This document shows, piece by piece, positions 1 through 64,000 of a DNA stretch of 64,000 nt. Numbering within the stretch: the first letter of the stretch is position 1; each line of letters opens with the position of its first letter. The notes beneath the pieces were generated by a model. That model saw nothing but the letters and a program-made list of their open reading frames with translations, was not told the DNA's origin and made no database searches. The stretch is from an uncultured Actinomycetota bacterium. GTDB taxonomy: Bacteria; Actinomycetota; Actinomycetes; JACCUZ01. A program made the translations under genes and the position numbers. The stretch spans positions 1,040,187-1,104,186 of the forward strand of contig OY970120.1 in the NCBI GenBank assembly GCA_963705885.1, in the 5' to 3' direction.

Positions 1-2
1 AG

Positions 3-512
3 GGCTCCGGCATCCCGTACGGCCTCGGCCTGGTGAAGAACTCCTACGTCGGGCGCACGTTCATCCAGCCCTCGCAGACCATCCGGCAGCTCGGCATCCG
101 ACTCAAGCTCAACCCGCTGCGCGAGGTCATCGCCGGTCAGCGCCTGGTCGTGGTCGACGACTCGATCGTGCGGGGCAACACCCAGCGTGCGCTGGTGCGG
201 ATGCTGCGCGAGGCCGGCGCGGCCGAGGTGCACGTGCGCATCTCCTCCCCGCCGGTGAAGTGGCCGTGCTTCTACGGCATCGACTTCGCCTCCGCCGGTG
301 AGCTGATCGCCAACGGGCTGACGGTCGAGGAGATCCGGACGTCCATCGACGCCGACTCCCTGGCCTACATCTCGCTCGAGGGCCTGGTGGGCGCGACCGA
401 GCAGCCGACGGAGAACCTCTGCCGGGCGTGCTTCGACGGGGTCTACCCGGTCGAGCTCCCCGAGCCCGAGCTGCTCGGCAAGCACCTGCTCGAGGTCGAG
501 CCGCCCGCCTGA
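3..512 (+). CDS. purF: Amidophosphoribosyltransferase, C-terminal part (gene starts before the window)
   Basis: [16 protein letters not shown]-binding [20 protein letters not shown] and LCRACFDG motifs of PurF; purM lies downstream. Confidence 0.97.
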
Positions 513-3281
513 CTACCAGGCCACCAGCTTCCACAGCTCGGGGCGCGGCTCCTCGCCCTCGCCCACCTCGGCGAAGAGCGTCACGGCGATCTTGAGGTGC
601 TCGAGCGCCTCGTCCCTCCGACCGCTCGCCTGCAGCAGGTCGGCCAGGTTGTTGTGCAGGGCGGCCGCGCGGTGTCGGTCGCCCAGCTCGGTGCACACGC
701 TCAGCGCCTCCCGCGTCAGTGCGGTCGCGTCGTCCAGCTCGCCGCCCGCCCGGTGTGCGAGCGCGAGGTTGTTCAACGCCGCGACGAGCAGGTCCCGGTC
801 ATCGGCGCCCTCGGCCAGCCGTCGGCTGCGGGTCAGCTCCGCGACCGCGGTCGCCAGGTCGGCGTCGGCGGTGGCGAGCAGGCCGAGCAGGTTGTGCGCC
901 TGGCAGCGGGCGCGGTCGTCCCCGCCCCGCTCCGCCAGCGCCGCGGCCTGCCGGGCGAGGTCGCGAGCCCTCCCGGCGTCGCCCAGCTCGTGGACGGTGA
1001 GGCTGAGGTCGGCCGTGACCCGGGCCCGCGCACCGGCATCGGCCTCGGACAGCCCGGCGAGCGCCTCGAGCAGGTGTGCCTCGGCTAGGACCCACTCGCC
1101 GCGGCGGTGCTGCAGCCGGCCGAGCCGGTGCTCGACGTCCGGCAGGTCACCGGCAGCCGCGGTCGCGGCCGCCTCCTCCAGCGTCTGCAGTGCGGCTGCG
1201 TAGTCGCCCAGGACCGTCTGCACGTCGGCCGTCGCGCTCAGCACCGCGGTGCGCTCGGGGTGGCCCAGCGCGGCGGCCCGGAGGAGGTGGTCGAGGGCCT
1301 CCGCGTGGGCGTACACGGCACGTGCCCGCTCGGCCGCCCGCCAGTGCGCGAGGGCGGCCTCGTCGTCGCGGCCCGCCAGCTCCAGGTGTCGTGCCGCGGC
1401 GCCCGCCCGGGTCCCCGGCACGTCAGCCGCCCTGCCGTGCAGCAGCCGGCGGCGCGCGAGGCTGGTCTCGTCGTACACCAGCGCGCGCAGCTGCTCGTGC
1501 GAGAAGTCGTAGCCGTCCGGGCCCTCCCGGACCAGCCCACGGCGGACGAGCTCCTCGAGTGCCGAGACCGTCTCCTCGTCGCCGCGCCCGCTCACCGCGC
1601 GGACGGTGTCCACGTCGAACGAGCGCCCGGTCACGGCGGCGGCGGACAGCACCTGGCGCCCGGTCTCGGTCACCGGGTCGAGCCGTGACCGCAGCACGTC
1701 GCGCACACCCTCCGGCAGCGGTGCGTCCGGGCCGCCGGGCGAGAGCGACCGGAGGTACTCCACGAGCAGCAGCGGGACCCCTTCGGTGCGCTCCCACAGC
1801 AGCCGCGCGAGGGCGGGGTCCTGGTCGCCGGGTCGTGAGTGGGTGACCATCTCGGCCACCGCCTCGGGTCCCAGCCGTTCCAGCCGGCACTGCACGCCCC
1901 CGCCGGAGCGGGCCGCCTCCAGCGCGGCGCGTCGCAGCGGGTGCTCCGACGGCGTCCGCCAGGTCAGCAGGAGCAGCACCTGACGGCCGGCGAGGCGCCG
2001 CAGGGCGTACGAGACCAGGGACACCGTCGCGTCGTCGGCCCACTGGACGTCCTCGACGACAAGGACGCCCGGTCGGTCGCCGGCGGCCGCGGCGGCGAGC
2101 ACGTCCCACAGCCCCGCCAGGAACCGGGCCTCGGCACCCGGACCGTCCAGCGGGGCTGCGCCGAGGCCCGTCGCCCGGGCTTCGAGCAGCTCGGGCAGCA
2201 GCCTGGCCGCCTCGGCGACCGAGGTGTCGGCCACGCCGTCCAGCCACGACGTGTCGCTGCGCAACCGGCTGCGCAGGGCGTCCACCAGCGGCGCGTACGC
2301 CAGGGCCGACTCGTCCTCGTGGGCGCGGACCACCACCGGCGCCTCGCCCGCGCCGACAGCCGACAGCAGCTCCTCCACGAGCCGCGACTTGCCGATGCCC
2401 GGCTCGCCCTCGACGACCGCGACCCGGCCGTCCGCACCCACGTCGCGGTATGCGTCCAGCAGCGCCTGCACGTGCGCCGACCGCCCCACGAACGGCGGCA
2501 GCACGGGCACCGCGACCGGCACCGAGACACCTCGTGCCGGTGGCGGCTGCCTCGGTGCCGGGTCGAACGTCCCGGCGTTGATCGCCTCGTACAGCGCGGT
2601 CGTCTCGGCCAGCGGAGGGACGCCGAGCTCTCGGGACAGGGTGCGGACGCACTCGCGGTACTGCGTGAGCGCGGCGGCGCGGTCACCGGTACGCGCGTGC
2701 AGCCGGATCAGCGCCCGGTGGGCGGGCTCGTGCAGCGGGTCGAGGTCCAGCCAGCGACGAGCGTGCCGCAGCGCGGCAGCGGCGTCCCCCGCCGTCTCGG
2801 CCGCCGCCGTCAGGTCGGCGAGGACCCCGGCGAGCTCCCGGGTCAAGGCCTCCGCCTCGGCCCGCACCCAGTCCTCGAAGTCGGGGGCGTCGCGGACCGC
2901 GAAGCCCTCCAGGAGCTCGCCCCGGAAGGAGGCCGCGGCACCCTCGAGGTCGCCGCGCGCCCGAAGGGTGCGGAACAGGTCGACGTCGACCTGCAGGCGC
3001 GGCCCTCTGACCAGCAGAACATGGTCGCGGGTGGTCTCCAGCGCATCGGAGCCGACGGCGGAGCGCAGCGATGTGAGGGTCCGGCGGAGTGCGCCGCGGG
3101 CGCGCTCGGGGTCCGTGCCCGGCCACAGCAGGTCGGCCAGGGCATCACGGGGGCGCGGACGGTCTGTCAGCGCGAGGTGCGCGAGCAGGGCCATGGCCTT
3201 GCGGGTGTCGAAGGCCACCAGGTCGCCGTCGCGCTCCACCCGGGGAGGGCCAAGCAGGCTGACCTCGATCACGCGCGCCAT
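513..3281 (-). CDS. Large transcriptional regulator: N-terminal winged-helix + BTAD, STAND/AAA ATPase, C-terminal TPR repeats (~922 aa)
   Basis: Start MARVIEVSLLGPP; BTAD-like LDPLHEPAHRALIRL...LSRELGVPP; Walker A GEPGIGKS; Walker B VVEDVQWAD; repeated NNLA/HNLLG TPR helices. Start trimmed from the ORF track to ATG 3281. Confidence 0.9.
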   Translation of the reverse strand: MARVIEVSLLGPPRVERDGDLVAFDTRKAMALLAHLALTDRPRPRDALADLLWPGTDPERARGALRRTLTSLRSAVGSDALETTRDHVLLVRGPRLQVDVDLFRTLRARGDLEGAAASFRGELLEGFAVRDAPDFEDWVRAEAEALTRELAGVLADLTAAAETAGDAAAALRHARRWLDLDPLHEPAHRALIRLHARTGDRAAALTQYRECVRTLSRELGVPPLAETTALYEAINAGTFDPAPRQPPPARGVSVPVAVPVLPPFVGRSAHVQALLDAYRDVGADGRVAVVEGEPGIGKSRLVEELLSAVGAGEAPVVVRAHEDESALAYAPLVDALRSRLRSDTSWLDGVADTSVAEAARLLPELLEARATGLGAAPLDGPGAEARFLAGLWDVLAAAAAGDRPGVLVVEDVQWADDATVSLVSYALRRLAGRQVLLLLTWRTPSEHPLRRAALEAARSGGGVQCRLERLGPEAVAEMVTHSRPGDQDPALARLLWERTEGVPLLLVEYLRSLSPGGPDAPLPEGVRDVLRSRLDPVTETGRQVLSAAAVTGRSFDVDTVRAVSGRGDEETVSALEELVRRGLVREGPDGYDFSHEQLRALVYDETSLARRRLLHGRAADVPGTRAGAAARHLELAGRDDEAALAHWRAAERARAVYAHAEALDHLLRAAALGHPERTAVLSATADVQTVLGDYAAALQTLEEAAATAAAGDLPDVEHRLGRLQHRRGEWVLAEAHLLEALAGLSEADAGARARVTADLSLTVHELGDAGRARDLARQAAALAERGGDDRARCQAHNLLGLLATADADLATAVAELTRSRRLAEGADDRDLLVAALNNLALAHRAGGELDDATALTREALSVCTELGDRHRAAALHNNLADLLQASGRRDEALEHLKIAVTLFAEVGEGEEPRPELWKLVAW

Positions 3282-3315
3282 CCCGTCACGGTGCTCCCCC
3301 GGCTCGGGCCAAGAT

Positions 3316-3333
3316 CGTAACGATTTCTGTACG
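3316..3333 (+). promoter_or_regulatory. Candidate regulator-binding motif upstream of the sensor array (copy 1)
   Basis: CGTAACGATTTCTGTACG, 16/18 identical to 11873-11890; ACG repeated at 11-bp spacing; overlaps inverted repeat TGTACGCC (3328-3335) / GGCGTACA (3349-3356). Confidence 0.6.
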
Positions 3334-3387
3334 CCGGCGGCTGAGTCTGGCGTACAACAGGGAACTGGGGGAGGGAGGTCGCGCCGG

Positions 3388-4578
3388 ATGAGCCTGCGGC
3401 GTCTCGCCTGGGGACTGTTCGCGCTGTTCGTCGTCCTGGAGGTCGCGACGCTCTGGCTGATCTGGGACGGGCCGGACACGGCAGGCGACTCCGTCGGAGT
3501 CGTCGTCATCGGGTACGCCTTCGTCGGGGCACTCGTCGCCTCCCGTCGTCCCCGGGTGGCGGTCGGCTGGCTGCTCCTCGCGATCGCGGTCGGCTTCGCC
3601 GTGGACCTGGCCGGCGAGGCCTTCGCCCACTACCCGTCGGGCACGCCCGGATACCTGCCGGTCGTCTGGACCTCGGGCCTGGTGTTCACCGTCTGGATCA
3701 CGTTGGCAGTCCTGTTCCTCCCCCTCGTGTTCCCCGACGGACGGCTGCTCTCGTCTCGCTGGCGGCCGGTTGTGTGGCTCGGCGCGGTCGCGGTGACTGC
3801 GAGCATCGCGGGCTCCGCCGTCCGGCCCGGCGAGCTTGCCGCGTCGAACGGAGCGCAGCCCGCGACCCAGAACCCGTTCGCGGTCGGTGGCGTCGCGGCC
3901 GACGTCGCGGCGCTCGCCAATGTCGTCGGCAACCTGCTCATCGCTCTCGGCGTCGCGCTCGGGGTCGTCTCCCTCGTGCTGCGGTTCCGAAGGTCACGCG
4001 GGACTCAGCGGCAGCAGCTGAAGTGGTTCGTCTATGCATGCCTGGTGGCCCTGTCCGGCCTGGCGGTGGCCGCGGCGGCCGAGCTGCCCGGGTTCCCCTG
4101 GACCGAGCTGGTCGGGGGGATCGGCTGGATGACGTTCCTGTTCGGCGTCCTGGTCGGGATCCCGGTCGCGACCGGCGTCGCGATGCTCCGGCACCGGCTC
4201 TACGACATCGACGTCGTCATCAACCGGACGTTGGTCTACGCCTCGCTGACAGCGGTCCTGCTGGGGACGTACGTCGGGCTGGTGCTGCTGATGCGCCTGG
4301 TCATCGACCCCGTGACGGGCCAGTCCGACCTCGCTGTCGCCACTTCCACGCTGGCGGTGGCCGCGCTCGTGCGCCCGCTGCGCAGCCGCATCCAGGCGGC
4401 GGTGGACCGACGGTTCTACCGGGCGCGGTACGACGCGGCGCGGACGCTTGAGTCCTTCAGCACCCGGCTGAGGGACGAGCTGGACCTCGAGGCGCTCGGC
4501 ACCGACCTGCGCCGGGTCGTGCGCGACACGATGCAGCCGGCCCACGTCTCTTTGTGGGTGCGCGAGGAGGTCCGATGA
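3388..4578 (+). CDS. Multi-pass membrane sensor-like protein, paralogue 1 of 7, ends in N-terminal half of a GAF-like fold
   Basis: ATG 3388 after GGAGG; ~10 hydrophobic segments; VGWLL, FPDGRLLSSRWR, RQQLKW, HRLYDIDVVINRTLVY, tail DTMQPAHVSLWVR. Confidence 0.88.
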   Translation: MSLRRLAWGLFALFVVLEVATLWLIWDGPDTAGDSVGVVVIGYAFVGALVASRRPRVAVGWLLLAIAVGFAVDLAGEAFAHYPSGTPGYLPVVWTSGLVFTVWITLAVLFLPLVFPDGRLLSSRWRPVVWLGAVAVTASIAGSAVRPGELAASNGAQPATQNPFAVGGVAADVAALANVVGNLLIALGVALGVVSLVLRFRRSRGTQRQQLKWFVYACLVALSGLAVAAAAELPGFPWTELVGGIGWMTFLFGVLVGIPVATGVAMLRHRLYDIDVVINRTLVYASLTAVLLGTYVGLVLLMRLVIDPVTGQSDLAVATSTLAVAALVRPLRSRIQAAVDRRFYRARYDAARTLESFSTRLRDELDLEALGTDLRRVVRDTMQPAHVSLWVREEVR

Positions 4579-5792
4579 CCCGCCGGACGGCCACGGCCCT
4601 CGCGTGGGCCGGTCTCGGCCTCTGGGGTGCGCTTCTCGCGTTCGTCGTCGCGGCGATCGTGGCCGGACGGGGGACGGCGGACGAGGCGTTCATCGCCCTG
4701 ACCGTCGGGTACGCCCTGGTGGGGACCCTCGTCGCGGCGCGGGAGCCCCGGAACGCCGTCGGCTGGCTGCTGCTCGGCATCGGCATCTCGTTCGGCGCGC
4801 AGGCAGCGGCCGACGCGTACATCGCGGGAGAGGACCCGCTGCCAGGACGGACGGCGGTGGCCTGGTTCGCGGCGTGGGCCTGGTACTTCTGGATCTACCT
4901 CGCGGCACTGGTCCTGCCGCTGGTGTTTCCCACCGGCCGGGTGTCCTCCCCGCGATGGCGCTGGGTTCTGCGGATGGCCATGGCCTCGCTCGCGTTGAGC
5001 GTCGTCGGTGAGGCCTTCAAGCCAGGCGCCCTCGACGTCGACACGTCCGACGTCATCGACAACCCCTTCGGTGTCGGCGGGGCACTCGGCAGGCTGCTGA
5101 CCTACGGCAGCAACGTCGCAGACTTCCTCGTGGCCGCCGGAATCGTCCTGGGCGGGGTGCAGATCGTCCGGCGACTGCGCGGAGCGCGTGGCAGGGAGCG
5201 CCAGCAGCTGACGTGGTTCGCCTACGTCGGCGGTCTCGCACTGGTGGCGCTCTCCCTGGCCATGGTCGCGGCGCTGGCAGAGCCGTACGTCGAGGAGGGG
5301 GATGCGCCGACCTGGATGCTCGTGACCGGCGCCGTGGGTTGGTTCGGTGCGCTGTTCCTCATCGCGGTGGGCATCCCTGCCGCTGTCGGGGTGGCGGTCC
5401 TGCGGCACCGGCTCTACGACATCGACGTCGTGATCAAGCGGACACTCGTCTACGGCTCTCTGACCGCGGTTCTCGTGGTCGCCTACCTCGGGCTGGTCCT
5501 CACCTTCCGGCTCGTGCTGCAACCGCTGACGGGGGAGTCCGACCTGGCGGTCGCCGCGTCCACGCTCGCCGTCGCGGGCCTGTTCCGACCGGTGCGGGCC
5601 CGCATCCAGGCCGGCGTCGACCGCCGCTTCTTCCGTGCGCGCTACGACGCGGCACAGACCTTGGAGAGCTTCTCGGCGCGGCTGCGCGACCAGCTCGACC
5701 TCGACGCCCTGGGCACGGACCTGGGGAGCGTTGTGCGGCACACGATGCAGCCGGCGCACGTGTCGCTGTGGCTGCGGGAGGTGTCGCGGTGA
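4575..5792 (+). CDS. Multi-pass membrane sensor-like protein, paralogue 2 of 7
   Basis: ATGA overlap with previous stop; NAVGW, FPTGRVSSPRWR, HRLYDIDVVIKRTLVY, QPAHVSLWLR. Confidence 0.88.
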   Translation: MTRRTATALAWAGLGLWGALLAFVVAAIVAGRGTADEAFIALTVGYALVGTLVAAREPRNAVGWLLLGIGISFGAQAAADAYIAGEDPLPGRTAVAWFAAWAWYFWIYLAALVLPLVFPTGRVSSPRWRWVLRMAMASLALSVVGEAFKPGALDVDTSDVIDNPFGVGGALGRLLTYGSNVADFLVAAGIVLGGVQIVRRLRGARGRERQQLTWFAYVGGLALVALSLAMVAALAEPYVEEGDAPTWMLVTGAVGWFGALFLIAVGIPAAVGVAVLRHRLYDIDVVIKRTLVYGSLTAVLVVAYLGLVLTFRLVLQPLTGESDLAVAASTLAVAGLFRPVRARIQAGVDRRFFRARYDAAQTLESFSARLRDQLDLDALGTDLGSVVRHTMQPAHVSLWLREVSR

Positions 5793-6994
5793 CCCGCCGG
5801 GCAGCGAGCCGCCTGGCGTGGTCGGTCTTCGCCGTGTCGAGCGGGGCGAGCGCCACCGGGCTGCTGCTCCTGGCGGTGCTGCCTGCCGGTGCCCTCGACC
5901 GGGTCGGTGACTCGGTGTGGCTCTCGGGCTCGTTCGTCATGGTCATGCTCGTGTTCGGTCTGGTCGGTGCCGTGGTCGCGTCCCGGCTGCCGGCCAACCC
6001 GGTCGGCTGGCTGTTCCTAGGGCTCGCCGCGCTGCAGGGCGCCACCGGGCTGGCCTACGGCCTGGCCTGGTACTCCGTGTCCGTCACTCGCATCTCTGGT
6101 GGCGTGTGGCTGGGGTGGTTCGCCAACTGGTCAAGCGTTCTGACGCCGGTGCTGCTCGGTCTCGCGTTCCTCGTCTATCCCGACGGCCGCCTGCCTTCGA
6201 CGCGCTGGCGGTGGGGAGCCGCGTTGGTCGTCGCGGCCATCGTCCCGGTCGTGCTGACGTCGGCACTCGTGCCAGGACGCATCGACGACGTCCCGCAGCT
6301 GCGCAACCCGGCCGGCGTCGACGGGGCGGCCTGGCTCGCCGACCTCCCCACCGACCTCTGCTACCTGGTGATCCTCGTCACGGCGTCCGCGGGCGTCGTG
6401 ATGCGGTTCCGGCGCTCCCGCGGGACGGAGCGTGCCCAGCTGAAGTGGTTCGCCTGGTCAGCCGCGCTACTCACCGCGTACCTGCCGGCAGCGGCTGTCG
6501 CCACGGCCGTCGGGGGCTCCGGCTCCTCGAGGGCCGACGCCGTTGCCGGCCTGGTGTTCGCCGTCGGTCTGTGCGGCCTGCCGGTCTCCGTCGGCATCGC
6601 CGTGCTGCGGCACCGGCTCTACGACATCGACGTGGTGATCAACCGGACGCTGGTCTACGGCGCGCTCACCGCGGCGCTCGTCCTGGTCTACCTGGGGTCG
6701 GTCCTGGCGTTCCGGCTGGTGCTCGACCCGGTGGTCGGCCAGTCCGACCTCGCGGTCGCGGCGTCGACTCTCGCTGTGGCGGCGCTGTTCCGTCCGCTGC
6801 GCTCCCGCATCCAGTCGGTCGTCGACCACCGCTTCTACCGGGCGCGCTACGACTCGCAGCGGACGCTGGAGTCGTTCGGGTCCCGGCTGCGTGACGAGCT
6901 CGACCTCGACACCCTCGGCCTCGACCTGCGACGTGTGGTGCGCGACACCATGCAGCCGGCCCACGTGTCCCTGTGGCTGCGGGGCGAGCCGTGA
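5789..6994 (+). CDS. Multi-pass membrane sensor-like protein, paralogue 3 of 7
   Basis: GTGA overlap; NPVGW, YPDGRLPSTRWR, HRLYDIDVVINRTLVY, QPAHVSLWLR. Confidence 0.88.
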   Translation: MTRRAASRLAWSVFAVSSGASATGLLLLAVLPAGALDRVGDSVWLSGSFVMVMLVFGLVGAVVASRLPANPVGWLFLGLAALQGATGLAYGLAWYSVSVTRISGGVWLGWFANWSSVLTPVLLGLAFLVYPDGRLPSTRWRWGAALVVAAIVPVVLTSALVPGRIDDVPQLRNPAGVDGAAWLADLPTDLCYLVILVTASAGVVMRFRRSRGTERAQLKWFAWSAALLTAYLPAAAVATAVGGSGSSRADAVAGLVFAVGLCGLPVSVGIAVLRHRLYDIDVVINRTLVYGALTAALVLVYLGSVLAFRLVLDPVVGQSDLAVAASTLAVAALFRPLRSRIQSVVDHRFYRARYDSQRTLESFGSRLRDELDLDTLGLDLRRVVRDTMQPAHVSLWLRGEP

Positions 6995-8166
6995 GGCGCC
7001 TCCCGATCGCCCTCGCGGCGGTCGCCTGCGTCCTGTCCGTCGCTGGGTCGGGCGCATCCTCGGTCATCAACTGGACGAGCATCGTCGACCTGCCCTTCGC
7101 GGTCGCGTTCGCGCTGCTGGGCGTTGCGAGCGCGGCCACCGGCGCCGTCGTCGCCTCCCGGCTGCCCCGCAACGCCGTGGGCTGGCTGATCCTGGGGCTC
7201 GGGCTGGGCGTCGGCGTTCTCCTGTCCGTCGGCGCCTACGCGGAGGTCGGGGTCGACACCGACGGCGAGCCGTTGCCGGGGTACAGCGCGGCCGCGTGGC
7301 TGGGTGACGTCACCGGGATCCCGGTCTTCTTCGGCGTCACCGGCTTCCTGTTGCTCCTCTTCCCGACCGGTCGGCTGCCGGGGCCGCGCTGGCGAGCGGC
7401 GGCGTGGTTCTTCGGGCTGACCGTCCTCGTGGCCTGGGCGTCCTACGGGCTGGCGCCCGGCGAGGTCGGGTCCGGGGTGCCCAACCCGGTGGCGCTCGGC
7501 GGTAGTGCCGGGGAGCTCGCGCGACGCGTCGCTGACCTCACCAACCTGCTCGCCCTGCCTGGGCTGGGCGCGTGCGGCGCCGCGCTTCTCGTCCGCCTGC
7601 GGCGGTCGCGCGGCGTGGAGCGGCAACAGCTCAAGGCGTTCACCTACGCCGCGACCCTGGTGGTCCTGGGGTTCGGCACGACCGTGGTGGCTCACGGCGT
7701 GGTCGCCGACCTCGCGTTCCTGCTCGGGCTGGTCGCCCTGGCCGCGCTGCCGGTCGTGGCCGGGGTGGCCATCATGCGGCACGGGCTGTACGGCATCGAC
7801 ATCGTCATCAAGCGCACACTCGTGTACGCCCCGCTGACCGCGCTGATGGTCTGCGCCTACCTCCTGATCGTGCTGGGCCTGCAGTCGCTGCTGCGTCCGC
7901 TCGCCGGCGAGTCCCAGCTCGCCGTCGCCGCCTCGACCCTGGCGGTCGCGGCGCTGTTCCGGCCGCTGCGGTCACGGATCCAGGAGGCGGTCGACCGGCG
8001 CTTCTACCGGGCCCGGTACGACGCGGCGCGCACGGTCGCGTCGTTCAGCGGCCGGCTGCGGGACGAGCTGGACGTGGATGCGCTCGCCGAGGATCTGCGG
8101 CGGGTGGTCGCAGACACGGTGCAACCGGCCCACGTGTCGCTCTGGCTGCGGGAGAAGGCCTCGTGA
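6991..8166 (+). CDS. Multi-pass membrane sensor-like protein, paralogue 4 of 7
   Basis: GTGA overlap; NAVGW, FPTGRLPGPRWR, HGLYGIDIVIKRTLVY, QPAHVSLWLR. Confidence 0.88.
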   Translation: MRRLPIALAAVACVLSVAGSGASSVINWTSIVDLPFAVAFALLGVASAATGAVVASRLPRNAVGWLILGLGLGVGVLLSVGAYAEVGVDTDGEPLPGYSAAAWLGDVTGIPVFFGVTGFLLLLFPTGRLPGPRWRAAAWFFGLTVLVAWASYGLAPGEVGSGVPNPVALGGSAGELARRVADLTNLLALPGLGACGAALLVRLRRSRGVERQQLKAFTYAATLVVLGFGTTVVAHGVVADLAFLLGLVALAALPVVAGVAIMRHGLYGIDIVIKRTLVYAPLTALMVCAYLLIVLGLQSLLRPLAGESQLAVAASTLAVAALFRPLRSRIQEAVDRRFYRARYDAARTVASFSGRLRDELDVDALAEDLRRVVADTVQPAHVSLWLREKAS

Positions 8167-9347
8167 GCCGGGCGGTCGCCGCGCGGCTGGCGTGGAGCCT
8201 GTGGGCGGTCGACGTCGTGACGGTCGGCGTGTTCTTCCTGCTCGACGGGGTCGGTGCGGGTCTGGCGAGCAGCATCTCCGGCGGGGTGTTCATCCTCGCG
8301 TTCGCGACGACCGGCGCGCTCGTCGCCACCCGCCACCCGGGGAACCCGGTGGGGTGGCTGCTCTGCCTCGCCGCGCTCGCGTTCACCGTCGGGGGTCTGG
8401 CTGTCGCGGTGTCCGACAACGCCGTTCGCGCGCGGGAGTACGACGGACCGCTGGTCGCGGCAGCCGCCTGGGCAGGCACGTGGGTCTGGATGGCCGGGAT
8501 CGGCCCGGCGGCGACGTTCCTGCTCCTGCTCTTCCCCGACGGCCGGCTTCCGTCCCGCCGGTGGCGGCCGGTGGCGTGGCTGGCCGGTTCCGCGCTGGGC
8601 CTCACCGTCGTGGGGCTGGCGCTCGCGCCGGGGCGGATCGAGGGCACTCCGGTCGTCAACCCGTTGGGTGTCCCGGGCGCGGGTGCCGTCCTCGGCGTAG
8701 CGGCCGGCGTCGGGCTGGCCCTGCTGTTCGTCAGCATCCTGCTGTCGTGCGCGTCCCTGGTCGCGCGTTTCCGCGCGGCGCCGGCAGACCAGCGCCAGCA
8801 GCTGAAGTGGGTGGCCTACGCACTCCCCGTCGTGCTGATGTGGCTGGCAGCGTCGATCGTGCTGGAGTCGACCCAGACCAGCGAGGCAGCCGTCGACCTG
8901 GCCAACACCCTGGTGTCCGTCGGGCTCACCGTCGTCCCGGTCACGATCGGCGTGGCGATGCTGCGGTACCGGCTCTACGACATCGACGTCGTCATCAACC
9001 GGACGCTGGTCTACGGCTCGCTGACAGCTCTGCTCGCCGGCGTGTACCTCGGCTCGGTCCTGCTGCTCCAGCTCGTCCTCGCCCCCCTCACCGAGACCTC
9101 GGACCTGGCGGTGGCGGCGTCGACGCTGGCGGCGGCTGCGCTCGTGCGGCCCGCGCGGTCGCGCATCCAGGGCGTCGTGGACCGGAGGTTCTTCCGTGGG
9201 CGGTACGACGCGACGCGCACCCTGGAGTCCTTCACGGGGCGGCTGCGTCAGGAGGTCGACCTGGACTCCGTGAGCGCCGACCTCCGTGGCGTGGTCCGCG
9301 ACACGGTCCACCCCGCCCACGTCTCGCTGTGGCTGCGGGGCACCTGA
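8163..9347 (+). CDS. Multi-pass membrane sensor-like protein, paralogue 5 of 7
   Basis: GTGA overlap; NPVGW, FPDGRLPSRRWR, YRLYDIDVVINRTLVY, HPAHVSLWLR. Confidence 0.88.
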   Translation: MSRAVAARLAWSLWAVDVVTVGVFFLLDGVGAGLASSISGGVFILAFATTGALVATRHPGNPVGWLLCLAALAFTVGGLAVAVSDNAVRAREYDGPLVAAAAWAGTWVWMAGIGPAATFLLLLFPDGRLPSRRWRPVAWLAGSALGLTVVGLALAPGRIEGTPVVNPLGVPGAGAVLGVAAGVGLALLFVSILLSCASLVARFRAAPADQRQQLKWVAYALPVVLMWLAASIVLESTQTSEAAVDLANTLVSVGLTVVPVTIGVAMLRYRLYDIDVVINRTLVYGSLTALLAGVYLGSVLLLQLVLAPLTETSDLAVAASTLAAAALVRPARSRIQGVVDRRFFRGRYDATRTLESFTGRLRQEVDLDSVSADLRGVVRDTVHPAHVSLWLRGT

Positions 9348-10615
9348 TGCCCCTGCTGCCCGACTCGACCCTGCGCAGGGCGGCGTGGGCCCCGTCCGTC
9401 CTCCTGGCCGCCATGATCGCGGTCGGGCTCCTGATCTCGTTCGCCGAGCAACCGGTGGTCCCTGAGCCCGGCGTCGGCTGGGACGACTCGAGCGCCAGGG
9501 CGGATGCCGCGTTCTCGGCCATCATCCTCGTCTTCCCCCTGGTCGGGCTCCTGATCCTCCGGCGTCATCCGCGCAACACGGTCGGATGGCTGCTCCAGGG
9601 CATCGGGCTCGCGTGGGCGCTCGGGGCCGTGAGCGACAACTACGTGCGGTATGCCCTGCTGGTCGACCCCGGCGCCCTTCCGGCTGCTGATGTGGTGGCC
9701 GCCCTTGGGGAGGGCCACTGGGTGCCGGCGGTAGGGCTGATGGGCGGCTTCCTGCTCCTGCTCTACCCCGACGGTCACCTGCCGTCGCGCCGGTGGCGAC
9801 TCGTCGGGTGGCTCAGCGGGGTGACGATGGTCGTCGCCTATCTCGGTGTCACGCTCGCCCCTGGCGCGCTGACCGCGCCCGCCCCGGTCGAGAACCCCCT
9901 CGTTCTCACAGCGGCCGGGTCGGTGCTCACCGTCGTGTCGTTCGGCTCCGTCGCCCTCCTGCCGGTCTGTGTCGTGGCCTGCGCCGCAGCCCTGGTCACG
10001 CGGTTCCGTCGTTCGAGCGGGGTCGAGCGGTTGCAGCTGAAGTGGCTCGCCACGGCCGGCGGGACAGTGGCGGCGCTCTACCTCCTGCTCATGAGCCTGG
10101 GGGCTCTCGCGTCGCTCGGGGCGTTCGGCGACGAGAGCGTCGTGCGCGCGACCTGGCTGGGCTGGCTGGAGACCGGCACGGTTGTCTCGTTCGTCCTCAT
10201 CCCGATCGCGCTCGGCTTCGCCCTGATGCGCTACCGGCTCTACGACATCGACGTCGTCATCAACCGCACGCTGGTCTACGGCCTGCTCACCGCGGCCCTG
10301 GCCGTCGTGTACCTCAGCTCGGTGCTCGTGCTCCAGCTCGTGCTGAGCCCGCTCACCGACCAGTCCGACCTGGCGGTGGCCGCCTCCACCCTCGCCGTTG
10401 CGGCCCTGTTCCGGCCGGCCCGGGCGCGCATCCAGGCGGTCGTGGACCGGCGGTTCTTCCGCCGGCGGTACGACGCCGCGCGGACCCTGGACGACTTCGC
10501 GTCCAGGCTGCGCCACGAGGTCGACCTGGAGGCGGTCGGGGCGGACCTGCGAGCGACCGTCCGGGACAGCGTGGCTCCGGCGCACGTGTCCCTGTGGGTG
10601 AGGAGCGTCTCGTGA
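9347..10615 (+). CDS. Multi-pass membrane sensor-like protein, paralogue 6 of 7
   Basis: TGATG overlap; NTVGW, YPDGHLPSRRWR, YRLYDIDVVINRTLVY, APAHVSLWVR. Confidence 0.88.
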   Translation: MPLLPDSTLRRAAWAPSVLLAAMIAVGLLISFAEQPVVPEPGVGWDDSSARADAAFSAIILVFPLVGLLILRRHPRNTVGWLLQGIGLAWALGAVSDNYVRYALLVDPGALPAADVVAALGEGHWVPAVGLMGGFLLLLYPDGHLPSRRWRLVGWLSGVTMVVAYLGVTLAPGALTAPAPVENPLVLTAAGSVLTVVSFGSVALLPVCVVACAAALVTRFRRSSGVERLQLKWLATAGGTVAALYLLLMSLGALASLGAFGDESVVRATWLGWLETGTVVSFVLIPIALGFALMRYRLYDIDVVINRTLVYGLLTAALAVVYLSSVLVLQLVLSPLTDQSDLAVAASTLAVAALFRPARARIQAVVDRRFFRRRYDAARTLDDFASRLRHEVDLEAVGADLRATVRDSVAPAHVSLWVRSVS

Positions 10616-11877
10616 CCGGACCAGAGGCCCCGCGCGTGTCGGACCGTGCCCTGCGCCGGCTGTCGTGGGTCGTTCCCGCCCTCCTCGCCGCCGTCTACGC
10701 CGTGTCCATGCTGGTCGCGCTCGCCGAGCCGGCTCGCGCCGGCGGGGCCTGGGAGGGCGGCGGGATGCTCACCGAGGTCATGTTCGCCGCCGTGATCCTG
10801 ATGTTCTCGTTGACCGGACTGCTGATCGTCCGCCGGCAGCCACGCAACACCGTCGGGTGGGTGCTGCAGGGCGTCGGGGCCGCCTGGGGGCTCACCGGGG
10901 TGACCGACGCCTACGCCGCGTACGGGCTGGTGGTGCGGCCGGGTTCCCTGCCCGGCGCGGACGTGGCGGCGGCGCTCAGCAGCGGCGGCTGGGCTCCGGG
11001 AGTCGGCGTCATGGGCACCTTCCTGCTGCTGCTCTACCCCGACGGGCACCTGCCGTCGCCACGATGGAGGGTCGTCGCCTGGCTGTCGGCCGTGACGATC
11101 ACGGTGGTGACCGTCACGATCACGTTGTCTCCCGGGCCGCTCGGGGTGGCGCCGGCGCCGGACCTGCGGAACCCCCTCGGCCTGGAGTCCCTCCGCACCG
11201 AGCTCCTGGTCGTGCTGGCCGTCGCCCTGCCGCTCTTCCCGCTCTGCATCCTGGCCAGCGCGGCCGGGCTGGTGCGCCGGTTCCGCCGGTCTCACGGCGT
11301 GGAGCGGCTCCAGCTGAAGTGGCTCGCGACCGCTGGTGCGGCGGTCGCCTTCCTCTACCTGTGCGCGATGGCGTCATCGCTGCCTCGGATCGTCTCGTCC
11401 CCGGACCAGGGCGATCCGGGCTGGCTGAGCGCCTTGCAGAGCGTCATCCTGTTGTCGTTCGTGCTCCTGCCGGTGTCGATCGGCATGGCGATCCTGCGTT
11501 ACCGGCTCTACGACATCGACGTGGTCATCAACCGGGCGCTGGTCTACGGCTCGCTGACGGCCGCGCTGGCAGCCGTCTATCTCGTCTCGGTGCTGGTGCT
11601 CCAGCTGGTGCTCAGCCCGCTCACCGACCAGTCCGACCTCGCCGTGGCCGCCTCCACCCTCGCCGCGGCGGCCGTCTTCCGGCCGGCGCGGACGCGCATC
11701 CAGGGCGTCGTGGACCGCCGGTTCTTCCGGCGCCGGTACGACGCGACGCGCACACTGGACGACTTCACGGCCCGGCTGCGCCACGAGGTCGACCTGCGAG
11801 CAGTGGGATCCGACCTCAGCGCGACCGTCCGCGACGCGGTCCAGCCGGCGCACCTGTCGCTGTGGCTGCGGCCGTAA
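10612..11877 (+). CDS. Multi-pass membrane sensor-like protein, paralogue 7 of 7 (closest to paralogue 6)
   Basis: GTGA overlap; NTVGW, YPDGHLPSPRWR, YRLYDIDVVINRALVY, QPAHLSLWLRP*. Confidence 0.88.
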   Translation: MTGPEAPRVSDRALRRLSWVVPALLAAVYAVSMLVALAEPARAGGAWEGGGMLTEVMFAAVILMFSLTGLLIVRRQPRNTVGWVLQGVGAAWGLTGVTDAYAAYGLVVRPGSLPGADVAAALSSGGWAPGVGVMGTFLLLLYPDGHLPSPRWRVVAWLSAVTITVVTVTITLSPGPLGVAPAPDLRNPLGLESLRTELLVVLAVALPLFPLCILASAAGLVRRFRRSHGVERLQLKWLATAGAAVAFLYLCAMASSLPRIVSSPDQGDPGWLSALQSVILLSFVLLPVSIGMAILRYRLYDIDVVINRALVYGSLTAALAAVYLVSVLVLQLVLSPLTDQSDLAVAASTLAAAAVFRPARTRIQGVVDRRFFRRRYDATRTLDDFTARLRHEVDLRAVGSDLSATVRDAVQPAHLSLWLRP

Positions 11878-11890
11878 CGATGTCTGGACG
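11873..11890 (+). promoter_or_regulatory. Candidate regulator-binding motif upstream of the phosphatase/STAS genes (copy 2)
   Basis: CGTAACGATGTCTGGACG, 16/18 identical to 3316-3333; contains the TAA stop of paralogue 7. Confidence 0.6.
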
Positions 11891-11961
11891 GTCGACGCCG
11901 ATGCTGTTCTTGAGACGGAAGGGAGCGGGGAGATGACCGGGATGCTGCGAGAGGTGCACCC

Positions 11962-13620
11962 ATGACAGCCCTCACCGGCTCGTTCCGGCGCCGCTTCCTC
12001 GGCCGCTCCTCGACGGCGCAACGCGCCGCCTCGCACGAGAGCACCGAGCTGCTGGCCGCTCCGCAGGACGACGTCGCGCCGGTCGACATCGCCCCGAACG
12101 ACCCGCTTCTCGCCTACCTGCAGAGCGCCAGCGGTGCCGTCGACGTCGACGCGCTGGAGCTCGACTCGCCGGCACTGGCGGCGATGAAGGAGGCCGGGGT
12201 CAGGCTGGCCGTGCCGCTGGTCAGCCAGGGCGAGCTGATCGGGGTGCTGAACCTCGGACCGCGGCGGTCCGAGCAGGAGTACTCCTCCGACGACCGCAAG
12301 CTGCTGGACAACCTCGCGGCGCAGGCCGCGCCGGCGCTGCGGGTCGGCCAGCTGGTGCGCCAGCAGCAGGCCGAGGCGCGCACCCGGGAGCGCTTCGAGC
12401 AGGAGCTCGAGGTCGCGAGGCTCATCCAGCAGAACTTCCTGCCCAAGCAGCTTCCGGACCTCCCCGGCTGGCAGGTCGCCGCCTACTACCGCCCCGCCCG
12501 CGAGGTAGGCGGGGACTTCTACGACGTCATCCCGTTGCCCGACGGCCAGGTCGGCTTCGTCGTCGGCGACGTGACCGACAAGGGGGTGCCCGCGGCGCTC
12601 GTCATGGCCGCCACCCGCAGCGTGCTGCGGGCCTCGGCACAGCGTCTCGTGGACCCGGGTGCCGTGCTGGAGCGGGTGAACGAGCACCTGTGCCCGGACA
12701 TGCCGGAGAAGATGTTCGTCACCTGCCTCTACGGCGTCCTCGAACCGGCCACGGGGCGGTTCCGGTTCGCCAACGCCGGCCACGACCTGCCGTACGTGAA
12801 GACGGCCGAGGGGTCGGTCGAGCTGCGAGCACGCGGCATGCCGCTCGGACTGATGCCCGGCATGGTGTACGAGGAGAAGGAGGCCGTGCTCGCGCCCGGG
12901 GAGTCGGTGCTGCTGCACTCCGACGGCGTGGTCGAGGCGCACAGCCCCGACGGCGAGATGTTCGGCTTCCCTCGGCTGAAGGACGCCGTCGCCCGCTACC
13001 CCGGCGGCGGCGAGCTCATCGACCGCGTCCTCACCGACCTGCACGCGCACACCGGACCCGGCGCGGAGCAGGAGGACGACATCACGATGGTGACCCTGTC
13101 CCGCTCCGCCGGAGCGGCGTCTAACGGGACCGGTGCGTCGCCGCTGCACCAGCTGGTCGAGTTCGAGGTCCCCAGCGCCGAGGGCAACGAGCGCCTCGCG
13201 CTGGCGCGGGTGAGCACGATCGTCGGGCCCCTGGGGCTGGACGAGGCGCGGCTCAAGCGCCTCGAGACGGCGGTCGGCGAGGCCACCATGAACGCGATGG
13301 AGCACGGCAACCGCTACCGCGCGGACCAGCCGGTGACGGTCCGGGTGCTGACCGAGAGCGACCGGGTCCGGGTCCAGATCGTCGACCAGGGCGGCAGGAC
13401 GCGGGACGTCGAGACCGAGGTGCCCGCCGAAGTCCCTGACCTCGAGGCGAAGCTCGCCGGCCTCCAGCGGCCCCGCGGGTGGGGGCTGTTCCTGATCAAG
13501 AACATGGTCGACGAGGCCCACGAGTCCAGCGAGGACGACCGCCACACCCTCGAGCTGGTCATGCACCTGACCGAGTCCGCTCCCGCCCCCGACGAAGGAG
13601 ATCGTCATGACGACGAGTGA
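11962..13620 (+). CDS. C-terminal half-GAF + PP2C/SpoIIE-type Ser/Thr phosphatase + RsbW-like HATPase (anti-sigma kinase) fusion
   Basis: GAF C-half LAVPLVSQGELIGVLNLG...DDRKLLDNLAAQAAPAL; PP2C motifs VGGDFYD, GDVTDKG, HSDGVVE, EDDIT; HATPase boxes EATMNAMEHGN, DQG, RGWGLFLI; GAGAGG RBS. Confidence 0.92.
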   Translation: MTALTGSFRRRFLGRSSTAQRAASHESTELLAAPQDDVAPVDIAPNDPLLAYLQSASGAVDVDALELDSPALAAMKEAGVRLAVPLVSQGELIGVLNLGPRRSEQEYSSDDRKLLDNLAAQAAPALRVGQLVRQQQAEARTRERFEQELEVARLIQQNFLPKQLPDLPGWQVAAYYRPAREVGGDFYDVIPLPDGQVGFVVGDVTDKGVPAALVMAATRSVLRASAQRLVDPGAVLERVNEHLCPDMPEKMFVTCLYGVLEPATGRFRFANAGHDLPYVKTAEGSVELRARGMPLGLMPGMVYEEKEAVLAPGESVLLHSDGVVEAHSPDGEMFGFPRLKDAVARYPGGGELIDRVLTDLHAHTGPGAEQEDDITMVTLSRSAGAASNGTGASPLHQLVEFEVPSAEGNERLALARVSTIVGPLGLDEARLKRLETAVGEATMNAMEHGNRYRADQPVTVRVLTESDRVRVQIVDQGGRTRDVETEVPAEVPDLEAKLAGLQRPRGWGLFLIKNMVDEAHESSEDDRHTLELVMHLTESAPAPDEGDRHDDE

Positions 13621-13969
13621 GCTGCCCACGGCGGTGCGGCACCGTGACCGGGCCGCCGTCATCGACATCGTCGGCGACGTCAACGGCTCGGCCGAGGCCT
13701 CCCTCGACCGCGCCTGGGCCGACGCCACCGAGGGCCGGCCCGAGGCGGTCGTCCTGAACTTCGAGGGTGCCGGCTACATCAACTCCACCGGCATCGCACT
13801 GATCGTCGGGATGCTCGCCAAGGCACGCGCCCACGGCATCCCGATCCGGGCCTACGGCCTGACGCCGCACTACCGCGAGATCTTCGAGATCACCCGGCTC
13901 GCGGACTTCCTGGCGATCAACCCCGACGAGGACAGCGCCCTGCGCGGCGCGGACGGGAGCACCACATGA
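13607..13969 (+). CDS. STAS domain anti-anti-sigma factor 1
   Basis: IVGDV, VVLNFEGAGYINSTGI, IFEITRL pattern of the SpoIIAA/RsbV family. Confidence 0.9.
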   Translation: MTTSELPTAVRHRDRAAVIDIVGDVNGSAEASLDRAWADATEGRPEAVVLNFEGAGYINSTGIALIVGMLAKARAHGIPIRAYGLTPHYREIFEITRLADFLAINPDEDSALRGADGSTT

Positions 13970-14316
13970 CCGAGGCGACAGCAACCTTCGGCGTGCGCCG
14001 GCACGGGTCGGCCGGCGTGGTCGACATCAAGGGCGACGTCACGTCCGGCTCCGAGGACGTGCTGATGAGCGCCTACGACGAGGCCGGCGACGCGAAGGCG
14101 ATCGTCCTGAACTTCACCGACCTGACCTACATGAACAGCGGCGGCATCGGGCTGCTGGTCACCCTGCTGGTCCGGGCGCAACGCAACGCGCAGCGCCTGC
14201 TCGCGTTCGGCCTGTCCGACCACTACCGGCAGATCTTCGAGCTGACCCGTCTCGACGAGGCGGTCGGCATCCACGACGACGAGCAGTCCGCGCTCAGCGC
14301 GGCCGGCGCGACCTGA
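13966..14316 (+). CDS. STAS domain anti-anti-sigma factor 2
   Basis: IKGDV, IVLNFTDLTYMNSGGI, IFELTRL; ATGA overlap. Confidence 0.9.
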   Translation: MTEATATFGVRRHGSAGVVDIKGDVTSGSEDVLMSAYDEAGDAKAIVLNFTDLTYMNSGGIGLLVTLLVRAQRNAQRLLAFGLSDHYRQIFELTRLDEAVGIHDDEQSALSAAGAT

Positions 14317-14333
14317 GCCCCGAGGAGGACACG

Positions 14334-15101
14334 ATGAGCGAGGTCAACGAAGCCACCGACAAGGCGGCCGCGCGCGACGCGACCCACTGGGCGAAGAAGG
14401 TCTCGCGGCTCGACGTGGGACAGGTGCCCGCCGGGGCGGTCGGCATCAACGTGAGCGGCAAGCGCCTCGCCGGGCCGATCCAGGGCTTCGGCAAGATGTG
14501 GCAGAAGACCTACCAGGTCCGGCTTCCCGGCGACCAGGTCACGCCGACCGACCTCATCGCCACCTGGAAGCAGCGGTTCCCGGAGTTCTGGCCCGAGGGC
14601 AACCGGTTCTACGCCCCGCTCACCGGCATCGAGCCCGGGGAGGTCGCGCTGATCGGCATGACGCTCCCCGGCCGGATGAAGCTCTCGACCGGAGTCATGG
14701 TCCTCTATGCCGACGACGAGTCGTTCACGCTCATGACTCCGCAGGGGCACATGTTCGCCGGCTGGATCACCTTCAGCGCGACGGAGCGGCTCGGGGAGAC
14801 CGTCGCGCAGGCCCAGGTCCTGATGCGGGCCTCCGACCCGGTCTTCGAGCTCGGCCTGACGCTCGGCGGCCACCGCCAGGAGGACAAGTTCTGGAACCAC
14901 ACGCTGCGTGAGCTCGCCAAGCACGTCGGCAGCGCGGACGCCGAGGTGTCGACCCAGGTCGTCTGCGTCGACCGCAAGCGGCAGTGGTCCCGCTGGACCA
15001 ACGTCTGGCACTCGTCGGCCATCCGGTCGACCCTCTACACCTTCGGTGCGCCGGTACGGGGACTACGGGGACTGGCGCACCGGGGGCGCACGGTTGGCTG
15101 A
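14334..15101 (+). CDS. Soluble hypothetical protein, probably co-transcribed with the partner-switching genes
   Basis: GAGGAGG RBS; globular Trp-rich composition (GPIQGFGKMWQKTY, GHMFAGWITFS); family not confidently recognised. Confidence 0.8.
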   Translation: MSEVNEATDKAAARDATHWAKKVSRLDVGQVPAGAVGINVSGKRLAGPIQGFGKMWQKTYQVRLPGDQVTPTDLIATWKQRFPEFWPEGNRFYAPLTGIEPGEVALIGMTLPGRMKLSTGVMVLYADDESFTLMTPQGHMFAGWITFSATERLGETVAQAQVLMRASDPVFELGLTLGGHRQEDKFWNHTLRELAKHVGSADAEVSTQVVCVDRKRQWSRWTNVWHSSAIRSTLYTFGAPVRGLRGLAHRGRTVG

Positions 15102-16521
15102 CCTGCGGGGGAGCGACGCGGTCGTCGTCGGTGCGGGCCCCAACGGCCTGGCCGCGGCGATCGCGCTCGCTCGCGCCGGCCGGTCGGTCACGGTCCTCGA
15201 GGCCGCGCCGACGGTCGGAGGCGGGTCGCGGTCCGCCGAGCTCACACTGCCGGGCTTCGTCCACGACGTGTGCTCCGCGGTGCACCCGCACCCGCTGGCC
15301 TCGCCGTTCCTGCGCGACCTGCCGCTGGCCGAGCACGGGCTGGAGCTGGTCCATCCCGAGACCCCGCTGGCGCACCCCCTGGACGACGGACCCGCCGTCC
15401 TGATGGAGCGCGACGTCCGGGCCACGGGGGAGTCGGTCGGCGGCGCGGACGCGCGGGCGTACGAGAAGCTCCTCGGGCCCCTGGTCCGTGACGCCGGGCA
15501 CCTGCTGCCGCAGCTGCTCGGTCCGCTGCGCCCGCCCAGGCACCCGGTGGCGATGGCCCGGTTCGGCCTGGTCGGGCTGCGGTCGGCGACCGGGCTGGCC
15601 CGCTCGCGGTTCGAGGGACCGCGCGGCCGGGCGCTCTTCGGTGGCGTCGCGGCCCACTCGATGCTGCGGCTGGACGAGGTGCCCAGCGCCGCGGTGGCGC
15701 TGGTGCTGATGCTCACCGGGCACGCGGTCGGGTGGCCGATCGCGCGCGGCGGGTCGCAGGCGGTCGCCGACGCGATGGCGTCCTACCTGCGCTCGCTCGG
15801 CGGCCGGGTCGTCACCGACCATGCGGTCGAGAGCGTCGACGAGCTCGACGACGCCGGTGTCGTGCTGCTGGACGTGACCCCGAGGCAGGTCCTCGCCCTC
15901 GCCGGGCACCGGCTCCCTGCCGGCTACCGCCGGTCGCTGCGGCGGTTCCGCTACGGACCGGGGGTGTTCAAGGTCGACTGGGCCCTCGACGCGCCGATCC
16001 CGTGGCGCGACCCGGCGGTCGGGCGGGCGGGCACCGTGCACGTCGGTGGCACGCTCGAGGAGGTGGCGCGGTCCGAGGCCGACGCCACGGGCGGGCGGGT
16101 GCCGGAGCGGCCGTACGTCCTGCTCGCGCAGCCGACGATGTGCGATCCCTCTCGCGCGCCGGAGGGCAAGCACATCGGCTGGGCCTACTGCCACGTGCCC
16201 AACGGCTGCCCGGAGGACATGGCCGAGCGCATCGAGGCGCAGGTCGAGCGGTTCGCCCCCGGCTTCCGCGACCTCGTAATCGGTCGGTCCACGACTTCCG
16301 CGCCGCAGATGGAGGCCTACAACCCGAACTACGTCGGGGGAGACATCAACGGGGGCCGGATGGACCTCCGGCAGCTGTTCACGCGCCCGGCCGTGCGGCC
16401 GAACCCCTACACGACGCCCGACCCGCGGCTGTTCATCTGCTCCTCGTCCACCCCGCCCGGCGGGGGCGTCCACGGCATGTGCGGCTACTACGCCGCCCGG
16501 GCGGTGCTGCGACGCCGGTAG
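15094..16521 (+). CDS. FAD/NAD(P)-dependent oxidoreductase, phytoene-desaturase-like family
   Basis: Rossmann VVVGAGPNGLAAA, GFVHDVCSAVHP, CSSSTPPGGGVHGMCG; TTG start overlapping upstream stop (start uncertain). Confidence 0.88.
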   Translation: MADLRGSDAVVVGAGPNGLAAAIALARAGRSVTVLEAAPTVGGGSRSAELTLPGFVHDVCSAVHPHPLASPFLRDLPLAEHGLELVHPETPLAHPLDDGPAVLMERDVRATGESVGGADARAYEKLLGPLVRDAGHLLPQLLGPLRPPRHPVAMARFGLVGLRSATGLARSRFEGPRGRALFGGVAAHSMLRLDEVPSAAVALVLMLTGHAVGWPIARGGSQAVADAMASYLRSLGGRVVTDHAVESVDELDDAGVVLLDVTPRQVLALAGHRLPAGYRRSLRRFRYGPGVFKVDWALDAPIPWRDPAVGRAGTVHVGGTLEEVARSEADATGGRVPERPYVLLAQPTMCDPSRAPEGKHIGWAYCHVPNGCPEDMAERIEAQVERFAPGFRDLVIGRSTTSAPQMEAYNPNYVGGDINGGRMDLRQLFTRPAVRPNPYTTPDPRLFICSSSTPPGGGVHGMCGYYAARAVLRRR

Positions 16522-16532
16522 GCTCGCGGCCC

Positions 16533-17590
16533 GTGGCCGAGGACAGGGCGTCGTACGCCGCCGCCGGGGTGGACATCGAGGCGGGCGACCGGGCCGTCGA
16601 GCTGATGAAGCAGTGGGTCGCGAAGGCGTCGCGACCCGAGGTCGTCGGCGGCATCGGCGGCTTCGCCGGCCTCTTCGACGCGAGCGCCCTGCGGTCGTAC
16701 GCCCGGCCGTTGCTCGCGACCTCCACCGACGGCGTCGGCACCAAGGTCGCCGTCGCGGCCGCGATGGACAAGCACGACACCATCGGTCACGACCTGGTCG
16801 GCATGGTCGTCGACGACCTGGTGGTGTGCGGGGCCGAGCCGCTGTTCATGACCGACTACATCGCGTGCGGCAGGGTCGTGCCGGAACGCATCGCCGCTGT
16901 CGTCAAGGGGATCGCCGAGGGCTGCGTGCTCGCCGGCTGCGCGCTGGTGGGCGGCGAGACGGCCGAGCACCCCGGCCTGCTGGGTCCGGACGACTACGAC
17001 GTGGCGGGCGCCGGCACCGGCGTGGTCGAGGCCGACCTGGTGCTCGGCGCCGAGCGGGTCCGCGCCGGCGACGCGCTGGTCGCGATGGCGTCGAGCGGGC
17101 TGCACAGCAACGGCTACTCGCTGGTGCGCCACGTGCTGCTCGACCGGGCCGGCTGGGCCCTGGACCGGCTCGTGGACGAGCTCGGCCGGACGGTCGGCGA
17201 AGAGCTGCTCGAGCCGACCCGGATCTACGCCCGCGACTGCCTGGCGCTGATCGACGCGGTCGACGTGCACGCGTTCAGCCACGTCACCGGGGGAGGGCTC
17301 GCCGCGAACCTGGAGCGGGTGCTGCCTCGGCGAGCCTGTCCGCGACCGTGGACCGGTCGACCTGGTCGCCGGCCCCGGTGTTCGGGCTCGTGCAGGACGC
17401 CGGTCGGGTGGCCCGGCCCGAGCTGGAGAAGACGCTGAACATGGGTGTCGGGATGGTCGCGGTCCTCCCCGCCGACGACGCCGACGCGGCCGTCCGGCTG
17501 CTCGTCGGCCGCGGTGTGCCGGCGTGGGTCGCGGGCACGGTCACGACCGGCGACGGCTCGGTCACGCTGACGGGAACGCACCCCGCCTGA
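16533..17590 (+). CDS. purM: Phosphoribosylformylglycinamidine cyclo-ligase (AIR synthetase), apparent frameshift near 17325-17331
   Basis: SYAAAGVDI, STDGVGTK, GGETAEHPG, SSGLHSNGYS, HVTGGG in one frame; C-terminal TLNMGVGMV in another frame. Confidence 0.93.
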
Positions 17591-17603
17591 TCCGCGCGGA
17601 TCT

Positions 17604-17653
17604 TCCATGATCGGAGACCGGTCGCGGTCTCGTGGACGCCGAACGGTCTCCGA
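17604..17653. repeat. Left REP-like palindromic repeat
   Basis: TCCATGATCGGAGACCG (17604-17620) is the exact reverse complement of 18614-18630; 17611-17653 is 37/43 identical to 18581-18623. Confidence 0.85.
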
Positions 17654-17690
17654 ACCCGCTGATCCTGGCGACCTGGGGACGACGAAGCCT

Positions 17691-18605
17691 GTGGACGTCG
17701 GCGGACGGGTCGTCGTGCTGGGCACCGGAGAGCTGAGCTTCCGGCAGCGGCTCTGGATCGCGACGCTGCACAGCGGCCCGCGGTCGGCTCTGGCAGGGTT
17801 GACGGCTGCGGAGGCAGACGGTCTCGGTGGCTTCTCGTCCTCGACGCTGCACACGGTCGTCCCGCACGGCGCCGATGCCGCGGACCTGGTCGACTCCCGG
17901 GCGGGGGTGACCGTGCGAGTCCGCCAGTCGCGTCGGCTCACCGAGGCTCTGATCCACCCGGCGCGACGGCCACCGCGGCTGCGGCTGCCCGAGGCCCTGG
18001 TCGACGCCGCGTCGGTCGCCGCCTCCGACGAGCGCGCCCGGCTGCTGGTGATCGCGCCCGTCCAGCAGCGGCTGCTGCCGGCCTCAGACCTCCGCGAGGT
18101 CGTCACCGCCCGGCGCAAGCTGACGCGGCGCGACGTGATCCGCGAGGCCATCGACGACGTCGAGGGTGGCGCCCACTCGCTGCCCGAGCAGGACTGGCTG
18201 CGCGCGATCCGCCGGCACCGGCTGCCGGTGCCGACCCAGCAGCGCGTCGTCGAGCGCGCCGACGGGACCTGGTTCCTCGACGCCGACTTCCAGCCGTACG
18301 GCGTGGGCGTGGAAATCAACGGGACGCAGCACCTGCTCGCGGGAGCAGTCGGCTACGACGACCACCGGCGCAACGTCCTCGGCACGAGCGGGCGGCTCAT
18401 GATCACGATCGCCTCGCACACTGTCCGGCGGCGACCGGGCGAGGCGGTGGTCGCGACAGCCGCGGCTCTGCTGTCCCGCGGGTGGTCCCCGACCCGATCG
18501 GTCCACCGCGGGCTGGAACGGCTCGCCGTGGAGGTCGGCATGGACCTTCGCACGGGCGACGTCCTCGCACAGGCGCACGGTCGGAGACGGATCGCGGTCT
18601 CGTGA
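17691..18605 (+). CDS. AbiEi/DUF559-like putative PD-(D/E)XK nuclease-family protein, N-terminus possibly truncated
   Basis: QRLWIATL..G...LAGLTAA, GGAHSLPE, LPVPTQQ, FLDADF, VEING.QH, DDHRRN pattern typical of this actinobacterial family; start uncertain. Confidence 0.7.
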   Translation: MDVGGRVVVLGTGELSFRQRLWIATLHSGPRSALAGLTAAEADGLGGFSSSTLHTVVPHGADAADLVDSRAGVTVRVRQSRRLTEALIHPARRPPRLRLPEALVDAASVAASDERARLLVIAPVQQRLLPASDLREVVTARRKLTRRDVIREAIDDVEGGAHSLPEQDWLRAIRRHRLPVPTQQRVVERADGTWFLDADFQPYGVGVEINGTQHLLAGAVGYDDHRRNVLGTSGRLMITIASHTVRRRPGEAVVATAAALLSRGWSPTRSVHRGLERLAVEVGMDLRTGDVLAQAHGRRRIAVS

Positions 18606-18630
18606 CCTACGAACGGTCTCCGATCATGGA
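18581..18630. repeat. Right REP-like palindromic repeat
   Basis: TCGGAGACGG...CGGTCTCCGATCATGGA, partner of 17604-17653. Confidence 0.85.
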
Positions 18631-18652
18631 CATCCCGCGGCGGTTCGGGGGG

Positions 18653-18835
18653 TCAGCGGCGGTTCTCTGCCGTCCAGTCGTCGTACTCGTCCCGGTCGGC
18701 CTCGGTCATCTCGGACCGGTCGACGGAACCAGATGCGAGCTCGCGCTGCAGGGCCTCGAAGTCCGTTCCCTGCGAGCTGTACTTGAGCTCACGGGCGACT
18801 TTGGTCTGCTTTGCCTTGGCTCGGCCGCGCCCCAT
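18653..18835 (-). CDS. DUF3073 family small protein
   Basis: MGRGRAKAKQTKVARELKY signature; usual position next to purM in Actinobacteria. Confidence 0.93.
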   Translation of the reverse strand: MGRGRAKAKQTKVARELKYSSQGTDFEALQRELASGSVDRSEMTEADRDEYDDWTAENRR

Positions 18836-18991
18836 GGCTCGACCCCCTCATACGTGAACGGGGCGGCCAGCGCGTGGCGGCCCCGGATCTCGAGTGTTGT
18901 CCGTGGGTGCAACGGTACATGCCCCGCGACTGTTCCGCCCATCCCGTATCCGGCCCCCTGGCGCAGTCGGAGATCCCGGCGGGCGGCCGAG

Positions 18992-20104
18992 TCAGCCTCG
19001 CGCGGGCCGGGCGGCGTCCATCCGCCGCTCGGCGACCCGGTCGGCCGCGACCGCCGGCGGCACCCGCTCCTCGTCGGCCAGCCGGAGAACCTCGGCCGTG
19101 GTCGTGAAGATCTCCTCGGCCTTGTGCCTCGCCCGCTCGAACGAGAACCCGCGCAGCTCGTCAGCGACCTGGATGACGCCGCCGGAGTTCACGCAGTAGT
19201 CCGGCGCGTAGAGGATGCCGCGCTCGGCGAGCAGGGCCTCGGTGCCGGGGTGGGCGAGCTGGTTGTTGGCGCCGCCGCAGACCACGGAGGCCCGCAGCAC
19301 GGACACCACGTCGTCGGTGAGCGCGTGGCCCAGCGCGCAGGGTGAGAACACGTCGAGGTCGGCGCGGACGAGCGCGTCGGTGTCGTCGACGACCTCGACG
19401 CCCGGGTGCTCCGCCCGCACCGCGTCGACCGCCCGCTCGGACACGTCGCACACCACGACGGCCGCGCCGTCCTCGAGGAGGCGGCCTACCAGGTGCCGCC
19501 CGACCTTGCCCACACCGGAGATGCCGACCGTCCGCCCGGCCAGCGTCGGCACGCCCCACAGGTGCTCGGCGCAGGCCCGCATCCCCTGGAAGACGCCGTA
19601 GGCCGTCAGCACCGACGAGTCACCCGCCCCGCCGGACTCCTCCGAGCGGCCCGTCGCCCACCGCGTCTCGCGGGCCACGACGTCCATGTCGGCGACGTAG
19701 GTCCCCACGTCACACGCCGTGACGTAGCGCCCGCCGAGCGAGTCGATGAACCGGCCGTAGGCCAGCAGCAGGTCCTCGGACTTGTCGGTCGCCGGGTCCC
19801 CGATGATCACCCCCTTGCCGCCGCCGTGGTCCAGCCCGGCGAGCGCGTTCTTGTACGCCATCGCCCGCGAGAGCTCCAGCACGTCCGCCAGCGCCGCCGC
19901 CTCGGAGGGGTAGGGGTGGAAGCGCGTTCCCCCCAGCGCCGGTCCCAGCGCGGTCGAGTAGATGCCGACGATCGCGCGCAGCCCGGTCGCCTCGTCGGCG
20001 CGGAACACGACCTCCTCGTGCGCCTGGCGGCTGCCGGGGTGGGGGCCGAACACGGAGCCGGGGGCGGGGCCGGTCGCGGGGTGAGGCGGCGTCGCGGACA
20101 TCAT
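18992..20104 (-). CDS. vdh: Glu/Leu/Phe/Val dehydrogenase (valine/leucine dehydrogenase)
   Basis: [40 protein letters not shown]. Confidence 0.9.
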
Positions 20105-20117
20105 CGCGCACCCTACG

Positions 20118-20960
20118 ATGCGGACCGTGCCCTTCCCGAGCCCGTACGTCGCCTACCTGCGCGTGTACGAACCGCTCGCCGCGTTCCCCGAGGAGGACCG
20201 CGCGGGCTGGGCCGCCTATGCCGCGCGCGCGGCCACGTCCGGCGACCGTCTCGTCGCCGAGCACCGCGCCGCCCTGGCCGGCATGGTGAGCGTGCCGCCG
20301 CGGCCCGTCCCGCCGGACGAGCCGGGCGAGGCCTTCGTGCTCGAGGTCGAGGACACCGTGCACGTCTGTCCCGTCCAGGCCAGGCTGCGCGCCTGGGTCG
20401 CGCTCGGGCAGTTCCGCGAGGGGCTGCCCGACACGCTCCTGCACGCCTTCGTGCCGCCGGGGTCGCTGCAGCGCGCGGAGGCCGACCACGCGAGATGGCG
20501 CGACGACGAAGCCCTCTCGACGTTGCGGATCCTCACCGCGACGTGGTCGGTGCCGGTCGTGTGGTTCGTGCCGTTCGGCACGGCCGACCGCGTGGTCGAC
20601 GTCTCGGGCGAGCACCCGACGGTCGTCCACCGCACCCGCATGTCGGGGGCGCGGCGGCGGGTCGCGCGGGCGCTGCGGGCGGCGCGGACCTCCCTCGGCG
20701 AGCTCGTCGACGAGGTCGAGCAGCTCGAGGAGCTCGGCCGGTGGCTCGAGGAGTTCCACGCGCGGTCGTGGGTCGAGCTCGACTACGCCGGCCTCGCCCG
20801 GCTGCTCGGACCGCGCGGCGTGGAGGAGGACGCGTCCGTGACCGAGGTCGCCGGGGCGCTGGCCGCACTGGCGGCGGGGGACCCCGAGGGGGCGGTCGCC
20901 GGCTACCGCGCCGTGGTCGAGCGGTGGGCCGCGGTGGCCGCTCTGGAGCGCGCGAACTAG
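20118..20960 (+). CDS. Conserved actinobacterial hypothetical protein upstream of bldC
   Basis: [11 protein letters not shown] and [18 protein letters not shown] motifs; position between vdh and bldC. Confidence 0.8.
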
Positions 20961-21128
20961 CCGTTCCGGACGGCCCCACCCGGCTCCGACGTGCGGTGGC
21001 GGGGCTAGTCATCTCCGCTCAGTCCGAAGATGGCCCGTCTTGACCATTTCGGACATCCCCACCTAACGGGCACTATTACCCCTAGGAACCGGGATTGGTC
21101 GGTTCCTCCAGCGAAAGAGGCCGATCCG

Positions 21129-21335
21129 ATGACGACCCGAACCCCCGACGCCGAGCCGCTCCTGACCCCTGCCGAGGTCGCGACGATGTTCCGGGTCGAC
21201 CCCAAGACCGTCACCCGCTGGGCCAAGGCCGGCAAGCTGACCTCGATCCGCACGCTCGGCGGCCACCGCCGCTACCGCGAGTCCGAGGTCCGTGCCCTGC
21301 TCGCCGGCATCCCGGCGCCGCGCACGGAGGCCTGA
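21129..21335 (+). CDS. bldC: BldC, small MerR-like developmental regulator (68 aa)
   Basis: LLTPAEVATMFRVDPKTVTRWAKAGKLTSIRTLGGHRRYRE matches BldC; AGAGG RBS. Confidence 0.95.
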   Translation: MTTRTPDAEPLLTPAEVATMFRVDPKTVTRWAKAGKLTSIRTLGGHRRYRESEVRALLAGIPAPRTEA

Positions 21336-21356
21336 GGCCCGCAGCACGCGCATCAC

Positions 21357-21391
21357 CGACGCCGCACCCGGGACTCCCCGGTGCGGCGTCG
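21357..21391 (+). terminator. GC-rich hairpin after bldC
   Basis: CGACGCCGCACC / GGTGCGGCGTCG 12-bp stem. Confidence 0.6.
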
Positions 21392-21523
21392 TCGCGTCCC
21401 GGGCGCCCGCGGTCGCGCCGGTCCGGACGCCCGGCGCTGGCCGCTCCGCAGGTGGCTCGCGCGTGGTTTCCCAGTGGCGGGCCACGGGTGTGCGCGACAG
21501 ACTCGGTCACCTAGGAGCGCGCC

Positions 21524-23671
21524 ATGTCCCGACTTCTCCACCGCCTCGGCGGGTCCGCGGCCCGGCACCCGTGGCGGACGATCGCCATCTGGTTCATCGC
21601 CGTGCTCGCCGTCCTCGGGCTGGCCGGCACGGTCGGCGGACCGCTCAACGACGACTACACCATCCCCGGCACCGACAGCCAGCAGGCCTACGACCTGCTC
21701 CTCGAGCGCTTCCCCGAGGTGGCCGGCGCCGACGCCCGCGTCGTGGTGCACGCCGAGGAGGGTGGCCTGGACCCGGCCGCCCTGGGTGCCGCGGAGCGGC
21801 GGCTGGCGCGGATGGCCTCGGTCGGTGTCGTCTCGCCCGCCGTCCTCGCGCCCAGCGGCGACACGGCGGTCATCTCGGTGCAGTACGACGTGCCGGTCAC
21901 CGAGTTCAGCGGCGACGAGGGCGTCGTGGCGCTCGAGCGGGCAAGCGGAGGGCTCGTCGACGCCGGCTACCAGGTCGCCTACGGCGGCCAGGTCCCCGAG
22001 AACGTGCAGGCGCCGGGCGGCACCGCCGAGCTCGTCGGCATCGGCGCCGCGGTCCTGATCCTGCTGCTCGCGTTCGGCTCGGTCGTCGCCGCCGGGCTGC
22101 CGATCGGCATCGCCCTGGTCGGTCTCGGCGTCGGCTCGGGCGGCATCGCGTTGCTGGCGGCGACGCTGGACGTCTCGACGGTCGCACCCACGCTCGCGTC
22201 GATGATCGGCATCGGGGTCGGGGTGGACTACGCCCTCTTCGTCGTCACCCGCCACCGCGACGCCCTGTCCCGCGGGCTCTCCGTCCCCGACGCCGCCGCC
22301 GAAGCCAACGCCACGGCCGGCATGTCGGTGGTCTTCGCCGGCGGCACGGTGCTGCTGGCGCTGTCCGGCCTGCAGTTCACGGGGGTGCCGAACTTCACCT
22401 CGATGGGCTACGCGACCGGCATCGTCGTGCTCGTCATCGTGGTCGCGGCGGTCACGCTGCTGCCCGCGCTGCTCGGGCTGGCGGGGCTGCGCGTCTACAG
22501 CCGCCGCTCCCGGCGCAGCGGTCACCTGGAGTCGGCCGCGTCGCACTCGGCCGCCGCGGCCCGGCTCGCGCACACCGTCGGCCGCCGCCCGGTGGCCTGG
22601 CTCGTCGGCTCGTCGGTGCTCCTGCTCGCACTGGCCGCGCCCGCCATGGGCCTGAAGATCGGCAACAGCGACGCCGGCAACGAGCCCGAGGACACGACCA
22701 TCCGCCAGGCCTACGACCTGGTGGAGCAGGCCTTCGGGCCGGGGGCGAACGGCCCATTGCTGGTCGCCGTCGACGTCGCGGGTGTGGGCGCCGACGAGGT
22801 CGCCCGGCTGCACGACTCGCTGGCCGCGACCGGCGGCGTCGCTGCCGTGTCGCCGGCCACGTTCTCGGCCGACGGCAGCGCCGCCACGCTGACCGTGACA
22901 CCGACGACGGGGCCGCAGGACGACGCGACGATCGAGCTGATCAGCGGCCTGCGCCAGACCGTCCCCGACGGCGTGCACATCGGGGGCTTCACGGCGACGA
23001 TGGTCGACTTCTCCGACGTCCTCGCCGATCACCTCTGGCTGGTCGTCGCGGTCGTGCTGTCGACGTCGTTCCTGCTCATGGTGCTGGCGTTCCGCTCCAT
23101 CGTCGTGCCCGTCAAGGCGGCGCTGGTCAACCTGCTCTCGGTCGGTGCCGCCTACGGCGTGATCACGGTGCTGTTCCAGACCGAGCGCGGTGCCGACCTG
23201 CTCGGGCTGCCCGGGCCGGTGCCGATCGCGGCGTTCGTCCCCGTGCTGATGTTCGCGATCCTGTTCGGCCTGTCGATGGACTACGAGGTCTTCCTGCTCA
23301 GCCGGGTGCGTGAGGAGTACCTGCGCACCGGGGACAGCCGCGCGAGCGTCGTGGCGGGCCTGTCGTCGACGGCCCGGGTGATCAGCTCGGCGGCGGCGAT
23401 CATGGTCGCGGTGTTCCTCGGCTTCGCCCTCGACCCGGCGGTCGTCATCAAGATGATGGGCATCGGGCTCGCGACGGCGATCGCCGTCGACGCCACCGTC
23501 GTCCGGCTGGTCCTCGTGCCGGCGACGATGGCCCTGCTGGGCGACCTCAACTGGTACCTCCCCCGCTGGCTGGACAGGCTGCTGCCCGACCTCGACCCGC
23601 ACGGCACGCACGCCCTCACCGACGTGCCCGCCCAGCGAGGTCCCGTCGAGGCGCCCACGTCGGCCCGCTGA
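21524..23671 (+). CDS. MMPL (RND superfamily) transporter
   Basis: GIGVGVDYALF, SVVFAGGTV, FGLSMDYEVF, DATVVRLVLVPA; two TM blocks. Confidence 0.93.
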   Translation: MSRLLHRLGGSAARHPWRTIAIWFIAVLAVLGLAGTVGGPLNDDYTIPGTDSQQAYDLLLERFPEVAGADARVVVHAEEGGLDPAALGAAERRLARMASVGVVSPAVLAPSGDTAVISVQYDVPVTEFSGDEGVVALERASGGLVDAGYQVAYGGQVPENVQAPGGTAELVGIGAAVLILLLAFGSVVAAGLPIGIALVGLGVGSGGIALLAATLDVSTVAPTLASMIGIGVGVDYALFVVTRHRDALSRGLSVPDAAAEANATAGMSVVFAGGTVLLALSGLQFTGVPNFTSMGYATGIVVLVIVVAAVTLLPALLGLAGLRVYSRRSRRSGHLESAASHSAAAARLAHTVGRRPVAWLVGSSVLLLALAAPAMGLKIGNSDAGNEPEDTTIRQAYDLVEQAFGPGANGPLLVAVDVAGVGADEVARLHDSLAATGGVAAVSPATFSADGSAATLTVTPTTGPQDDATIELISGLRQTVPDGVHIGGFTATMVDFSDVLADHLWLVVAVVLSTSFLLMVLAFRSIVVPVKAALVNLLSVGAAYGVITVLFQTERGADLLGLPGPVPIAAFVPVLMFAILFGLSMDYEVFLLSRVREEYLRTGDSRASVVAGLSSTARVISSAAAIMVAVFLGFALDPAVVIKMMGIGLATAIAVDATVVRLVLVPATMALLGDLNWYLPRWLDRLLPDLDPHGTHALTDVPAQRGPVEAPTSAR

Positions 23672-23763
23672 CCGGGGCGAGCCCGGACTGACGTCTTCGG
23701 TTCGTCCTGCTAACCTGCAGACGCCCAGAAAGTGGTTAGTACACGACGATCGAGGTGGTCCCC

Positions 23764-24195
23764 ATGCGCCGAGCTGTGACGATCGCCGGTTTGCTCCTGG
23801 CCGTCTCGGTCGCGCTGGTCGGGTGCGGGCGCGACCAGAAGCCGCTGGCCGACGAGCTGTCCCGCTACACGGACCGCGGGGACGGCTGCCAGCAGACGGT
23901 CGCCGCGATCACGTACGCCGACTCGTCGCTGCGGGCAGCCGGCCAGGAGCGTCACGAACGCTGGGACGACGCGACCCGCAGCAAGGTCGCGACGGTCGGC
24001 GGCACAATCGCCCTCGAGGTCCGCGACTTCCCGTCGGAGGCCACCCTGGAGCAGGCCCGCAAGGTCGCCGGGCTGGCCGCCGACGCCGCCGCCGCGGCGA
24101 CGACGGACGAGGAGCGGGTGCGGCTGCTCCGGGAGTACCGCCGCGAGGCCGCGGGGCTCGTCATCCTCTGCGGCCGCGCGGTGCCCGACCTCTGA
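23764..24195 (+). CDS. Putative lipoprotein
   Basis: Signal peptide with lipobox LVGC. Confidence 0.7.
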   Translation: MRRAVTIAGLLLAVSVALVGCGRDQKPLADELSRYTDRGDGCQQTVAAITYADSSLRAAGQERHERWDDATRSKVATVGGTIALEVRDFPSEATLEQARKVAGLAADAAAAATTDEERVRLLREYRREAAGLVILCGRAVPDL

Positions 24196-24198
24196 GGC

Positions 24199-24788
24199 TC
24201 ATCCGGCCCCGGTCGCGCGCTGCCGCTCGGCGAAGCGGCGGGCCTTCGCCCGGTTGCCGCAGATCGACATGATGCACCAGCGCCGCGGCCGGCCGTTGCG
24301 CAGGAACAGCCACCCGCACCCGTCGCCCGGGCACCGGCCGATGTCGCGGCTCATGGCGTCGTCGATGAGCCGGCGCGCCTCGTCGGCCACCGCGTGCAGG
24401 GGGACGTCCAGCGAGTCGGCGCCGCGGGCGATCGACAGCCCACCCTGTGCCGAGCGCTCGACCCGGGCGGTCGTCCCCGCGGCCGCGAGGACGACCGCGA
24501 GCCGGTCGAGCGACTCGGGTGACGGCCGGTCGCGGGTCAGCGCCGCGTAGAGGTCGTCGCGGAACGCTCTCGTACGGTCGACGGCCGCGGCGGCCGCGAC
24601 CGGGTCGTCGGCGGCGGCCCCGAGCAGCTGCCGGGCGTGGCCGGGGCGCACGAGACCGAGCTCACGGGCCCAGACGACGAGGTCGCGGTAGGTCCCGAGG
24701 TACTCGCGGGGGACGGGTCCCCCCATCCGGCCCGCGTGTTGCACAGCTCGAGGGCGGGGTGGCCCGCGACGGCGAGGGGCAGCGTCAC
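24199..24788 (-). CDS. ABATE/CGNR zinc-finger protein, apparent frameshift at a G5 run (24708-24712)
   Basis: N-terminal GHPALELCNT in one frame; EYLGTY...CPGDGCGWLF...RRWCIMSICGNRAKARRF in another. Confidence 0.82.
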
Positions 24789-24837
24789 GCTCCCGACCTG
24801 CCGCGATGCCACCGCACCAGTGTGCCGCGTGCCGGGC

Positions 24838-25764
24838 ATGATGGGAGCGGTGTGGACGACCTGGGTCGCCGTTGCCGCGGGCCTCCTGCTGGTGGCCCTC
24901 GTCCTGCGCGACATCTTCCACACGCTGATCCACCCGGCCGGCCAGGGCACCCTCGCCCGGGTCGTCTTCAGCGGGCTGTGGCGGCTGTCCGGCCGCCTGC
25001 GGGGCTTCGCAGGCCCGGTCGCGCTGGTCGGCCCCCTCGGCGTGGTGCTGGTCATCCTCGTGTGGGCCGTGCTGGTGGTCGTCGGCTGGGCGCTGGTCTA
25101 CTGGCCGTTCCTGCCCGAGGGGTTCTCCTACTCCCTCGGGCTGGCCCCCGAGACCCGCTCGCGCGTTCTCGACGCGGGCTACGTGTCGGTCGTGACGATG
25201 GCGACCCTCGGGTTCGGCGACATCGTGCCCGAGAACCCGTGGCTGCGGGTCGCCGTCCCGCTCGAGGCCCTCGTCGGGTTCGCGCTGCTGACCGCAGCCG
25301 TGTCCTGGGTCCTGCAGGTCTACCCGGCCCTGGCCCGGCGCCGTGTCCTCGCGCTGCGCCTGGAGAGCCTCTGCCGCGCCGACCCCACCGGCGACTGGGT
25401 CCACCATGACTCCTCCGCGCCCGCCGGGGTGCTGCACACGTTGGCCGGCGAGGTCTCCGCGGTCCGGGTCGACCTGACGCAGTACGCCGAGACCTACTAC
25501 TTCCGGGACCCCGGCGACGTCGCGTCGCTGCCCGCGTCCCTGAGCATCGCGCGCGACCTCGTCGACCGCGCCGCCGCAGCGCCGCGCGCGGACGTCCGCC
25601 ACGCGGGGAGGACCCTCGCCGCCGCGCTGGACGACCTTGCCCAGCGGCTCGACCGCGACCACCTGTCGGTGGGCGGATCGACCTCGGAGGTCCTCGACGC
25701 GTTCGCGCGGGACCACGGCCGGGCGGCGCGCCGGCTGGGGGAGCCGGGTCAGGACCCGGCGTAG
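24838..25764 (+). CDS. Potassium channel family protein (two-TM pore domain)
   Basis: Pore helix/filter YVSVVTMATLGFGDIVP flanked by TM helices. Confidence 0.88.
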   Translation: MMGAVWTTWVAVAAGLLLVALVLRDIFHTLIHPAGQGTLARVVFSGLWRLSGRLRGFAGPVALVGPLGVVLVILVWAVLVVVGWALVYWPFLPEGFSYSLGLAPETRSRVLDAGYVSVVTMATLGFGDIVPENPWLRVAVPLEALVGFALLTAAVSWVLQVYPALARRRVLALRLESLCRADPTGDWVHHDSSAPAGVLHTLAGEVSAVRVDLTQYAETYYFRDPGDVASLPASLSIARDLVDRAAAAPRADVRHAGRTLAAALDDLAQRLDRDHLSVGGSTSEVLDAFARDHGRAARRLGEPGQDPA

Positions 25765-26663
25765 CCCGCCGGGTCGGCGGCGAACGCCCGCAGGCAGCCG
25801 CTGCCGCAGAACCAGAAGCGCGTTCCCTCGTGGTCGAGGTGCAGCGATGCGTCCACCGTCGCGACCGACATCGCGCAGACCGGGTCGATCGCCGTGGTGG
25901 TGGCGGGTTCGGCGGCCGCCGGTGCGGCCTCGGCCACCTCGCGTCCCGACGCGCGGCGCCGCTCGGCCACGATCTCGGCCAGGATCGACAGGGCCACCTC
26001 GGCGGGGGTGCGCGCGCCGATGTCGAGTCCGCACGGCGTGCGGACCCGGGCCCGCCGTTCCTCGTCGACGTCGAGCGAGGACACGACGGCCTCGCCCCGC
26101 TTGCGGCTGGCGACCAGGCCGACGTACGCGACGCCGGCGCCGACAGCAGCCGTGAGCGCCGCCTCCTCGTCCCGTCCGTGCGAGGCGACGACGACGGCCG
26201 CCGCCCCCGCCAGGGCCTCGGGGCCGGTGCCGGCGCCCCCCGCCTGGACCGAGAAGCCGAGCCGGTCCGCGAGCCCGGCCAGGGCCTCGGCGATCGGGGT
26301 CGACCCGTGGACCAGCAGCAGCGGTGCGGGCAGCTCGGGCTCGAGGAAGATCTCCAGGGTCCCGCCGGACAGGCACGGGTTGTGCACGGTCAGCATCCCG
26401 TCCTGGTCCGGCTCCGGCTCGGGGGTGATGCGCAGCAGCAGCGGCTCGCCGGAGTCCAGCAGCGCCAGGCCCTGCGCGCGCACCGTCGACTCGGCGCAGG
26501 TCCCGCCGACGAAGCCCTCGATGGTGCCGTCGCCGAACACGAGGGCCTGGTCACCGGGCTTGGCCGACGTGGGCCGCTCGGCGCGGACCACGCGGGCCAG
26601 GACGAACGGCACCCGCTCGGCGCGCAGCGCCGCCGCCCTCGCCTCGATGGTCGGTCGGCTCAC
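25749..26663 (-). CDS. XdhC/CoxI-family molybdoenzyme maturation factor with C-terminal YHS domain
   Basis: GFVGGTCAE, HNPCLSGG, YVGLVASRKR, GLDIGARTPAEVALSILAEI; C-terminal IDPVCAMSV...WFCGSGC. Confidence 0.88.
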   Translation of the reverse strand: MSRPTIEARAAALRAERVPFVLARVVRAERPTSAKPGDQALVFGDGTIEGFVGGTCAESTVRAQGLALLDSGEPLLLRITPEPEPDQDGMLTVHNPCLSGGTLEIFLEPELPAPLLLVHGSTPIAEALAGLADRLGFSVQAGGAGTGPEALAGAAAVVVASHGRDEEAALTAAVGAGVAYVGLVASRKRGEAVVSSLDVDEERRARVRTPCGLDIGARTPAEVALSILAEIVAERRRASGREVAEAAPAAAEPATTTAIDPVCAMSVATVDASLHLDHEGTRFWFCGSGCLRAFAADPAGYAGS

Positions 26664-29059
26664 GTGATCGCGAGGTCGGTGCGCAACGGGCGACCCTGCA
26701 TCGTGCGCCAGACCTGGGCCGGGGTCAGCGGCATGTCGGCGTGCACGACCCCGTAGGGCTGCAGCGCGTCGATGACTGCGTTCACGACGGCCGGCGGCGA
26801 CCCGACGGTCGCGGACTCGCCGACGCCCTTCGCGCCGAGCGGGTGGTGCGGGGAGGGCGTCACGGTCTCGCCGAGCTCCCAGCTCGGGCACTCGAGCGAG
26901 GTGGGCAGCAGGTAGTCCATGAACGAGCCCGAGACGCAGTTGCCGTCCTCGTCGAACGCGAGCCCCTGCATGAGCGCCATGCCGATGCCGTCAGCGAGGC
27001 CGCCGTGCACCTGCCCCTCGACGATCATCGGGTTGATACGCGGGCCGCAGTCGTCGACCGCGACGAAGCGCCGGACCTTCACCTGACCGGTCCCCGGGTC
27101 GACGTCGACGACGCACACGTAGGCCCCGAAGGGGTAGGTCAGGTTCGGCGGGTCGTAGACCACGGACGCGTCGAGGTGCCCCTCGACGCCCTCGGGCAGC
27201 TCGAGGGTGCCGTGCGCGAGCATCGCGATCTCCTGGATCGTCCTGCCCTGCCCCGGGTCGCCCTTGACCTGCCAGCGGCCGAGGGTCCACTCGAGGTCCC
27301 CCGGGTCGATCTCGAGCGCCGCTGCCGCGACGACCTTGGCCTTCTCGCGCACGCGCTGCGCGACGATCGCCGCGGCGGCGCCGGACACCGGCGTGGAGCG
27401 CGAGCCGTAGGTCCCCAGCCCGAACGGCGTGTTGTCGGTGTCGCCGTGGATGACCTCGATGTCCTCGGGCGGGATGCCCAGCTCGTGGGCGACGATCTGG
27501 GCGAACGTCGTCTCGTGGCCCTGCCCCTGCGTCTGCACCGACAGCCGGACCTGGGCCTTGCCGGTCGGGTGCACGCGCAGCTCGCAGCCGTCGGCCATGC
27601 CGAGCCCGAGGATGTCCATCTGCTTGCGCGGCCCCGCGCCGACCCCCTCGGTGAAGAAGCTCAGACCGATGCCCATCAGCTCGCCGCGCTCGCGCCGCTC
27701 CGCCTGCTCCTTGCGCAGGTCGTCGTAGCCGGCCATGTCCAGGGCCAGCCGCAGCGCGCGCGGGTAGTCGCCGGAGTCGTACTCCCAGCCGGTCTTCGTG
27801 GTGTACGGGAACTGGTCGGGCTGGATGAGGTTCTTCATCCGCAGCTCGGCCGGGTCGTTGCCGAGCTTCTGGGCGAGGACGTCCACCATGCGCTCGACGA
27901 GGTAGACGGCCTCGGTGACCCGGAACGAGCAGGCGTAGGCGACCCCGCCCGGCGCCTTGTTCGTGTAGACGCCGGTGACCTTGCAGTGCGCGGCCCGCAG
28001 GTCGTAGCTGCCGGTGAAGATGTGGAAGAACCCGGCCGGGAACTTCGTCGGCTGCGCGGTGCCGTTGAAGGCGCCGTGGTCGGCGAGCACGTCCACCCGT
28101 ACGCCGAGGATCGTGCCGTCGTTCGTCGCCGCGATGGACCCGGTCATGTGGTAGTCGCGGGCGAACGCGGTCGACATCAGGTGCTCGCTGCGGTCCTCGA
28201 CCCACTTCACCGGCTTGCCGGTCACGATCGACCCCACGACGGCCAGGACGTAGCCCGGGTAGATGCCGACCTTGCCGCCGAACCCGCCGCCGATGTCCGG
28301 GGAGATGATCTGGATCTTGTGCTCGGGGATGCCGGACACCAGCGAGTAGACGGTGCGGTGCGCGTGCGGTGCCTGGTTGGTCGACCAGACGGTGAGCTTG
28401 CCGGTCACCGGGTCCATGTCGGCGACCGTGCCGCAGGTCTCCATCGGCGCGGGGTGCACGCGCGGGTAGAGCATCTTCTGGGTGACCACGACGTCCGCCG
28501 AGGCGAACACCTCGTCGGTGAGGTCCTTGTCGCCGGCCTCCCAGTCGAAGATGTGGTTGTTCGCCTTGCCCTCGATGTCGTCCCGGATGACCGGGGCCCC
28601 CTCGTCGAGCGCCTTCTGGGCGTCCATGACCGGCGGCAGCGGCTCGTAGTCGACCTCGATGAGGTCCAGCGCGTCGCGCGCGGCGTACTTGTCCTCGGCG
28701 ACGACGAAGGCGACCTCCTGGCCCTGGAAGCGCACCTTGTCGGTGGCGAGCACCGCCTGGACGTCCATCGACAGCGTCGGCATCCACGCGAGGTTCAGCG
28801 TCTCGAGGGTGGCACCGGTGATGACCGCCTTCACCTTCGGCATCGCCTCGGCCTCGGAGGTGTCGATCGACCGGATCCGGGCGTGCGCATAGGTGCTGCG
28901 CAGGATCGCGGCGTGCAGCATGCCGGGGAGCGCCACGTCGTCGAGGTAGCGGCCACGGCCGCGGACGAAACGTACGTCCTCCTTGCGCTGCATCCGGCCG
29001 AAGCCGATCGGGTTGCCGGCCTCGCTGGTGGGGACCGGGTCGGGTGCGACGGTGGTCAT
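26660..29059 (-). CDS. coxL: Aerobic Mo-Cu carbon monoxide dehydrogenase large subunit, form I
   Basis: Active-site AYACSFR (form I AYXCSFR); [22 protein letters not shown]. Confidence 0.95.
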
Positions 29060-29565
29060 GCCTTCGCCTCCTGCGCCTCGCCCGCGGCGGGCGCGGCCGC
29101 CGCGCCGTTGCCGTGCTCGGCGGCCCAGCGCACCGAGCGCACGATGTTCTCGTAGCCGGTGCACCGGCAGAGCTGCCCGGAGATGGCCTCGCGGATGGTC
29201 GCCTCGTCGGGGTCCGGGTCGTGGTCGAGCAGCCAGCGGGCGGTCATCATCATGCCCGAGGTGCAGAACCCGCACTGCAGGCCGTGCTCGGCGATGAAGC
29301 CCTGCTGCACGGGGTCCAGGTCGGGGCCGGCCGCGAGGTCCTCGACGGTGCGCACGCGACGGCCGTCGGCCATCGCCGCGAGCATCGTGCAGCTCTTCAG
29401 CGGCTTGTCGTCGACCCAGAGCACGCAGGTGCCGCACTGCGACGTGTCGCACCCCCAGTGCGTGCCGGTCAGGCCGAGGTGGTCGCGCACGAAGTGCACG
29501 AGCAGCAGCCGCGGCTCGATCTCGGCGGTCACCTCGGCGCCGTTGACGGTCATCGTCACCTGCAT
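29056..29565 (-). CDS. coxS: CO dehydrogenase small (2Fe-2S) subunit
   Basis: [22 protein letters not shown]. Confidence 0.95.
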
Positions 29566-29566
29566 G

Positions 29567-30439
29567 TCACGCCCTCCCCAGCGCCCGCTCGACGGAGCGG
29601 CGCAGCGCCCGGACCGTCAGCTCGGCGGCCAGGTGCAGCTTGTAGTCGACCGGCCCGCGCTGGTCGGGCTGCGGGTTGCAGGCCTCGGCGGCCAGCCGGC
29701 CGGCCTCGGCAAGGTTCTCGTCGGTCGGCTCCTTGCCGACCAGGAACTCCTCGGCGCCCGGGGCGCAGAAGTGCTCGGCGCCGAGGGCGGTCAGCCCGAT
29801 CCCGACGTCGGCGACCGTGCCGTCACGCAGCACGACGTAGGCGCCGACGCCGGCGACCGCCCAGTCGCCGGCCCGCCGCTTGACCTTCTCGTACGCGCTG
29901 CCGGCGCCGGGTCGCACGGGCACCCGCACCTCGGTGAGGATCTCGGCCGGGCCGACCGCCGTCTCGTAGGGACCCTGGTGGAACTCCCGGGCGGGCACCG
30001 TGCGGGTGCCGGACCCCGATCGGATCACCAGGGTCGCCCTGAGCGCGGAGCCGACGGCGGAGAGGTCCTCGGCGGGGTCGGCCTGGCAGAACGAGCCGCC
30101 CACGGTGCCGTGCAGCCGGACCACGGGGTCGGCGATGAGCGCCTCGACGTCGGAGAAGATCGTCTCGTGCCCACCCATGCGGGCGAAGTCGAGCAGCGTC
30201 GCGTGCCGGGTCAGCGCGCCGATGACGAGCTCCTCGCCCTCGACCCGCAGGTAGTCGAGGTCGTGCAGGTCGTTGATGTCGATCACCCACTCGGGCTGGG
30301 CGAGGCGCAGGCGCATCATCGGCAGCAGGCTGTGGCCCCCGGCGATGAGGCGGGCGTCCTCCCCCTTCTCCCGCAGCAGCTGCAGTGCCTCGTCGATGCT
30401 GGTGGCCCGTGCGTAGTCGACTGGTGCGGGTGTCTGCAT
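29567..30439 (-). CDS. coxM: CO dehydrogenase medium (FAD) subunit
   Basis: [31 protein letters not shown]; M-S-L gene order. Confidence 0.93.
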
Positions 30440-30664
30440 CCTCGTGCCCTCCCGGGACGGCGCGGTCCCGTGCTCCTGCGACCCCGCACCGAGCCGGCGC
30501 GGGCCCCTCTCGACACTCTTGCGCGCGCACACGTCGAAGGGAAGGGGCGGTCACGATCCGTGGCTGGCCGGGACGAAATCCGTGATCTTGCGCGCCGCCC
30601 CTCCCGACGGGCCCTACGGTTCGCGCGACGGGAGACGATCTCCCGGCCGACCAGGGGGACCCCG

Positions 30665-31156
30665 ATGACCCACCGCGTCCGTTCCGCCGCTGTCCTCAGC
30701 GCAGCCGTGCTCGCCCTCACCCTCACGGGCACCCCGGCGCAGGCCGCCTCCGGGAGCCTGACCGACCCGGGCGGGGACCTCCCCGACATCGTCAAGCTCG
30801 CCTACGCCAACCGCGCGTCCTCGGTGCGCATGACCATGACGTACGCCGACGCGGCGGAAGCGCAGAACGAGAGCTTCTACCTGCGTTGGGGCCGCAAGAG
30901 CTACCAGGTCTTCGAGAGCCGGTCGGCGGGGCTGCGCGAGCTGCGCTACTACCGGAACGGGTCGGCGGCGGCCCGGACCGTGGACTGCGCCGGCCTCAAG
31001 GTCGTCCACCGCGACAAGGCCGACGCCACGAAGGTCGTGATCCCGCGGTCCTGCATCCCGAAGGCTGCCGACACCCTGAAGTTCCAGGGCATCGCCACTG
31101 CCGGCCTCAGCCTCGTCGACGAGACACGCAGGTCGCCGAGGACCCGGCGCGGCTGA
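30665..31156 (+). CDS. Secreted hypothetical protein
   Basis: Sec-type signal MTHRVRSAAVLSAAVLALTLTGTPAQA; GGGGA RBS. Confidence 0.72.
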   Translation: MTHRVRSAAVLSAAVLALTLTGTPAQAASGSLTDPGGDLPDIVKLAYANRASSVRMTMTYADAAEAQNESFYLRWGRKSYQVFESRSAGLRELRYYRNGSAAARTVDCAGLKVVHRDKADATKVVIPRSCIPKAADTLKFQGIATAGLSLVDETRRSPRTRRG

Positions 31157-31196
31157 CGGCCGCTGCGCGGACCCGCTCCGCGCTACCTTTCGCGGC

Positions 31197-32033
31197 GTGA
31201 CCGACGACTACCGGACCCTCAACCGCGCGACGTGGGACGAGCGGGCCCCGGCGCACGCAGCGTCGCCGGACTACGCCGTCGACCGGTTCGCTGTCGACCC
31301 CGCGTTCCTGTCCGACGTGGTGCGCTTCGACCTGCCGCTCCTCGGACCCCTCGACGGGCTGCGCGGCGTGCACCTGCAGTGTCACATCGGCACCGACACG
31401 GTCTCGCTGGCCCGCCTCGGTGCCCGGATGACCGGGCTGGACTTCAGTGCCGAGTCCGTCCGGCAGGCGCGGGCGCTGGCCGCCTCGACCGGCGTCGACG
31501 TCGAGTTCGTCGAGGCCGACGTCTACGCAGCTGCCGACGTCCTGTCCCGGCACGCCTTCGACCTGGTCTTCACCGGTGTGGGTGCCCTGTGCTGGCTGCC
31601 CGACATCCGCCGGTGGGCCGGGGTCGTGGCCGCGTTGCTGGCCCCGGGCGGCCGGCTGTTCCTGCGCGAGGGGCACCCGATGCTGTGGTCGCTGGCGGAC
31701 GCCCGCCCCGACGGCCTGCTGGTCGTGGACCACCCGTACTTCGAGCGTGAGGCGCCGTCGGTCTGGGACGAGGGCGGGACCTACGTCGAGACGGACGCCG
31801 TCTTCGAGCACAACGTGACGCACGAGTGGAACCACGGCCTCGGCGAGATCGTGACGGCGCTGCTCGACGAGGGCCTGCGAGTCACCGGCCTCGTCGAGCA
31901 CGACAGCGTGCCGTGGGAGGCGCTGCCCGGGCAGATGGAGAAGCTGCCCAACGGCGAGTGGCGCCTGGCGGACCGTCCGTGGCGGCTGCCCCACAGCTAC
32001 ACCCTTCAGGCGATGCGCCCCGAGGCCTCCTGA
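31197..32033 (+). CDS. Class I SAM-dependent methyltransferase
   Basis: HLQCHIGTDT, TGLDFS, FDLVFTGVGALCWLPD. Confidence 0.9.
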   Translation: MTDDYRTLNRATWDERAPAHAASPDYAVDRFAVDPAFLSDVVRFDLPLLGPLDGLRGVHLQCHIGTDTVSLARLGARMTGLDFSAESVRQARALAASTGVDVEFVEADVYAAADVLSRHAFDLVFTGVGALCWLPDIRRWAGVVAALLAPGGRLFLREGHPMLWSLADARPDGLLVVDHPYFEREAPSVWDEGGTYVETDAVFEHNVTHEWNHGLGEIVTALLDEGLRVTGLVEHDSVPWEALPGQMEKLPNGEWRLADRPWRLPHSYTLQAMRPEAS

Positions 32034-32093
32034 CCCGCCGTCCGCGACCTTCCCGTCCGCTGCCGGGCCGAACCACCACCAGGGTTCGCCGCA

Positions 32094-32211
32094 AGATCGC
32101 GACCAGCCCACACAGTTGGTGCCCCACCCTGGCGACGTGACGCTGGATCACCCTCGTCTGCCCCGACTCACCGCGGACTCCGGGGGGCACTGTGTGGCCT
32201 GGTTGCGATCT
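32094..32211. repeat. Long imperfect intergenic inverted repeat between convergent genes
   Basis: AGATCGCGACCAGCCCACACAGT matches the reverse complement of 32189-32211 at 21/23; inner GCCCC/GGGGC pair. Confidence 0.7.
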
Positions 32212-32322
32212 CGAGGCGGCACGATGCCCATGCCCATGCCATCCGGGGCCCTACGCCGGCGCCAGCCGTTCCTCGCAACGCCGTGTGTGCCTGCGGTGGG
32301 TGCGCGGCCGACTCGGCGGTTG

Positions 32323-34047
32323 TCAGAGCGGCTGCGTGGTCAGGTCGCCGAGCATCTCCCGGCGCGCCACCATCCGCTCCTGCAGACCCAACGCCGCCGC
32401 CTGACGCGCGCCGACCAGGTCGAAGGGACCCAGGTCGGGCCGGCAGACGGCTCCTACCGGCGGGAGGACGAGGTCGACCAGGTAGGCCGTCCTCGCCTCC
32501 TCGACGCAGGTGCTCAGCCCGAACGCGGTGTGGCCCCAGCCGTCCAGGGTCAGCAGCCGCGACCCGGGCAGCAGGCCGGCGACGGTCTGGGCGCCGTGGT
32601 AGGGCGTCGCGGGGTCGTACCGGTTGCCGACCAGCAGCACCGGGTTGGCCGTCGTCGCCGTCCAGGGGCCGGTGTACCGGTCGCGGTCCCGCACCGGCCA
32701 GGTCGCGCACGGGATGCTGAACCACGTCCACCCCCGCCCGAAGTAGGGCGAACGCAGGTCGGCGAGTCGTCCGTTGACCGACCAGGCTCTCCAGTTGTGT
32801 GGGTTCGTGCTGTCGGTGCAGGAGACACCGGTGAGGCCCTCGATGGTCTGCCCCTGCTCGTCCTCGGGACCGTCGGCCTCGAGCCGCTCCTTCAGAGCCG
32901 TGAAAGCCCGCCCGGCGGAGCGGGCGTCGCGCAGCGGTGCGACGGCGTCGGTGAGTTCGGCGAAGTACGGCCAGGCGAACGGGTCGTAGAGGGTGTCCAA
33001 CGTGAACGACACGAGGACGGGGTACGTCAGCAGGAGCGGCTCCCCCTCCACCTCGATCTCCATCGGTGCCCGCCGCAGCTGGCGTGCTAGTGCCTCGTAG
33101 CGCCGGCGCGGGTCGCCCTTCGCAAGGGCGCAGCGGTCAGGACCGGCCTTCTCGCACTGGTCGAAGAACTGCAGCAGCGTGGCGTAGGCACCCGCGTCGC
33201 TGCGCAGCCGCGTGCTGAACGGGACCAGCCGACCCTCCGCTGCCGAGCGCCCGGTGGTCCAGGCGATCGGGTCGAGCACGCCGTCGAGCACGAGCGCTCG
33301 GACGTTGTCCGGGAACATGTTGGCGTAGGTGTTCCCGAGCTGCGTGCCGTATGACCCGCCGAAGTAGGTGAGCTGGTCGTCGCCGACCGCCGCGCGCAGG
33401 AGGTCCAGGTCGCGGGCCACGTTGGCCGTCGACATGTGCGACATGATCGGGCCACCGTTGCCGGCGCACTCGCGGGTGTAGCCCGCGAAGGCTCTCGCGA
33501 ACGCCCGGTCCTCCGACCACGTGACCGGGAACGGCGGTTGCGAGGTGATGAAGTCGATGCCTTCGGCGAGGCTGTCGAAGCACAGCAGCGGGTCGCTGCG
33601 CGCTACCCCGCGCGGGTCGAAGCCGACGATGTCGAACCGGTCGAGGACGTCAGCCAGGAGGAAGAACTCGGAGAAGGACACGAGCTCGACACCCGAGCCA
33701 CCCGGGCCGCCCGGGTTGACGAACAGCGATCCGATCCGGCGCTGCGGGTCCCCGGCGAGGTGGCGCTTGAGCGCGATGCCCACTGACGGGCCGCCAGGCC
33801 GGTCGTAGTCCAGCGGGACGTCGGCGACCGCGCACTCGAAGGTGCCCGGCGTCGGCTCGCCCTCCTCAGGGCACGGGCCCCAGTCGAGGACCGGCACGGC
33901 GACGGCAGCCGGCTCGGTCGCCGCGTCGACCCCGGCGGCACCGGCCTGCACGGGTGCACCGACGAGCAGGCTCGCGGCAACAGCGGTGGTCACGACCAGG
34001 GAGGCGAGGCGGGCCCGACGGGCCGCCGTGGTGGTGCGTCCGGGCAT
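32323..34047 (-). CDS. Secreted alpha/beta hydrolase, tripeptidyl-aminopeptidase (TAP)-like
   Basis: Signal peptide; NPGGPGGSG, FDPRGV, nucleophile GGSYGT, DPATPY, GWGH. Confidence 0.92.
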   Translation of the reverse strand: MPGRTTTAARRARLASLVVTTAVAASLLVGAPVQAGAAGVDAATEPAAVAVPVLDWGPCPEEGEPTPGTFECAVADVPLDYDRPGGPSVGIALKRHLAGDPQRRIGSLFVNPGGPGGSGVELVSFSEFFLLADVLDRFDIVGFDPRGVARSDPLLCFDSLAEGIDFITSQPPFPVTWSEDRAFARAFAGYTRECAGNGGPIMSHMSTANVARDLDLLRAAVGDDQLTYFGGSYGTQLGNTYANMFPDNVRALVLDGVLDPIAWTTGRSAAEGRLVPFSTRLRSDAGAYATLLQFFDQCEKAGPDRCALAKGDPRRRYEALARQLRRAPMEIEVEGEPLLLTYPVLVSFTLDTLYDPFAWPYFAELTDAVAPLRDARSAGRAFTALKERLEADGPEDEQGQTIEGLTGVSCTDSTNPHNWRAWSVNGRLADLRSPYFGRGWTWFSIPCATWPVRDRDRYTGPWTATTANPVLLVGNRYDPATPYHGAQTVAGLLPGSRLLTLDGWGHTAFGLSTCVEEARTAYLVDLVLPPVGAVCRPDLGPFDLVGARQAAALGLQERMVARREMLGDLTTQPL

Positions 34048-34175
34048 GGCCGTCGACCTTCCCCCAGAGAGACGGAGCGGGCCGCCCCATGGTCGAAGCC
34101 GGCGGTCGCGTGATCAATACGCGAAAGGGCGTACAGACCGGTCGTCCGTGACGCCCACAGTCCGCCGAGCCGGTC

Positions 34176-34910
34176 TCACCCGGGGACGTAGCCGAGCGCC
34201 CGCGCGCGATTGAGGGCCACCACGCGGTCGTGGGCGTCGAGCTTGCCGTAGACGTGCTCGAGGTGTTTGCGCACGGTGCGCGGTGCGATGCCGAGCACCC
34301 GGCCGATGGCGGTCGCGGTGAGGCCGGTGGACAGGAGTCGCAGCAGCTCGAGCTCGCGCTCGGTCAGGCCCGGCGTCCCGTTCGTGCCGTGCGGCACGGG
34401 GAGCCGCCGGTAGAGCGTCTCCATCGCGGTCAGCAGCGGGAGCAGGCGCCCGGCCCGCAGCACGTCGTCGTCGGAGAAGTCCCGTCCGTCGCGGAGCAGC
34501 GTCCAGCCCATCCCGCGCACCGGCGCGACGAGCTCGACGACGAGGCTGAGCTGGTAGCGGCCGCCCCGTCCCCGGAAGACCTCGCAGTAGGCGGCGCCGT
34601 TGCGCCACGCGCGCTCCTCGGCGACGTCGCTGACCCGGCGAGGCGCCAGGTCCGCGGGACGTTCGACGTAGCTGCGGATGCCCGGGTGTCCCGCGGCGTG
34701 AAGCGCGAGCTCGGCGCCGAGCGTCGCGTCCGCCTCGACGGTGCGCGCCACGTCGGCGACACCGGCCACCAGGTCGAGGTCGGACCAGAGGACGTCGTCG
34801 GCGTCGAAGAGGGGGAGCAGCTCCTGCCCCGCTGTGGCCAGGTAGGCCTCCCGGTCCGGGAGCGTGCTCAACCGCCGGCTGAGGTCCAGCATGACCCGGG
34901 CGTCGTCCAC
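34176..34910 (-). CDS. LuxR-family HTH transcriptional regulator with N-terminal sensory domain
   Basis: LTERELELL...GLTATAIGRVLGIAPRTVRKHLEHVYGKL; GGAGGA RBS before GTG 34910. Confidence 0.88.
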   Translation of the reverse strand: MDDARVMLDLSRRLSTLPDREAYLATAGQELLPLFDADDVLWSDLDLVAGVADVARTVEADATLGAELALHAAGHPGIRSYVERPADLAPRRVSDVAEERAWRNGAAYCEVFRGRGGRYQLSLVVELVAPVRGMGWTLLRDGRDFSDDDVLRAGRLLPLLTAMETLYRRLPVPHGTNGTPGLTERELELLRLLSTGLTATAIGRVLGIAPRTVRKHLEHVYGKLDAHDRVVALNRARALGYVPG

Positions 34911-34972
34911 GGTTCCTCCCCCGGCGGGGCGTGCCTCCGATCGTGGACCCCTGGCCCGGCTCCGTCGAGCCC

Positions 34973-35998
34973 TCAGCTCACCTCTCGCCGCAGGCGCAGG
35001 CCGACCGCGCTGGCTCCCAGCAGCGTCAGCCCGGCCACGAGGAGCGAGCCGGCCGCCGACACCGAGCCGTCGGTCCAGTCGTGCAGCGCCTCGGGCACGA
35101 CGAGCGTCGTCGCCACCACGCCGGCCCCGAGCACCGACCAGCTGCGCGTGGACAGGTGTCCCGCGAAGCCCGCGACCGCTATCGCGGCGGTCAGCGCGTA
35201 GGCGACCCACTGGTGCTCGCCCCCGTCGAGCACCGGCAGCTGGGCACCGACGATCGCCAGCGCCGAGCCGGTGGCCAGCGCCAGCTCGCGGGGGCGCAGG
35301 ACGCGGGCGAGGCCGAGGACCGCGCCGGTGGCGCCGACCGCGACGAGCGCGAGCGCGTAGGCCGACGGGCCGGGGACGTCGCCGATCTCGTAGACCAGGC
35401 CGGTCACGAGCAGGACCGAGGCGGCCCACGCGCCGAGCTGGCCGACGGCGCCGGGCACCAGCGCGTACGTGAGGGAAGCGACGACGAGGCCGGCCGAGCC
35501 GGCGGCGACGGCCTCCCAGTCCGCGGCGCCGAGCCCGGCGGAACCGGCCGCGGACGCCGCCGCCGCGGTCCAGAGCACCGAGACGAGCCGTCGCCGGGCC
35601 GACTCGTCACGGCGGCCGAGCTCGCGCACCGGCATCCCGGAGGAGCGCGCCACGAGACCACCGGCGGCCAGCAGCACCACGGCCAAGGCGGCCAGGATGA
35701 CGACCCGGGAGGTCTCGCTGAGCTCCTCCCACCCGCTGGTCAGGAACAGCGCCGCGGCGCCCAGGAGGAGGGCCGCCCCGAGGTAGCCCGCGATCTCGGC
35801 GAGCCGGCCACCGCCCTGCGGGCGCTCGGGGGTCGTCCCGCCGGCCTGCCGTGCTGTCGCGAGCCGGGCCGCGACGGCCGCGGCCTGCGCCTCGTCGAGC
35901 GTGCCGTCGGCGACGAGGTCGCTCAACGCCGCGGCGACCGCGGGATCGGTGGTGGCAGCGGGCGTGGCGAGAGCTGGTGCGCCGGACGGTTCGGTCAT
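34973..35998 (-). CDS. DUF2157-like multi-pass membrane protein
   Basis: LVADGTLDEAQAAAV, EIAGYLGAALL; many TM segments. Confidence 0.75.
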   Translation of the reverse strand: MTEPSGAPALATPAATTDPAVAAALSDLVADGTLDEAQAAAVAARLATARQAGGTTPERPQGGGRLAEIAGYLGAALLLGAAALFLTSGWEELSETSRVVILAALAVVLLAAGGLVARSSGMPVRELGRRDESARRRLVSVLWTAAAASAAGSAGLGAADWEAVAAGSAGLVVASLTYALVPGAVGQLGAWAASVLLVTGLVYEIGDVPGPSAYALALVAVGATGAVLGLARVLRPRELALATGSALAIVGAQLPVLDGGEHQWVAYALTAAIAVAGFAGHLSTRSWSVLGAGVVATTLVVPEALHDWTDGSVSAAGSLLVAGLTLLGASAVGLRLRREVS

Positions 35999-36157
35999 GG
36001 GAGCAGCCTGGCGGCTGAACCGCGTCCCCGTCACGAGTACGCGTACTCACCGCGCCGGGGACAAGGTCACCGCGTCCGACCCGTGCCGCACCGCCGTCTC
36101 GGTGACGTTGGATCACGGGAGAGTGACCGTCGGTGAGGATGTGTCCGCCAGACAGAG

Positions 36158-36574
36158 GTGTCGGCACCGATATCCGATGTGGTGGAGACCTCGTCGTCCA
36201 CACTCGATGCCATGCACCGGCTCGTCGATGAGCTGCTGGCGGTGGTGCCGCCGGACGGATCAGCGTGGCCACGACCGGCCCGCGAGCGATGGGTCGCGGC
36301 CGTCGCCGCGGTCCTCGACGTGATCTACGAGGACGAGCGGGACCCGGCCGTCCCCCGGGCGCGCGGCGGACACGCGGCCTCGCCCGCGCCCCGGCGGGCC
36401 GCCTCGCCGTTCGTCGACGGCCCGCCGCCCGGGCAGCCGCCGGCGACGGCACGGGTCGAGCAGACGGTCGAGTCGGAGAGTGCCGCGGACCCCGGGTGGT
36501 ACCTGGACCTGCGGCCCGAGCCGGCGGAGGCGGCCGCCAGCCGGGGTCGGCACGCGCGGCAGTCCGCGGACTGA
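36158..36574 (+). CDS. Hypothetical protein (start uncertain)
   Basis: Protein-like core LVDELLAVVPPDGSAWPRPARERWVAAVAAVLDVIY followed by a low-complexity tail. Confidence 0.45.
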   Translation: MSAPISDVVETSSSTLDAMHRLVDELLAVVPPDGSAWPRPARERWVAAVAAVLDVIYEDERDPAVPRARGGHAASPAPRRAASPFVDGPPPGQPPATARVEQTVESESAADPGWYLDLRPEPAEAAASRGRHARQSAD

Positions 36575-36672
36575 CCCCGACGGGGCCGATGAGCTCCAGG
36601 ATCGGCGGCCGCGGAGTGAGACGGCGGCAGCAGGGGGTAGGGGCACGGCACGAGCTGGAAGGGAGAGCTGCG

Positions 36673-37095
36673 ATGCCGAAGACGACGAAGAGCGGTCGGG
36701 CCAGGCAGGACGAGCTGCCGAGCACCTTGCAGAGATCGGACGCGAAGGCGCAGCGGACGTTCGCCAAGGCTCACGACTCGGCGGCGGAGAGCTACGGGGA
36801 CGGGGAGCGGGCGCATCGGGTCGCCTACTCGGCGGTGAAGCACACGCACGAGAAGGTCGGCGACCACTGGGAGCCCAAGGAAGGCAAGGGCCCCTCGGAC
36901 GAGCGGGCCGAGGAGGGTGGGCGGGACAGCTCGCGGCCGACCGCCGAGGGCGTCGACGCCAACGCCTCCAAGGCGCACCTCTACGACATCGCGAAGCGGC
37001 TCGAGGTCCCGGGCCGGTCGCGGATGGACAAGGGCGAGCTCGTCGAGGCGATCATGAAGGCCAACCGGCGGGAGAGCGCGGCCGCGCGCTCGTGA
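36673..37095 (+). CDS. ChaB family protein with Rho-N-like C-terminal motif
   Basis: ELPSTLQRS..KAQRTFAKAHDSA, AYSAVKHTHEKVGDHW, GRSRMDKGEL. Confidence 0.88.
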   Translation: MPKTTKSGRARQDELPSTLQRSDAKAQRTFAKAHDSAAESYGDGERAHRVAYSAVKHTHEKVGDHWEPKEGKGPSDERAEEGGRDSSRPTAEGVDANASKAHLYDIAKRLEVPGRSRMDKGELVEAIMKANRRESAAARS

Positions 37096-37115
37096 CCTGT
37101 CGGGCTGGCAGCGCG

Positions 37116-37529
37116 TCAACGGCGGAGCCAGCGCAGGGCGGCCGAGAGCAGGTCGTCGCCGAGCGCCTCCTCCGGCTCCGTCGGAGCGGCGTCGCCGGCA
37201 GGGCTCGCCTGCCACCGCACCGGTCCGGCGCGGATCGGCGAGCGATCATCGATCGGGGCGTGGCTCGCGTCGCTGCGTCCCTGCGGCGGGGTCGCCGCGG
37301 GACGGCGGGTCGGGGTCTCGACCGGCTCCGCGTGCCGCAGCTGGGCGTAGGCGGCGATGACCTGTCCCAGCGAGGCGTCGGAGTCGGTCGGGGTGCCCGG
37401 TGCCTCGCCCCGGGTGTCCGGGTGGTGGCGCCGCAGCAGCGCGCGGTAGGCGTGGGTGACCTCCGCCCTGCTGGCTCCCGAGCGGAGCCCCAGCACGGCG
37501 TACGGATCTGGTCGCTGCCGGGTCATCAC
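37116..37529 (-). CDS. Small J-domain protein
   Basis: DPYAVLGL...AYRALLRRHHPD (HPD motif). Confidence 0.85.
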   Translation of the reverse strand: MMTRQRPDPYAVLGLRSGASRAEVTHAYRALLRRHHPDTRGEAPGTPTDSDASLGQVIAAYAQLRHAEPVETPTRRPAATPPQGRSDASHAPIDDRSPIRAGPVRWQASPAGDAAPTEPEEALGDDLLSAALRWLRR

Positions 37530-37546
37530 CCACGGTCCCGTCGGCC

Positions 37547-37581
37547 GCCGTGGCCCCGGCCCCGCCGCCCGGGGCCACGGC
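37547..37581 (-). terminator. Hairpin downstream of hsp20
   Basis: GCCGTGGCCCCGG / CCGGGGCCACGGC 13-bp perfect stem. Confidence 0.6.
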
Positions 37582-37610
37582 TGGAGGAGGTCGCCTCGCC
37601 GGGAACGGCG

Positions 37611-38033
37611 CTAGGCGTTGATCGCCTGCTTGTCGCCGCCCTTGCTGGTGACCATGATCTTGCGCGGCTTCGCCTGCTCGGCGACCGGGATCCGCACGGT
37701 CAGCACGCCCGCGTCGTAGGTCGCGGCGACGCTCTCGGTGTCGAGGTTGTCACCGAGGATCAGCTGCCTGCTGAACACGCCCCGCGGGCGTTCGGCGGCC
37801 AGCATCTCGCGCTCTCCGTCGAGGCTGGGACGCTCGGCCTTGACGGTGAGCACGTTGCGCTCGACGTCGAGGTCCACGGAGTCGGCGTCGACCCCGGGGA
37901 GGTCGAACTCGACCACGAACTCGTCCCCGTCGCGCCAGGCGTCCATCGTCATGACCGAGGGACGCGACGTGGTGCCCCACAGCTGCTCGGCGAGCCGGTC
38001 GAGGTCACGGAACGGGTCGGTGCGCATCAGCAT
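37611..38033 (-). CDS. Hsp20/alpha-crystallin small heat-shock protein (Hsp18-like)
   Basis: [44 protein letters not shown]. Confidence 0.95.
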
Positions 38034-38090
38034 CGAAACCACCTCCAGTCCAGAAGATCCTGATGCAGGTGTCCCGGCCAGCCATCACCT

Positions 38091-38112
38091 ATCTGCACTG
38101 GCCGATGTAGAT
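38091..38112. promoter_or_regulatory. Candidate operator between hsp20 and the MerR regulator
   Basis: ATCTGCA-N8-TGTAGAT inverted repeat (1 mismatch) in the AT-richer divergent intergenic region. Confidence 0.45.
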
Positions 38113-38186
38113 TTCTTATACCACCTGTGGCAAAGTTCATGCAAGACCGAAATCGTGGGGACAGGATCCCGGGAAGGGGCCGGACA

Positions 38187-38507
38187 GTGGTGGGCCAGGT
38201 GGGCGGTCAGGAGGGCGCCGACGCCGCGCGTGGCGTCTACGGGATCTCTGTGGCGTCCGAGCTGGTGGGGATGGGCCCGCAGAACCTCCGGCAGTACGAG
38301 CAGCGGGGCCTGCTCGAGCCTGCGCGGACCGGCGGCGGGACCCGGCTCTACAGCGATGACGACCTGGACCGGCTGCGGCGCATCTCGGAACTGCTCGAGG
38401 CCGGGCTCAACCTCGCCGGCATCGCGATGGTGCTGGACCTCGAGGACGACAACGACCGGCTGCGGGCCGACAACACCCGCATCCTAAGGTCGCTCGAAGT
38501 CAAGTAA
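38187..38507 (+). CDS. MerR-family (HspR-like) transcriptional regulator
   Basis: VYGISVASELVGMGPQNLRQYEQRGLLEPARTGGGTRLYS; GLNLAGI. Confidence 0.88.
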   Translation: MVGQVGGQEGADAARGVYGISVASELVGMGPQNLRQYEQRGLLEPARTGGGTRLYSDDDLDRLRRISELLEAGLNLAGIAMVLDLEDDNDRLRADNTRILRSLEVK

Positions 38508-38552
38508 AGAGACACCTAGCGATGCCCGCCGGGGGCGTGTGCGGTGCGGGGG

Positions 38553-39164
38553 TCAGGCATGCCGGGACGGGCCCCGCCGGGGAGCCGTCGCGACAGTCGC
38601 CTCGGCGTCCAGGTCGGTGAGTCCGGCCCGGATCGTGTCCAACGTCCGGAGGAGATGGCGACGGTCCTGCTCGCTGACTCCTGCCATGACGGCCGTCTGC
38701 AGGGCGACCATCTCCGGCAGGTAGCCGTCGACGAGCTCGCGCGCCTCGTCGGTCAGCTCGACCAGCAGTCGTCTCCGGTCGTCCGGGTCCGGCTGCCGCA
38801 CGACCAGGCCACGCCGCTCGAGCGTGTCGAGCAGGGAGGTCACCGATGCGGTGGTGACGAGCAGGCGCTCGGCGATGGTCGTCGGGGAGATCGGCTTCCC
38901 GGCCCCTTCGATGACCGCGATGGCCTCTCGGCCAGCCATCGACAGACCGTGGTGGCGCAACGCCTTGCGGGTCATGCCCATGAACGCCTCGCTGGTCGAG
39001 ACGAGGGCGATGAAGCTCGCGTTGGCCGTCTCGCTGCAGCCGGGGAACTCCCGCTCGAAGGCGCTGGGCGCCGGACGCCTCCCCGTGTCGCGAGGTGCCG
39101 CGCGCTTCCTCGCCGGGGCCGGCGCCGTGGATGGCTCGGCCGACCGGCGTGCTGTCGTGCTCAT
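38553..39164 (-). CDS. MarR-family transcriptional regulator
   Basis: TTASVTSLLDTLERRGLVVRQPDPDDRRRLLVELT. Confidence 0.9.
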   Translation of the reverse strand: MSTTARRSAEPSTAPAPARKRAAPRDTGRRPAPSAFEREFPGCSETANASFIALVSTSEAFMGMTRKALRHHGLSMAGREAIAVIEGAGKPISPTTIAERLLVTTASVTSLLDTLERRGLVVRQPDPDDRRRLLVELTDEARELVDGYLPEMVALQTAVMAGVSEQDRRHLLRTLDTIRAGLTDLDAEATVATAPRRGPSRHA

Positions 39165-39302
39165 GGCAGCACCATCTCCTGTCGTTTGTGCTCGTTCTGC
39201 TTGAATGCTAGCCACTAGAAGTCGAACTTTCCTCGCTCACCCCCTTGCGCGCCCTCGGATCCGGCGTACGTTGGCAGGCATCCCGAGCAGTCAGGTCTCG
39301 TC

Positions 39303-40388
39303 ATGAGCCACAGCGCTGACAACCGGAAGGGCGGCCCCTTGCCGTCGACATCGATGTCGCGTCGGGCGTTGCTCCGCACCGGAGCGTTGCTCGCCGGGTC
39401 GGGCGTCGCGGCCGGTGCGCTCGGCACCAGACAGGCGGTCGCGGCGACGATCACGACCGCGCCCGTGCCCCCTGGTGCCAGGGGCCCGCAGATCCCGGCC
39501 GAGGGCTACCTGCTGCGGGAGATCGGCGACGACCTCTTCTGGCTGACCGACGGCATCTACCAGATGATGTTCCTACGCACGCACCACGGCGTGGTGGTCG
39601 TCGATGCGCCGCCGACGATCGGCAACAACATCACGCGTGCCATCGCGCGCGTGACGCGCCACCCCGTGACCGACCTCGTCTACTCCCACCATCACGCCGA
39701 CCACATCGGCGCGGCGGCCATCTTCGACAACCCGCGGCTTCGCCGCTACGCGCACGAGGACACGGCTGCTCTGCTGGCGGAGGTCGGCGACCCGAACCGG
39801 CCGGTGCCGGAGCGTACGTTCAAGAAGTCGCGGCGGATCCGTCGTGGGCATCACGAGCTGCGGCTGGACTACCGCGGGCCGAACCACAGCTTCGGCAACA
39901 TCTTCGTCTACGCGCCGCGGCAGCGGGTGCTGATGCTCGTCGACGTCATCTTCCCCGGCTGGGTGCCCTTCGCGTACCTCGCGGTCTCGGCGAACGTCCC
40001 CGGTTGGCTGACGGCACACGACAAGGCGCTGGCCTACCCGTTCGAGACGCTGGTCGGCGGGCACCTCACGCGCCTCGGGACGCGGGCTGACGTCGCTGTG
40101 CAGCAGGAGTACCTCGAGGACCTGCGGAGCGAGACCACGGCGGCTCTGAGCCACCCGTCGGTGCTGGGGGCGGCGTTCGACCCCACGAAGGTCGATCAGA
40201 CGAACCCGTGGGCCGTCTTCGAGACCTACCTCGATGCGGCCGCGACGCGAGCGAGCGACATGGTGGTGCCTGACTGGGTCGACCGGCTGGGCGGCGCCGA
40301 CGTGTTCACCGACGAGAACGCCTTCGCGATGGCCGAGGCCGTGCGCATCGACTTCGGGAACCTCGGGCCCTTCGGCGTACGCCCGTGA
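39303..40388 (+). CDS. Tat-exported MBL-fold metallo-hydrolase
   Basis: SRRALLR twin-arginine signal; YSHHHADHIG, VGGH. Confidence 0.88.
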   Translation: MSHSADNRKGGPLPSTSMSRRALLRTGALLAGSGVAAGALGTRQAVAATITTAPVPPGARGPQIPAEGYLLREIGDDLFWLTDGIYQMMFLRTHHGVVVVDAPPTIGNNITRAIARVTRHPVTDLVYSHHHADHIGAAAIFDNPRLRRYAHEDTAALLAEVGDPNRPVPERTFKKSRRIRRGHHELRLDYRGPNHSFGNIFVYAPRQRVLMLVDVIFPGWVPFAYLAVSANVPGWLTAHDKALAYPFETLVGGHLTRLGTRADVAVQQEYLEDLRSETTAALSHPSVLGAAFDPTKVDQTNPWAVFETYLDAAATRASDMVVPDWVDRLGGADVFTDENAFAMAEAVRIDFGNLGPFGVRP

Positions 40389-40499
40389 AACGCGCGCCGC
40401 ACGGGGAGGAGACCTGAACGCCGGCTGAACGCGGTTTCCGCATGGTGCGCCGGGCGTCGTAGGGTCGCCGGGCGGGACATCGTCGATCGCTGGGTCCGG

Positions 40500-41417
40500 G
40501 TGGTGCAGGTGCGGGGAGTCACGCTCGGTGCCGGGCTGGTGGTCGCTGTGCTCGTGGCGACCGGCTGTGCCGGCCCGAACAGTGAGACGGAGCGGGAGAA
40601 CGCCGACGGGTCCCAGGCCTCGCTGTCGATCGGCGCGCCGGCCTCGGGCACCGTGACCGTCGTCGCCGCGGGCGACATCGGCAAGAGCCCGGCCGCCGGA
40701 GAGCGCACCGCCCGGCTCGTCGAGTCACTGGAGCCGGACGCGGTCCTGACCCTGGGAGACAACGCGTACGAGCGGGGCAGCCTCGCCGAGTACCGCGCCA
40801 ACTACCGCCCGACGTGGGGCCGTTTCAAGCGGATCACCCGGCCGGTCCCGGGCAACCACGAGTACGGGACGCCCGAGGCCGACGGCTACTTCGACTACTA
40901 CGGCCGGCGCGTCGCCGACAAGCCGTACTACGCCTGGAACGCCGGCGCGTGGCGGATGTACGCGCTGAACTGCGAGATCGACTGCGGCGAGGGCTCGGCC
41001 CAGCTCGCCTGGCTGCAACGTGACCTCTCGCGCAACCGTGACCGGCCGGCGCTCGCCTACCTGCACCGCCCGCGCTACACCTGCTCGAAGCACGCGCCGA
41101 TGGTCGAGGTCGGTCCGGTGTGGAAGGCCCTGCAGCGGGCGAGGGGGCGGCTCGTGCTGTCCGGCCACAACCACGTCTACGAGCGGTTCGCCAAGCAGAA
41201 CGCCAACGGCCGGAGGGCGCGCGACGGCTTGCGGCAGTTCGTCGTCGGCACGGGCGGCGCGGAGCCCTACGAGCTCACGCCGGGGTGCCCGAACCGACGC
41301 GCGTCGACGAACGACGTGAACGGCGTCCTGGTGCTCAAGCTGCGCGCCGACCGCTTCCGGTGGAAGTTCGTCGACGTGAACGGTCGCGTCCTCGACAAGG
41401 GCCGAGGTCGGGCCTGA
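40500..41417 (+). CDS. Calcineurin-like metallophosphoesterase lipoprotein
   Basis: Lipobox ATGC; AAGDI, LGDNAY, PGNHEY, SGHNHVY. Confidence 0.9.
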   Translation: MVQVRGVTLGAGLVVAVLVATGCAGPNSETERENADGSQASLSIGAPASGTVTVVAAGDIGKSPAAGERTARLVESLEPDAVLTLGDNAYERGSLAEYRANYRPTWGRFKRITRPVPGNHEYGTPEADGYFDYYGRRVADKPYYAWNAGAWRMYALNCEIDCGEGSAQLAWLQRDLSRNRDRPALAYLHRPRYTCSKHAPMVEVGPVWKALQRARGRLVLSGHNHVYERFAKQNANGRRARDGLRQFVVGTGGAEPYELTPGCPNRRASTNDVNGVLVLKLRADRFRWKFVDVNGRVLDKGRGRA

Positions 41418-41434
41418 GGCGTCCCGGGGACGCG

Positions 41435-41773
41435 TCAGCGCTTCGCGGCGGGGGGCTTCCGGCTCGGCGTCTCGACGCGCTCGTCGACACGGGCGTCGGC
41501 CGCGTCTGCCGGCACGTCGCTCGGTGTCAGGCGCTTGAGCACCGCATCCGGCCTCCTGCCTGCGCGGCGCATCGACGTCAGCTCGGGGCGCGAGACCCGC
41601 GCCGGGGCCGCGGCGTCCGAGACCAGCCGCCCGGTCGCCTCCGTCGGCACCTGCTTCCTCATGCGTGCCACCGCGGCGACCGGCTTGCTGCGCCGCCCCG
41701 CAAGCTCTACGACCTCCTCGTCGGTCACCTCGAGCGGCTCGGCCGGCCGGCGGAGGTCCTCGTCACCAGACAT
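41435..41773 (-). CDS. Hypothetical protein, last gene of a four-gene operon
   Basis: ATG overlaps the end of 41763..41981; charged, low-complexity sequence. Confidence 0.5.
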   Translation of the reverse strand: MSGDEDLRRPAEPLEVTDEEVVELAGRRSKPVAAVARMRKQVPTEATGRLVSDAAAPARVSRPELTSMRRAGRRPDAVLKRLTPSDVPADAADARVDERVETPSRKPPAAKR

Positions 41774-41981
41774 ACATCTCCTTGACGCGGCCGCTCTCGA
41801 CACGGACGTCGACGTTGCGCCCGGCGTCCTTGGCGTGCGCAGCGAGCACCGCGAAATTGGTGCAGGCGTCGTCGTGGCTGTCCTCGAACTTGCGCCACGC
41901 ACCGTCGATCCAGCCGTGCACGTTCGACCGCTGCTCGTTGGACCAGAGCGCGTCGACCCTCTTGCCGTTCAGCCACGCCAT
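41763..41981 (-). CDS. Small stand-alone protein (72 aa) paralogous to the N-terminal domain of 42527..43273
   Basis: LWSNEQRSN, WRKFEDSHDDACTNFAVLAAHAK vs LWANEQRSN, WRKLDDANDDACTNLLVLAAQAK. Confidence 0.85.
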   Translation of the reverse strand: MAWLNGKRVDALWSNEQRSNVHGWIDGAWRKFEDSHDDACTNFAVLAAHAKDAGRNVDVRVESGRVKEMYVW

Positions 41982-42005
41982 GCGGGCCACCTGCCTCTCA
42001 TCGGT

Positions 42006-42518
42006 TCACGGACGTACGTCGTCGATCCCGAGGACCCTGCCCGCCGTCGCATAGACCGCGTCGGCCGCCGCCAGCACCTCGGCCGGCGGCGTCCTGCCCT
42101 GCACCGCCGCCTGGTCGGGGTCGGCCGCGAAATACGTCCGGTAGGTCGACCCGCCCACGGTGATCTCCAGGATGCCGACGACGGTGTCGGGGAGGAACCT
42201 CGCCGGCTCCGGTCGGGCCGCGAGCACCTTGCTCGCGACCAGGCGGCGGCCGAGGTCGGCGAGGGCCTTGGTGTCGATCTCGTGCTGGTCGGCCTCGCCG
42301 TGGCGCCCGCTCATGTCGCAGTCGAGCGCGCACGTCTCGAGCCGCGACCCACGCGCCGCGAACACGAAGCGGTAGTGCTGCCCCGGGGCGCCGCCGGTCG
42401 TCCGCAGCGAGATCGTGAGGTCGTCGTCGACGTCGCCCTTGGCCGCGCGCGCGAGGGACTCGCGGACGACCCCGGTGTCGTCGAAGGGAACCGGCTCCTG
42501 CTTGTGCTGCGCGGTCAT
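42006..42518 (-). CDS. Hypothetical protein
   Basis: AGGAG RBS; globular composition (RFLPDTVVGILEITVGG...YFAADP). Confidence 0.75.
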   Translation of the reverse strand: MTAQHKQEPVPFDDTGVVRESLARAAKGDVDDDLTISLRTTGGAPGQHYRFVFAARGSRLETCALDCDMSGRHGEADQHEIDTKALADLGRRLVASKVLAARPEPARFLPDTVVGILEITVGGSTYRTYFAADPDQAAVQGRTPPAEVLAAADAVYATAGRVLGIDDVRP

Positions 42519-42526
42519 GCGCTCTC

Positions 42527-43273
42527 CTAGGCCGGGCTCGTGGTCTGGCCGAGACGGTCGCAGAACGGTCTGCAGAGTCGCAGCACCACCTCGGTGTTGT
42601 CGTCCATCACGGTCCCGGTGTTCTTCGGGCTCCGGTCCGGGCACACGTCGTCCTCGGCGTACTCGTCGGGATGCCCGAGCAGGTGCCCGAACTCGTGGGA
42701 CGCCACGTCGCCGGAGTCGGTGGTGTGCCAGAGACCGAGGTTGCTGCGACCGTTGCCCTTCTTGACCCGCACCGTGAGGTGCGGGCTCGACGAGGTCCAG
42801 TCGACCCGGAAGGTCAGCGCGCACGACGAGCACCGGAACCGGTAGCTCCACTTGTCCTCGATGCCGCGCTTCCAGCGACCCTTGACCTCGGCCAGCAGGT
42901 CGGCGGAGACGTCGGCATCGGGGTTGAGCTGGATCCTCGCCACGATGTTGGTGCCCTGCTGCACGAACGCCGCTGTCCAGCCGAACGTGCACTCGGCGAC
43001 CGAGAAGCTGACCTCCTGCGCTGCGGGCGGCGACGACGGCGACAGGTCGTAGATCTCGGTGATGAACCACCGCTCGCCGCGCAGGACCTCGCGGACCTTG
43101 ACGGTCGCGTTCTGCGCCTTGGCCTGGGCGGCGAGCACGAGCAGGTTGGTGCAGGCGTCGTCGTTCGCGTCGTCGAGCTTGCGCCACCCGGCCCCGGCGA
43201 GGTAGGCCCAGGCGTTGGAGCGCTGCTCGTTCGCCCACAGCCCCACGATGCGCCGGTCGCACGACACCGCCAT
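42527..43273 (-). CDS. Metzincin-type zinc metallopeptidase with small N-terminal domain
   Basis: HEFGHLLGHPDEY zinc motif plus downstream Met-turn (TVMD); GGAGGAGG RBS. Confidence 0.82.
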   Translation of the reverse strand: MAVSCDRRIVGLWANEQRSNAWAYLAGAGWRKLDDANDDACTNLLVLAAQAKAQNATVKVREVLRGERWFITEIYDLSPSSPPAAQEVSFSVAECTFGWTAAFVQQGTNIVARIQLNPDADVSADLLAEVKGRWKRGIEDKWSYRFRCSSCALTFRVDWTSSSPHLTVRVKKGNGRSNLGLWHTTDSGDVASHEFGHLLGHPDEYAEDDVCPDRSPKNTGTVMDDNTEVVLRLCRPFCDRLGQTTSPA

Positions 43274-43372
43274 CCCGGTCGCCTCCTCCGCCGTCACGCC
43301 CGACCAGGGAAGTCCCGACCATCATGCGCCGCCCGCTCCGCCCGCGGAACCCCCGCGTTCGCCACCGGCCCG

Positions 43373-44395
43373 TCACCGCTCCAGCTCGGTGCGGACGCCG
43401 AGCAGTCTCACGGCCCGGCCGGGCGCGAACCGGTCCAGCGCCTCCAGCGCGGCGTGCTCGATGGCGGTGGAGTCGACCGTCGGCCCGGCGAGCGCGCGCG
43501 AGTGGGTGACGGTGCTGAACGGCACGTAGCGCACCGTCACCACGACACGCACCGCGGGCGGCCCGCCGTCGGCGATCTCCCCGGCGACCCGTCGGGCAAG
43601 TGCCGCCACCTCGCGACGTACGTCCGCCCAGTCGGCGAGGTCCTGCTGGTAGGTCACCTCGCGGCCGCGGCTCCTCGCGCGGTACGGCGCTCCGGTGACC
43701 GTCGCGCTGTCGCGGCCCTGCGCCAGGCGCACCAGCCACGGGCCCGTGGCCGGCCCGAAGCGCGCGGCGAGCACGGCCTCGTCGGTGTTGGCGAGCTGGC
43801 GCACCGTGGTGATGCCGAGGTCGGCGAGCTTGCGCGCGGTCTTGCTGCCGATGCCCCAGAGCGCGTTCGGCGCCCGGTCGCCGAGGACGTCGAACCACGT
43901 GGCGCCGGTGAGGCGGAAGACGCCGGCCGGCTTGCCGAACCCGGTGGCCAGCTTGGCCTGCAGCCGGTTGCGCCCGATGCCGACGGTGCACTCCAGACCG
44001 GTGCTGTCGCGCACCCGGTCCTGCAGCTGCCGGGCCACGGCCTCCGGGTCGTCGGTGTCGACGGCGAGGAACGCCTCGTCCCAGCCGAGCACCTCCACGA
44101 CCGTGCCGTCGCTGCCGAGGGCGGCCATCACGTCGGCCGACACGGCCTCGTAGTGCTCGCGGTCCACGGGCAGGAACACCGCGTCCGGGATCCTCCTGGC
44201 GGCGGTGCGCAGCGGGGTGCCCGAGCCGACCCCGAGCTCGCGCGCCTCGTACGACGCCGTGCTGACCACCCCGCGCTTGGTCGGGTCACCGTCGCCGCCG
44301 ACGACCACGGCGCGGCCGCGCAGCTCCGGGTGGCGCAGCGTCTCGACGGCGGCCAGGAACTGGTCGAGGTCGACGTGGAGCACCCACAAGGTCAC
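43373..44395 (-). CDS. dinB: DNA polymerase IV (Y family)
   Basis: LHVDLDQFLAAVE, STASYEAR, GWDEAF, KPAG, LWGIG, VRLLGV. Confidence 0.92.
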   Translation of the reverse strand: MTLWVLHVDLDQFLAAVETLRHPELRGRAVVVGGDGDPTKRGVVSTASYEARELGVGSGTPLRTAARRIPDAVFLPVDREHYEAVSADVMAALGSDGTVVEVLGWDEAFLAVDTDDPEAVARQLQDRVRDSTGLECTVGIGRNRLQAKLATGFGKPAGVFRLTGATWFDVLGDRAPNALWGIGSKTARKLADLGITTVRQLANTDEAVLAARFGPATGPWLVRLAQGRDSATVTGAPYRARSRGREVTYQQDLADWADVRREVAALARRVAGEIADGGPPAVRVVVTVRYVPFSTVTHSRALAGPTVDSTAIEHAALEALDRFAPGRAVRLLGVRTELER

Positions 44396-44595
44396 CGGCC
44401 CAGTCTGCGCCGACGCTCAGCCTGGACCGACGACGAAGATCATCGAGCCGAGCCGTTCGGCCACGGCCCGCCTGGGTCGGTCCTGGCGGCGACCACCGGG
44501 GTCCCCGGGGTTTGAGGTGCGCAGATGGGGACATTTCCGGGCGCGAGTCCCACAGACGTGAGACCCGCACCCTGCTCGAGGTCAAGGAGAGTCCC

Positions 44596-45189
44596 ATGGT
44601 CGGACGCATCACCCGGGCGCTCGCGCTCGTGGTCACGCTCGCGATGGTCGCGCTCGTGGCAGCCGGCGGCACGCAGTCGGCTTCCGCGGCGAAGATCAAG
44701 AACGACTACGGCACGATGAAGGTCAAGAAGGTCACCGGCGAGTCGGACAACGGCGCGACCTTCGCCGGTCAGTACACCGTCCGCAAGTTCGTCGCGCGCG
44801 GCGACACCCTGATGGCCGTCGGCAAGCTCACCGGTGATCTCACCAAGAAGAACGGCAACACCAGGGCGGTCAGCGAGCGGGTCAAGCTGCCCGTGACCGT
44901 CCCCGGTTCGAGCGCGTCCGGCGCCCGCTCGACGTCGTCGGTGAAGCAGCTCTCGCCGGCCAGCTGCGAGGTCCTCAACCTGGTCCTCGGGCCGCTGGAC
45001 CTCGACCTGCTCGGCCTGGTCATCCACCTCGACCGCGTCGTCCTGAACATCACCGCGGTGCCGGGTGCCGGCAACCTGCTCGGCAACCTGCTCTGCGCTG
45101 TCGCCGGGCTGCTCGACGGCGCGAGCCTGCCGAACCTGAACGTGCTCGCCGACCTGCTCACCGCGATCCTCGGCATCCTGCGGCTCTAG
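44596..45189 (+). CDS. Secreted hypothetical protein with Cys-bracketed LGPLDLDLLGL motif
   Basis: AAGGAG RBS; signal peptide; CEVLNLVLGPLDLDLLGL...GNLLGNLLCAVAGLLD. Confidence 0.82.
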   Translation: MVGRITRALALVVTLAMVALVAAGGTQSASAAKIKNDYGTMKVKKVTGESDNGATFAGQYTVRKFVARGDTLMAVGKLTGDLTKKNGNTRAVSERVKLPVTVPGSSASGARSTSSVKQLSPASCEVLNLVLGPLDLDLLGLVIHLDRVVLNITAVPGAGNLLGNLLCAVAGLLDGASLPNLNVLADLLTAILGILRL

Positions 45190-45210
45190 GTTCCGCAGCC
45201 CGCACGCACG

Positions 45211-45244
45211 GTGCCGGTGCCCCTGGAACCGGGGGCACCGGCAC
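45211..45244 (+). terminator. Intrinsic terminator-like hairpin
   Basis: GTGCCGGTGCCCC / GGGGCACCGGCAC 13-bp perfect stem after stop 45189. Confidence 0.7.
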
Positions 45245-45266
45245 GTGTTCGGTCTAGGGTCGGCGC

Positions 45267-45899
45267 ATGATCGAGATGAGCATGAACAAGGTGATCCACG
45301 GAGCCGTCCGGCGGGACCTGGACAGGTTCATCGACGCGCTGAGCACCTTCCCCGCCGGGGACTCCGACCGGGCACGGCAGCTCGGCACCGCGTGGGCGAA
45401 CTTCGACGACCAGCTCACCACTCACCACGAGGGCGAGCACGAGATCGCGTGGCCGGCGCTGGAGTCGGTCGGGGTGAGCAGGGACCTCCTCGCGTCGATG
45501 GACGCCGAGCACGACGCGATGGCCGCCGCGCTGGCCGAGGCGCGCACCGCGATGGACACCCTCACGCGCACGGCCGGTGCGGACGATGCCGCGGCGGCGC
45601 TGGCTGCCGTACGCGCGCTGAAGGCGGTGACGGTCGCCCACCTGGAGCACGAGGAGGCCGAGCTCGAGGCTGTCTACCTGGCCAAGCGCGAGACGCCGGA
45701 GATCAAGGCCATGGGCAAGGCCTTCGGGAAGGTCAGCCCGGCACGGGGCGGCCGGTTCTTCGCCTGGGTGCTCGACGGCGCGTCGCCTGCCGAGCGGGAG
45801 GCCGTGACCCGGGACGTGCCCGGTCCGGTGCTCACCATCATCGGCGGCGTGTTCGGACGGGGCTACCGCAAGAACGTCGCCCCGGTGTGGAGGAGCTGA
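45267..45899 (+). CDS. Hemerythrin domain protein
   Basis: HGAVRRDL, HHEGE, EHDAM, HLEHEE. Confidence 0.85.
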   Translation: MIEMSMNKVIHGAVRRDLDRFIDALSTFPAGDSDRARQLGTAWANFDDQLTTHHEGEHEIAWPALESVGVSRDLLASMDAEHDAMAAALAEARTAMDTLTRTAGADDAAAALAAVRALKAVTVAHLEHEEAELEAVYLAKRETPEIKAMGKAFGKVSPARGGRFFAWVLDGASPAEREAVTRDVPGPVLTIIGGVFGRGYRKNVAPVWRS

Positions 45900-46007
45900 G
45901 CCCGCCGTCCGCTGAGGGCGGACGCCTCCGCGACGCTGCCTGAATGTCACCGGTCTGGGCCGTGCCGGGCGTATGCTCCGGGTTGTTCCGACGTCCCGGG
46001 AGTGTGC

Positions 46008-46211
46008 ATGTCGTTGCCCGACCTGGCAGTCCCCTTCTACCTGGACGCCGGCACCGGCAGCATGCTGGTGCAGATGGCGGTCGCAGGTGTGGCGGGTGTC
46101 GCCGTGTTCGCCAAGGTCTTCTGGGCCAGGCTGACCGGCCCCTTCCGGCGCAAGAGCACGCCCCCCGAGGACGGGGTGGCCGCCGCCGCCTCGCAGCCGG
46201 CCGACGACTGA
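46008..46211 (+). CDS. Small single-pass membrane protein (YLDxGTGS motif)
   Basis: FYLDAGTGSMLVQ followed by a hydrophobic helix and basic tail. Confidence 0.7.
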   Translation: MSLPDLAVPFYLDAGTGSMLVQMAVAGVAGVAVFAKVFWARLTGPFRRKSTPPEDGVAAAASQPADD

Positions 46212-46214
46212 CGG

Positions 46215-47633
46215 GTGGTCGTGTCCCCGTCCCGCGCCGACCCCGCCTCGTTCCGTGACCCGCACAGCTCCGTCCTGCTCGTCGGCGACCAGGTCCTCCG
46301 CCGGCTCTCCCCGTCTGCCGCCGACGACTGGCGGCAGCTGCGCGAGACGGCGTGCTTCGCCACCCGGGTGAGCGCCGGCGAGATCGTCGCCACCGAGGCG
46401 ATGGACGCCGCCGACCGGCCCGATGTCGGCGACGAGTCCACCTGGCCGGTGGTCCTTCGGCACGAGCGGATCCCGTTCGTCTCCTACCCGTACGAGTGGT
46501 GCTTCTCGCAGCTGCAGGACGCCGGCGCGCTGCACATCGACCTGCTGCTCGACGTGCTCGGTGAGCAGATGACGATGAAGGACGGCTACGCCTACAACCT
46601 GCAGTTCCGCGGGTCGGCGCCGGTCTTCATCGACGTCGGGTCCTTCGAGGCCTACCGCGGCGGACCGTGGGCGGGCTACCGCCAGTTCTGTCAGACGGTG
46701 CTCTTCCCGTTGCTGCTGCAGGCGCACCGGAACGTGCCGTTCCGGCCGTTCCTGCGCGGACAGGTCAACGGCATCGAGCCGGCGCAGATGCGAGCGCTGA
46801 TGGCCGGCCGCGACCTCATGCGCGCCGGGGTGCTCAAGCACGTCGCGCTGCACAGCGCGGTCGACGCGCGACATGCCGACAAGGGCGACGGGTCGCGCGC
46901 GACCGCGGAGAAGCTGCGCGACTCCGGCTTCTCCGACGCCGTCGCGCTGGCCGCGGCGCGCAACACCGGCACCCTCGTGCGCAAGCTGCGCTGGAAGCCG
47001 GGGGAGTCGCACTGGACGACCTACCAGCAGACCAGCACCTACACCGACGCCGAGCGCGAGCAGAAGGTGGCGTTCGTCGCGTCGGCGCTCGCGCAGCAGC
47101 GGTCGGGACTCGTGCTCGATCTCGGCTGCAATGACGGGACCTTCTCCCGGGTGGCCCAGGAGCACGCCGACCACGTCGTCGCGGTCGACGGCGACGAGCA
47201 GACCATCGACGCGCTCTACCGGCAGCTCCGCGCCGAGGGCAACCGCACGATCCTCCCGCTGGTGATGGACCTGACCGACCCGTCGCCGGCGATCGGCTGG
47301 CGCTCGCAGGAACGCGCGTCGTTCCTGGACCGGGCGCGACCGGACGCGGTGCTGGCGCTCGCCCTGGTCCACCACCTGGCGATCGGCGCGAACATCCCGC
47401 TGCCCGAGGTGGTGTCCTGGCTGCGCGGCTTCGGCGGGCGGCTGGTCGTGGAGTTCGTCGAGCCGACCGACCCGATGGCGCAGCGGCTGCTGGCCAACAA
47501 GCCCGCCGGGCTCTTCCCCGACTACCGGCGCGAGGCCTTCGAGGAGCTGCTCGCCGCGCGCTTCCGGGTGGAGCGGCAGGTGACTCTCACCGGCGGGACG
47601 CGCACGCTGTACGCCGCCGTACCCCATGGCTGA
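46215..47633 (+). CDS. NoeA-like protein: N-terminal kinase-like region + C-terminal SAM methyltransferase
   Basis: ASFRDP, PFVSYPYEW, KDGYAYN, FIDVGSF; VLDLGCNDG, LALALVHHL. Confidence 0.8.
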   Translation: MVVSPSRADPASFRDPHSSVLLVGDQVLRRLSPSAADDWRQLRETACFATRVSAGEIVATEAMDAADRPDVGDESTWPVVLRHERIPFVSYPYEWCFSQLQDAGALHIDLLLDVLGEQMTMKDGYAYNLQFRGSAPVFIDVGSFEAYRGGPWAGYRQFCQTVLFPLLLQAHRNVPFRPFLRGQVNGIEPAQMRALMAGRDLMRAGVLKHVALHSAVDARHADKGDGSRATAEKLRDSGFSDAVALAAARNTGTLVRKLRWKPGESHWTTYQQTSTYTDAEREQKVAFVASALAQQRSGLVLDLGCNDGTFSRVAQEHADHVVAVDGDEQTIDALYRQLRAEGNRTILPLVMDLTDPSPAIGWRSQERASFLDRARPDAVLALALVHHLAIGANIPLPEVVSWLRGFGGRLVVEFVEPTDPMAQRLLANKPAGLFPDYRREAFEELLAARFRVERQVTLTGGTRTLYAAVPHG

Positions 47634-49749
47634 CGACGGCCCCGACGAGCCGTCCCGGTCGGAAGCGGGGCCGCTGCGGAGGCTGCTCGAGCTGCTCGTC
47701 CTGTGCTCCTTCGCGGTCGCCCAGCCGCTGCTCGACGTGACGGGACGGAGCCCGGAGACGTTCGTCTTCTACCGGGTCGGCGGGCTGCAGATCGTGCTGT
47801 TCGCGCTGCTGCTGATCCTGGTACCGCCGCTGGTGCTCTGGCTCGTCGTGCTGGGTGTCGGGGCCCTGTCACGCCGAGCCGGGCTCATCGTGCACCTGGT
47901 CATATCCGGCGCGCTGGTCGCGCTCGTCGTGTTGCAGGCGACGAAGGCCTGGTCGGCCCTGCGCGGGCCGCTGCTGGTGGCCCTCGCGGTTCTCGTCGCG
48001 GCCGGTGCGATGTGGTTGGTCGCCCGCAGCGCGGTCGCGCGCAGCTACGTCACGTTCCTGACCCCGGCGCCGCTGGCCTTCGCGTTGCTGTTCCTCCTGG
48101 TGTCGCCGACCGGCTCCCTGGTGGGGGTCTCGGACAAGGGCTCGGCGGAGGCCTCCGTCGGCACCGGCGAGGACCGGCCGCCGGTCGTGATGATCGTGCT
48201 GGACGAGCTGCCGCTGGTCTCGCTGCTGGACTCGACCGGCCGGGTGGACGGCCGCGTCTTCCCGAACTTCGCCCGGCTGGCCTCGACCAGCACCTGGTAC
48301 CGCAACGCGACCGCGGTCAGCGGCTTCACCCAGTACGCGGTGCCGGCGATGCTGACCGGGAGCTACCCGGAGCAGAAGCTGGCCCCGTCCTACGTCGACC
48401 ACCCGGACAACCTCTTCTCGCTGCTCGCGCCGCACTACCGGATCCGCGCCTTCGAGACCATCACCCAGCTCTGTGACCCGTCGACCTGCGAGACCGTGGC
48501 GACGACCGGCGACGACCGCGGCTTCGACGAGCTGCTGGGCCAGACCTGGCAGGTCGCCAAGGCGCTGGCCGCGCCGTACGACTCGACCGCGCCGGTGTCC
48601 GACCAGTTCGCCGAGGAGTCGGCGGCCGACGCCGGGGACGCTCTGCTGCCGGCGGAGCCGCCCTCCGGGCCCCGGTGGGACTCGCTGCGGGAGAACCAGC
48701 CGCGGCGGTTCCGGGCGTTCCTCGCCGGACTGCGCCCGCACGGCGAGCCGACCCTCGACTTCCTGCACCTCCTGATGCCGCACCACCCCTGGCGCTATCT
48801 GCCGTCCGGGGTGACCTACCCGCCGCACGACCTGGGCGGGAGGAAGGGCGGCTGGGGCAGGCAGGAGTGGCCGATGACCGTGAACCGGCAGTCGCACCTC
48901 CTCCAGCTCGCCTACACCGACCGGCTGCTCGGCGAGGTGATCGACCGACTCCAGCGCCGCGGGATGTGGGAGGAGTCGTTGGTCGTCGTGACGGCCGACC
49001 ACGGCGAGTCCTTCGTCCCCGGCAGCCAGGGGCGTCGTGTCTCCGACGACGTCGAGACGCACGCCCAGATCGCCTGGGTCCCGATGTTCGTCAAGGCGCC
49101 GGGCCAGACCCGGATGACGGTCAGCGACGCCGACTGGGAGCAGGTCGACCTGCTCCCGACGGTCGCCGACCTGCTGGACGTCGACGTCGCCGGCGAGGTC
49201 GACGGCGTCTCACGAGCGGGCACGGCGGCCGTCGACCCCACGGACAGGGTCTTCTTCAACGACCCCGGTCAGCGTCACCTGCTCGCCGACGAGGCCTTCG
49301 AGCTGGTCCTGGAGGGCGTGACGGACACGCTGGTCCGCGGCGCCGTCGGGCAGGACGGGCTCTACACGCTGCCGAGCTACCCGCGCTGGGTGGGGATGCG
49401 GCTGGTCGATGTCGACGCGGCAGGCGTCGTCGAGAGCGAGGAGCCGAGCGGCATGACGGCGTCGCTGTCCGAGGACCTCGACGTGGACACGATCGACCCG
49501 GCCTCCGGAGAGGTGCCGGCCCTGCTGACGGGAACGCTCGAGAACGCCCGACGGCGCAGCTCGGTCGCGGTCGTCCTGAACGGCTACGTCGTCGCCCTCT
49601 CCCCGATCTTCCGCGCCGAGCGCACGCCGTCCTTCGCCGCCATCGTGCCGGACGGCGCCTTCCAGCGCGGGGGCAACGAGCTGGCGCTCTACGAGCTCGT
49701 CCCCGGCAAGCAGCCGGTGCTGCGGCGCATCACCCTCGTGCAGGAGTGA
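47626..49749 (+). CDS. Membrane-anchored alkaline-phosphatase-superfamily (sulfatase/LtaS-like) transferase
   Basis: ~5 N-terminal TM helices; IVLDEL, FTQYAVPAMLTG, HLLMPHHPW, TADHG, VDLLPT. Confidence 0.83.
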   Translation: MADDGPDEPSRSEAGPLRRLLELLVLCSFAVAQPLLDVTGRSPETFVFYRVGGLQIVLFALLLILVPPLVLWLVVLGVGALSRRAGLIVHLVISGALVALVVLQATKAWSALRGPLLVALAVLVAAGAMWLVARSAVARSYVTFLTPAPLAFALLFLLVSPTGSLVGVSDKGSAEASVGTGEDRPPVVMIVLDELPLVSLLDSTGRVDGRVFPNFARLASTSTWYRNATAVSGFTQYAVPAMLTGSYPEQKLAPSYVDHPDNLFSLLAPHYRIRAFETITQLCDPSTCETVATTGDDRGFDELLGQTWQVAKALAAPYDSTAPVSDQFAEESAADAGDALLPAEPPSGPRWDSLRENQPRRFRAFLAGLRPHGEPTLDFLHLLMPHHPWRYLPSGVTYPPHDLGGRKGGWGRQEWPMTVNRQSHLLQLAYTDRLLGEVIDRLQRRGMWEESLVVVTADHGESFVPGSQGRRVSDDVETHAQIAWVPMFVKAPGQTRMTVSDADWEQVDLLPTVADLLDVDVAGEVDGVSRAGTAAVDPTDRVFFNDPGQRHLLADEAFELVLEGVTDTLVRGAVGQDGLYTLPSYPRWVGMRLVDVDAAGVVESEEPSGMTASLSEDLDVDTIDPASGEVPALLTGTLENARRRSSVAVVLNGYVVALSPIFRAERTPSFAAIVPDGAFQRGGNELALYELVPGKQPVLRRITLVQE

Positions 49750-49753
49750 CGGG

Positions 49754-51562
49754 TCAGGACAGCCGATCGGTCAGCCGCTCGCGGAGCCCGGTGGCGCGGG
49801 CGGCGGGCCGACCGACCGCCTCGACGAGCGCCTCGGCCGACCCGACGACGCGGACGTACGTCGTCGCGCGGGTCACGGCCGTGTACAGCGTCTCCCGCGT
49901 GCCGAGCGGGGAGCCCGCGGGTGGCAGCAGGACGGTCACGCGCTCGAACTGGCTGCCCTGGCTGCGGTGCACAGTCATCGCGTGCAGTGGCCGCACCGCG
50001 CCGAGCCGCACGAGCGGCACGACGACCGGCGAGCCGCCGCGGCCGAACGCGGCGACCAGCCCGCCGTGCCCGTCGGCGACGACGACACCCGTGTCGCCGT
50101 TGTAGAGCCCGATGTCGTAGTCGTTGGCGGTGACGAGCAGCGGCTCCCCGGCGTACCTCCCGTCGGCGCGCGGCAGCACCGGCCGCTCGTCGGCGACCCA
50201 CCGGGCGGCGAGCGCGCTCCAGTGCGCCACCCCGCGCGGCCCGCGGCGGTGGGCGCACAGCAGCCGGTGCCGGTCGAGCGACGCGAGCGCGCCGACGGCG
50301 TCACCCGACTCCGCCGCATCGAGCAGCGCGACGCCGCTCGCCACGACGTCGGCCCGTACGCCCTCGAGCCCGGCCGGGGACAGGTGGGCGTCGTCGGCGA
50401 CCTCGACGATCTCGACCTCCGGCGTGGAGCCCGAGCGCAGGACCTCGAGCGCGTCGTCGCCGCGCCCGTCCTGGACGGCGGTTGCCAGCAGCGCGATGCC
50501 GCTGGTCGACGGGAAGCGCCGGTTGGTCGCGAGCGTCGCGACCTCCACCTGCGACGGTGCGCCCGCCAGGTCGCCGAGGACCGCGCCGGCCTCGACCGAC
50601 GCCAGCTGGTCGGGGTCGCCGACGAGCACCAGCCGGGTCGACGGACGCAGCGCCTCGAGCAGCCGCGCCATCATCGTCAGCGACACCATCGACGCCTCGT
50701 CGACCACGACGACCTCGACCGGCAGCCGGTTGGTGCGGTCGTGGCGGAACCGGCTGCGGGCCTCGGGCCGCCAGCCGAGCAGCCGGTGCAGCGTCGTCGC
50801 CGCCAGCTCGCCGAGCCGATCCTGGTCCTCGGGCGGCAGTGACGCGCTCGACGACCGCACCGCCTCCTCCAGCCGCGCCGCCGCCTTGCCGGTCGGCGCG
50901 GCCAGCGCGACCCGCCACTCGGGGTGCTGCTCGCGCAGCAGCGCCAGCAGCCGGCTCACCGTCGTGGTCTTGCCTGTCCCCGGCCCGCCCGCCAGGACGC
51001 TGACCCGGGACAGTGCGCAGCGTCGGGCGGCCGAGCGCTGGTCGTCGTCGGACTCGGCGGGGAACAGGCGCTCCAGCCCCGCGGCCAGGACCGCCTCGTC
51101 GAGGTCGTCTGGCGGGGTCGCGCACCTCTCGCGCAGCTCGTCGGCGACCTGCTCCTCCTGGTCCCAGTACCTCGCCAGCCAGACCCGCGAGCCGGACATG
51201 CGCAGCGGGCCGCGGACGTCGTGGGCGCCGACCAGCGGGCTCGCCGCGACCCGGGGAAGCCAGCCCGTCGGCCAGTCGAGGGCGACGTCCGCCACGAGCG
51301 TCTCGTCGCTGTCGACGTCGGGGCTCGTCGTCTCCTGCGCTGTCGAGAGGTCGAGCACCACCGAGCCGTGCCGGGTCGACCGCACCACCAGCGCCGCCGC
51401 GAGCAGCACCGCGTCGTCGGTCTCGCCGCCGATCGTGCCGAGCCGTCGCGCGACGTGCACGTCGGCGGCCGAGAGGATGCCCGCCCGGTTGAACGCCGCG
51501 AGCAGCCCGTCGGCCCGCAGGGCCAGCGACGCGTCGGACGACGTCGGGGTGCTCGCCGTCAT
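49754..51562 (-). CDS. recD: Exodeoxyribonuclease V alpha subunit
   Basis: GGPGTGKTT, APTGKAAARL, VDEASM, GDPDQL, NGDTG, TVHRSQGSQF, LYTAVTRA; ATGA overlap with recB. Confidence 0.95.
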   Translation of the reverse strand: MTASTPTSSDASLALRADGLLAAFNRAGILSAADVHVARRLGTIGGETDDAVLLAAALVVRSTRHGSVVLDLSTAQETTSPDVDSDETLVADVALDWPTGWLPRVAASPLVGAHDVRGPLRMSGSRVWLARYWDQEEQVADELRERCATPPDDLDEAVLAAGLERLFPAESDDDQRSAARRCALSRVSVLAGGPGTGKTTTVSRLLALLREQHPEWRVALAAPTGKAAARLEEAVRSSSASLPPEDQDRLGELAATTLHRLLGWRPEARSRFRHDRTNRLPVEVVVVDEASMVSLTMMARLLEALRPSTRLVLVGDPDQLASVEAGAVLGDLAGAPSQVEVATLATNRRFPSTSGIALLATAVQDGRGDDALEVLRSGSTPEVEIVEVADDAHLSPAGLEGVRADVVASGVALLDAAESGDAVGALASLDRHRLLCAHRRGPRGVAHWSALAARWVADERPVLPRADGRYAGEPLLVTANDYDIGLYNGDTGVVVADGHGGLVAAFGRGGSPVVVPLVRLGAVRPLHAMTVHRSQGSQFERVTVLLPPAGSPLGTRETLYTAVTRATTYVRVVGSAEALVEAVGRPAARATGLRERLTDRLS

Positions 51563-54500
51563 GGCCGCCCGGCCAGCAGGTCGGACAGGCCGGTGACCAG
51601 CCCGGTCGGCGGCCGCCACGCGAACACGCCCGGCGCCGCGCCGGACGCGTCCAGCACGCCGGGCCCGGACATGCCACGCAGGAACAGGTAGAGCACGCCG
51701 CCGAGGTGCACGTCCGGGTCGTAGCCCGGCTGCCGCCAGCGCAGGTAGCGGTGCAGCGCCACGGCGTAGAACGACGCCTGCAGCGGGTAGTGCGCCTCGA
51801 CCATCGCGGTCTCCATCGCCTCCGCCCGGTAGTGCCAGGCGGTCAGCGGCTCGTCGCGCCCGCCGAGCCGGTTGGTCTTGTAGTCGACCACGAGGTAGCG
51901 CGGCGGTGACCCGACCCGCAGCACCGCGTCGATGCTGCCGGTGAGGTAGCCGCGCAGCGGCACGTCGGGCAGCTCGGCCAGCGCGTCGGCGTACGACGAC
52001 AGCAGCCCGGTCGGCACGTGCTCGCGCCACAGCGGCACGAGGTCGCGGAGCACCACGTCTGCCGGGGCGGCCGGCGGCTCGTCGCCACCGGCGAGTGGCA
52101 GCTCGAAGTCCATCTCGGGCAGGCGGTCCGGGGCGCGGACGTCCCGCAGCGCCGCACCGGCCGCGAGCTCGCCGAGCGGGGTGGCCAGCGCGGCCAGCAG
52201 CCCGGTGGTCAGCTCCTGGGCGTCGTGGTCCGGCGCGAAGCGCGCGACCTGGGCGGCCACCGCCTCACCGACAGCCGTCTGGTCGGCCGGGTCGGTGAGC
52301 TGCTCGAGCACCGTGTGCACCAGCGTGCCGAAGGCCGCGCCGCCGGGCAGCACGTCCCAGGCCGACGGGACATCGCGCAGGGCGTCGGCGCCGGTGGCCG
52401 CCGCCGCCGGCACCTCCTCGAGGTCGGTCTCGTCGTCCTTCTGCGCGACCTCGGGCTCGCTGCCCAGCCGCTGCTCGTGCGCCGCCGAGGTCAGCGCGCT
52501 GTAGGACGTGCGCCGCCAGCCGGTGTCCAGCACGCGGCCGAACGTCGCGAGCTGCAGCGCCGGCGCGGGTGACGCGGCCGGTGACCACACCTCCGGCGGT
52601 CGCTGCCGCACCACGTCGACGTCGAGCCCGCCGCGGCTTCGCGTGGCCCTGGCCTGGAACCTCAGCAGCGCGGTGGCGTCGTCGGGCACCGGCATGGACA
52701 GCGGGGCGACCGTCGCCGGGTCGTCGTGCATCAGCAGCCGGTGCAGCGGCGAGGTGGGTGTGTTGTAGGACGGTGCCCACCACAGCAGCAGGTGCGACTG
52801 GGCGCGGGTCATGGCGACGTAGGTCAGGCGCAGCTCGTCGTCGGTCTCCTCCTGCTGGTGCGCCTTCACGTGCGCGGACCAGTCGGGGCTGTTGGGGCCG
52901 CCGACGTCGCGCACCCGGTGCCCGCGATCGTCGTGGAAGACGGCGGTCGGCGGGGCGTCCCGCTTCCAGTTGTCCCAGGCGAAGGGCACCATCACGACCG
53001 GGAACTCCAGGCCCTTGCTGGTGTGCACGGTGATGACCTGCACCGCGGCCGCGTCGGTCTCCAGCCGGCGGCTTCGCTCCTGACCGCCCTCGCGCGCCGC
53101 CTCCTCGCGGCGGCGGCGCAGCCAGACCAGCAGCGCGGTCAGGCCGAGCTGTCCCTCCAGCGTCGCCTCGTGCAGCACCTGAGCGATGTGGCGCAGGTCG
53201 GTGAGCAGCCGCTCGCCGCCGACCAGGCCGAGGATGCGCGGCTGCAGCGCCTGGTCGAGCGAGAGCGCCTCGAACATCGCCGCGACGCCGCGCTCGGTGA
53301 GCACCGTGCCCCACACCCGCAGCTTCAGCGCGAGGTCGTCGGCCACGTCGTCACCGGCCGCGTCCAGCCCGGCGGCGTCGAGCCCGACGAAGCAGGTCAG
53401 CGCGGCCCGGCGTACGCGCGTGGGGCGGTGCGGCTGCTCGAGCGCCTCCAGGAGCCGTTGCCACTCTGCGGCGGCGGGTGTCGCGAAGACCGACGTCCGG
53501 CCGGTGAGCACGACGGGCACGCCCGCCTCCTGCAGCGTGGCCTGCACCAGCTGGGCCTGGCTGTTCTGGCGCACCAGCACCGCGATGTCGCGGGGCTCGA
53601 CCGGCCGCTCGGCGCCGCCGTCGCGCGGCCGCAACGTCGTGCCGTCGGACAGCAGCGCCACCACGCGGTCGGCCAGGTCGCGGGCGACGGCCTCGCGGGC
53701 CGGCCCGGTCGACAGCGTGCCGCTCTTGGTGACGGGCAGGCCGTCGCGGCGCAGCACGCGCAGCAGCAGCGGCACCGGCGCCGACACCATCGGCCCGGTG
53801 TGCGCGGCCTCGACCGGCAGCACGCGGATCCGCTCGTCGCCGAGCGCGGCGTCGTGGAAGACGGCGGCCATCCCGTCGAGCAGCGCCGCGTCGCTGCGGT
53901 GGTTGGTCGGCAGGGTGCGCACGACCGACGCGGCCGCCCGCGCCTCGAGGTAGGCGTGCACGTCGGCGCCGCGGAAGCCGTAGATCGCCTGCTTGGGGTC
54001 GCCGATGAGCACGAGGGTGCGGAAGCCGTGGAACGCCTCGCGCAGGATCGTCCACTGCACCGGGTCGGTGTCCTGGAACTCGTCGACCAGCACGACGCGG
54101 TAGCGCGCGCGCAGCCGCTCCCGCGCGACCGGACCCGTCTCGGCCTCGGTGAGCGTCGTCGCGAGCCGGGTCAGCATGTCGTCGTAGTCGATGAGCTGCT
54201 GGCGCCGCTTGCGCCGGTCGACCTCGGCGCGCACGGCGGCGGCGATGCGGGCGCGCAGGCCGGGCTTGCCCTCGGCGCCCAGGTCGGGCAGCAGGTCGGT
54301 GGCGGGGTCCGTCGCGGCCGCCAGCGCGAGGGCGTGGAAGTCGGCGCGCGTCATGTCGGCCGGCGGCGACCCCGCGACGCCCCACTTGCGCAGGTAGAGG
54401 TCGTCGGCGACCTCCGCGACGAGGTCGCCGATGTTCTCGACGAGGGTGGCGCCGGTGTCGTGGTCACCGGCGGTGCCGAGCGCGAGCAGCACCTGCTGGC

Positions 54501-54909
54501 AGAAGCCGTGCGTCGTGGTGACCGTGGCGGCGTCGAAGACCGTGAGTGCCTCCTCGATGCGGCGCCGTCGTGTGTCGAGTGTGGCCGCGTCGGTGTCGGC
54601 GAGGTGGGCGAGCACGTGGTCGTACGCCGGGATGCGCGCCGGGTCGGCCAGCCCGTCGCGGGCGGTGACCAGCCGCTCCCGCACGCGCTCGCGCAGCTCG
54701 CGGGTCGACTCGCGGCTGAAGCTGACGACGAGCAGCTCCTCCATCGCGGCGACGCCCTCGGCGACGTAGCGCGCGACGAGGTTGGCGATGGTGAACGTCT
54801 TGCCGGTGCCGGCGCTGGCCTCCAGCACCGTGGTGCCATCGGGCAGCGGGCCGAGCAGGTCGAACGCCTCGGGCGGCGCCGGCACTCCCGCCGTCAACGC
54901 GGCCGTCAC
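51559..54909 (-). CDS. recB: Exodeoxyribonuclease V beta subunit
   Basis: EASAGTGKT, VDEFQD, IGDPKQAIYGFRGAD, TVHTSKGLEF, YVAMTRA; nuclease GSID...VDYKTN. Confidence 0.95.
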   Translation of the reverse strand: MTAALTAGVPAPPEAFDLLGPLPDGTTVLEASAGTGKTFTIANLVARYVAEGVAAMEELLVVSFSRESTRELRERVRERLVTARDGLADPARIPAYDHVLAHLADTDAATLDTRRRRIEEALTVFDAATVTTTHGFCQQVLLALGTAGDHDTGATLVENIGDLVAEVADDLYLRKWGVAGSPPADMTRADFHALALAAATDPATDLLPDLGAEGKPGLRARIAAAVRAEVDRRKRRQQLIDYDDMLTRLATTLTEAETGPVARERLRARYRVVLVDEFQDTDPVQWTILREAFHGFRTLVLIGDPKQAIYGFRGADVHAYLEARAAASVVRTLPTNHRSDAALLDGMAAVFHDAALGDERIRVLPVEAAHTGPMVSAPVPLLLRVLRRDGLPVTKSGTLSTGPAREAVARDLADRVVALLSDGTTLRPRDGGAERPVEPRDIAVLVRQNSQAQLVQATLQEAGVPVVLTGRTSVFATPAAAEWQRLLEALEQPHRPTRVRRAALTCFVGLDAAGLDAAGDDVADDLALKLRVWGTVLTERGVAAMFEALSLDQALQPRILGLVGGERLLTDLRHIAQVLHEATLEGQLGLTALLVWLRRRREEAAREGGQERSRRLETDAAAVQVITVHTSKGLEFPVVMVPFAWDNWKRDAPPTAVFHDDRGHRVRDVGGPNSPDWSAHVKAHQQEETDDELRLTYVAMTRAQSHLLLWWAPSYNTPTSPLHRLLMHDDPATVAPLSMPVPDDATALLRFQARATRSRGGLDVDVVRQRPPEVWSPAASPAPALQLATFGRVLDTGWRRTSYSALTSAAHEQRLGSEPEVAQKDDETDLEEVPAAAATGADALRDVPSAWDVLPGGAAFGTLVHTVLEQLTDPADQTAVGEAVAAQVARFAPDHDAQELTTGLLAALATPLGELAAGAALRDVRAPDRLPEMDFELPLAGGDEPPAAPADVVLRDLVPLWREHVPTGLLSSYADALAELPDVPLRGYLTGSIDAVLRVGSPPRYLVVDYKTNRLGGRDEPLTAWHYRAEAMETAMVEAHYPLQASFYAVALHRYLRWRQPGYDPDVHLGGVLYLFLRGMSGPGVLDASGAAPGVFAWRPPTGLVTGLSDLLAGRP

Positions 54910-55168
54910 GTCCCGGCCCCCGGGCGCGGCGGCAGCTCCCCGCCGCGTACTGCGCTGCCGTCACTGTTGTCGGCAGGGCAGCAGGGGACGCCGGTCATGC
55001 CCGGATCGCCTGGTCCCCCGCGGCACAGGTGGCCAGGGATGCCTGGTGAGTGACCGGCACGATCGAACGACGTCCTTCCCGCGGGGTGGCTCCGAGCACG
55101 CTACTGCGCCAGCCGAACCCCGGTCCGGCGAGCCCGAACGAGAAGCGAGCAGGTCTCCGAACTGCCTC

Positions 55169-55197
55169 TTGACATCCTAATGCCGTTAGGACACCCT
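55169..55197 (+). promoter_or_regulatory. Probable promoter with overlapping TetR operator
   Basis: TTGACA (55169-55174) followed by palindrome TCCTAA-N5-TTAGGA (55175-55191); no RBS before ATG 55204. Confidence 0.6.
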
Positions 55198-55203
55198 CAG
55201 GTC

Positions 55204-55914
55204 ATGAGTGCGGAGCCTGTCGTCCCCGACCGTCGCCAGCGGCGGCGGCAGGAGACCATGGAGGAGGTCCTCGACCACGCGGCCGCGATCATGGCCGAGG
55301 AGGGCGTCGCCGGGTTGTCCGTCGGCGAGGTCGCCCGCCGGATGGGCATCCGCCCACCGTCGCTCTACGGCTACTTCCCGTCCAAGAACGCGCTCTACGA
55401 CGCCCTGTTCGAGCGCGGCGCTCGGACGATCCTCGACCGCTTCCGTGCCGAGGCGGAGTCCCTCGACGTCTCGGGGCGCTCCCTTGCCGAGGTCTTGCTG
55501 CAGTCGGCGGAGTCCTTCGTCGGCTGGTCGATCGAGAACCCGGCCTACACCCAGCTGCTGTTCTGGCGGCCGGTGCCCGGCTTCGCCCCGTCGGCCGAGG
55601 CGTACGCGCCGGCGGTCGAGCTGGTGGAGCTGAGCCGCACCTGGTTCGCCGGCCTGCAGCAGCTGGGGCTGATCCGCCCCGACGCCGAGGTCGACCACGT
55701 CATCCGCGACTGGACGGTGCTCACCGCGGGAGTGGTCAGCCAGCAGATGTCCAACGCGCCCGGAGAGCCCCTGGCGACCGGCCGGTTCACCGCTGCCCTG
55801 CCTGACCTCGTCGCCATGTTCGCCCGCCACTACGGCACCGACATCGACACCGACACCACCACGCCCACATCCACGCCTCGCCCGAAGGAGGCACGCCGTG
55901 CCCGCAACCGTTGA
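55204..55914 (+). CDS. TetR/AcrR-family transcriptional regulator
   Basis: GVAGLSVGEVARRMGIRPPSLYGYFPSKNAL HTH. Confidence 0.92.
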   Translation: MSAEPVVPDRRQRRRQETMEEVLDHAAAIMAEEGVAGLSVGEVARRMGIRPPSLYGYFPSKNALYDALFERGARTILDRFRAEAESLDVSGRSLAEVLLQSAESFVGWSIENPAYTQLLFWRPVPGFAPSAEAYAPAVELVELSRTWFAGLQQLGLIRPDAEVDHVIRDWTVLTAGVVSQQMSNAPGEPLATGRFTAALPDLVAMFARHYGTDIDTDTTTPTSTPRPKEARRARNR

Positions 55915-56209
55915 CCAGATCGCCGACCGGATCTACCGGATCTCGACGTTCGTCCCCGACCTCGGGCCCACCGGCTTCACGTTCAACCAGTTCCTCGTCG
56001 ACGCCGAGGAGCCGCTTCTGTACCACACCGGGATGCGCCAGCTGTTCCCCGACGTGCGCGCTGCGATCGAGCGGGTCATGCCCGTCGAGCGGCTGCGCTG
56101 GATCGCGTTCGCGCACCTGGAGGCCGACGAGTGCGGCGCGGTGGACGAGTTCCTCGAGGTCGCCCCGCACGCGCAGGTCGCCCACGGCGCGCTCGGCGTG
56201 ACGTCGTGA
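55898..56209 (+). pseudogene. Truncated MBL-fold / flavodiiron-like (ODP-type) protein, N-terminal 103 aa only
   Basis: AAGGAGG RBS; FTFNQFL, LYHTG, HLEADECG motif, then stop well short of a complete MBL fold. Confidence 0.7.
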
Positions 56210-56988
56210 CGACGTCTGCCGTGGTCACCGCATCCTCGCCGCGCAGGCCGGCACTGCCGCGCGACGTCGCGATGCGGCTCGCCGCACACGAGTACGAGAT
56301 GTTCGTCGCCCAGCTCCGCGAGCTGTCACCCGAGGACTGGTCCCGGCCGACGACATGTCCCGAGTGGGACGTGCACGCCATGGCCTGCCACGTCCTCGGC
56401 ATGGCGGAGTTCGCCGCGTCCGTGCCCGAGCAGATCCGGCAGTCGCGCGCGGCCAGCAAGGCCGGCGGGCTGTTCATCGACGCGCTCACGGCACTGCAGG
56501 TGGACAAGCACATCACCCGTACGCCGGCCGACGTGGTCGCGCGACTGACCGTGGTGGGTCCGCGGGCCGCGGCCGGACGGCGTCGTACCCCGTCGCTGGT
56601 GCGGCGGATCAGGATGGCGGACCAGCCGGTCGAGGAGACGGGCACACAGACGGAGAAGTGGACACTCGGCTACATGACCGATGTGATCCTCACCCGGGAC
56701 ACCTGGATGCACCGCAGCGACATCGCGGTCGCGACCGGCCGGGAGATGACGCTCACGGCCGATCACGACGGCGTCCTGGTCGCCGACGTCGCGGCGGAGT
56801 GGGCGGGGCGGCACGGGCAGCCGTGCACCCTCACCCTGACCGGGCCGGCCGGCGGCTCCTGGACGTTCCGGGGCAGCGCGCCTGCCGCCGACCCCCCGGT
56901 GCTCGAACTGGACGCGGTGGAGTTCTGCCGCATCCTGTCCGGACGCGGCAGCGGTCTCGGACTGCTCGCGACCCGCGTCCCGTTCTGA
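56206..56988 (+). CDS. Mycothiol-dependent maleylpyruvate isomerase-family (DinB superfamily) protein
   Basis: DWSRPTTCPEWDVHAMACH, RDTWMHRSD; GTGA overlap. Confidence 0.85.
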   Translation: MTTSAVVTASSPRRPALPRDVAMRLAAHEYEMFVAQLRELSPEDWSRPTTCPEWDVHAMACHVLGMAEFAASVPEQIRQSRAASKAGGLFIDALTALQVDKHITRTPADVVARLTVVGPRAAAGRRRTPSLVRRIRMADQPVEETGTQTEKWTLGYMTDVILTRDTWMHRSDIAVATGREMTLTADHDGVLVADVAAEWAGRHGQPCTLTLTGPAGGSWTFRGSAPAADPPVLELDAVEFCRILSGRGSGLGLLATRVPF

Positions 56989-57008
56989 CCCGGTGTGTGC
57001 GTCGACGC

Positions 57009-58082
57009 TCAGCCCTGGTCCTCGCTCCAGGTGGCCGCGAGGTTCGGGAGCTCGGAGGGCAGACGCAGCTCCGTGAGCAGGGACCGCCCTGCGGTGTCGG
57101 AGGTGACCACCGAGTACCCATCCGCGGTCCGGTGCCACCACACCAACCGGTCGTCGGCAGTCCACCCGATGAGCCGGTCGTCGGCCGGTCGGGTCAGTGC
57201 CTCGGTCAGGTGTCCGTCGTCCGAGTCCAGGACCAGCCACTCGCGCCGCTCTCCGACGAGCGGCGCCGCGTCGCTCATGACAAAGCGCGAGAGATCCGGC
57301 GCCGCTGCCCATCCGTTGGCCAGGACGAGGTCGGTCTCCGCATAGACGCCTCGCCCCACCCGTGGCCTCGGGAGCAGATCGACGCGGGTCGCGCCATTCC
57401 CGTCGAGCACCAACAGACCCGACCCGTCGTCGCTCCACACGACCGGAACCAGCGCCCCGGCAGCGGCGCTGGTCGTGACCGTCAGGGTCGTGGGTGGCGA
57501 GTTGTCCAGCGGTCTGATCGTGAGCTCGATCGCGTCTCCCTGGTTGTCCTCCGCATAGGCCACGGCGCGGCCGTCGGGCGACACGGAGACGTGGTGGTCC
57601 CGCCCGCCCGGGATGCTCACCTCGGTGACCTCGCCGTCAGCGCTGCTCACCAGCGTCGCCAGCCCGGGCCCACCGAACGACAGCACCGTCCCGTCGGAGG
57701 ACAACGCCGGCCGCGCGCCCGGCAGGGAGACGATCCGGACCGGCAGCCGTGCCGTCCGTCCGTCGCTCGTGACCAGCCAGACGGCCCGGCTGCCGCTGTC
57801 CGTCACGACGAGCTGCGCGCCGGTGAGCCCGCCGGTGGGCGACTCGGCCAGGTCGACCGTCGGCGCCGGAGTCAGGTCCGCGGGGGGTGCCGACTCCGGC
57901 TCGGACGGCTGCGAGAGCAGCACGGCGGCGACCATGACAGCTGCCACGGGGGCGGCGAGCGCTGCCACCCGGCGGCGGCGTCGGAGGACCCGGGTACGGG
58001 CGCGCACGCCCGGGCGGAGGTCGACGACGGTCGCCTCGTCCGCGAGGTGGTGCAGGGCTGTCCGGAGCTGGGGGTCGGTCAT
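57009..58082 (-). CDS. Putative anti-sigma factor with single TM and extracytoplasmic beta-propeller
   Basis: LRTALHHLA...RRRRR, TM helix, then repeats LSSDG, VSPDG, WSDDG, AAPD; ATGA overlap with ECF sigma. Confidence 0.75.
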   Translation of the reverse strand: MTDPQLRTALHHLADEATVVDLRPGVRARTRVLRRRRRVAALAAPVAAVMVAAVLLSQPSEPESAPPADLTPAPTVDLAESPTGGLTGAQLVVTDSGSRAVWLVTSDGRTARLPVRIVSLPGARPALSSDGTVLSFGGPGLATLVSSADGEVTEVSIPGGRDHHVSVSPDGRAVAYAEDNQGDAIELTIRPLDNSPPTTLTVTTSAAAGALVPVVWSDDGSGLLVLDGNGATRVDLLPRPRVGRGVYAETDLVLANGWAAAPDLSRFVMSDAAPLVGERREWLVLDSDDGHLTEALTRPADDRLIGWTADDRLVWWHRTADGYSVVTSDTAGRSLLTELRLPSELPNLAATWSEDQG

Positions 58083-58594
58083 CGGGGTGCCTCCTCCGCG
58101 GCCAACAGTGCGGGTACGACCCGGCGCAGGCGCGCCAGGCCTCGGGCGTTCTGGCTCCGCACGGTGCCGACCGAGCACCCGAGCAGCGTCGCCACGTCAC
58201 CCTCGGAGCGGTCCTCGAAGTGACGCAGCACGATCACCGCGCGTTGGCGAGGAGGCAGCTGCAGCAGGGCGGCCCTCAGGGTCTGGGCTTGCGCCATGTC
58301 GTCGGCGAAGTCGGGCGTCGCCGAGCGTCGGGGTTCGGGCGGGTCCGCGGCCAGGACCTCGGCAATCCGGCGACGCCGCCACCACGAGACGTGCTCCCGG
58401 TAGAGGACGGTCCGTACGTAGGGCTCGGGGTTCCCCGTCGACACCAGCCTCGACCAGCGCAAGGAGGCCTTCGCCAGCGCCGACTGGACCAGGTCCTCGG
58501 CCAGCTGCTGGTCGCCGGTCAGGAGGTAGGCCGAGCGGAGCAGGGCTCCGGTCCGAGCGGCCACGAAGGCGTCGAACGAGGCCTCGTCCTGCAC
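58079..58594 (-). CDS. ECF RNA polymerase sigma factor, SigE-like family
   Basis: LLRSAYLLTGD...AEDLVQ, LPPRQRAVIVLRHFED, LGCSVGTVRSQ. Confidence 0.92.
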   Translation of the reverse strand: MQDEASFDAFVAARTGALLRSAYLLTGDQQLAEDLVQSALAKASLRWSRLVSTGNPEPYVRTVLYREHVSWWRRRRIAEVLAADPPEPRRSATPDFADDMAQAQTLRAALLQLPPRQRAVIVLRHFEDRSEGDVATLLGCSVGTVRSQNARGLARLRRVVPALLAAEEAPR

Positions 58595-58714
58595 GGCACC
58601 TTCCTCCCTGTCCTGCGCGGACCCAGCGGTCCGCTGGTCCCACTGCGCGACAGGCCAGGAGGGGGCCGCACCCATGTCAGCGCATCCCCGCCGGGTACGC
58701 CAGTGGGCTTCGCG

Positions 58715-59191
58715 TCACGGGCAGTAGAGGTCTGCGAGGTCGGCGCCGAGGGAGGGGTGCGGCCCGCGCATCTCCACCAGGTTCCCGTCGGCGTCGAAGA
58801 CGACCCAGCCCGCGTCCACCACGCGAGTGCCGCCGTTCGGCCAGATCAGGTGCAGAGGCTTCCCGACCACACGACGGCTCCCGTCCGGGGCGATGAAGGA
58901 GGTCGCGGCCCCCTTCTCGGTCGGCAGCCGTGGGTCGACAGGGTCGAACGTCCGCACGACGTGCAGCGTCTCGGAGCCGTCCCGGAACTGCTTGTGGGTC
59001 CACTTCTCCGTGAGCGTGGTGTCGGTCTCGATGCCGCACACCTCGAGGAAGAGGTCGTCGGCGAAGGTCACTGTGTCGCCGCCCTTCGTCATCACCGGGC
59101 CGCCGCCGCCTCCTGCTGCTGCGGTCCCGGCACCGCCGGCCAGGGCCGCGGCCAGGGTGACCGTCATCGTCAGCGCTACTCGTGTCCGCAT
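58715..59191 (-). CDS. Secreted hypothetical protein
   Basis: Signal peptide MRTRVALTMTVTLAAALAGGAGTAAA; two Cys; GPHP near the C-terminus. Confidence 0.72.
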   Translation of the reverse strand: MRTRVALTMTVTLAAALAGGAGTAAAGGGGGPVMTKGGDTVTFADDLFLEVCGIETDTTLTEKWTHKQFRDGSETLHVVRTFDPVDPRLPTEKGAATSFIAPDGSRRVVGKPLHLIWPNGGTRVVDAGWVVFDADGNLVEMRGPHPSLGADLADLYCP

Positions 59192-59337
59192 CGCCGGCAC
59201 CTCTCTGCTCGATGAACCTGCTCGCGCGATCGGGACGCCTGGTGCACGACGCCCCTCATCCCGTGAACACGCCAGGGAAGGGCGCCGGCTATGTCAGCGC
59301 CGGAAACTTCGGTCCGAACCGGTCCGAACCGTCGTCC

Positions 59338-59751
59338 TCAGGTCTCCGCCCGGTCGTCGGTGACCGTGTCCGCATGCCGGTGCGCGACCTTCCACTCACC
59401 GCCCTCGCGGCGGTAGACCTGGGTCGCGCGGAGGGAGTACGTCCTGGGCTCGCCGTTGACCGAGGCGCTTGTGTGCTCGTAGCCCACGGTGTAGGCCATG
59501 TCGCCGACCACCTCGACCGCGACCACCTCGTGCGTGTACGACGTGCAGTCCGAGAAGCTGTCCCCCAGCTGCTGGAAGAGCTCGTCGAGCTGCTCCCGTC
59601 CGGTGGCCGCCTTCCAGGCGCCGAGCACGGTGACCGGCTCTTCCCGGGACCACAGCGCACTCCTCGGCGCGGCGTCACCGTTGTGCAGCGCCACCTCGGC
59701 GTCCCGTAGGCGGGTCCCCACCCAGACCAGGAAGTCGTCGCGATCCGTCAT
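59338..59751 (-). CDS. NTF2/SnoaL-like (DUF4440/YybH-type) protein
   Basis: LRATQVYRREGGEWKVAHRHAD; GGAGG RBS. Confidence 0.88.
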   Translation of the reverse strand: MTDRDDFLVWVGTRLRDAEVALHNGDAAPRSALWSREEPVTVLGAWKAATGREQLDELFQQLGDSFSDCTSYTHEVVAVEVVGDMAYTVGYEHTSASVNGEPRTYSLRATQVYRREGGEWKVAHRHADTVTDDRAET

Positions 59752-59847
59752 GGTCCACCTCCGGCGCCGGGGGGCCGACCCACTCGGCCGGGCGTCTTCA
59801 TGAAAGCCCGGCGCCGCGCGGCCGACAAGGGGACGAGGGAATGGGAC

Positions 59848-59872
59848 GACGTGATCCCGCTGCGATCACGTC
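59848..59872 (-). terminator. Perfect hairpin overlapping the recC stop codon
   Basis: GACGTGATC-N7-GATCACGTC. Confidence 0.45.
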
Positions 59873-62800
59873 TGGACGGTGATCTCGGCGTCGAGAAGGC
59901 GCCCCCAGAGCCGACGCGCGAGCAGCCCGAACCGGTCGGTCTCGTCGCGGTGCCAGCCGCGGCCTCCCTCGCCGTGCTCGGGCCGCTGGGTGGTGAGCAC
60001 GGTCAGCGGCGCGCGCTCGCCGTAGAGCAGGACGTGCTCGGCGTCCTCCTGCTCGCCGGGGAACATGCCGGTCACCCACTCCTGCTCCGCACCCTCGCGC
60101 GCGGTCGGGGTGTCGGCAGCGATGCGGCGCCAGGCGTAGGCCGCGGCGGTCTTCAGCGGGACCGGCAGCGGCGACCGCAGCCCGGCTCGGTAGAGCGCGA
60201 CGAGCTCCTCCAGCGCGGCCGCCGCCTCCGCGGCGCTGAGCGGGTCGAAGACGCTGCGCTGGGCGTTGACGCGCCTGCCCCGCGCCCGACCGACGGCGAC
60301 GGCGGACCACCGCCGGTCGGGGCGCGCGACGGTGACGGCGACCAGGTCGACCCAGGCGAGCAGCCGGTGGCGGGCGGCCAGCCGCGAGTAGGTGAGCGAG
60401 AACACGACGTCCCCGCGGACACCGGAGACCGTGCCGGCGAGCCGGGTGCCGTCGGCGAGCGCGATGTCGACGTCGTGCGACTCGGGCGGGTGCTGTCGCT
60501 CGAGGGTCGACGCCTCGAGCAGGTGGTCGACCCGGCCCCCGATGTCCTGGAGCAGTGCGTTGCTCAGCGGCCCGGGCGGGAGGTTGCCGCGCTGTCTTTC
60601 GAGCGCCATGCACTGGGCGGGCGAGAGGCCGTGCAGCCGCTCGTGCAGCACCCGGTCGCCGACGGCCCACTTCTCGAGCTGGTCGAGCTCGACCGGCAGC
60701 GCGTCGGCCGGCTCCTCCTCGCCGCGGGTCTCGGCGACCTGCAGCCGCTGCCGGAGGAAGCCGCGCGCGGGGTGGGTGAGCAGCCGCCGCAGGTCGGCGA
60801 GGTCGACGTCGGCGGGCGGCTGCGGCGGGAGCGGCGCGGTGTAGACGCGTGGTGGCTGGGCGCGCGGGGCCGCGGCGGCGCGCGCCCCGGCGTACGACAG
60901 CGGGTCGAAGCTGAACGGGCGCGCGGTCAGCAGCTCGCCGGTCTGGAAGTTGCGCGGGTCGAAGGGCTGCAGCGCGTGATGGGTGGTGACCGCGTCGCGG
61001 ACGCGTGTGCCCGGTGGCGCGGTCGCGGTGCGGTCGAGCGCGTCGAGCAGCTCGCCGAGCGGGACGGCGGGCGGCACGGGCGCCCCGGTGCGCTCGTCGG
61101 CGCCGGTGTAGGTGATGACGAGGTGGTCCTCGGCGGCGCAGATGGCGTCGAGGAAGAGCTGGCGGTCCTCGCTGCGCGGGTCGCGCTCGCCGACCCAGGG
61201 GTCGCGGCCGAGCACGTCGTCGCCGTCGTGGCTGCTCTGCCGGGGGAAGACGCCGTCGTCGAGGCCGAGCAGGCACACCACGCGGTGCGGCACCGAGCGC
61301 ATCGGCACGAGGGTGCAGACGGTGAGGGTGCCGGTGCGGAAGCCGGCGCGGGTGGGGCGGCCGGCGAGGCTGTCGGCGAGCAGGGCGCGTACGTCGGCGA
61401 GGTTGAGCAGTGCGGTGCTGCCGGTCGCGGCCTCGGCGATGTCGTCGAGCTCGCCGCGCAGCTGCAGGAGCTGCCAGGCGGTGTCGTGGGTCGTGGCGGC
61501 CAGCCCGGTGACGGCGTCCTCGAGGCCGGCCATCCAGTCCTGCGCGGTGTGCGCGGTTGCCATCAGGGCCTGGGCGGCGGCGAGCCGGTCGACGAGCTCA
61601 GCGAGCCGGCCGGCGAGGTCGATGTCCGAGCTGTCGACGTCGTCGAGGGGCACGACGTCGCCCCAGCTGTCGAGCGCACCCTCCATCGCGGCGCCGAGCA
61701 GCAGCCGGTCGAGCCCGATGCGCCAGCTGCCCTGCTCGACGTCGCCGAGCTGCCATGTCGCGCGGTGCTCGCCGTCCAGACCCCAGCGGACGCCGGCACC
61801 GACGGTCCAGTCGCGCAGCCGCTCGAGCTCGTCGTCGTCGAACCCGAACCGCTGCCGCACCGCGGGCGTGCCGGCGAGGTCGAGCACCTGGCTGGCGGTG
61901 AGCCGGGCGGTGCCGAGCTCGAGCAGCTGACTCAGGACGGCGAGCAGCGCGTTGGTCTGGCGCAGGGCTCGGTCGGCGAGGCGCACCCTCAGCTTCGCTG
62001 CGGGGTGGGCGGCGTCGTCCTCGGCGCCGATCGCGAACGTGGCCGCGATGATCGGGGCGAACGTCTCGACGTCGGGGCACATGACGAGCACGTCGCGCGG
62101 CTCAAGGGTGGGGTGGTCGGCGAGCAGGCCGACGATCACCTCGCGGAGCACCTCGACCTGGCGGGTACGCCCGTGGCAGGCGTGCACCTGGACGCTGCGG
62201 TCGGTGGCTGCAAGGGGCGGCGGGTCGGTCGGGACGCGGTCCTCGGCGAGGTCCTGCTGGAGACGGCCGAGCAGGGTGTCGTTGGGCGGGCCGGACTCGT
62301 GCAGGGCGGTCTCGTGGTCCGGCGCCGTGCGGGCGACGAGCTGCTGCAGCTCGAGGACGTCGCGGGACAGGCTGGTGAGCAGCGGGTTGGTCAGCCGGGC
62401 GCGGGTCGTGTCGTCCCGGCGCCGTCGGGCAGGCGTCGTGGCGGCGACGGTGTCCCACAGCGCGGGGGAGGCGTGGTTGAGCCACAGGTGGACGTCGCGG
62501 TGCTCGGCGAGCGCGGCCAGGACCTGCAGCCGGGCGGGGGAGAGCCGGCTGGCGCCGAGCACGCTGATGCGGGTGGGGAGCGTGCTGAGGTCCGGCTGGT
62601 CTCTCAGTCTTAGGCAGGCGTCGTCGAGCAGCTCGGCCGGGCTCGGTTCGGCGAGGCTGTCGCGCAGGCGGCGCCAGAGCTCGGCCTGCCAGCGCAGGTC
62701 GTCATCGAGCAGTGAGCCGTCGCCGCGCTCGTCGCGACCGGCCGCCCAGGCGCGCAGCATCCCGGGCCGCGACTGGCCGTACTCGTCGAACCTGGTCGCC

Positions 62801-63216
62801 AACCGGCGTGCGACGGCGAGCCGGCGGCCCTTGTCCTCCGTGTCGCTGCCGAGGTGCTGGGCGAGAGACCGGCACCACGGCTCGGTGGGCGTCGAGGCGT
62901 CGATGACGTCGAGCAGCGGCCACACGGCTCGGGCCGGGGTCCAGCGCTCGACCGCGTCCTCGTGTTCGGTCGATGTGGCCTGGAGAGCCTCGTCGACCAG
63001 CGTGCTCGGCCACGGGAAGGCGACGTTCGCGCAGACCCCGTCACCGGAGTCCGTGCCGAGCACGTGCGAGAGCCGCTGGGCCAACCACCGCTCGACGCCC
63101 TTGGCCGGGACAGCCACGACCTCGGCCGCGAACGGGTCACCCGGCGGCACGGCCAGCACATCAGCCAGGCCGTGAGCGAGAGCTTCCCCGTGGGAGGCCC
63201 GATGAGTGATGAGCAC
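59866..63216 (-). CDS. recC: Exodeoxyribonuclease V gamma subunit
   Basis: DPFAAEVVAVPAKGVERWL, VQVHACHG..RQVEVL, CTLVPMRSVPHRVVCLLG, HALQPFD; AAGGAGG RBS before GTG 63216. Confidence 0.95.
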   Translation of the reverse strand: MLITHRASHGEALAHGLADVLAVPPGDPFAAEVVAVPAKGVERWLAQRLSHVLGTDSGDGVCANVAFPWPSTLVDEALQATSTEHEDAVERWTPARAVWPLLDVIDASTPTEPWCRSLAQHLGSDTEDKGRRLAVARRLATRFDEYGQSRPGMLRAWAAGRDERGDGSLLDDDLRWQAELWRRLRDSLAEPSPAELLDDACLRLRDQPDLSTLPTRISVLGASRLSPARLQVLAALAEHRDVHLWLNHASPALWDTVAATTPARRRRDDTTRARLTNPLLTSLSRDVLELQQLVARTAPDHETALHESGPPNDTLLGRLQQDLAEDRVPTDPPPLAATDRSVQVHACHGRTRQVEVLREVIVGLLADHPTLEPRDVLVMCPDVETFAPIIAATFAIGAEDDAAHPAAKLRVRLADRALRQTNALLAVLSQLLELGTARLTASQVLDLAGTPAVRQRFGFDDDELERLRDWTVGAGVRWGLDGEHRATWQLGDVEQGSWRIGLDRLLLGAAMEGALDSWGDVVPLDDVDSSDIDLAGRLAELVDRLAAAQALMATAHTAQDWMAGLEDAVTGLAATTHDTAWQLLQLRGELDDIAEAATGSTALLNLADVRALLADSLAGRPTRAGFRTGTLTVCTLVPMRSVPHRVVCLLGLDDGVFPRQSSHDGDDVLGRDPWVGERDPRSEDRQLFLDAICAAEDHLVITYTGADERTGAPVPPAVPLGELLDALDRTATAPPGTRVRDAVTTHHALQPFDPRNFQTGELLTARPFSFDPLSYAGARAAAAPRAQPPRVYTAPLPPQPPADVDLADLRRLLTHPARGFLRQRLQVAETRGEEEPADALPVELDQLEKWAVGDRVLHERLHGLSPAQCMALERQRGNLPPGPLSNALLQDIGGRVDHLLEASTLERQHPPESHDVDIALADGTRLAGTVSGVRGDVVFSLTYSRLAARHRLLAWVDLVAVTVARPDRRWSAVAVGRARGRRVNAQRSVFDPLSAAEAAAALEELVALYRAGLRSPLPVPLKTAAAYAWRRIAADTPTAREGAEQEWVTGMFPGEQEDAEHVLLYGERAPLTVLTTQRPEHGEGGRGWHRDETDRFGLLARRLWGRLLDAEITVQT

Positions 63217-63259
63217 GATCCTCCTTCGGTTGCCGCGCGTGCTTACCGTCACTCCCTCG

Positions 63260-63547
63260 TTACGCGGCACACCGGCACGGGACCGCGTCACAGCGTGGAC
63301 AGCCCGCGATGTACCGAGAGATCGAATCCTCGAGTGAGATATCGAGTTGGTTGGCGAGCGAGGCTAGCCAGGCCAATGTGTCGCTCAGTTCGTGGATCTG
63401 TTCCTCGCGGCTGCCCTTGCGGACCGCCTTGGCGAGTTCTCCCGTTTCCTCGGCCAGCCAGGCGACCGTGGCAGTGATGCCGCGAGCGCGGTCTCGTTCC
63501 CCGTAGGTGAGCTCCATCAGCCGCTGCAGTTCTGAGATGTCAGTCAT
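63260..63547 (-). CDS. MazG-like nucleotide pyrophosphohydrolase (small, C-terminal Cys cluster)
   Basis: WLAEETGELAKA...HELSDTLAWLASLAN; CPRC...CRC. Confidence 0.85.
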   Translation of the reverse strand: MTDISELQRLMELTYGERDRARGITATVAWLAEETGELAKAVRKGSREEQIHELSDTLAWLASLANQLDISLEDSISRYIAGCPRCDAVPCRCAA

Positions 63548-63875
63548 GGCTCTTCCCGTGATCTTCATCGCGCCCTGTCATCGCACATGATCCGCTGGAG
63601 CGCCCGCGACAGGCTAGTGACCCCCCCCCGCAGGGTTGACCCTTGTCCGCGTGACTGGGTCGCACACGCACAGGACGCGCTTGTGCAAAGCTGCCCGCCA
63701 TGGACGGGGGACTTGCGGCAGGAGCATACGAGTCACTGCACACCGCGGAGCTGGCTCGGTGCCTCCGCATGCTGGAGGGCGTGCGCGAGACGATGTGCGT
63801 GCGGATGACCGCCTCGGCGTATGGGCTGCAACGGCGGGCGAGTCCGTCGATGACGTGAAGTGGTGCCAAGCGCCG

Positions 63876-63980
63876 TCAGGCGTAGGTCACGCCGACCAGC
63901 CCGTGAGCCACCTCGAAGAGGATCAGCACGAGACCACCGCGGCCGAGCCTTCGTCGCGCCAGGCGCCGGCGTGCAGTCAT
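63876..63980 (-). CDS. Possible small protein (34 aa, Arg-rich N-terminus + hydrophobic stretch)
   Basis: AGAGGAG RBS; MTARRRLARRRLGRGGLVLILFEVAHGLVGVTYA*; shorter than any ORF in the supplied track. Confidence 0.35.
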   Translation of the reverse strand: MTARRRLARRRLGRGGLVLILFEVAHGLVGVTYA

Positions 63981-64000
63981 TGTGGTGGCTCCTCTTCGGT

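Follow-up and report, generated by a model that had tools for sequence, protein, structure and literature searches.

The window analysed here (the whole stretch of DNA, 64,000 nucleotides) contains, at positions 3388-11877 of its forward strand, a translationally coupled array of seven genes, S1 to S7, encoding ~400-residue membrane sensors with ~10 TM helices, as defined by gene calls and alignment. S1 (3388-4578; 396 residues, ~10 TM), the product of which ends in ...PAHVSLWVREEVR, is followed by S2 (4575-5792; 405 residues, ATG start), S3 (5789-6994; 401 residues, GTG), S4 (6991-8166; 391 residues, GTG), S5 (8163-9347; 394 residues, GTG), S6 (9347-10615; 422 residues, ATG) and S7 (10612-11877; 421 residues, GTG; also modelled with AF2), the start codon in each case overlapping the stop of the preceding gene. 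The S7 stop codon, TAA (11875-11877), is separated from the next gene, PK (11962-13620; 552 residues), by an 84-nucleotide spacer (11878-11961), the sequence of which includes a second in-frame stop, TGA, ahead of the PK ATG and a Shine-Dalgarno-like site, GAGAGGTG. Metagenome contigs span 11768-12008 without differing letters, noting that the source sample may be among the sequencing runs concerned; over 11500-12500 such contigs also displayed odd 'joints' with short sides (21-30 letters). On the same strand, PK is followed by genes for two STAS proteins (13607-13969, 120 residues, and 13966-14316, 116 residues) and for a conserved 255-residue protein with no Pfam family (14334-15101), likened to DUF1990 by a language-model atlas alone; in 68 of 75 loci a homologue of the latter is encoded downstream of the two STAS proteins, and its gene likely belongs to the operon. 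There is no sigma-factor gene among the conserved operon genes, i.e. those for the sensors, PK, the two STAS proteins and the 255-residue protein.

The C termini of all seven sensors align as P(A)H(V/L)SLW(L/V)R, with 1-4 further residues after it, confirming, with the gene calls, the proposal of the first-pass annotation that seven ~10-TM paralogues end 1-4 residues after SLWxR. Pairwise identity among the seven is 41-63% overall, with means of 34% over the N-terminal ~310 columns, 72% over the last two TM helices and 69% over the tail. A constant output module, comprising an RYRLYDID loop, two TM helices and the cytoplasmic tail, is thus joined to a diversified N-terminal TM part, although each of the N-terminal sensing parts is kept in its orthologues, at 56-81% identity. 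For the tail, dN is 0.25 and dS is 0.68 (minimum 0.38), compared with 0.77 and 0.87 for the N-terminal part; the tail dN/dS of ~0.36 at a dS of 0.68 rules out chance and recent gene conversion as the source of tail conservation, which we therefore ascribe to selection. The W, the F and one R of the tail are identical in 240/240 sensors. The putative receptor family is large, with thousands of unannotated members. S1-S7 belong to no named family in Pfam or NCBIfam, a sensor profile had 0 matches at E≤0.1 among PDB sequences, and a Foldseek search of the PDB with the S7 model gave none at E≤0.001, with weak GPCR-like helical-bundle rows only. Elsewhere in the genome there are three full-length sensor-GAF-HisKA_3 kinase paralogues, which have the TM module in common with S1-S7.

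Pfam, NCBIfam, PDB profile matches and AF2 modelling together indicate that PK comprises a disordered N terminus (~35-38 residues), a partial GAF domain, a SpoIIE/PP2C phosphatase domain and an RsbW-like HATPase_c_2 kinase domain. The putative phosphatase domain (residues 193-381; 12538-13104) matches the Pfam SpoIIE profile with an E of 5.8e-52 over profile positions 1-191 of 192, and so appears full-length; across 55 sequences there is no variation at D185, D188, D203, D321, D372 or D373 and hardly any at D206, these conserved acidic residues presumably being the PP2C metal ligands. The predicted kinase domain (residues 411-532; 13192-13557), identified with Pfam, NCBIfam and the PDB, covers positions 9-125 of 127 in the HATPase_c_2 profile (E 2.2e-20), with N444, H448, G449, G506 and G508 invariant. 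It has below-cutoff matches to the spIIAB and RsbW equivalogs in NCBIfam and matches to anti-sigma F factor and RsbW chains in the PDB; its N-box and G-box are those expected of an RsbW/SpoIIAB-type enzyme. Both downstream proteins match Pfam STAS (E 3e-11 each), with TIGR00377 scores of 52.2 and 51.5 (cutoff 53.45), and contain the motifs ...YINSTG... and ...YMNSGG..., in which the putative phosphosite would be the Ser/Thr following the conserved Asn/Asp. The gene content anticipated in the first-pass annotation, i.e. a partial GAF, PP2C and HATPase protein together with two STAS proteins, is therefore borne out by the Pfam matches (GAF C-terminal part, SpoIIE, HATPase_c_2, and STAS twice).

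The GAF-like region of PK, residues 39-126 (12076-12339), corresponds by Pfam partial matches and AF2 to the C-terminal part of a GAF domain (helices 48-55 and 70-77, strands 82-88 and 91-97, and the start of helix 109-159). Only the C-terminal parts of the profiles are matched: GAF_3 52-127/129 (PK 45-126), GAF_2 89-135/136 and GAF 79-133/133. None of the seven sensors matches a Pfam GAF profile at E≤1, and a single-chain, end-to-end GAF match (PF01590, PF13185 or PF13492) was found in neither PK nor the sensors. Nonetheless, fused relatives, Pfam, a predicted complex and conservation indicate that the S7 cytoplasmic tail (residues 352-421; 11665-11874), which runs from a juxtamembrane RxRIQxxVDRRFFRRRYDA motif through helices to the strand PAHLSLWLR, corresponds to the N-terminal portion of a GAF.

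The missing connection is provided by natural single-chain relatives, the existence of which had been anticipated in the first-pass annotation: in P0008 and six other proteins, sensor, tail, variable loop and 'NDPL...' half-GAF occur in one polypeptide. P0008 (919 residues) has 43% identity to S7 over 98% of the S7 length and aligns with PK residues 39-536 (E 6.9e-198); at its junction, ...PARVSVWLR is followed by an 11-residue linker and DIAPNDPVVAYFQSASGAVD..., the match to PK beginning at its residue 42. The six others have the same order, with variable linkers of 10-35 residues. Pfam GAF profiles cross the junction in P0008 (GAF 1-132/133, residues 378-499; GAF_3 1-127/129, residues 378-500), P0039 (GAF 1-133/133) and P0022 (GAF 2-133/133), these natural fusions serving to assess the coverage of whole-GAF profiles. 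Both pieces are homologous to one GAF domain, and sensor tail and PK N terminus together appear, by alignment, to make up a complete one; the break point is the variable loop directly after GAF strand 1. The claim that a GAF domain is split is therefore real, and the halves are partially matched or unmatched by Pfam when alone and spanned by the profiles in the fused homologues, but 'half' is a loose term, in that strand 1 and the helix or helices before it come from the tail, whereas PK contributes the remaining ~60% of the profile. In the fused forms, strand 1 is followed by a short linker that varies between proteins, so that strand 2 and the GAF small-molecule pocket (for cNMP, haem, bilin or other ligands) may be reduced. 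In a quick tree, several forks of which are unresolved and in which the fused rows lie on long branches, four fused forms fall outside the split clade, whereas P0008 and P0042 fall inside the actinobacterial split clade; branches are short for the split PKs (0.02-0.7) and, except for P0008 (0.38), 1.6-4.2 for the fused relatives. Among 10 further proteins sampled with an N-terminal half-GAF, the GAF match begins at profile position ≥35 in 10/10; the output behind it is SpoIIE in nine, one has no second domain, and neither a kinase DHp nor a cyclase was found in any of the 10. Sensor-sensor fusions, in P0002 and L046, were also observed, the tail of the first sensor being internal in each.

When modelled alone with AF2, each half appears incomplete. 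The last 12 residues of S7 are unstructured (residues 410-421, pLDDT <50, no strand), and the PK N-terminal module forms one long hairpin of two long strands plus three helices, in agreement with the earlier proposal that the phosphatase N terminus is not a complete domain alone. Prediction of the complex, which had been suggested as a check, was carried out for PK 1-190 with S7 352-421 at 1:1, S7 being the one tail modelled, in a system limited to one copy of each of these two soluble segments. The pair passed controls, with an ipSAE of 0.78 (0.78, 0.79 and 0.78 in three runs) compared with 0.00 for the best of three controls, a mark that, in calibration of the method, is reached by 58/80 solved complexes and by 2/110 mismatched pairs; at least 90% of contacts agree between runs and the partner pLDDT is 73. 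In the model, S7 416-418 pairs antiparallel with PK 95-97 and S7 402-406 lies on PK helix 115-122, with PK 38-43 touching, the predicted interface comprising S7 378-420 and PK 38-43 and 92-133. The modelled pair thus reproduces the GAF topology, i.e. strand 1 beside the last strand with the N- and C-terminal helices packed, and 13 of the 15 invariant or nearly invariant positions in S7 378-421 are predicted interface residues. Since halves of a known fold may pass such a test by resemblance alone, the predictor having learned intact GAF domains, we read the model as evidence of compatibility, not of binding. Across 73 loci and 240 sensors, tail-PK normalised mutual information is marginally higher for interface pairs (mean 0.171 versus 0.159, Mann-Whitney p 0.008, with pairs non-independent and phylogeny a confounder).

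The split form is conserved and stable. Among PK relatives, the best 120 all fall within 489-569 residues, at 76-100% identity, and the best 120 sensor relatives, taken from 6931 matches among 8000 scored candidates, all fall within 371-456 residues. The PK partial GAF is near-invariant in 81 sequences, many positions in 85-131 being identical in 81/81. Comparison of 80 loci (the best of 473 confirmed) from two phyla reveals that, in 65 of the 68 with at least 3 kb of upstream sequence, 1-8 full tail-ending sensors precede the PK gene on the same strand; these sensors terminate no more than 12 residues from the model end in 207/219 cases and 13-28 residues from it in 10/219. Both STAS genes follow PK in all 75 loci with enough downstream DNA, and a small extra gene lies between sensors and PK in 34/80. 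No clean fused sensor-PK frame was present among the 80 related loci; one candidate, L026, was rejected as its locus is full of frame breaks. At the genome level, PK was present in 37, sensors in 43 and both in 35 of 401 sampled genomes of the class, counts that take in the unpublished genome G031, employ thresholds chosen by the analyst and treat related genomes that are not independent; the apparently PK-only genome G206 in fact has four adjacent sensors, giving 36/37. The suggestion that sensors and enzyme co-occur is thus upheld, both by these counts and by synteny in other genomes. Four sampled draft genomes (69-94% complete) have split-type sensors and no PK at the threshold used, single 'short-type' tail-ending sensors are found remote from PK (L081, L083, L084), and, in G184, 10 or more sensors form an array for which no PK lies within 18 kb.

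The overall results support the split-GAF interpretation of the first-pass annotation, in that the checks suggested there had favourable outcomes and none of its refuting observations was obtained, and we consider it reasonably probable that receptor and effector are coupled by fold complementation in trans. A conserved operon encodes one GAF domain in two pieces on separate proteins, with the sensor output module closing with the GAF opening helix or helices and strand 1, and a single cytoplasmic RsbU-RsbW-type enzyme, PK, opening with the remainder, which leads via a long helix into PP2C. In the proposed mechanism, the tail strand would insert antiparallel to the last GAF strand of PK, with the tail helix on the PK C-terminal GAF helix, so completing the fold and docking PK at that receptor. 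The receptor state, as set by whichever ligand the sensor may bind, could then be relayed via the completed GAF domain and connecting helix, shifting the balance between PP2C phosphatase and RsbW-like kinase activities on both STAS proteins, the presumed substrates, with several receptors competing for, or alternating on, one enzyme. It may even be, and we suggest this tentatively, that the arrangement is of a plug-and-socket type, in which a receptor 'plug' (GAF helix plus strand 1) of standard make is disordered until it enters the 'socket' offered by a single soluble RsbU-RsbW enzyme. Such a mode of coupling, which to judge from the descriptions available would be new to bacterial signalling, would explain the near-frozen sequence of both halves across two phyla; receptors from anywhere in the genome could be gained, lost or swapped without touching the enzyme, and plugs competing for a limiting socket could integrate or prioritise signals.

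It is alternatively conceivable, albeit unlikely, that the two pieces no longer meet, with the tails serving other ends (self-association, packing on their own cytoplasmic loops or binding another partner), the PK GAF being self-sufficient or homodimerising, and linkage reflecting descent from a fused gene plus co-regulation. The confident AF2 prediction for PK residues 41-130 alone (pLDDT 81-90) implies that the partial module might be stable or self-associate, and the unlinked sensors and sensor arrays, the fusions with an internal first tail and the marginal covariation are in line with such separation. However, conservation of both pieces is far above that of the corresponding segments of the fused relatives, the clustering of near-invariant tail positions on the predicted interface and the co-occurrence in 35-36 of 37 genomes argue for contact, and hydrophobic strand and helix faces would be left uncovered if the partial GAF, with its two long strands, stood alone. 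A related and rather improbable proposal is that the truncated sensors are not activating receptors, but decoys or modulators that sequester or inhibit PK, or form TM hetero-oligomers with the three fused kinases. The presence of those kinases with the same TM module, as well as the 7:1 excess of sensors over PK, which is compatible with titration, is consistent with this role, whereas the diversification of the N-terminal parts, each conserved in orthologues, suggests distinct inputs, and arrays adjoin PK in lineage after lineage. This alternative would still need the same tail-PK contact, and so differs from fold complementation in sign only.

That the split is an artefact or dead end, arising by sequencing or assembly error, recent pseudogenisation, or fusion by read-through or frameshift, is barely credible. 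S7 and PK do share a reading frame, and frame breaks occur throughout one of the related loci, L026, but the two in-frame stops ahead of PK led us to reject an S7-PK read-through or frameshift product, and the contigs across the junction are identical (subject to the proviso on their source). Further, six of the seven sensors precede another sensor rather than PK, the same stops recur in 217/219 sensors from 80 loci in two phyla, and purifying selection is apparent on both pieces.

Comparison with known systems helps to define what is new about coupling by fold complementation. P0008, P0402 and P0437, which are annotated as 'SpoIIE family protein phosphatase', resemble S7/PK along their whole length (TM output module, tail, GAF remainder, PP2C and RsbW-like kinase), but fusions of the P0008 type have an intact GAF in one polypeptide, and hence one sensor per enzyme, whereas in the split system the chain is cut after strand 1, PK has its own disordered N terminus and there are 1-8 or more sensors per enzyme. 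The closest solved relative of PK is Rv1364c from Mycobacterium tuberculosis (PDB 3ke6; E 1e-20, PK 163-478); fused RsbU-RsbW(-RsbV) proteins of this type likewise have PP2C and an RsbW-like kinase in one chain and function by partner-switching with STAS antagonists. Rv1364c, however, carries an intact PAS sensor at its N terminus as well as a fused STAS domain, and is not known to have a split sensory domain or a membrane receptor array. The first-pass annotation also did not recognise a many-inputs/one-output architecture as described. This does not stand for the logic, which has an analogue in the Bacillus RsbU/RsbV/RsbW pathway and stressosome (RsbR paralogues, RsbS and RsbT), where paralogous sensors feed one PP2C acting on a STAS antagonist; because many-sensors/one-phosphatase logic is thus known, the new element is the coupling mechanism. 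In the stressosome, a large cytoplasmic STAS complex frees the RsbT kinase, which binds the RsbU N-terminal domain, whereas the operon described here has integral membrane sensors and lacks RsbR/S/T-like genes, with coupling proposed to occur via GAF completion. Chemoreceptors provide a further parallel, in that many MCPs, which differ in their input parts but have a conserved cytoplasmic tip, use a single CheA, although the folds are unrelated to a split GAF and docking is by complete domains (CheW/P5). Completion of one chain's fold by a segment of another is familiar from chaperone-usher donor-strand complementation and split inteins; to our knowledge these function in assembly or splicing rather than in signal transduction, and neither involves a GAF domain. 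We found no description of a natural split GAF in the literature searched, subscription journals and supplements lying outside the search.

Bacterial signalling is usually described in terms of strings of complete domains, with receptor-effector contact made via complete docking domains. At the locus described here, two proteins each carry part of one regulatory domain, with the break at a fixed loop, and selection has maintained this division across many lineages, several receptors accompanying each effector. Should the halves reassemble, they would constitute a natural split-domain switch, i.e. a new wiring of many inputs to one partner-switching output. They would also open a functional route into a very large membrane family without a Pfam or NCBIfam name, and protein engineers would gain a split-GAF pair already tested by evolution. 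The split system is present in many soil bacteria, including harmless actinomycetes that can be cultured, such as Kribbella, and is thus directly testable.

The seven sensor genes, S1 (3388-4578), S2 (4575-5792), S3 (5789-6994), S4 (6991-8166), S5 (8163-9347), S6 (9347-10615) and S7 (10612-11877), lie consecutively on the forward strand, every following start codon overlapping the preceding stop, and an 84-nt spacer separates S7 from the gene for the phosphatase-kinase PK (11962-13620, +; 552 aa), after which come STAS1 (13607-13969, +) and STAS2 (13966-14316, +). GC content is high, at 70-78% per kb across the locus; the genome as a whole, a single contig of 3.63 Mb, stands at 73.5%, and in it PK is the only half-GAF protein and S1-S7 are the only tail-ending sensors. 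S7 and PK stand in a common reading frame; the TAA that ends S7 is followed in the spacer by a second in-frame stop, TGA, which rules out an S7-PK fusion by read-through. Contigs from public metagenome runs, possibly including that of the source sample, match 11768-12008 letter for letter. Upstream, a divergent SARP/AfsR-like regulator (513-3509, -; BTAD, AAA_16 and TPR) would, read as its long ORF, reach ~120 nt into S1; an alternative start at an internal MARVIEV... (about 3281) would give a divergent promoter region of ~106 nt. The gene after the STAS genes (14334-15101, +) encodes a 255-aa protein without Pfam or NCBIfam family, which lies near 'DUF1990' clusters in a language-model atlas (score 0.98; a lead only) and may be a target or output of the switch.

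The sensors (391-422 aa) share 41-63% pairwise identity, distributed very unevenly along their length, with a mean of 34% in the first ~310 alignment columns, 72% in the last two TM helices and 69% in the C-terminal tail. The first-pass annotation had described a common tail ending for all seven, and their alignment bears this out, the shared ending being RxRIQxxVD(R/H)RF(Y/F)RxRYDxxxT(L/V)xxFxxRLRxx(L/V)D(L/V)xx(L/V)xxDLxxxVxx(T/S/A)(M/V)xPAH(V/L)SLW(L/V)R plus 1-4 residues. The conservation of the tail reflects selection on the protein, since dN and dS are 0.25 and 0.68 in the tail versus 0.77 and 0.87 in the N-terminal part; recent gene conversion was rejected as its cause on the basis of the tail dS (minimum 0.38) and dN. 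The AF2 model of S7 comprises ~10 membrane helices, its core being confidently modelled (pLDDT ~90, residues 51-230), and the basic loops and very basic tail suggest, by the positive-inside rule, that both termini are cytoplasmic. Scans of Pfam and NCBIfam returned a family for none of S1-S7, and no related solved structure was found by sequence profile or by Foldseek at E ≤ 0.001. When S7 is modelled alone, residues 410-421 are without structure (pLDDT <50); the Trp of the tail strand is the same in 240/240 sensors.

PK begins with a disordered stretch (residues 1-35, pLDDT <50), followed by a module (~39-135) that matches GAF profiles at their C-terminal part only (GAF_3 52-127/129, GAF_2 89-135/136, GAF 79-133/133). 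A long helix (109-159) connects this module to a SpoIIE/PP2C domain that is complete (E 5.8e-52), and the kinase part is RsbW/SpoIIAB-like (HATPase_c_2, E 2.2e-20); the nearest solved relative is Mycobacterium tuberculosis Rv1364c (3ke6, E 1e-20; PP2C and kinase). Modelled alone by AF2, which is confident even so, the N-terminal module has helices at 48-55 and 70-77, a single long hairpin (82-88/91-97) and a bridge of two residues, and thus falls short of the five- or six-stranded GAF sheet. Residues 85-131 are mostly identical in 81/81 sequences. The first 38 residues (window 11962-12075) consist of a conserved Met and a basic motif, FRRRFLGR at residues 8-15, then a variable Ala-rich linker; M1, R9 and R10 are found in 63-72 of the 81 sequences, and the motif, which bears a faint likeness to the juxtamembrane DRRF(F/Y)RRRY of the sensors, is possibly in contact with membrane or receptor.

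In some relatives the two pieces form one GAF, sensor and enzyme being a single polypeptide. P0008 (919 aa, from an Actinomycetota MAG) is 43% identical to S7 across 98% of its length and aligns with PK over residues 39-536 (E 6.9e-198); its junction reads ...MQPARVSVWLR, then DQTKVGAEALA, then DIAPNDPVVAYFQSASGAVDVD, which corresponds to PK from residue 42. When 1.84 billion representatives were searched with PK 36-140, 7164 matches reached E ≤ 0.001 and 99 of these E ≤ 1e-30; among the 150 matches listed, 125 are N-terminal (start at or before residue 169), 8 single and internal (start at residue 338 or later) and 17 in giant multi-repeat proteins. Six proteins with internal matches were read (P0382, P0402, P0405, P0416, P0437 and P0443), and all have the same order, i.e. 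tail, SLW(L/M/F) strand, a variable linker of 10-35 residues, (N/D/G/S)D(P/L)..., half-GAF and SpoIIE. Pfam GAF profiles run end to end across the P0008 junction (GAF_3 1-127/129 at 378-500; GAF 1-132/133 at 378-499), and likewise span those of P0039 (GAF 1-133/133) and P0022 (GAF 2-133/133). Because the profiles of the fused proteins span the junction, the fission point is a permissive loop directly after GAF strand 1; the tail contributes strand 1 together with the helix or helices that open the domain, and PK contributes the remainder.

Complex prediction for PK 1-190 with the tail of S7 (residues 352-421), the sole sensor modelled, using separate alignments for each partner, gave ipSAE values of 0.78, 0.79 and 0.78; the highest value among three controls was 0.00. 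In calibration the ipSAE mark was reached in 58/80 solved complexes and 2/110 mismatched pairs. Contact agreement between the runs was at least 90% and the partner pLDDT was 73. In the predicted complex the lowest-error contacts place W418, L417 and S416 of S7 antiparallel to V95, L96 and N97 of PK, with S7 402-406 lying on the PK helix 115-122 and PK 38-43 also in contact. The model has the GAF arrangement described at first pass, in which strand 1 packs beside the last strand. Since a predictor trained on intact GAF structures can give the two parts of so well-known a fold a high score, the result is taken to indicate compatibility of the halves, not binding. Within tail residues 378-421, 15 positions are invariant or almost so, and 13 of them are interface residues of the predicted complex. 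This overlap, the unstructured end of S7 modelled alone, the constant strand Trp, the near-identity of PK 85-131 and the short branches of the split PKs all agree with such a fit; a direct test for covariation between tail and PK gave a marginal signal.

The split form is widely maintained. Every one of the top 120 PK relatives measures 489-569 aa (76-100% identical), and the best 120 sensor relatives, from 6931 matches among 8000 scored, are all 371-456 aa and without Pfam family, many of them lying on common contigs with consecutive locus tags. Scanning one genome per species gave 600 pattern matches, 473 of them loci with PK relatives, of which the best 80 were retrieved; these belong to Nocardioidaceae, Kribbella, Solirubrobacterales, Thermoleophilaceae, Gaiellaceae, Geodermatophilaceae and other Actinomycetota, together with six Chloroflexota MAGs. 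For 68 loci the sequence extends 3 kb or more upstream, and in 65 of these one to eight full sensors precede PK in its own orientation; as flanks were limited to 10 kb, arrays are possibly longer. In the remaining three (L064, L076, L080), tail-bearing sensors lie at other places in the flanks, or a divergent one stands immediately upstream. The stop falls within 12 residues of the model end in 207 of the 219 upstream sensors and at 13-28 residues in 10; the two exceptions are in L042, a locus with broken frames, and L046, where two sensors are fused. No clean sensor-PK fusion was found among the best 80 loci, and an apparent fused frame in L026 was rejected as that locus is frame-broken. STAS1 and STAS2 lie downstream in all 75 loci with at least 800 bp, followed by a homologue of the 255-aa protein in 68/75. 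Some other gene intervenes between sensors and PK in 34/80 loci. A ~190-aa class III adenylate/guanylate cyclase catalytic domain, standing alone with its own sensor domain absent (Pfam Guanylate_cyc E 4e-22 in L040), lies between the last sensor and PK in 27/80 loci (L028, L030-L032, L035-L038, L040-L048, L050-L053, L055, L057, L059, L060, L062, L066), and a ~150-aa SRPBCC/Polyketide_cyc2 protein between sensors and PK in 7/80 (L001, L003, L005, L010, L011, L016, L021).

Co-occurrence was analyzed in 401 genomes drawn evenly from the class of the source organism, including one unpublished genome (G031), using cut-offs of our own choosing (PK E ≤ 1e-100, sensors E ≤ 1e-60) with 3-4 candidates scored per genome; PK was found in 37, sensors in 43 and both in 35, related genomes not being independent. 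One of the two PK-only genomes, G206, does carry four sensors adjoining PK. In four of the eight sensor-only genomes the match ends at model position 378-401 within frames of 727-1081 aa, i.e. the fused-kinase type; the other four (G118, G155, G352, G364) have split-type sensors in drafts 69-94% complete, those of G155 being at a contig edge. Tail-ending sensors with no linked PK gene occur singly at L081 5983-7554, L083 6110-7321 and L084 6615-7850, a 'short' subtype without the first ~118 model positions, and also in genome G184 (L085 5546-17917), where ten or more sensors form an array and PK is absent within 18 kb.

In a quick maximum-likelihood tree of the half-GAF and PP2C region (49 rows; SH-aLRT support only), the fused pair P0049 and P0051 falls outside all other rows; the fused P0039 and P0052 likewise branch outside the split clade, at a fork that is unresolved, and P0040 shares an unresolved fork with Chloroflexota split forms. 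P0008 and P0042 are nested, with support 95, in the actinobacterial split clade. Long branches lead to the fused rows and several forks are open, and split PKs are much shorter-branched than all fused relatives but P0008. The simplest reading of the tree would be an ancestral fused gene and one old fission, then retention or re-fusion in a few lines. The system is patchy in the source organism's own family (3/22 other genomes), and one well-supported clade mixes PKs labelled Solirubrobacteraceae, Kribbella and Nocardioidaceae; these observations suggest that the operon has been transferred horizontally or that MAGs are mislabelled.

Beyond the demonstrated homology, break point, conservation, synteny and co-occurrence of the split GAF, and the predicted docking geometry of the tail on PK, a mechanism may be proposed in which docking would recruit PK to a particular receptor, the state of which would be relayed by the completed GAF and by helix 109-159, shifting the balance of PP2C and kinase activities on STAS1 and STAS2, with one enzyme shared by, or competed for among, seven receptors. 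The unlinked sensors, the intervening genes in 34/80 loci, the AF2-confident lone PK module and the weak covariation argue against this proposal. No sigma factor gene is among the conserved operon genes. GAF, PP2C, RsbW-like kinase and STAS partner switching are known kinds of parts; many-to-one logic is known from the Bacillus stressosome (many sensors, one phosphatase) and chemoreceptor arrays (many receptors, one kinase), and fold completion between chains from pilus donor-strand complementation and split inteins. Searches of open-access papers and bioRxiv turned up no natural case of a GAF, or of another bacterial sensory domain, divided between a family of membrane receptors and their effector. 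With each of these elements known and the split sensory domain not found, we rate the system as a variant built from known parts that stands a considerable chance of embodying a new coupling principle.

The TM module is also used elsewhere. The source genome encodes three full-length paralogues (C1:1280067-1282355, +; 2289182-2291530, -; 633503-635671, -) in which the same TM module is fused to a GAF-like region plus a HisKA_3/HATPase histidine kinase, with tails of another subtype (..NRLVYG.. versus ..DRRFYR..). Among 8000 candidates scored, 62 longer relatives of S7 were found at E ≤ 0.001, for which precomputed Pfam assignments include HisKA_3 (24), SpoIIE (7) and class III cyclase (2); the module is thus an input domain paired with several outputs. 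P0029 and P0045 are sensor-GAF-cyclase fusions. P0002 (776 aa) and L046 6846-9293 have two sensor modules head to tail in one frame, the first GAF-start tail being internal and leading straight into the first TM helix of the next module. Giant proteins of 1200-3950 aa (P0311, 3952 aa; P0339; P0343; and 14 others) contain 7-19 stretches ~30-36% identical to the PK half-GAF.

Follow-up and report, generated by a model that had tools for sequence, protein, structure and literature searches.

An array of seven coupled membrane sensor-like proteins with a putative split GAF domain beside a partner-switching output gene in an uncultured Actinomycetota bacterium

What could a bacterium gain from seven intact membrane proteins in a row, none of which carries a recognizable output domain? 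The question is raised by an array at positions 3388-11877 of the window, by which we mean the whole 64,000-nucleotide stretch of DNA analyzed here. The original prediction took the array for a diversifying receptor repertoire in which each copy senses a different cue.

Seven sensor modules in a row

3388-4578, + strand: sensor copy 1, type B, 396 aa
4575-5792, + strand: sensor copy 2, type C, 405 aa
5789-6994, + strand: sensor copy 3, type D, 401 aa
6991-8166, + strand: sensor copy 4, type F, 391 aa; weak match to PrsK model positions 180-347
8163-9347, + strand: sensor copy 5, type G, 394 aa
9347-10615, + strand: sensor copy 6, type I, 422 aa
10612-11877, + strand: sensor copy 7, type J, 421 aa; stop codon TAA; AF2 fold with ten TM helices followed by a cytoplasmic helix and the tail

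The seven paralogues are intact and translationally coupled, with lengths of 391-422 aa, no internal stops, and junction overlaps just as first described (ATGA at 4575; GTGA at 5789, 6991, 8163 and 10612; TGATG at 9345-9349, a 1-nt overlap). GC3 in the called frames is 0.91-0.94, and copies 2-7 are 41-52% identical to copy 1. A divergent N-terminal part and a conserved end had been proposed and were borne out: in 30-residue windows, mean pairwise amino acid identity among the seven copies is 0.16-0.48 across the ~300 leading alignment columns and 0.64-0.79 in the ~130 that close the alignment, and 61 of the 83 invariant alignment columns lie at or after residue 259 of copy 1. The motifs R.P.N.VGW, (F/Y)P.G.L.S.RWR, NP.G and R.QLKW are present as named, although R.QLKW varies (QLTW in copy 2, QLKA in copy 4). 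Copies 6 and 7 are less alike in their 3′ DNA than was claimed: a 26-nt string is exact in both (10346 and 11614; chance expectation 0), but identity per 90-nt window is 76-90%.

The idea of receptor-like modules that vary on their predicted outer side agrees with the identity between copy types, which is 0.12-0.39 for the outer loops, 0.15-0.27 for the outward-facing halves of TM1-8 and 0.58-0.86 for TM9-10 plus the tail. The AF2 model of copy 7 has a pLDDT of 84.3. No copy has a Pfam match to bacterial 7TM receptor families (e.g., HisKA_7TM, PF16927). Compared with 7TM folds, TM2-8 reach Z scores of 9-11.3, under the tool's caution line of ~13 for helical bundles, and align best with 7kc4_B (rmsd 4.0, 231 aligned); ESM Atlas features, as a lead only, place the module at 0.83 to a cluster with HisKA_7TM in 11% of its members.

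Pfam and NCBIfam searches gave no match above cutoff to any output domain in the seven copies. Both a HisKA-type dimerization/phospho-acceptor domain and HATPase_c are absent from all seven chains in these searches, so that the copies lack the domains that mark a sensor histidine kinase. The genome also encodes three longer paralogues of the copies (E 1e-39 to 1e-42). In two of them, L008 and L010, the sensor module is fused to HisKA_3-HATPase_c, with a weak GAF_2 match in L010 but not in L008; the third has only a weak GAF_2 match and no recognized output domain.

The sensor tail and the output protein P0057

11788-11874, + strand: tail of copy 7, residues 393-421, VDLRAVGSDLSATVRDA VQPAHLSLWLRP; predicted GAF helix 1 and strand 1; a homologous tail closes every copy
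11962-13620, + strand: output protein P0057, 552 aa; N-terminal motif, predicted GAF remainder, PP2C (SpoIIE), RsbW-like HATPase_c_2 kinase
11962-12006, + strand: P0057 N-terminal motif, MTALTGSFRRRFLGR, conserved in split forms
12052-12360, + strand: predicted GAF remainder, P0057 residues ~31-133, by homology to fused forms and a Pfam GAF_3 match
13607-13969, + strand: STAS protein 1, 120 aa, start overlapping the P0057 end by 14 nt; Pfam STAS 3.2e-11
13966-14316, + strand: STAS protein 2, 116 aa, ATGA overlap with STAS 1; Pfam STAS 2.9e-11
14334-15101, + strand: conserved P0328, 255 aa, a further cassette member, with a similar ORF after the output gene in wider loci
513-3509, - strand: divergent SARP-like regulator (BTAD, AAA_16 and TPR by Pfam), longest ORF

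The output gene sits 84 nt after copy 7. P0057 matches Pfam SpoIIE over the full model (5.8e-52, residues 193-381) and HATPase_c_2 (2.2e-20), and its sequence contains GGDFYD, GDVTDKG, SDG and EQEDDIT, which we take to be the acidic metal-ligand motifs of PP2C. Residues 397-529 match the NCBIfam SpoIIAB and RsbW models under their equivalog cutoffs. Against TIGR00377 the two STAS proteins score 52.2 bits (STAS 1) and 51.5 bits (STAS 2), both just under the cutoff of 53.45, and each has a serine, within YINSTG and YMNSGG, presumably at the phospho-site position of STAS antagonists. The partner-switching parts present here are the phosphatase and kinase domains of P0057 and, as candidate antagonists, the two STAS proteins; no sigma-factor domain was found among the neighboring genes scanned.

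Only C-terminal parts of the GAF models are matched by P0057 (GAF 79-133; GAF_3 52-127, at residues 45-126; GAF_2 89-135), and none of the seven copies has a GAF match (Pfam PF01590 or PF13492), suggesting that the domain is present only as two pieces. P0008, a fused relative of 919 aa, aligns colinearly with a copy followed by P0057 and is 43% identical to copy 7 over 98% of the length of the latter. Its residues 378-499 cover Pfam GAF positions 1-132 of a 133-position model, and since residue 378 of P0008 is equivalent to the start of the tail, the copies end at about GAF position 28. From such Pfam coordinates in fused relatives, on which the GAF assignment of the tail is based, each copy is predicted to end just past helix 1 and strand 1 of a GAF domain, with the rest in P0057, and the cut is predicted to fall in the loop between strands 1 and 2. 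The single-chain PrsK model (TIGR02916) is matched by copy 4 at positions 180-347 and by P0057 at 406-476, with 23 and 25 bits, far under the curated cutoff of 300. Among the 150 closest P0057 representatives, 29 have the whole sensor module in one chain and 51 have its C-terminal part.

The tail is the most constrained part of the copies, both in dN/dS and in identity between copy types (0.58-0.81). When copy 7 is modeled alone with AF2, its last strand is disordered (pLDDT <50); the block of the equivalent strand (E399-403) in the fused-protein model has a pLDDT of 86-87. A model of a fused P0057 relative aligned with 3ke6, the RsbU+RsbW structure of Rv1364c, at a Z score of 26.6 (301 residues, 25% identity), and the fused GAF region had no significant match among PDB sequences (best 3oov_A, E 0.27). 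Homology of P0057 to fused forms begins at residues ~31-45. A loose pattern for its N-terminal motif occurs in 27 of 33 split-form output proteins; the motif is absent from the fused P0008.

Complex prediction with residues 352-421 of copy 7 and residues 1-140 of P0057 re-formed the GAF fold with a median score of 0.66 (runs 0.66, 0.64 and 0.74), while the best of three controls scored 0.00. At least 87% of contacts were common to the runs, and partner pLDDT was at least 67. Of 157 solved complexes, 116 reach this score mark, as do 2 of 215 mismatched pairs, a calibration that is rough here, the alignments being our own. In the model, tail strand 412-419 runs antiparallel to P0057 residues 93-99, tail helix 402-406 packs against P0057 helix 115-122, and the interface on P0057 comprises residues 38-43 and 92-133; the N-terminal motif lies outside the confident interface, and the docking model does not account for its conservation. 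The predicted complex supports binding between tail and P0057. Such a score is, however, to be expected for the halves of a fold that has many single-chain structures, so it may reflect GAF likeness rather than affinity.

Distribution and history of the cassette

Five of 39 family genomes have the array together with a P0057 orthologue, and the other 34 have neither. Stand-alone truncated copies occur in 67 of 69 wider loci, and a P0057-like gene follows on the same strand in 36 of the 49 loci with enough downstream DNA. The remaining 13 have stand-alone copies and no downstream P0057-like gene, and 10 of these are singletons. At one locus (L074), the gene after two stand-alone copies encodes just a cyclase catalytic domain, without a GAF remainder, so that fold completion cannot be the sole use of such tails. 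The same cassette recurs across Actinomycetota, and sensor-like proteins account for 5630 of the 8000 clusters scored, at a threshold of E <= 1e-10.

Two further genes accompany the cassette. The SARP-like gene (Pfam BTAD 5.5e-22, AAA_16 1.1e-23, TPR_12 1.3e-13) is syntenic in all five array genomes. A similar, oppositely oriented gene precedes the copies in 30 of 39 wider loci, but searches of G042 and G044, two congeners without the array, did not find one. Its ORF overlaps copy 1 by 122 nt, suggesting that the true start is probably further downstream, and with the start codon uncertain, the 182 residues before BTAD, where SARP regulators carry a winged-helix DNA-binding domain, show no such domain at E <= 0.001 in Pfam. 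P0328 has no Pfam or NCBIfam match; by its ESM Atlas features it lies close to DUF1990-like clusters (0.98), as a lead only. Of 33 assessable loci, 32 have a P0328-like ORF after the output gene, with 44-84% identity (mostly 68-84%), and none was found in the array-less congeners.

Copy number varies among relatives, as had been supposed, being 4, 7, 8, 8 and 10 in the five family genomes and 1-11 in the 69 wider loci. The ongoing diversification and expansion that went with this supposition are not supported by the tree of the 5′ region, in which copies do not cluster by genome and each type is common to several genera in the same order. About 12 copy types are older than the split of the five genera, with their order kept; type G is the only one in all five array genomes, and one genome (G018) has a lineage-specific extra J-type copy. 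The family copy numbers arose mostly by loss. Positive selection at the region level also found no support, as dN/dS is <1 throughout (0.22-0.87 in the N region, 0.16-0.56 in the C region), and in 21 of 26 orthologue pairs the C region has the lower value.

The proposed recombination through the 3′ thirds held for the relatives, in which exchange between adjacent copies is clear, one identical run reaches 244 nt and AU tests on 3′ DNA reject four of eight groups defined by the 5′ region, but not for this genome, where neither identical-run comparison nor AU tests gave a sign of recent 3′ exchange. The longest identical aligned run between two copies here is 38 nt (copies 1 and 5), which does not exceed between-genome runs, since these reach 52 nt. 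The array is thus an ancient ordered set of ~12 types, thinned by loss and not actively diversifying, with occasional duplication and with gene conversion that evens out the 3′ thirds of adjacent copies. This corrects the picture of a fast-diversifying array to one of an old set with neighbor-to-neighbor conversion limited to the coupling end.

A proposed mechanism, its alternatives and known systems

Seven sensors without an output part, each ending with the start of a GAF domain that continues in the neighboring gene, are probably interchangeable inputs to one switch. On balance, we favor the reading in which the products of the seven genes are detached input subunits that share one phosphatase/kinase within a single partner-switching system. 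Each sensor would combine a type-specific outer half (TM1-8) with a common transmission part (TM9-10, cytoplasmic helix, first GAF helix and strand), and would dock on P0057 by providing the missing helix and strand. The signal could then pass from the GAF remainder of P0057 through a long helix to the PP2C phosphatase fused to the RsbW-like kinase, with the two STAS proteins as likely substrates. Coupled translation may give similar sensor amounts, so that seven sensors share or compete for one output, and a cue in the outer half would change the state of the GAF-linker-PP2C unit and with it STAS phosphorylation. A bolder and more tentative version, which we put at somewhat worse than even, makes fold completion the signaling step itself: up to a dozen membrane receptors would compete for one PP2C/kinase hub, each by inserting its own helix and strand, the cue in the outer half would decide whether the strand is offered, and this arrangement, undescribed in the literature searched, would be widespread in Actinomycetota and found in some Chloroflexota.

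The original prediction amounts to a self-sufficient repertoire, in which each copy signals alone and unequal recombination through the 3′ thirds actively reshapes the set. Variation concentrated in the outer half, variable copy number, 3′ exchange between neighbors in relatives and the extra J-type copy in G018 all fit it. We nevertheless consider it very unlikely, as the copies lack an output domain and co-occur strictly with the output gene, all types predate the five genera in a kept order, region-wide dN/dS is <1 and recent exchange was not seen in this genome. The tail could instead be a relic of gene fission, with copies that work without touching P0057, for example as mixed dimers through TM9-10 with the three full-length family sensor kinases or in another membrane function. 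The three longer paralogues, two of them fused to GAF-HisKA_3-HATPase_c, and the 10 singletons elsewhere without a P0057-like neighbor speak for this, and the complex score may come from fold memory; a relic, however, would be expected to decay, whereas the tail with its orphan strand is the most conserved part, all copies end at the same residue, and synteny and co-occurrence link them to P0057 and not to the kinases, leaving this explanation improbable.

The same parts and docking could also follow the opposite logic, in which sensors keep P0057 inactive at the membrane until a cue releases it and the copies are redundant sinks. Seven coupled sensors against one output gene behind an 84-nt gap suggest sensor excess, and sequestration and release control RsbT in Bacillus, according to PMC12143880. 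Fused relatives, however, cannot release their output; we regard sink logic, too, as improbable.

Phosphatases of partner-switching systems and GAF sensors are both textbook material. A literature search did not find the phrase "split GAF domain" and returned nothing relevant on a sensor domain split between genes with a multiplied input half. Should detached inputs really dock on P0057, this would supply a simple and testable rule for wiring many membrane inputs to one output, a role for a very large set of "hypothetical" membrane proteins (the 5630 clusters), and a natural trans-completion of a signaling fold that could be borrowed for engineered sensors. If fold completion is the signaling step, it would amount to plug-in integration of many membrane signals into one switch.

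The nearest likeness is to single-chain sensor-GAF-SpoIIE-HATPase_c_2 proteins such as P0008, which share the ten-helix module, linker, GAF, PP2C and kinase as well as their order; in comparison, the array system appears cut inside the GAF, its input half is multiplied seven-fold, and its output half has gained a conserved N-terminal motif. P0008 is named "SpoIIE family protein phosphatase" in its source and is uncharacterized. PrsK-type membrane-GAF histidine kinases (TIGR02916; L008 and L010) have the same membrane module plus a GAF domain but, unlike the array, a histidine kinase output in the same chain. In the stressosome of Bacillus subtilis, several RsbR paralogues that vary at the sensor end but share a conserved docking end feed one PP2C. 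Likewise, many paralogous inputs with variable sensing and conserved coupling parts would converge here on one phosphatase, and in the RsbT/RsbU pathway of Bacillus the PP2C is controlled via a helical linker (PMC12143880). In contrast to the B. subtilis pathway, no STAS-type scaffold or RsbT-like kinase stands between sensors and phosphatase here, the sensors are polytopic membrane proteins, and the proposed coupling is fold completion in trans. Mycobacterium tuberculosis Rv1364c (PDB 3ke6) resembles P0057 in having PP2C and anti-sigma-kinase domains in one chain, and according to PMC12143880 it is a soluble member of a partner-switching pathway with a PAS sensor and a fused STAS domain; here, the PP2C/kinase chain has a putative split GAF domain that membrane proteins would feed, and the STAS domains are encoded by separate genes.

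Coupled sensor genes and their neighbours

The seven tandem paralogues are the output-less halves of a split sensor-phosphatase, which is the main point missed by the original prediction, a partly correct reading of them as a diversifying receptor repertoire. The window has a G+C content of 72% and lies in a genome of 3.63 Mb held on a single contig, and the cassette is made up of the following features.

513-3509, - strand: SARP-like regulator (BTAD/AAA_16/TPR), given as its longest ORF, upstream of the array and divergent from it
3388-11877, + strand: seven sensor ORFs (copies 1-7) of 396, 405, 401, 391, 394, 422 and 421 aa
11962-13620, + strand: P0057, the output protein (552 aa), with SpoIIE/PP2C (5.8e-52), HATPase_c_2 (2.2e-20) and only the C-terminal part of a GAF domain (Pfam)
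After P0057: two STAS genes with overlapping starts
14334-15101, + strand: P0328 (255 aa), after the STAS genes, with no Pfam or NCBIfam family

The ORFs, their overlaps and the window-wise identities confirmed that the seven paralogues are intact and coupled, with a divergent front and a conserved tail. A start/stop overlap is found at each junction (ATGA at 4575; GTGA at 5789, 6991, 8163 and 10612; TGATG at 9345), and the GC3 of the called frames (0.91-0.94) supports them. Copies 2-7 are 41-52% identical to copy 1, and windowed identity across all seven rises from 0.16-0.48 in the first ~300 columns to 0.64-0.79 in the last ~130, with 61 of the 83 invariant columns falling from residue 259 onward. 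The long near-identical 3′ DNA noted in copies 6 and 7 holds for an exactly matching 26-nt string, but the remainder is 76-90% identical, and the longest identical run between any two copies in this genome is 38 nt, within the between-genome range. Shine-Dalgarno-like GGAGG or GAGGAG sequences of the next gene lie at 4555-4578, 5770-5792, 8144-8166 and 10593-10615; this signal is encoded by codons of the conserved tail (W-L-R-E-E), which places translational coupling and tail sequence under a joint constraint. In all five arrays (the window and the relatives' loci L011, L012, L013 and L014) internal copies stop with TGA and the last copy with TAA, and in the four relatives every junction is a 4-nt overlap that contains the internal stop. 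An Rfam search of 1-20000 gave no match, and promoter and terminator scans found nothing exceeding shuffles.

The first 122 nt of copy 1 (3388-3509) are also covered by the longest ORF of the SARP-like regulator, whose real start probably lies downstream; Pfam detected no DNA-binding domain ahead of BTAD. No cassette member is better conserved than P0328, which falls close to DUF1990-like clusters in the ESM Atlas (0.98) and could be the target that the cassette switches. The spacer between copy 7 and P0057 is 84 nt here, 112-113 nt in two relatives and ~550-560 nt in two others. Read-through from copy 7 into P0057, giving a fusion, was rejected, as a TAA stop and the spacer lie between them and P0057 has its own conserved start. 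In the relative G019 the last sensor is separated from the output gene by a Polyketide_cyc2/SRPBCC gene of 150 aa (L013, 6072-6524, - strand), and gaps of similar size are present in the relative G045 and in 18 wider loci (~350-745 nt), compared with the far shorter one in the window.

Predicted sensor fold and the divided GAF domain

Neither Pfam nor NCBIfam gave a match above cutoff for the seven copies, among which one weak match recurs, to the membrane-plus-linker part of the PrsK histidine kinase model, and relatives of similar length are called 'hypothetical protein' wherever they are named. AlphaFold2 predicted for copy 7 (41-row alignment, mean pLDDT 84.3) ten membrane helices, a long helix at 342-392 and a short helix at 395-409, with the last dozen residues disordered in the lone model (pLDDT <50). 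Foldseek found no match for the membrane module in the PDB at E <= 0.001, every ESM Atlas score for the N-terminal 340 residues was <0.9, and the Z of 9-11.3 between TM2-8 and seven-helix receptors (VIA-align, wide search) is not above the tool's helical-bundle background. That the sensors vary on the outside was borne out by the predicted topology, in which different types resemble each other least in the outer loops (identity 0.12-0.39) and in the outer halves of TM1-8 (0.15-0.27), compared with 0.19-0.54 in the inner halves (0.32-0.54 for TM2-8), 0.44-0.86 in the cytoplasmic loops and 0.58-0.86 in TM9-10 and the tail; within a type, the outer halves are 0.37-0.64 identical by the same topology. 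Three distant, longer paralogues lie outside the window in the same genome: L008 and L010 continue from the sensor module into HisKA_3 and HATPase_c, L010 alone showing a weak GAF_2 match, and L009 (729 aa) has a weak GAF_2 match alone, with no recognised output domain in its C-terminal part.

A longer relative of copy 7, the fused protein P0008, carries sensor, GAF, SpoIIE and HATPase_c_2 in one chain of 919 aa. Its residues 378-499 match Pfam GAF positions 1-132 of 133 and its residues 378-500 match GAF_3 positions 1-127, coordinates that place the end of the array proteins at about GAF position 28, past the first helix and strand. Across the split region P0008 reads '...QPARVSVWLRDQTKVGAEALADIAPNDPVVAY...', and the array copies end '...QPAHVSLWLR' while P0057 resumes from '...DIAPNDPLLAY...'. 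Full-length GAF matches were also found in the fused relatives P0039 and P0022, and partial ones in the other five of the eight proteins scanned. The AF2 model of P0008 has helix 379-394 and strand 399-403 (block pLDDT 86-87) followed by the rest of the GAF domain, from which a long helix (483-533) runs into PP2C. Among the 150 closest P0057 representatives of 50% clusters, the whole sensor module is fused in 29, its C-terminal part in 51 and none of it in 70, and the homology of the long forms starts at P0057 residues ~31-45, which puts the cut in the loop between strands 1 and 2. Compared with PDB sequences, the fused GAF region gave nothing significant (best 3oov_A, E 0.27). Structural comparison of a fused-relative model with the PDB gave a Z of 26.6 over 301 aligned residues for 3ke6 (M. 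tuberculosis Rv1364c, RsbU and RsbW domains), and the matches listed fall on PP2C (model residues 528-760). A literature search on split GAF domains, or on combinations of GAF, SpoIIE, HATPase_c_2 and transmembrane segments in Actinobacteria, found nothing relevant.

Complex prediction was run on the copy 7 tail (352-421, 40-row alignment) with P0057 residues 1-140 (30 rows). The median score was 0.66 (runs 0.66, 0.64 and 0.74) against 0.00 for the best of three controls, with at least 87% of contacts agreeing among runs and a partner pLDDT of at least 67; among solved complexes 116 of 157 attain the same score mark, as do 2 of 215 mismatched pairs, a calibration that is rough here, with self-made alignments. 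In the model, tail strand 412-419 runs antiparallel to P0057 residues 93-99 (IGVLNLG) and tail helix 402-406 lies against P0057 helix 115-122, a predicted geometry that matches a re-formed GAF domain. As the two halves of this fold have often been solved as a single chain, the pass may stem from that likeness, and the prediction favours binding between tail and P0057, short of showing it.

P0057 also begins with an N-terminal motif (MTALTGSFRRRFLGR, 11962-12006, + strand; the conserved output-protein motif in question is MTALTGSFRRRF), which recurs across several orders, in 27 of 33 split forms. The fused form lacks the motif, which is not part of the predicted tail interface and may serve as a peptide for docking or membrane binding.

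Distribution of the cassette and history of the array

Among 39 genomes of the family, which here equals the order, the array was found in five, and its copy number varies among relatives as anticipated (7 in G000, the genome of the window, 10 in G007, 8 in G018, of which one is frameshifted, 8 in G045 and 4 in G019); relatedness among these genomes makes the counts non-independent. P0057 orthologues (E <= 1e-60) occur in the same five and in none of the 34 others, tallies that place the unpublished genome G015 among the array-less ones, the one point for which that genome is used. Two congeners of carriers, G042 (95% complete) and G044 (84% complete), have no array, and no close match to the regulator or to P0328 was found in either.

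A wider scan with one genome per species, from which matches of <=60 bits and minus-strand matches were excluded, gave 69 loci from Nocardioidaceae, Kribbella, Ornithinibacter, Geodermatophilaceae, Rubrobacterales, Solirubrobacterales, Thermoleophilaceae and two Chloroflexota MAGs. In 67 of them there are one or more stand-alone copies that stop no more than 30 residues from the model end, the other two being tandem fused kinases. Where at least 2.5 kb follows the last copy, a P0057-like gene lies downstream on the same strand in 36 of 49 loci (gaps of 24-218 nt in 17, 350-745 nt in 18 and 2918 nt in one) and was not found in 13, ten of which are singletons. The 33 complete arrays hold one (4 arrays), two (5), three (10), four (4), five (8) or eight (2) intact copies, and 11 copies occur at L049, beyond this set. 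A P0057-like gene is present in 39 wider loci, 30 of which have an upstream SARP-like gene on the opposite strand; 33 have enough following DNA, and of these 32 carry a P0328-like ORF after the output gene (44-84% identity, mostly 68-84%) and 31 at least two STAS genes.

At L074 (12365-12934, + strand) two stand-alone copies precede a bare class III cyclase catalytic domain (189 aa, Guanylate_cyc 4.7e-19), whose start overlaps the preceding stop; it has no GAF remainder and may represent a second kind of split output. L072 and L083 hold tandem arrays of four and three full-length fused forms reaching 304-347 residues past the sensor model, and multiplication occurs there without the split.

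Order of sensor types along the five arrays
G007: A B C D E F G H I J
G000: B C D F G I J
G045: A C D F L G K, plus one copy of the H/I/J clade
G019: A F G K
G018: B C D(broken) E G J′ K J, with J′ denoting an additional copy of type J

The 5′ tree (first ~300 columns; 37 rows, including the broken G018 copy with X at the break; 22 of 34 inner branches starred) resolves ~12 types common to several genera, with no clustering of copies by single genome. The colinear gene order indicates that the arrays differ mostly by losses, with one duplication, and ongoing diversification had therefore been overstated in the original prediction, given these old shared types. Of the 37 copies in the five genomes one is broken, G018 copy 3 (type D; L012, 5662-6868), in which a frameshift leaves two pieces covering model positions 1-248 and 252-407. 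Nei-Gojobori dN/dS over 26 orthologue pairs from four genomes (G045 left out; type H, without an orthologue, giving no pair) was 0.22-0.87 in the N region and 0.16-0.56 in the C region, being higher in the N region in 21 pairs, lower in four and tied in one.

Recombination through the conserved 3′ thirds, which had also been proposed, is supported by exchange between neighbours in relatives, but none was seen in G000, where no two of the genome's own copies group together in the 3′ tree. Adjacent copies are sisters in that tree in G007 (copies 4/5, with a 244-nt identical run, and 7/8, with 86 nt), G045 (4/5), G019 (3/4) and, weakly, G018 (6/7), and AU tests on the 3′ DNA, run after a quick 3′ tree had been viewed, reject four of eight 5′-defined groups (D, p = 0.00028; G, 0.00038; K, 0.0036; F, 0.00044) and do not reject E, C, A and B. 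For copy-number polymorphism, four soil metagenome DNA runs over 3000-14500 gave only contigs too short to be usable, with the shorter side of the joints at most 26 letters at 90% likeness. The idea that the copies are silent cassettes recombined into an expression site was rejected, as every copy has a start, a ribosome-binding site and an intact frame, and it is further contradicted by an order stable across genera and by the lack of a recombinase within the cassette.

Proposed action of the split sensor-phosphatase

We propose that the sensors would provide P0057 with its missing GAF piece, and that a cue perceived at the type-specific outer half would alter the state of the GAF domain and linker. 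This altered state could in turn shift the STAS phosphorylation balance, which would be set by the phosphatase and kinase fused in the output protein. The stand-alone copies that have no P0057-like neighbour, together with the cyclase case at L074, caution against a single rule for how these sensors act.

A study of RsbU and related PPM phosphatases (PMC12143880) proposes that diverse N-terminal sensor domains, including GAF, control the phosphatase by way of dimerisation and a crossing helical linker. P0057 and its fused relatives share with RsbU-type PPM phosphatases a helix between the sensor domain, here GAF, and PP2C.
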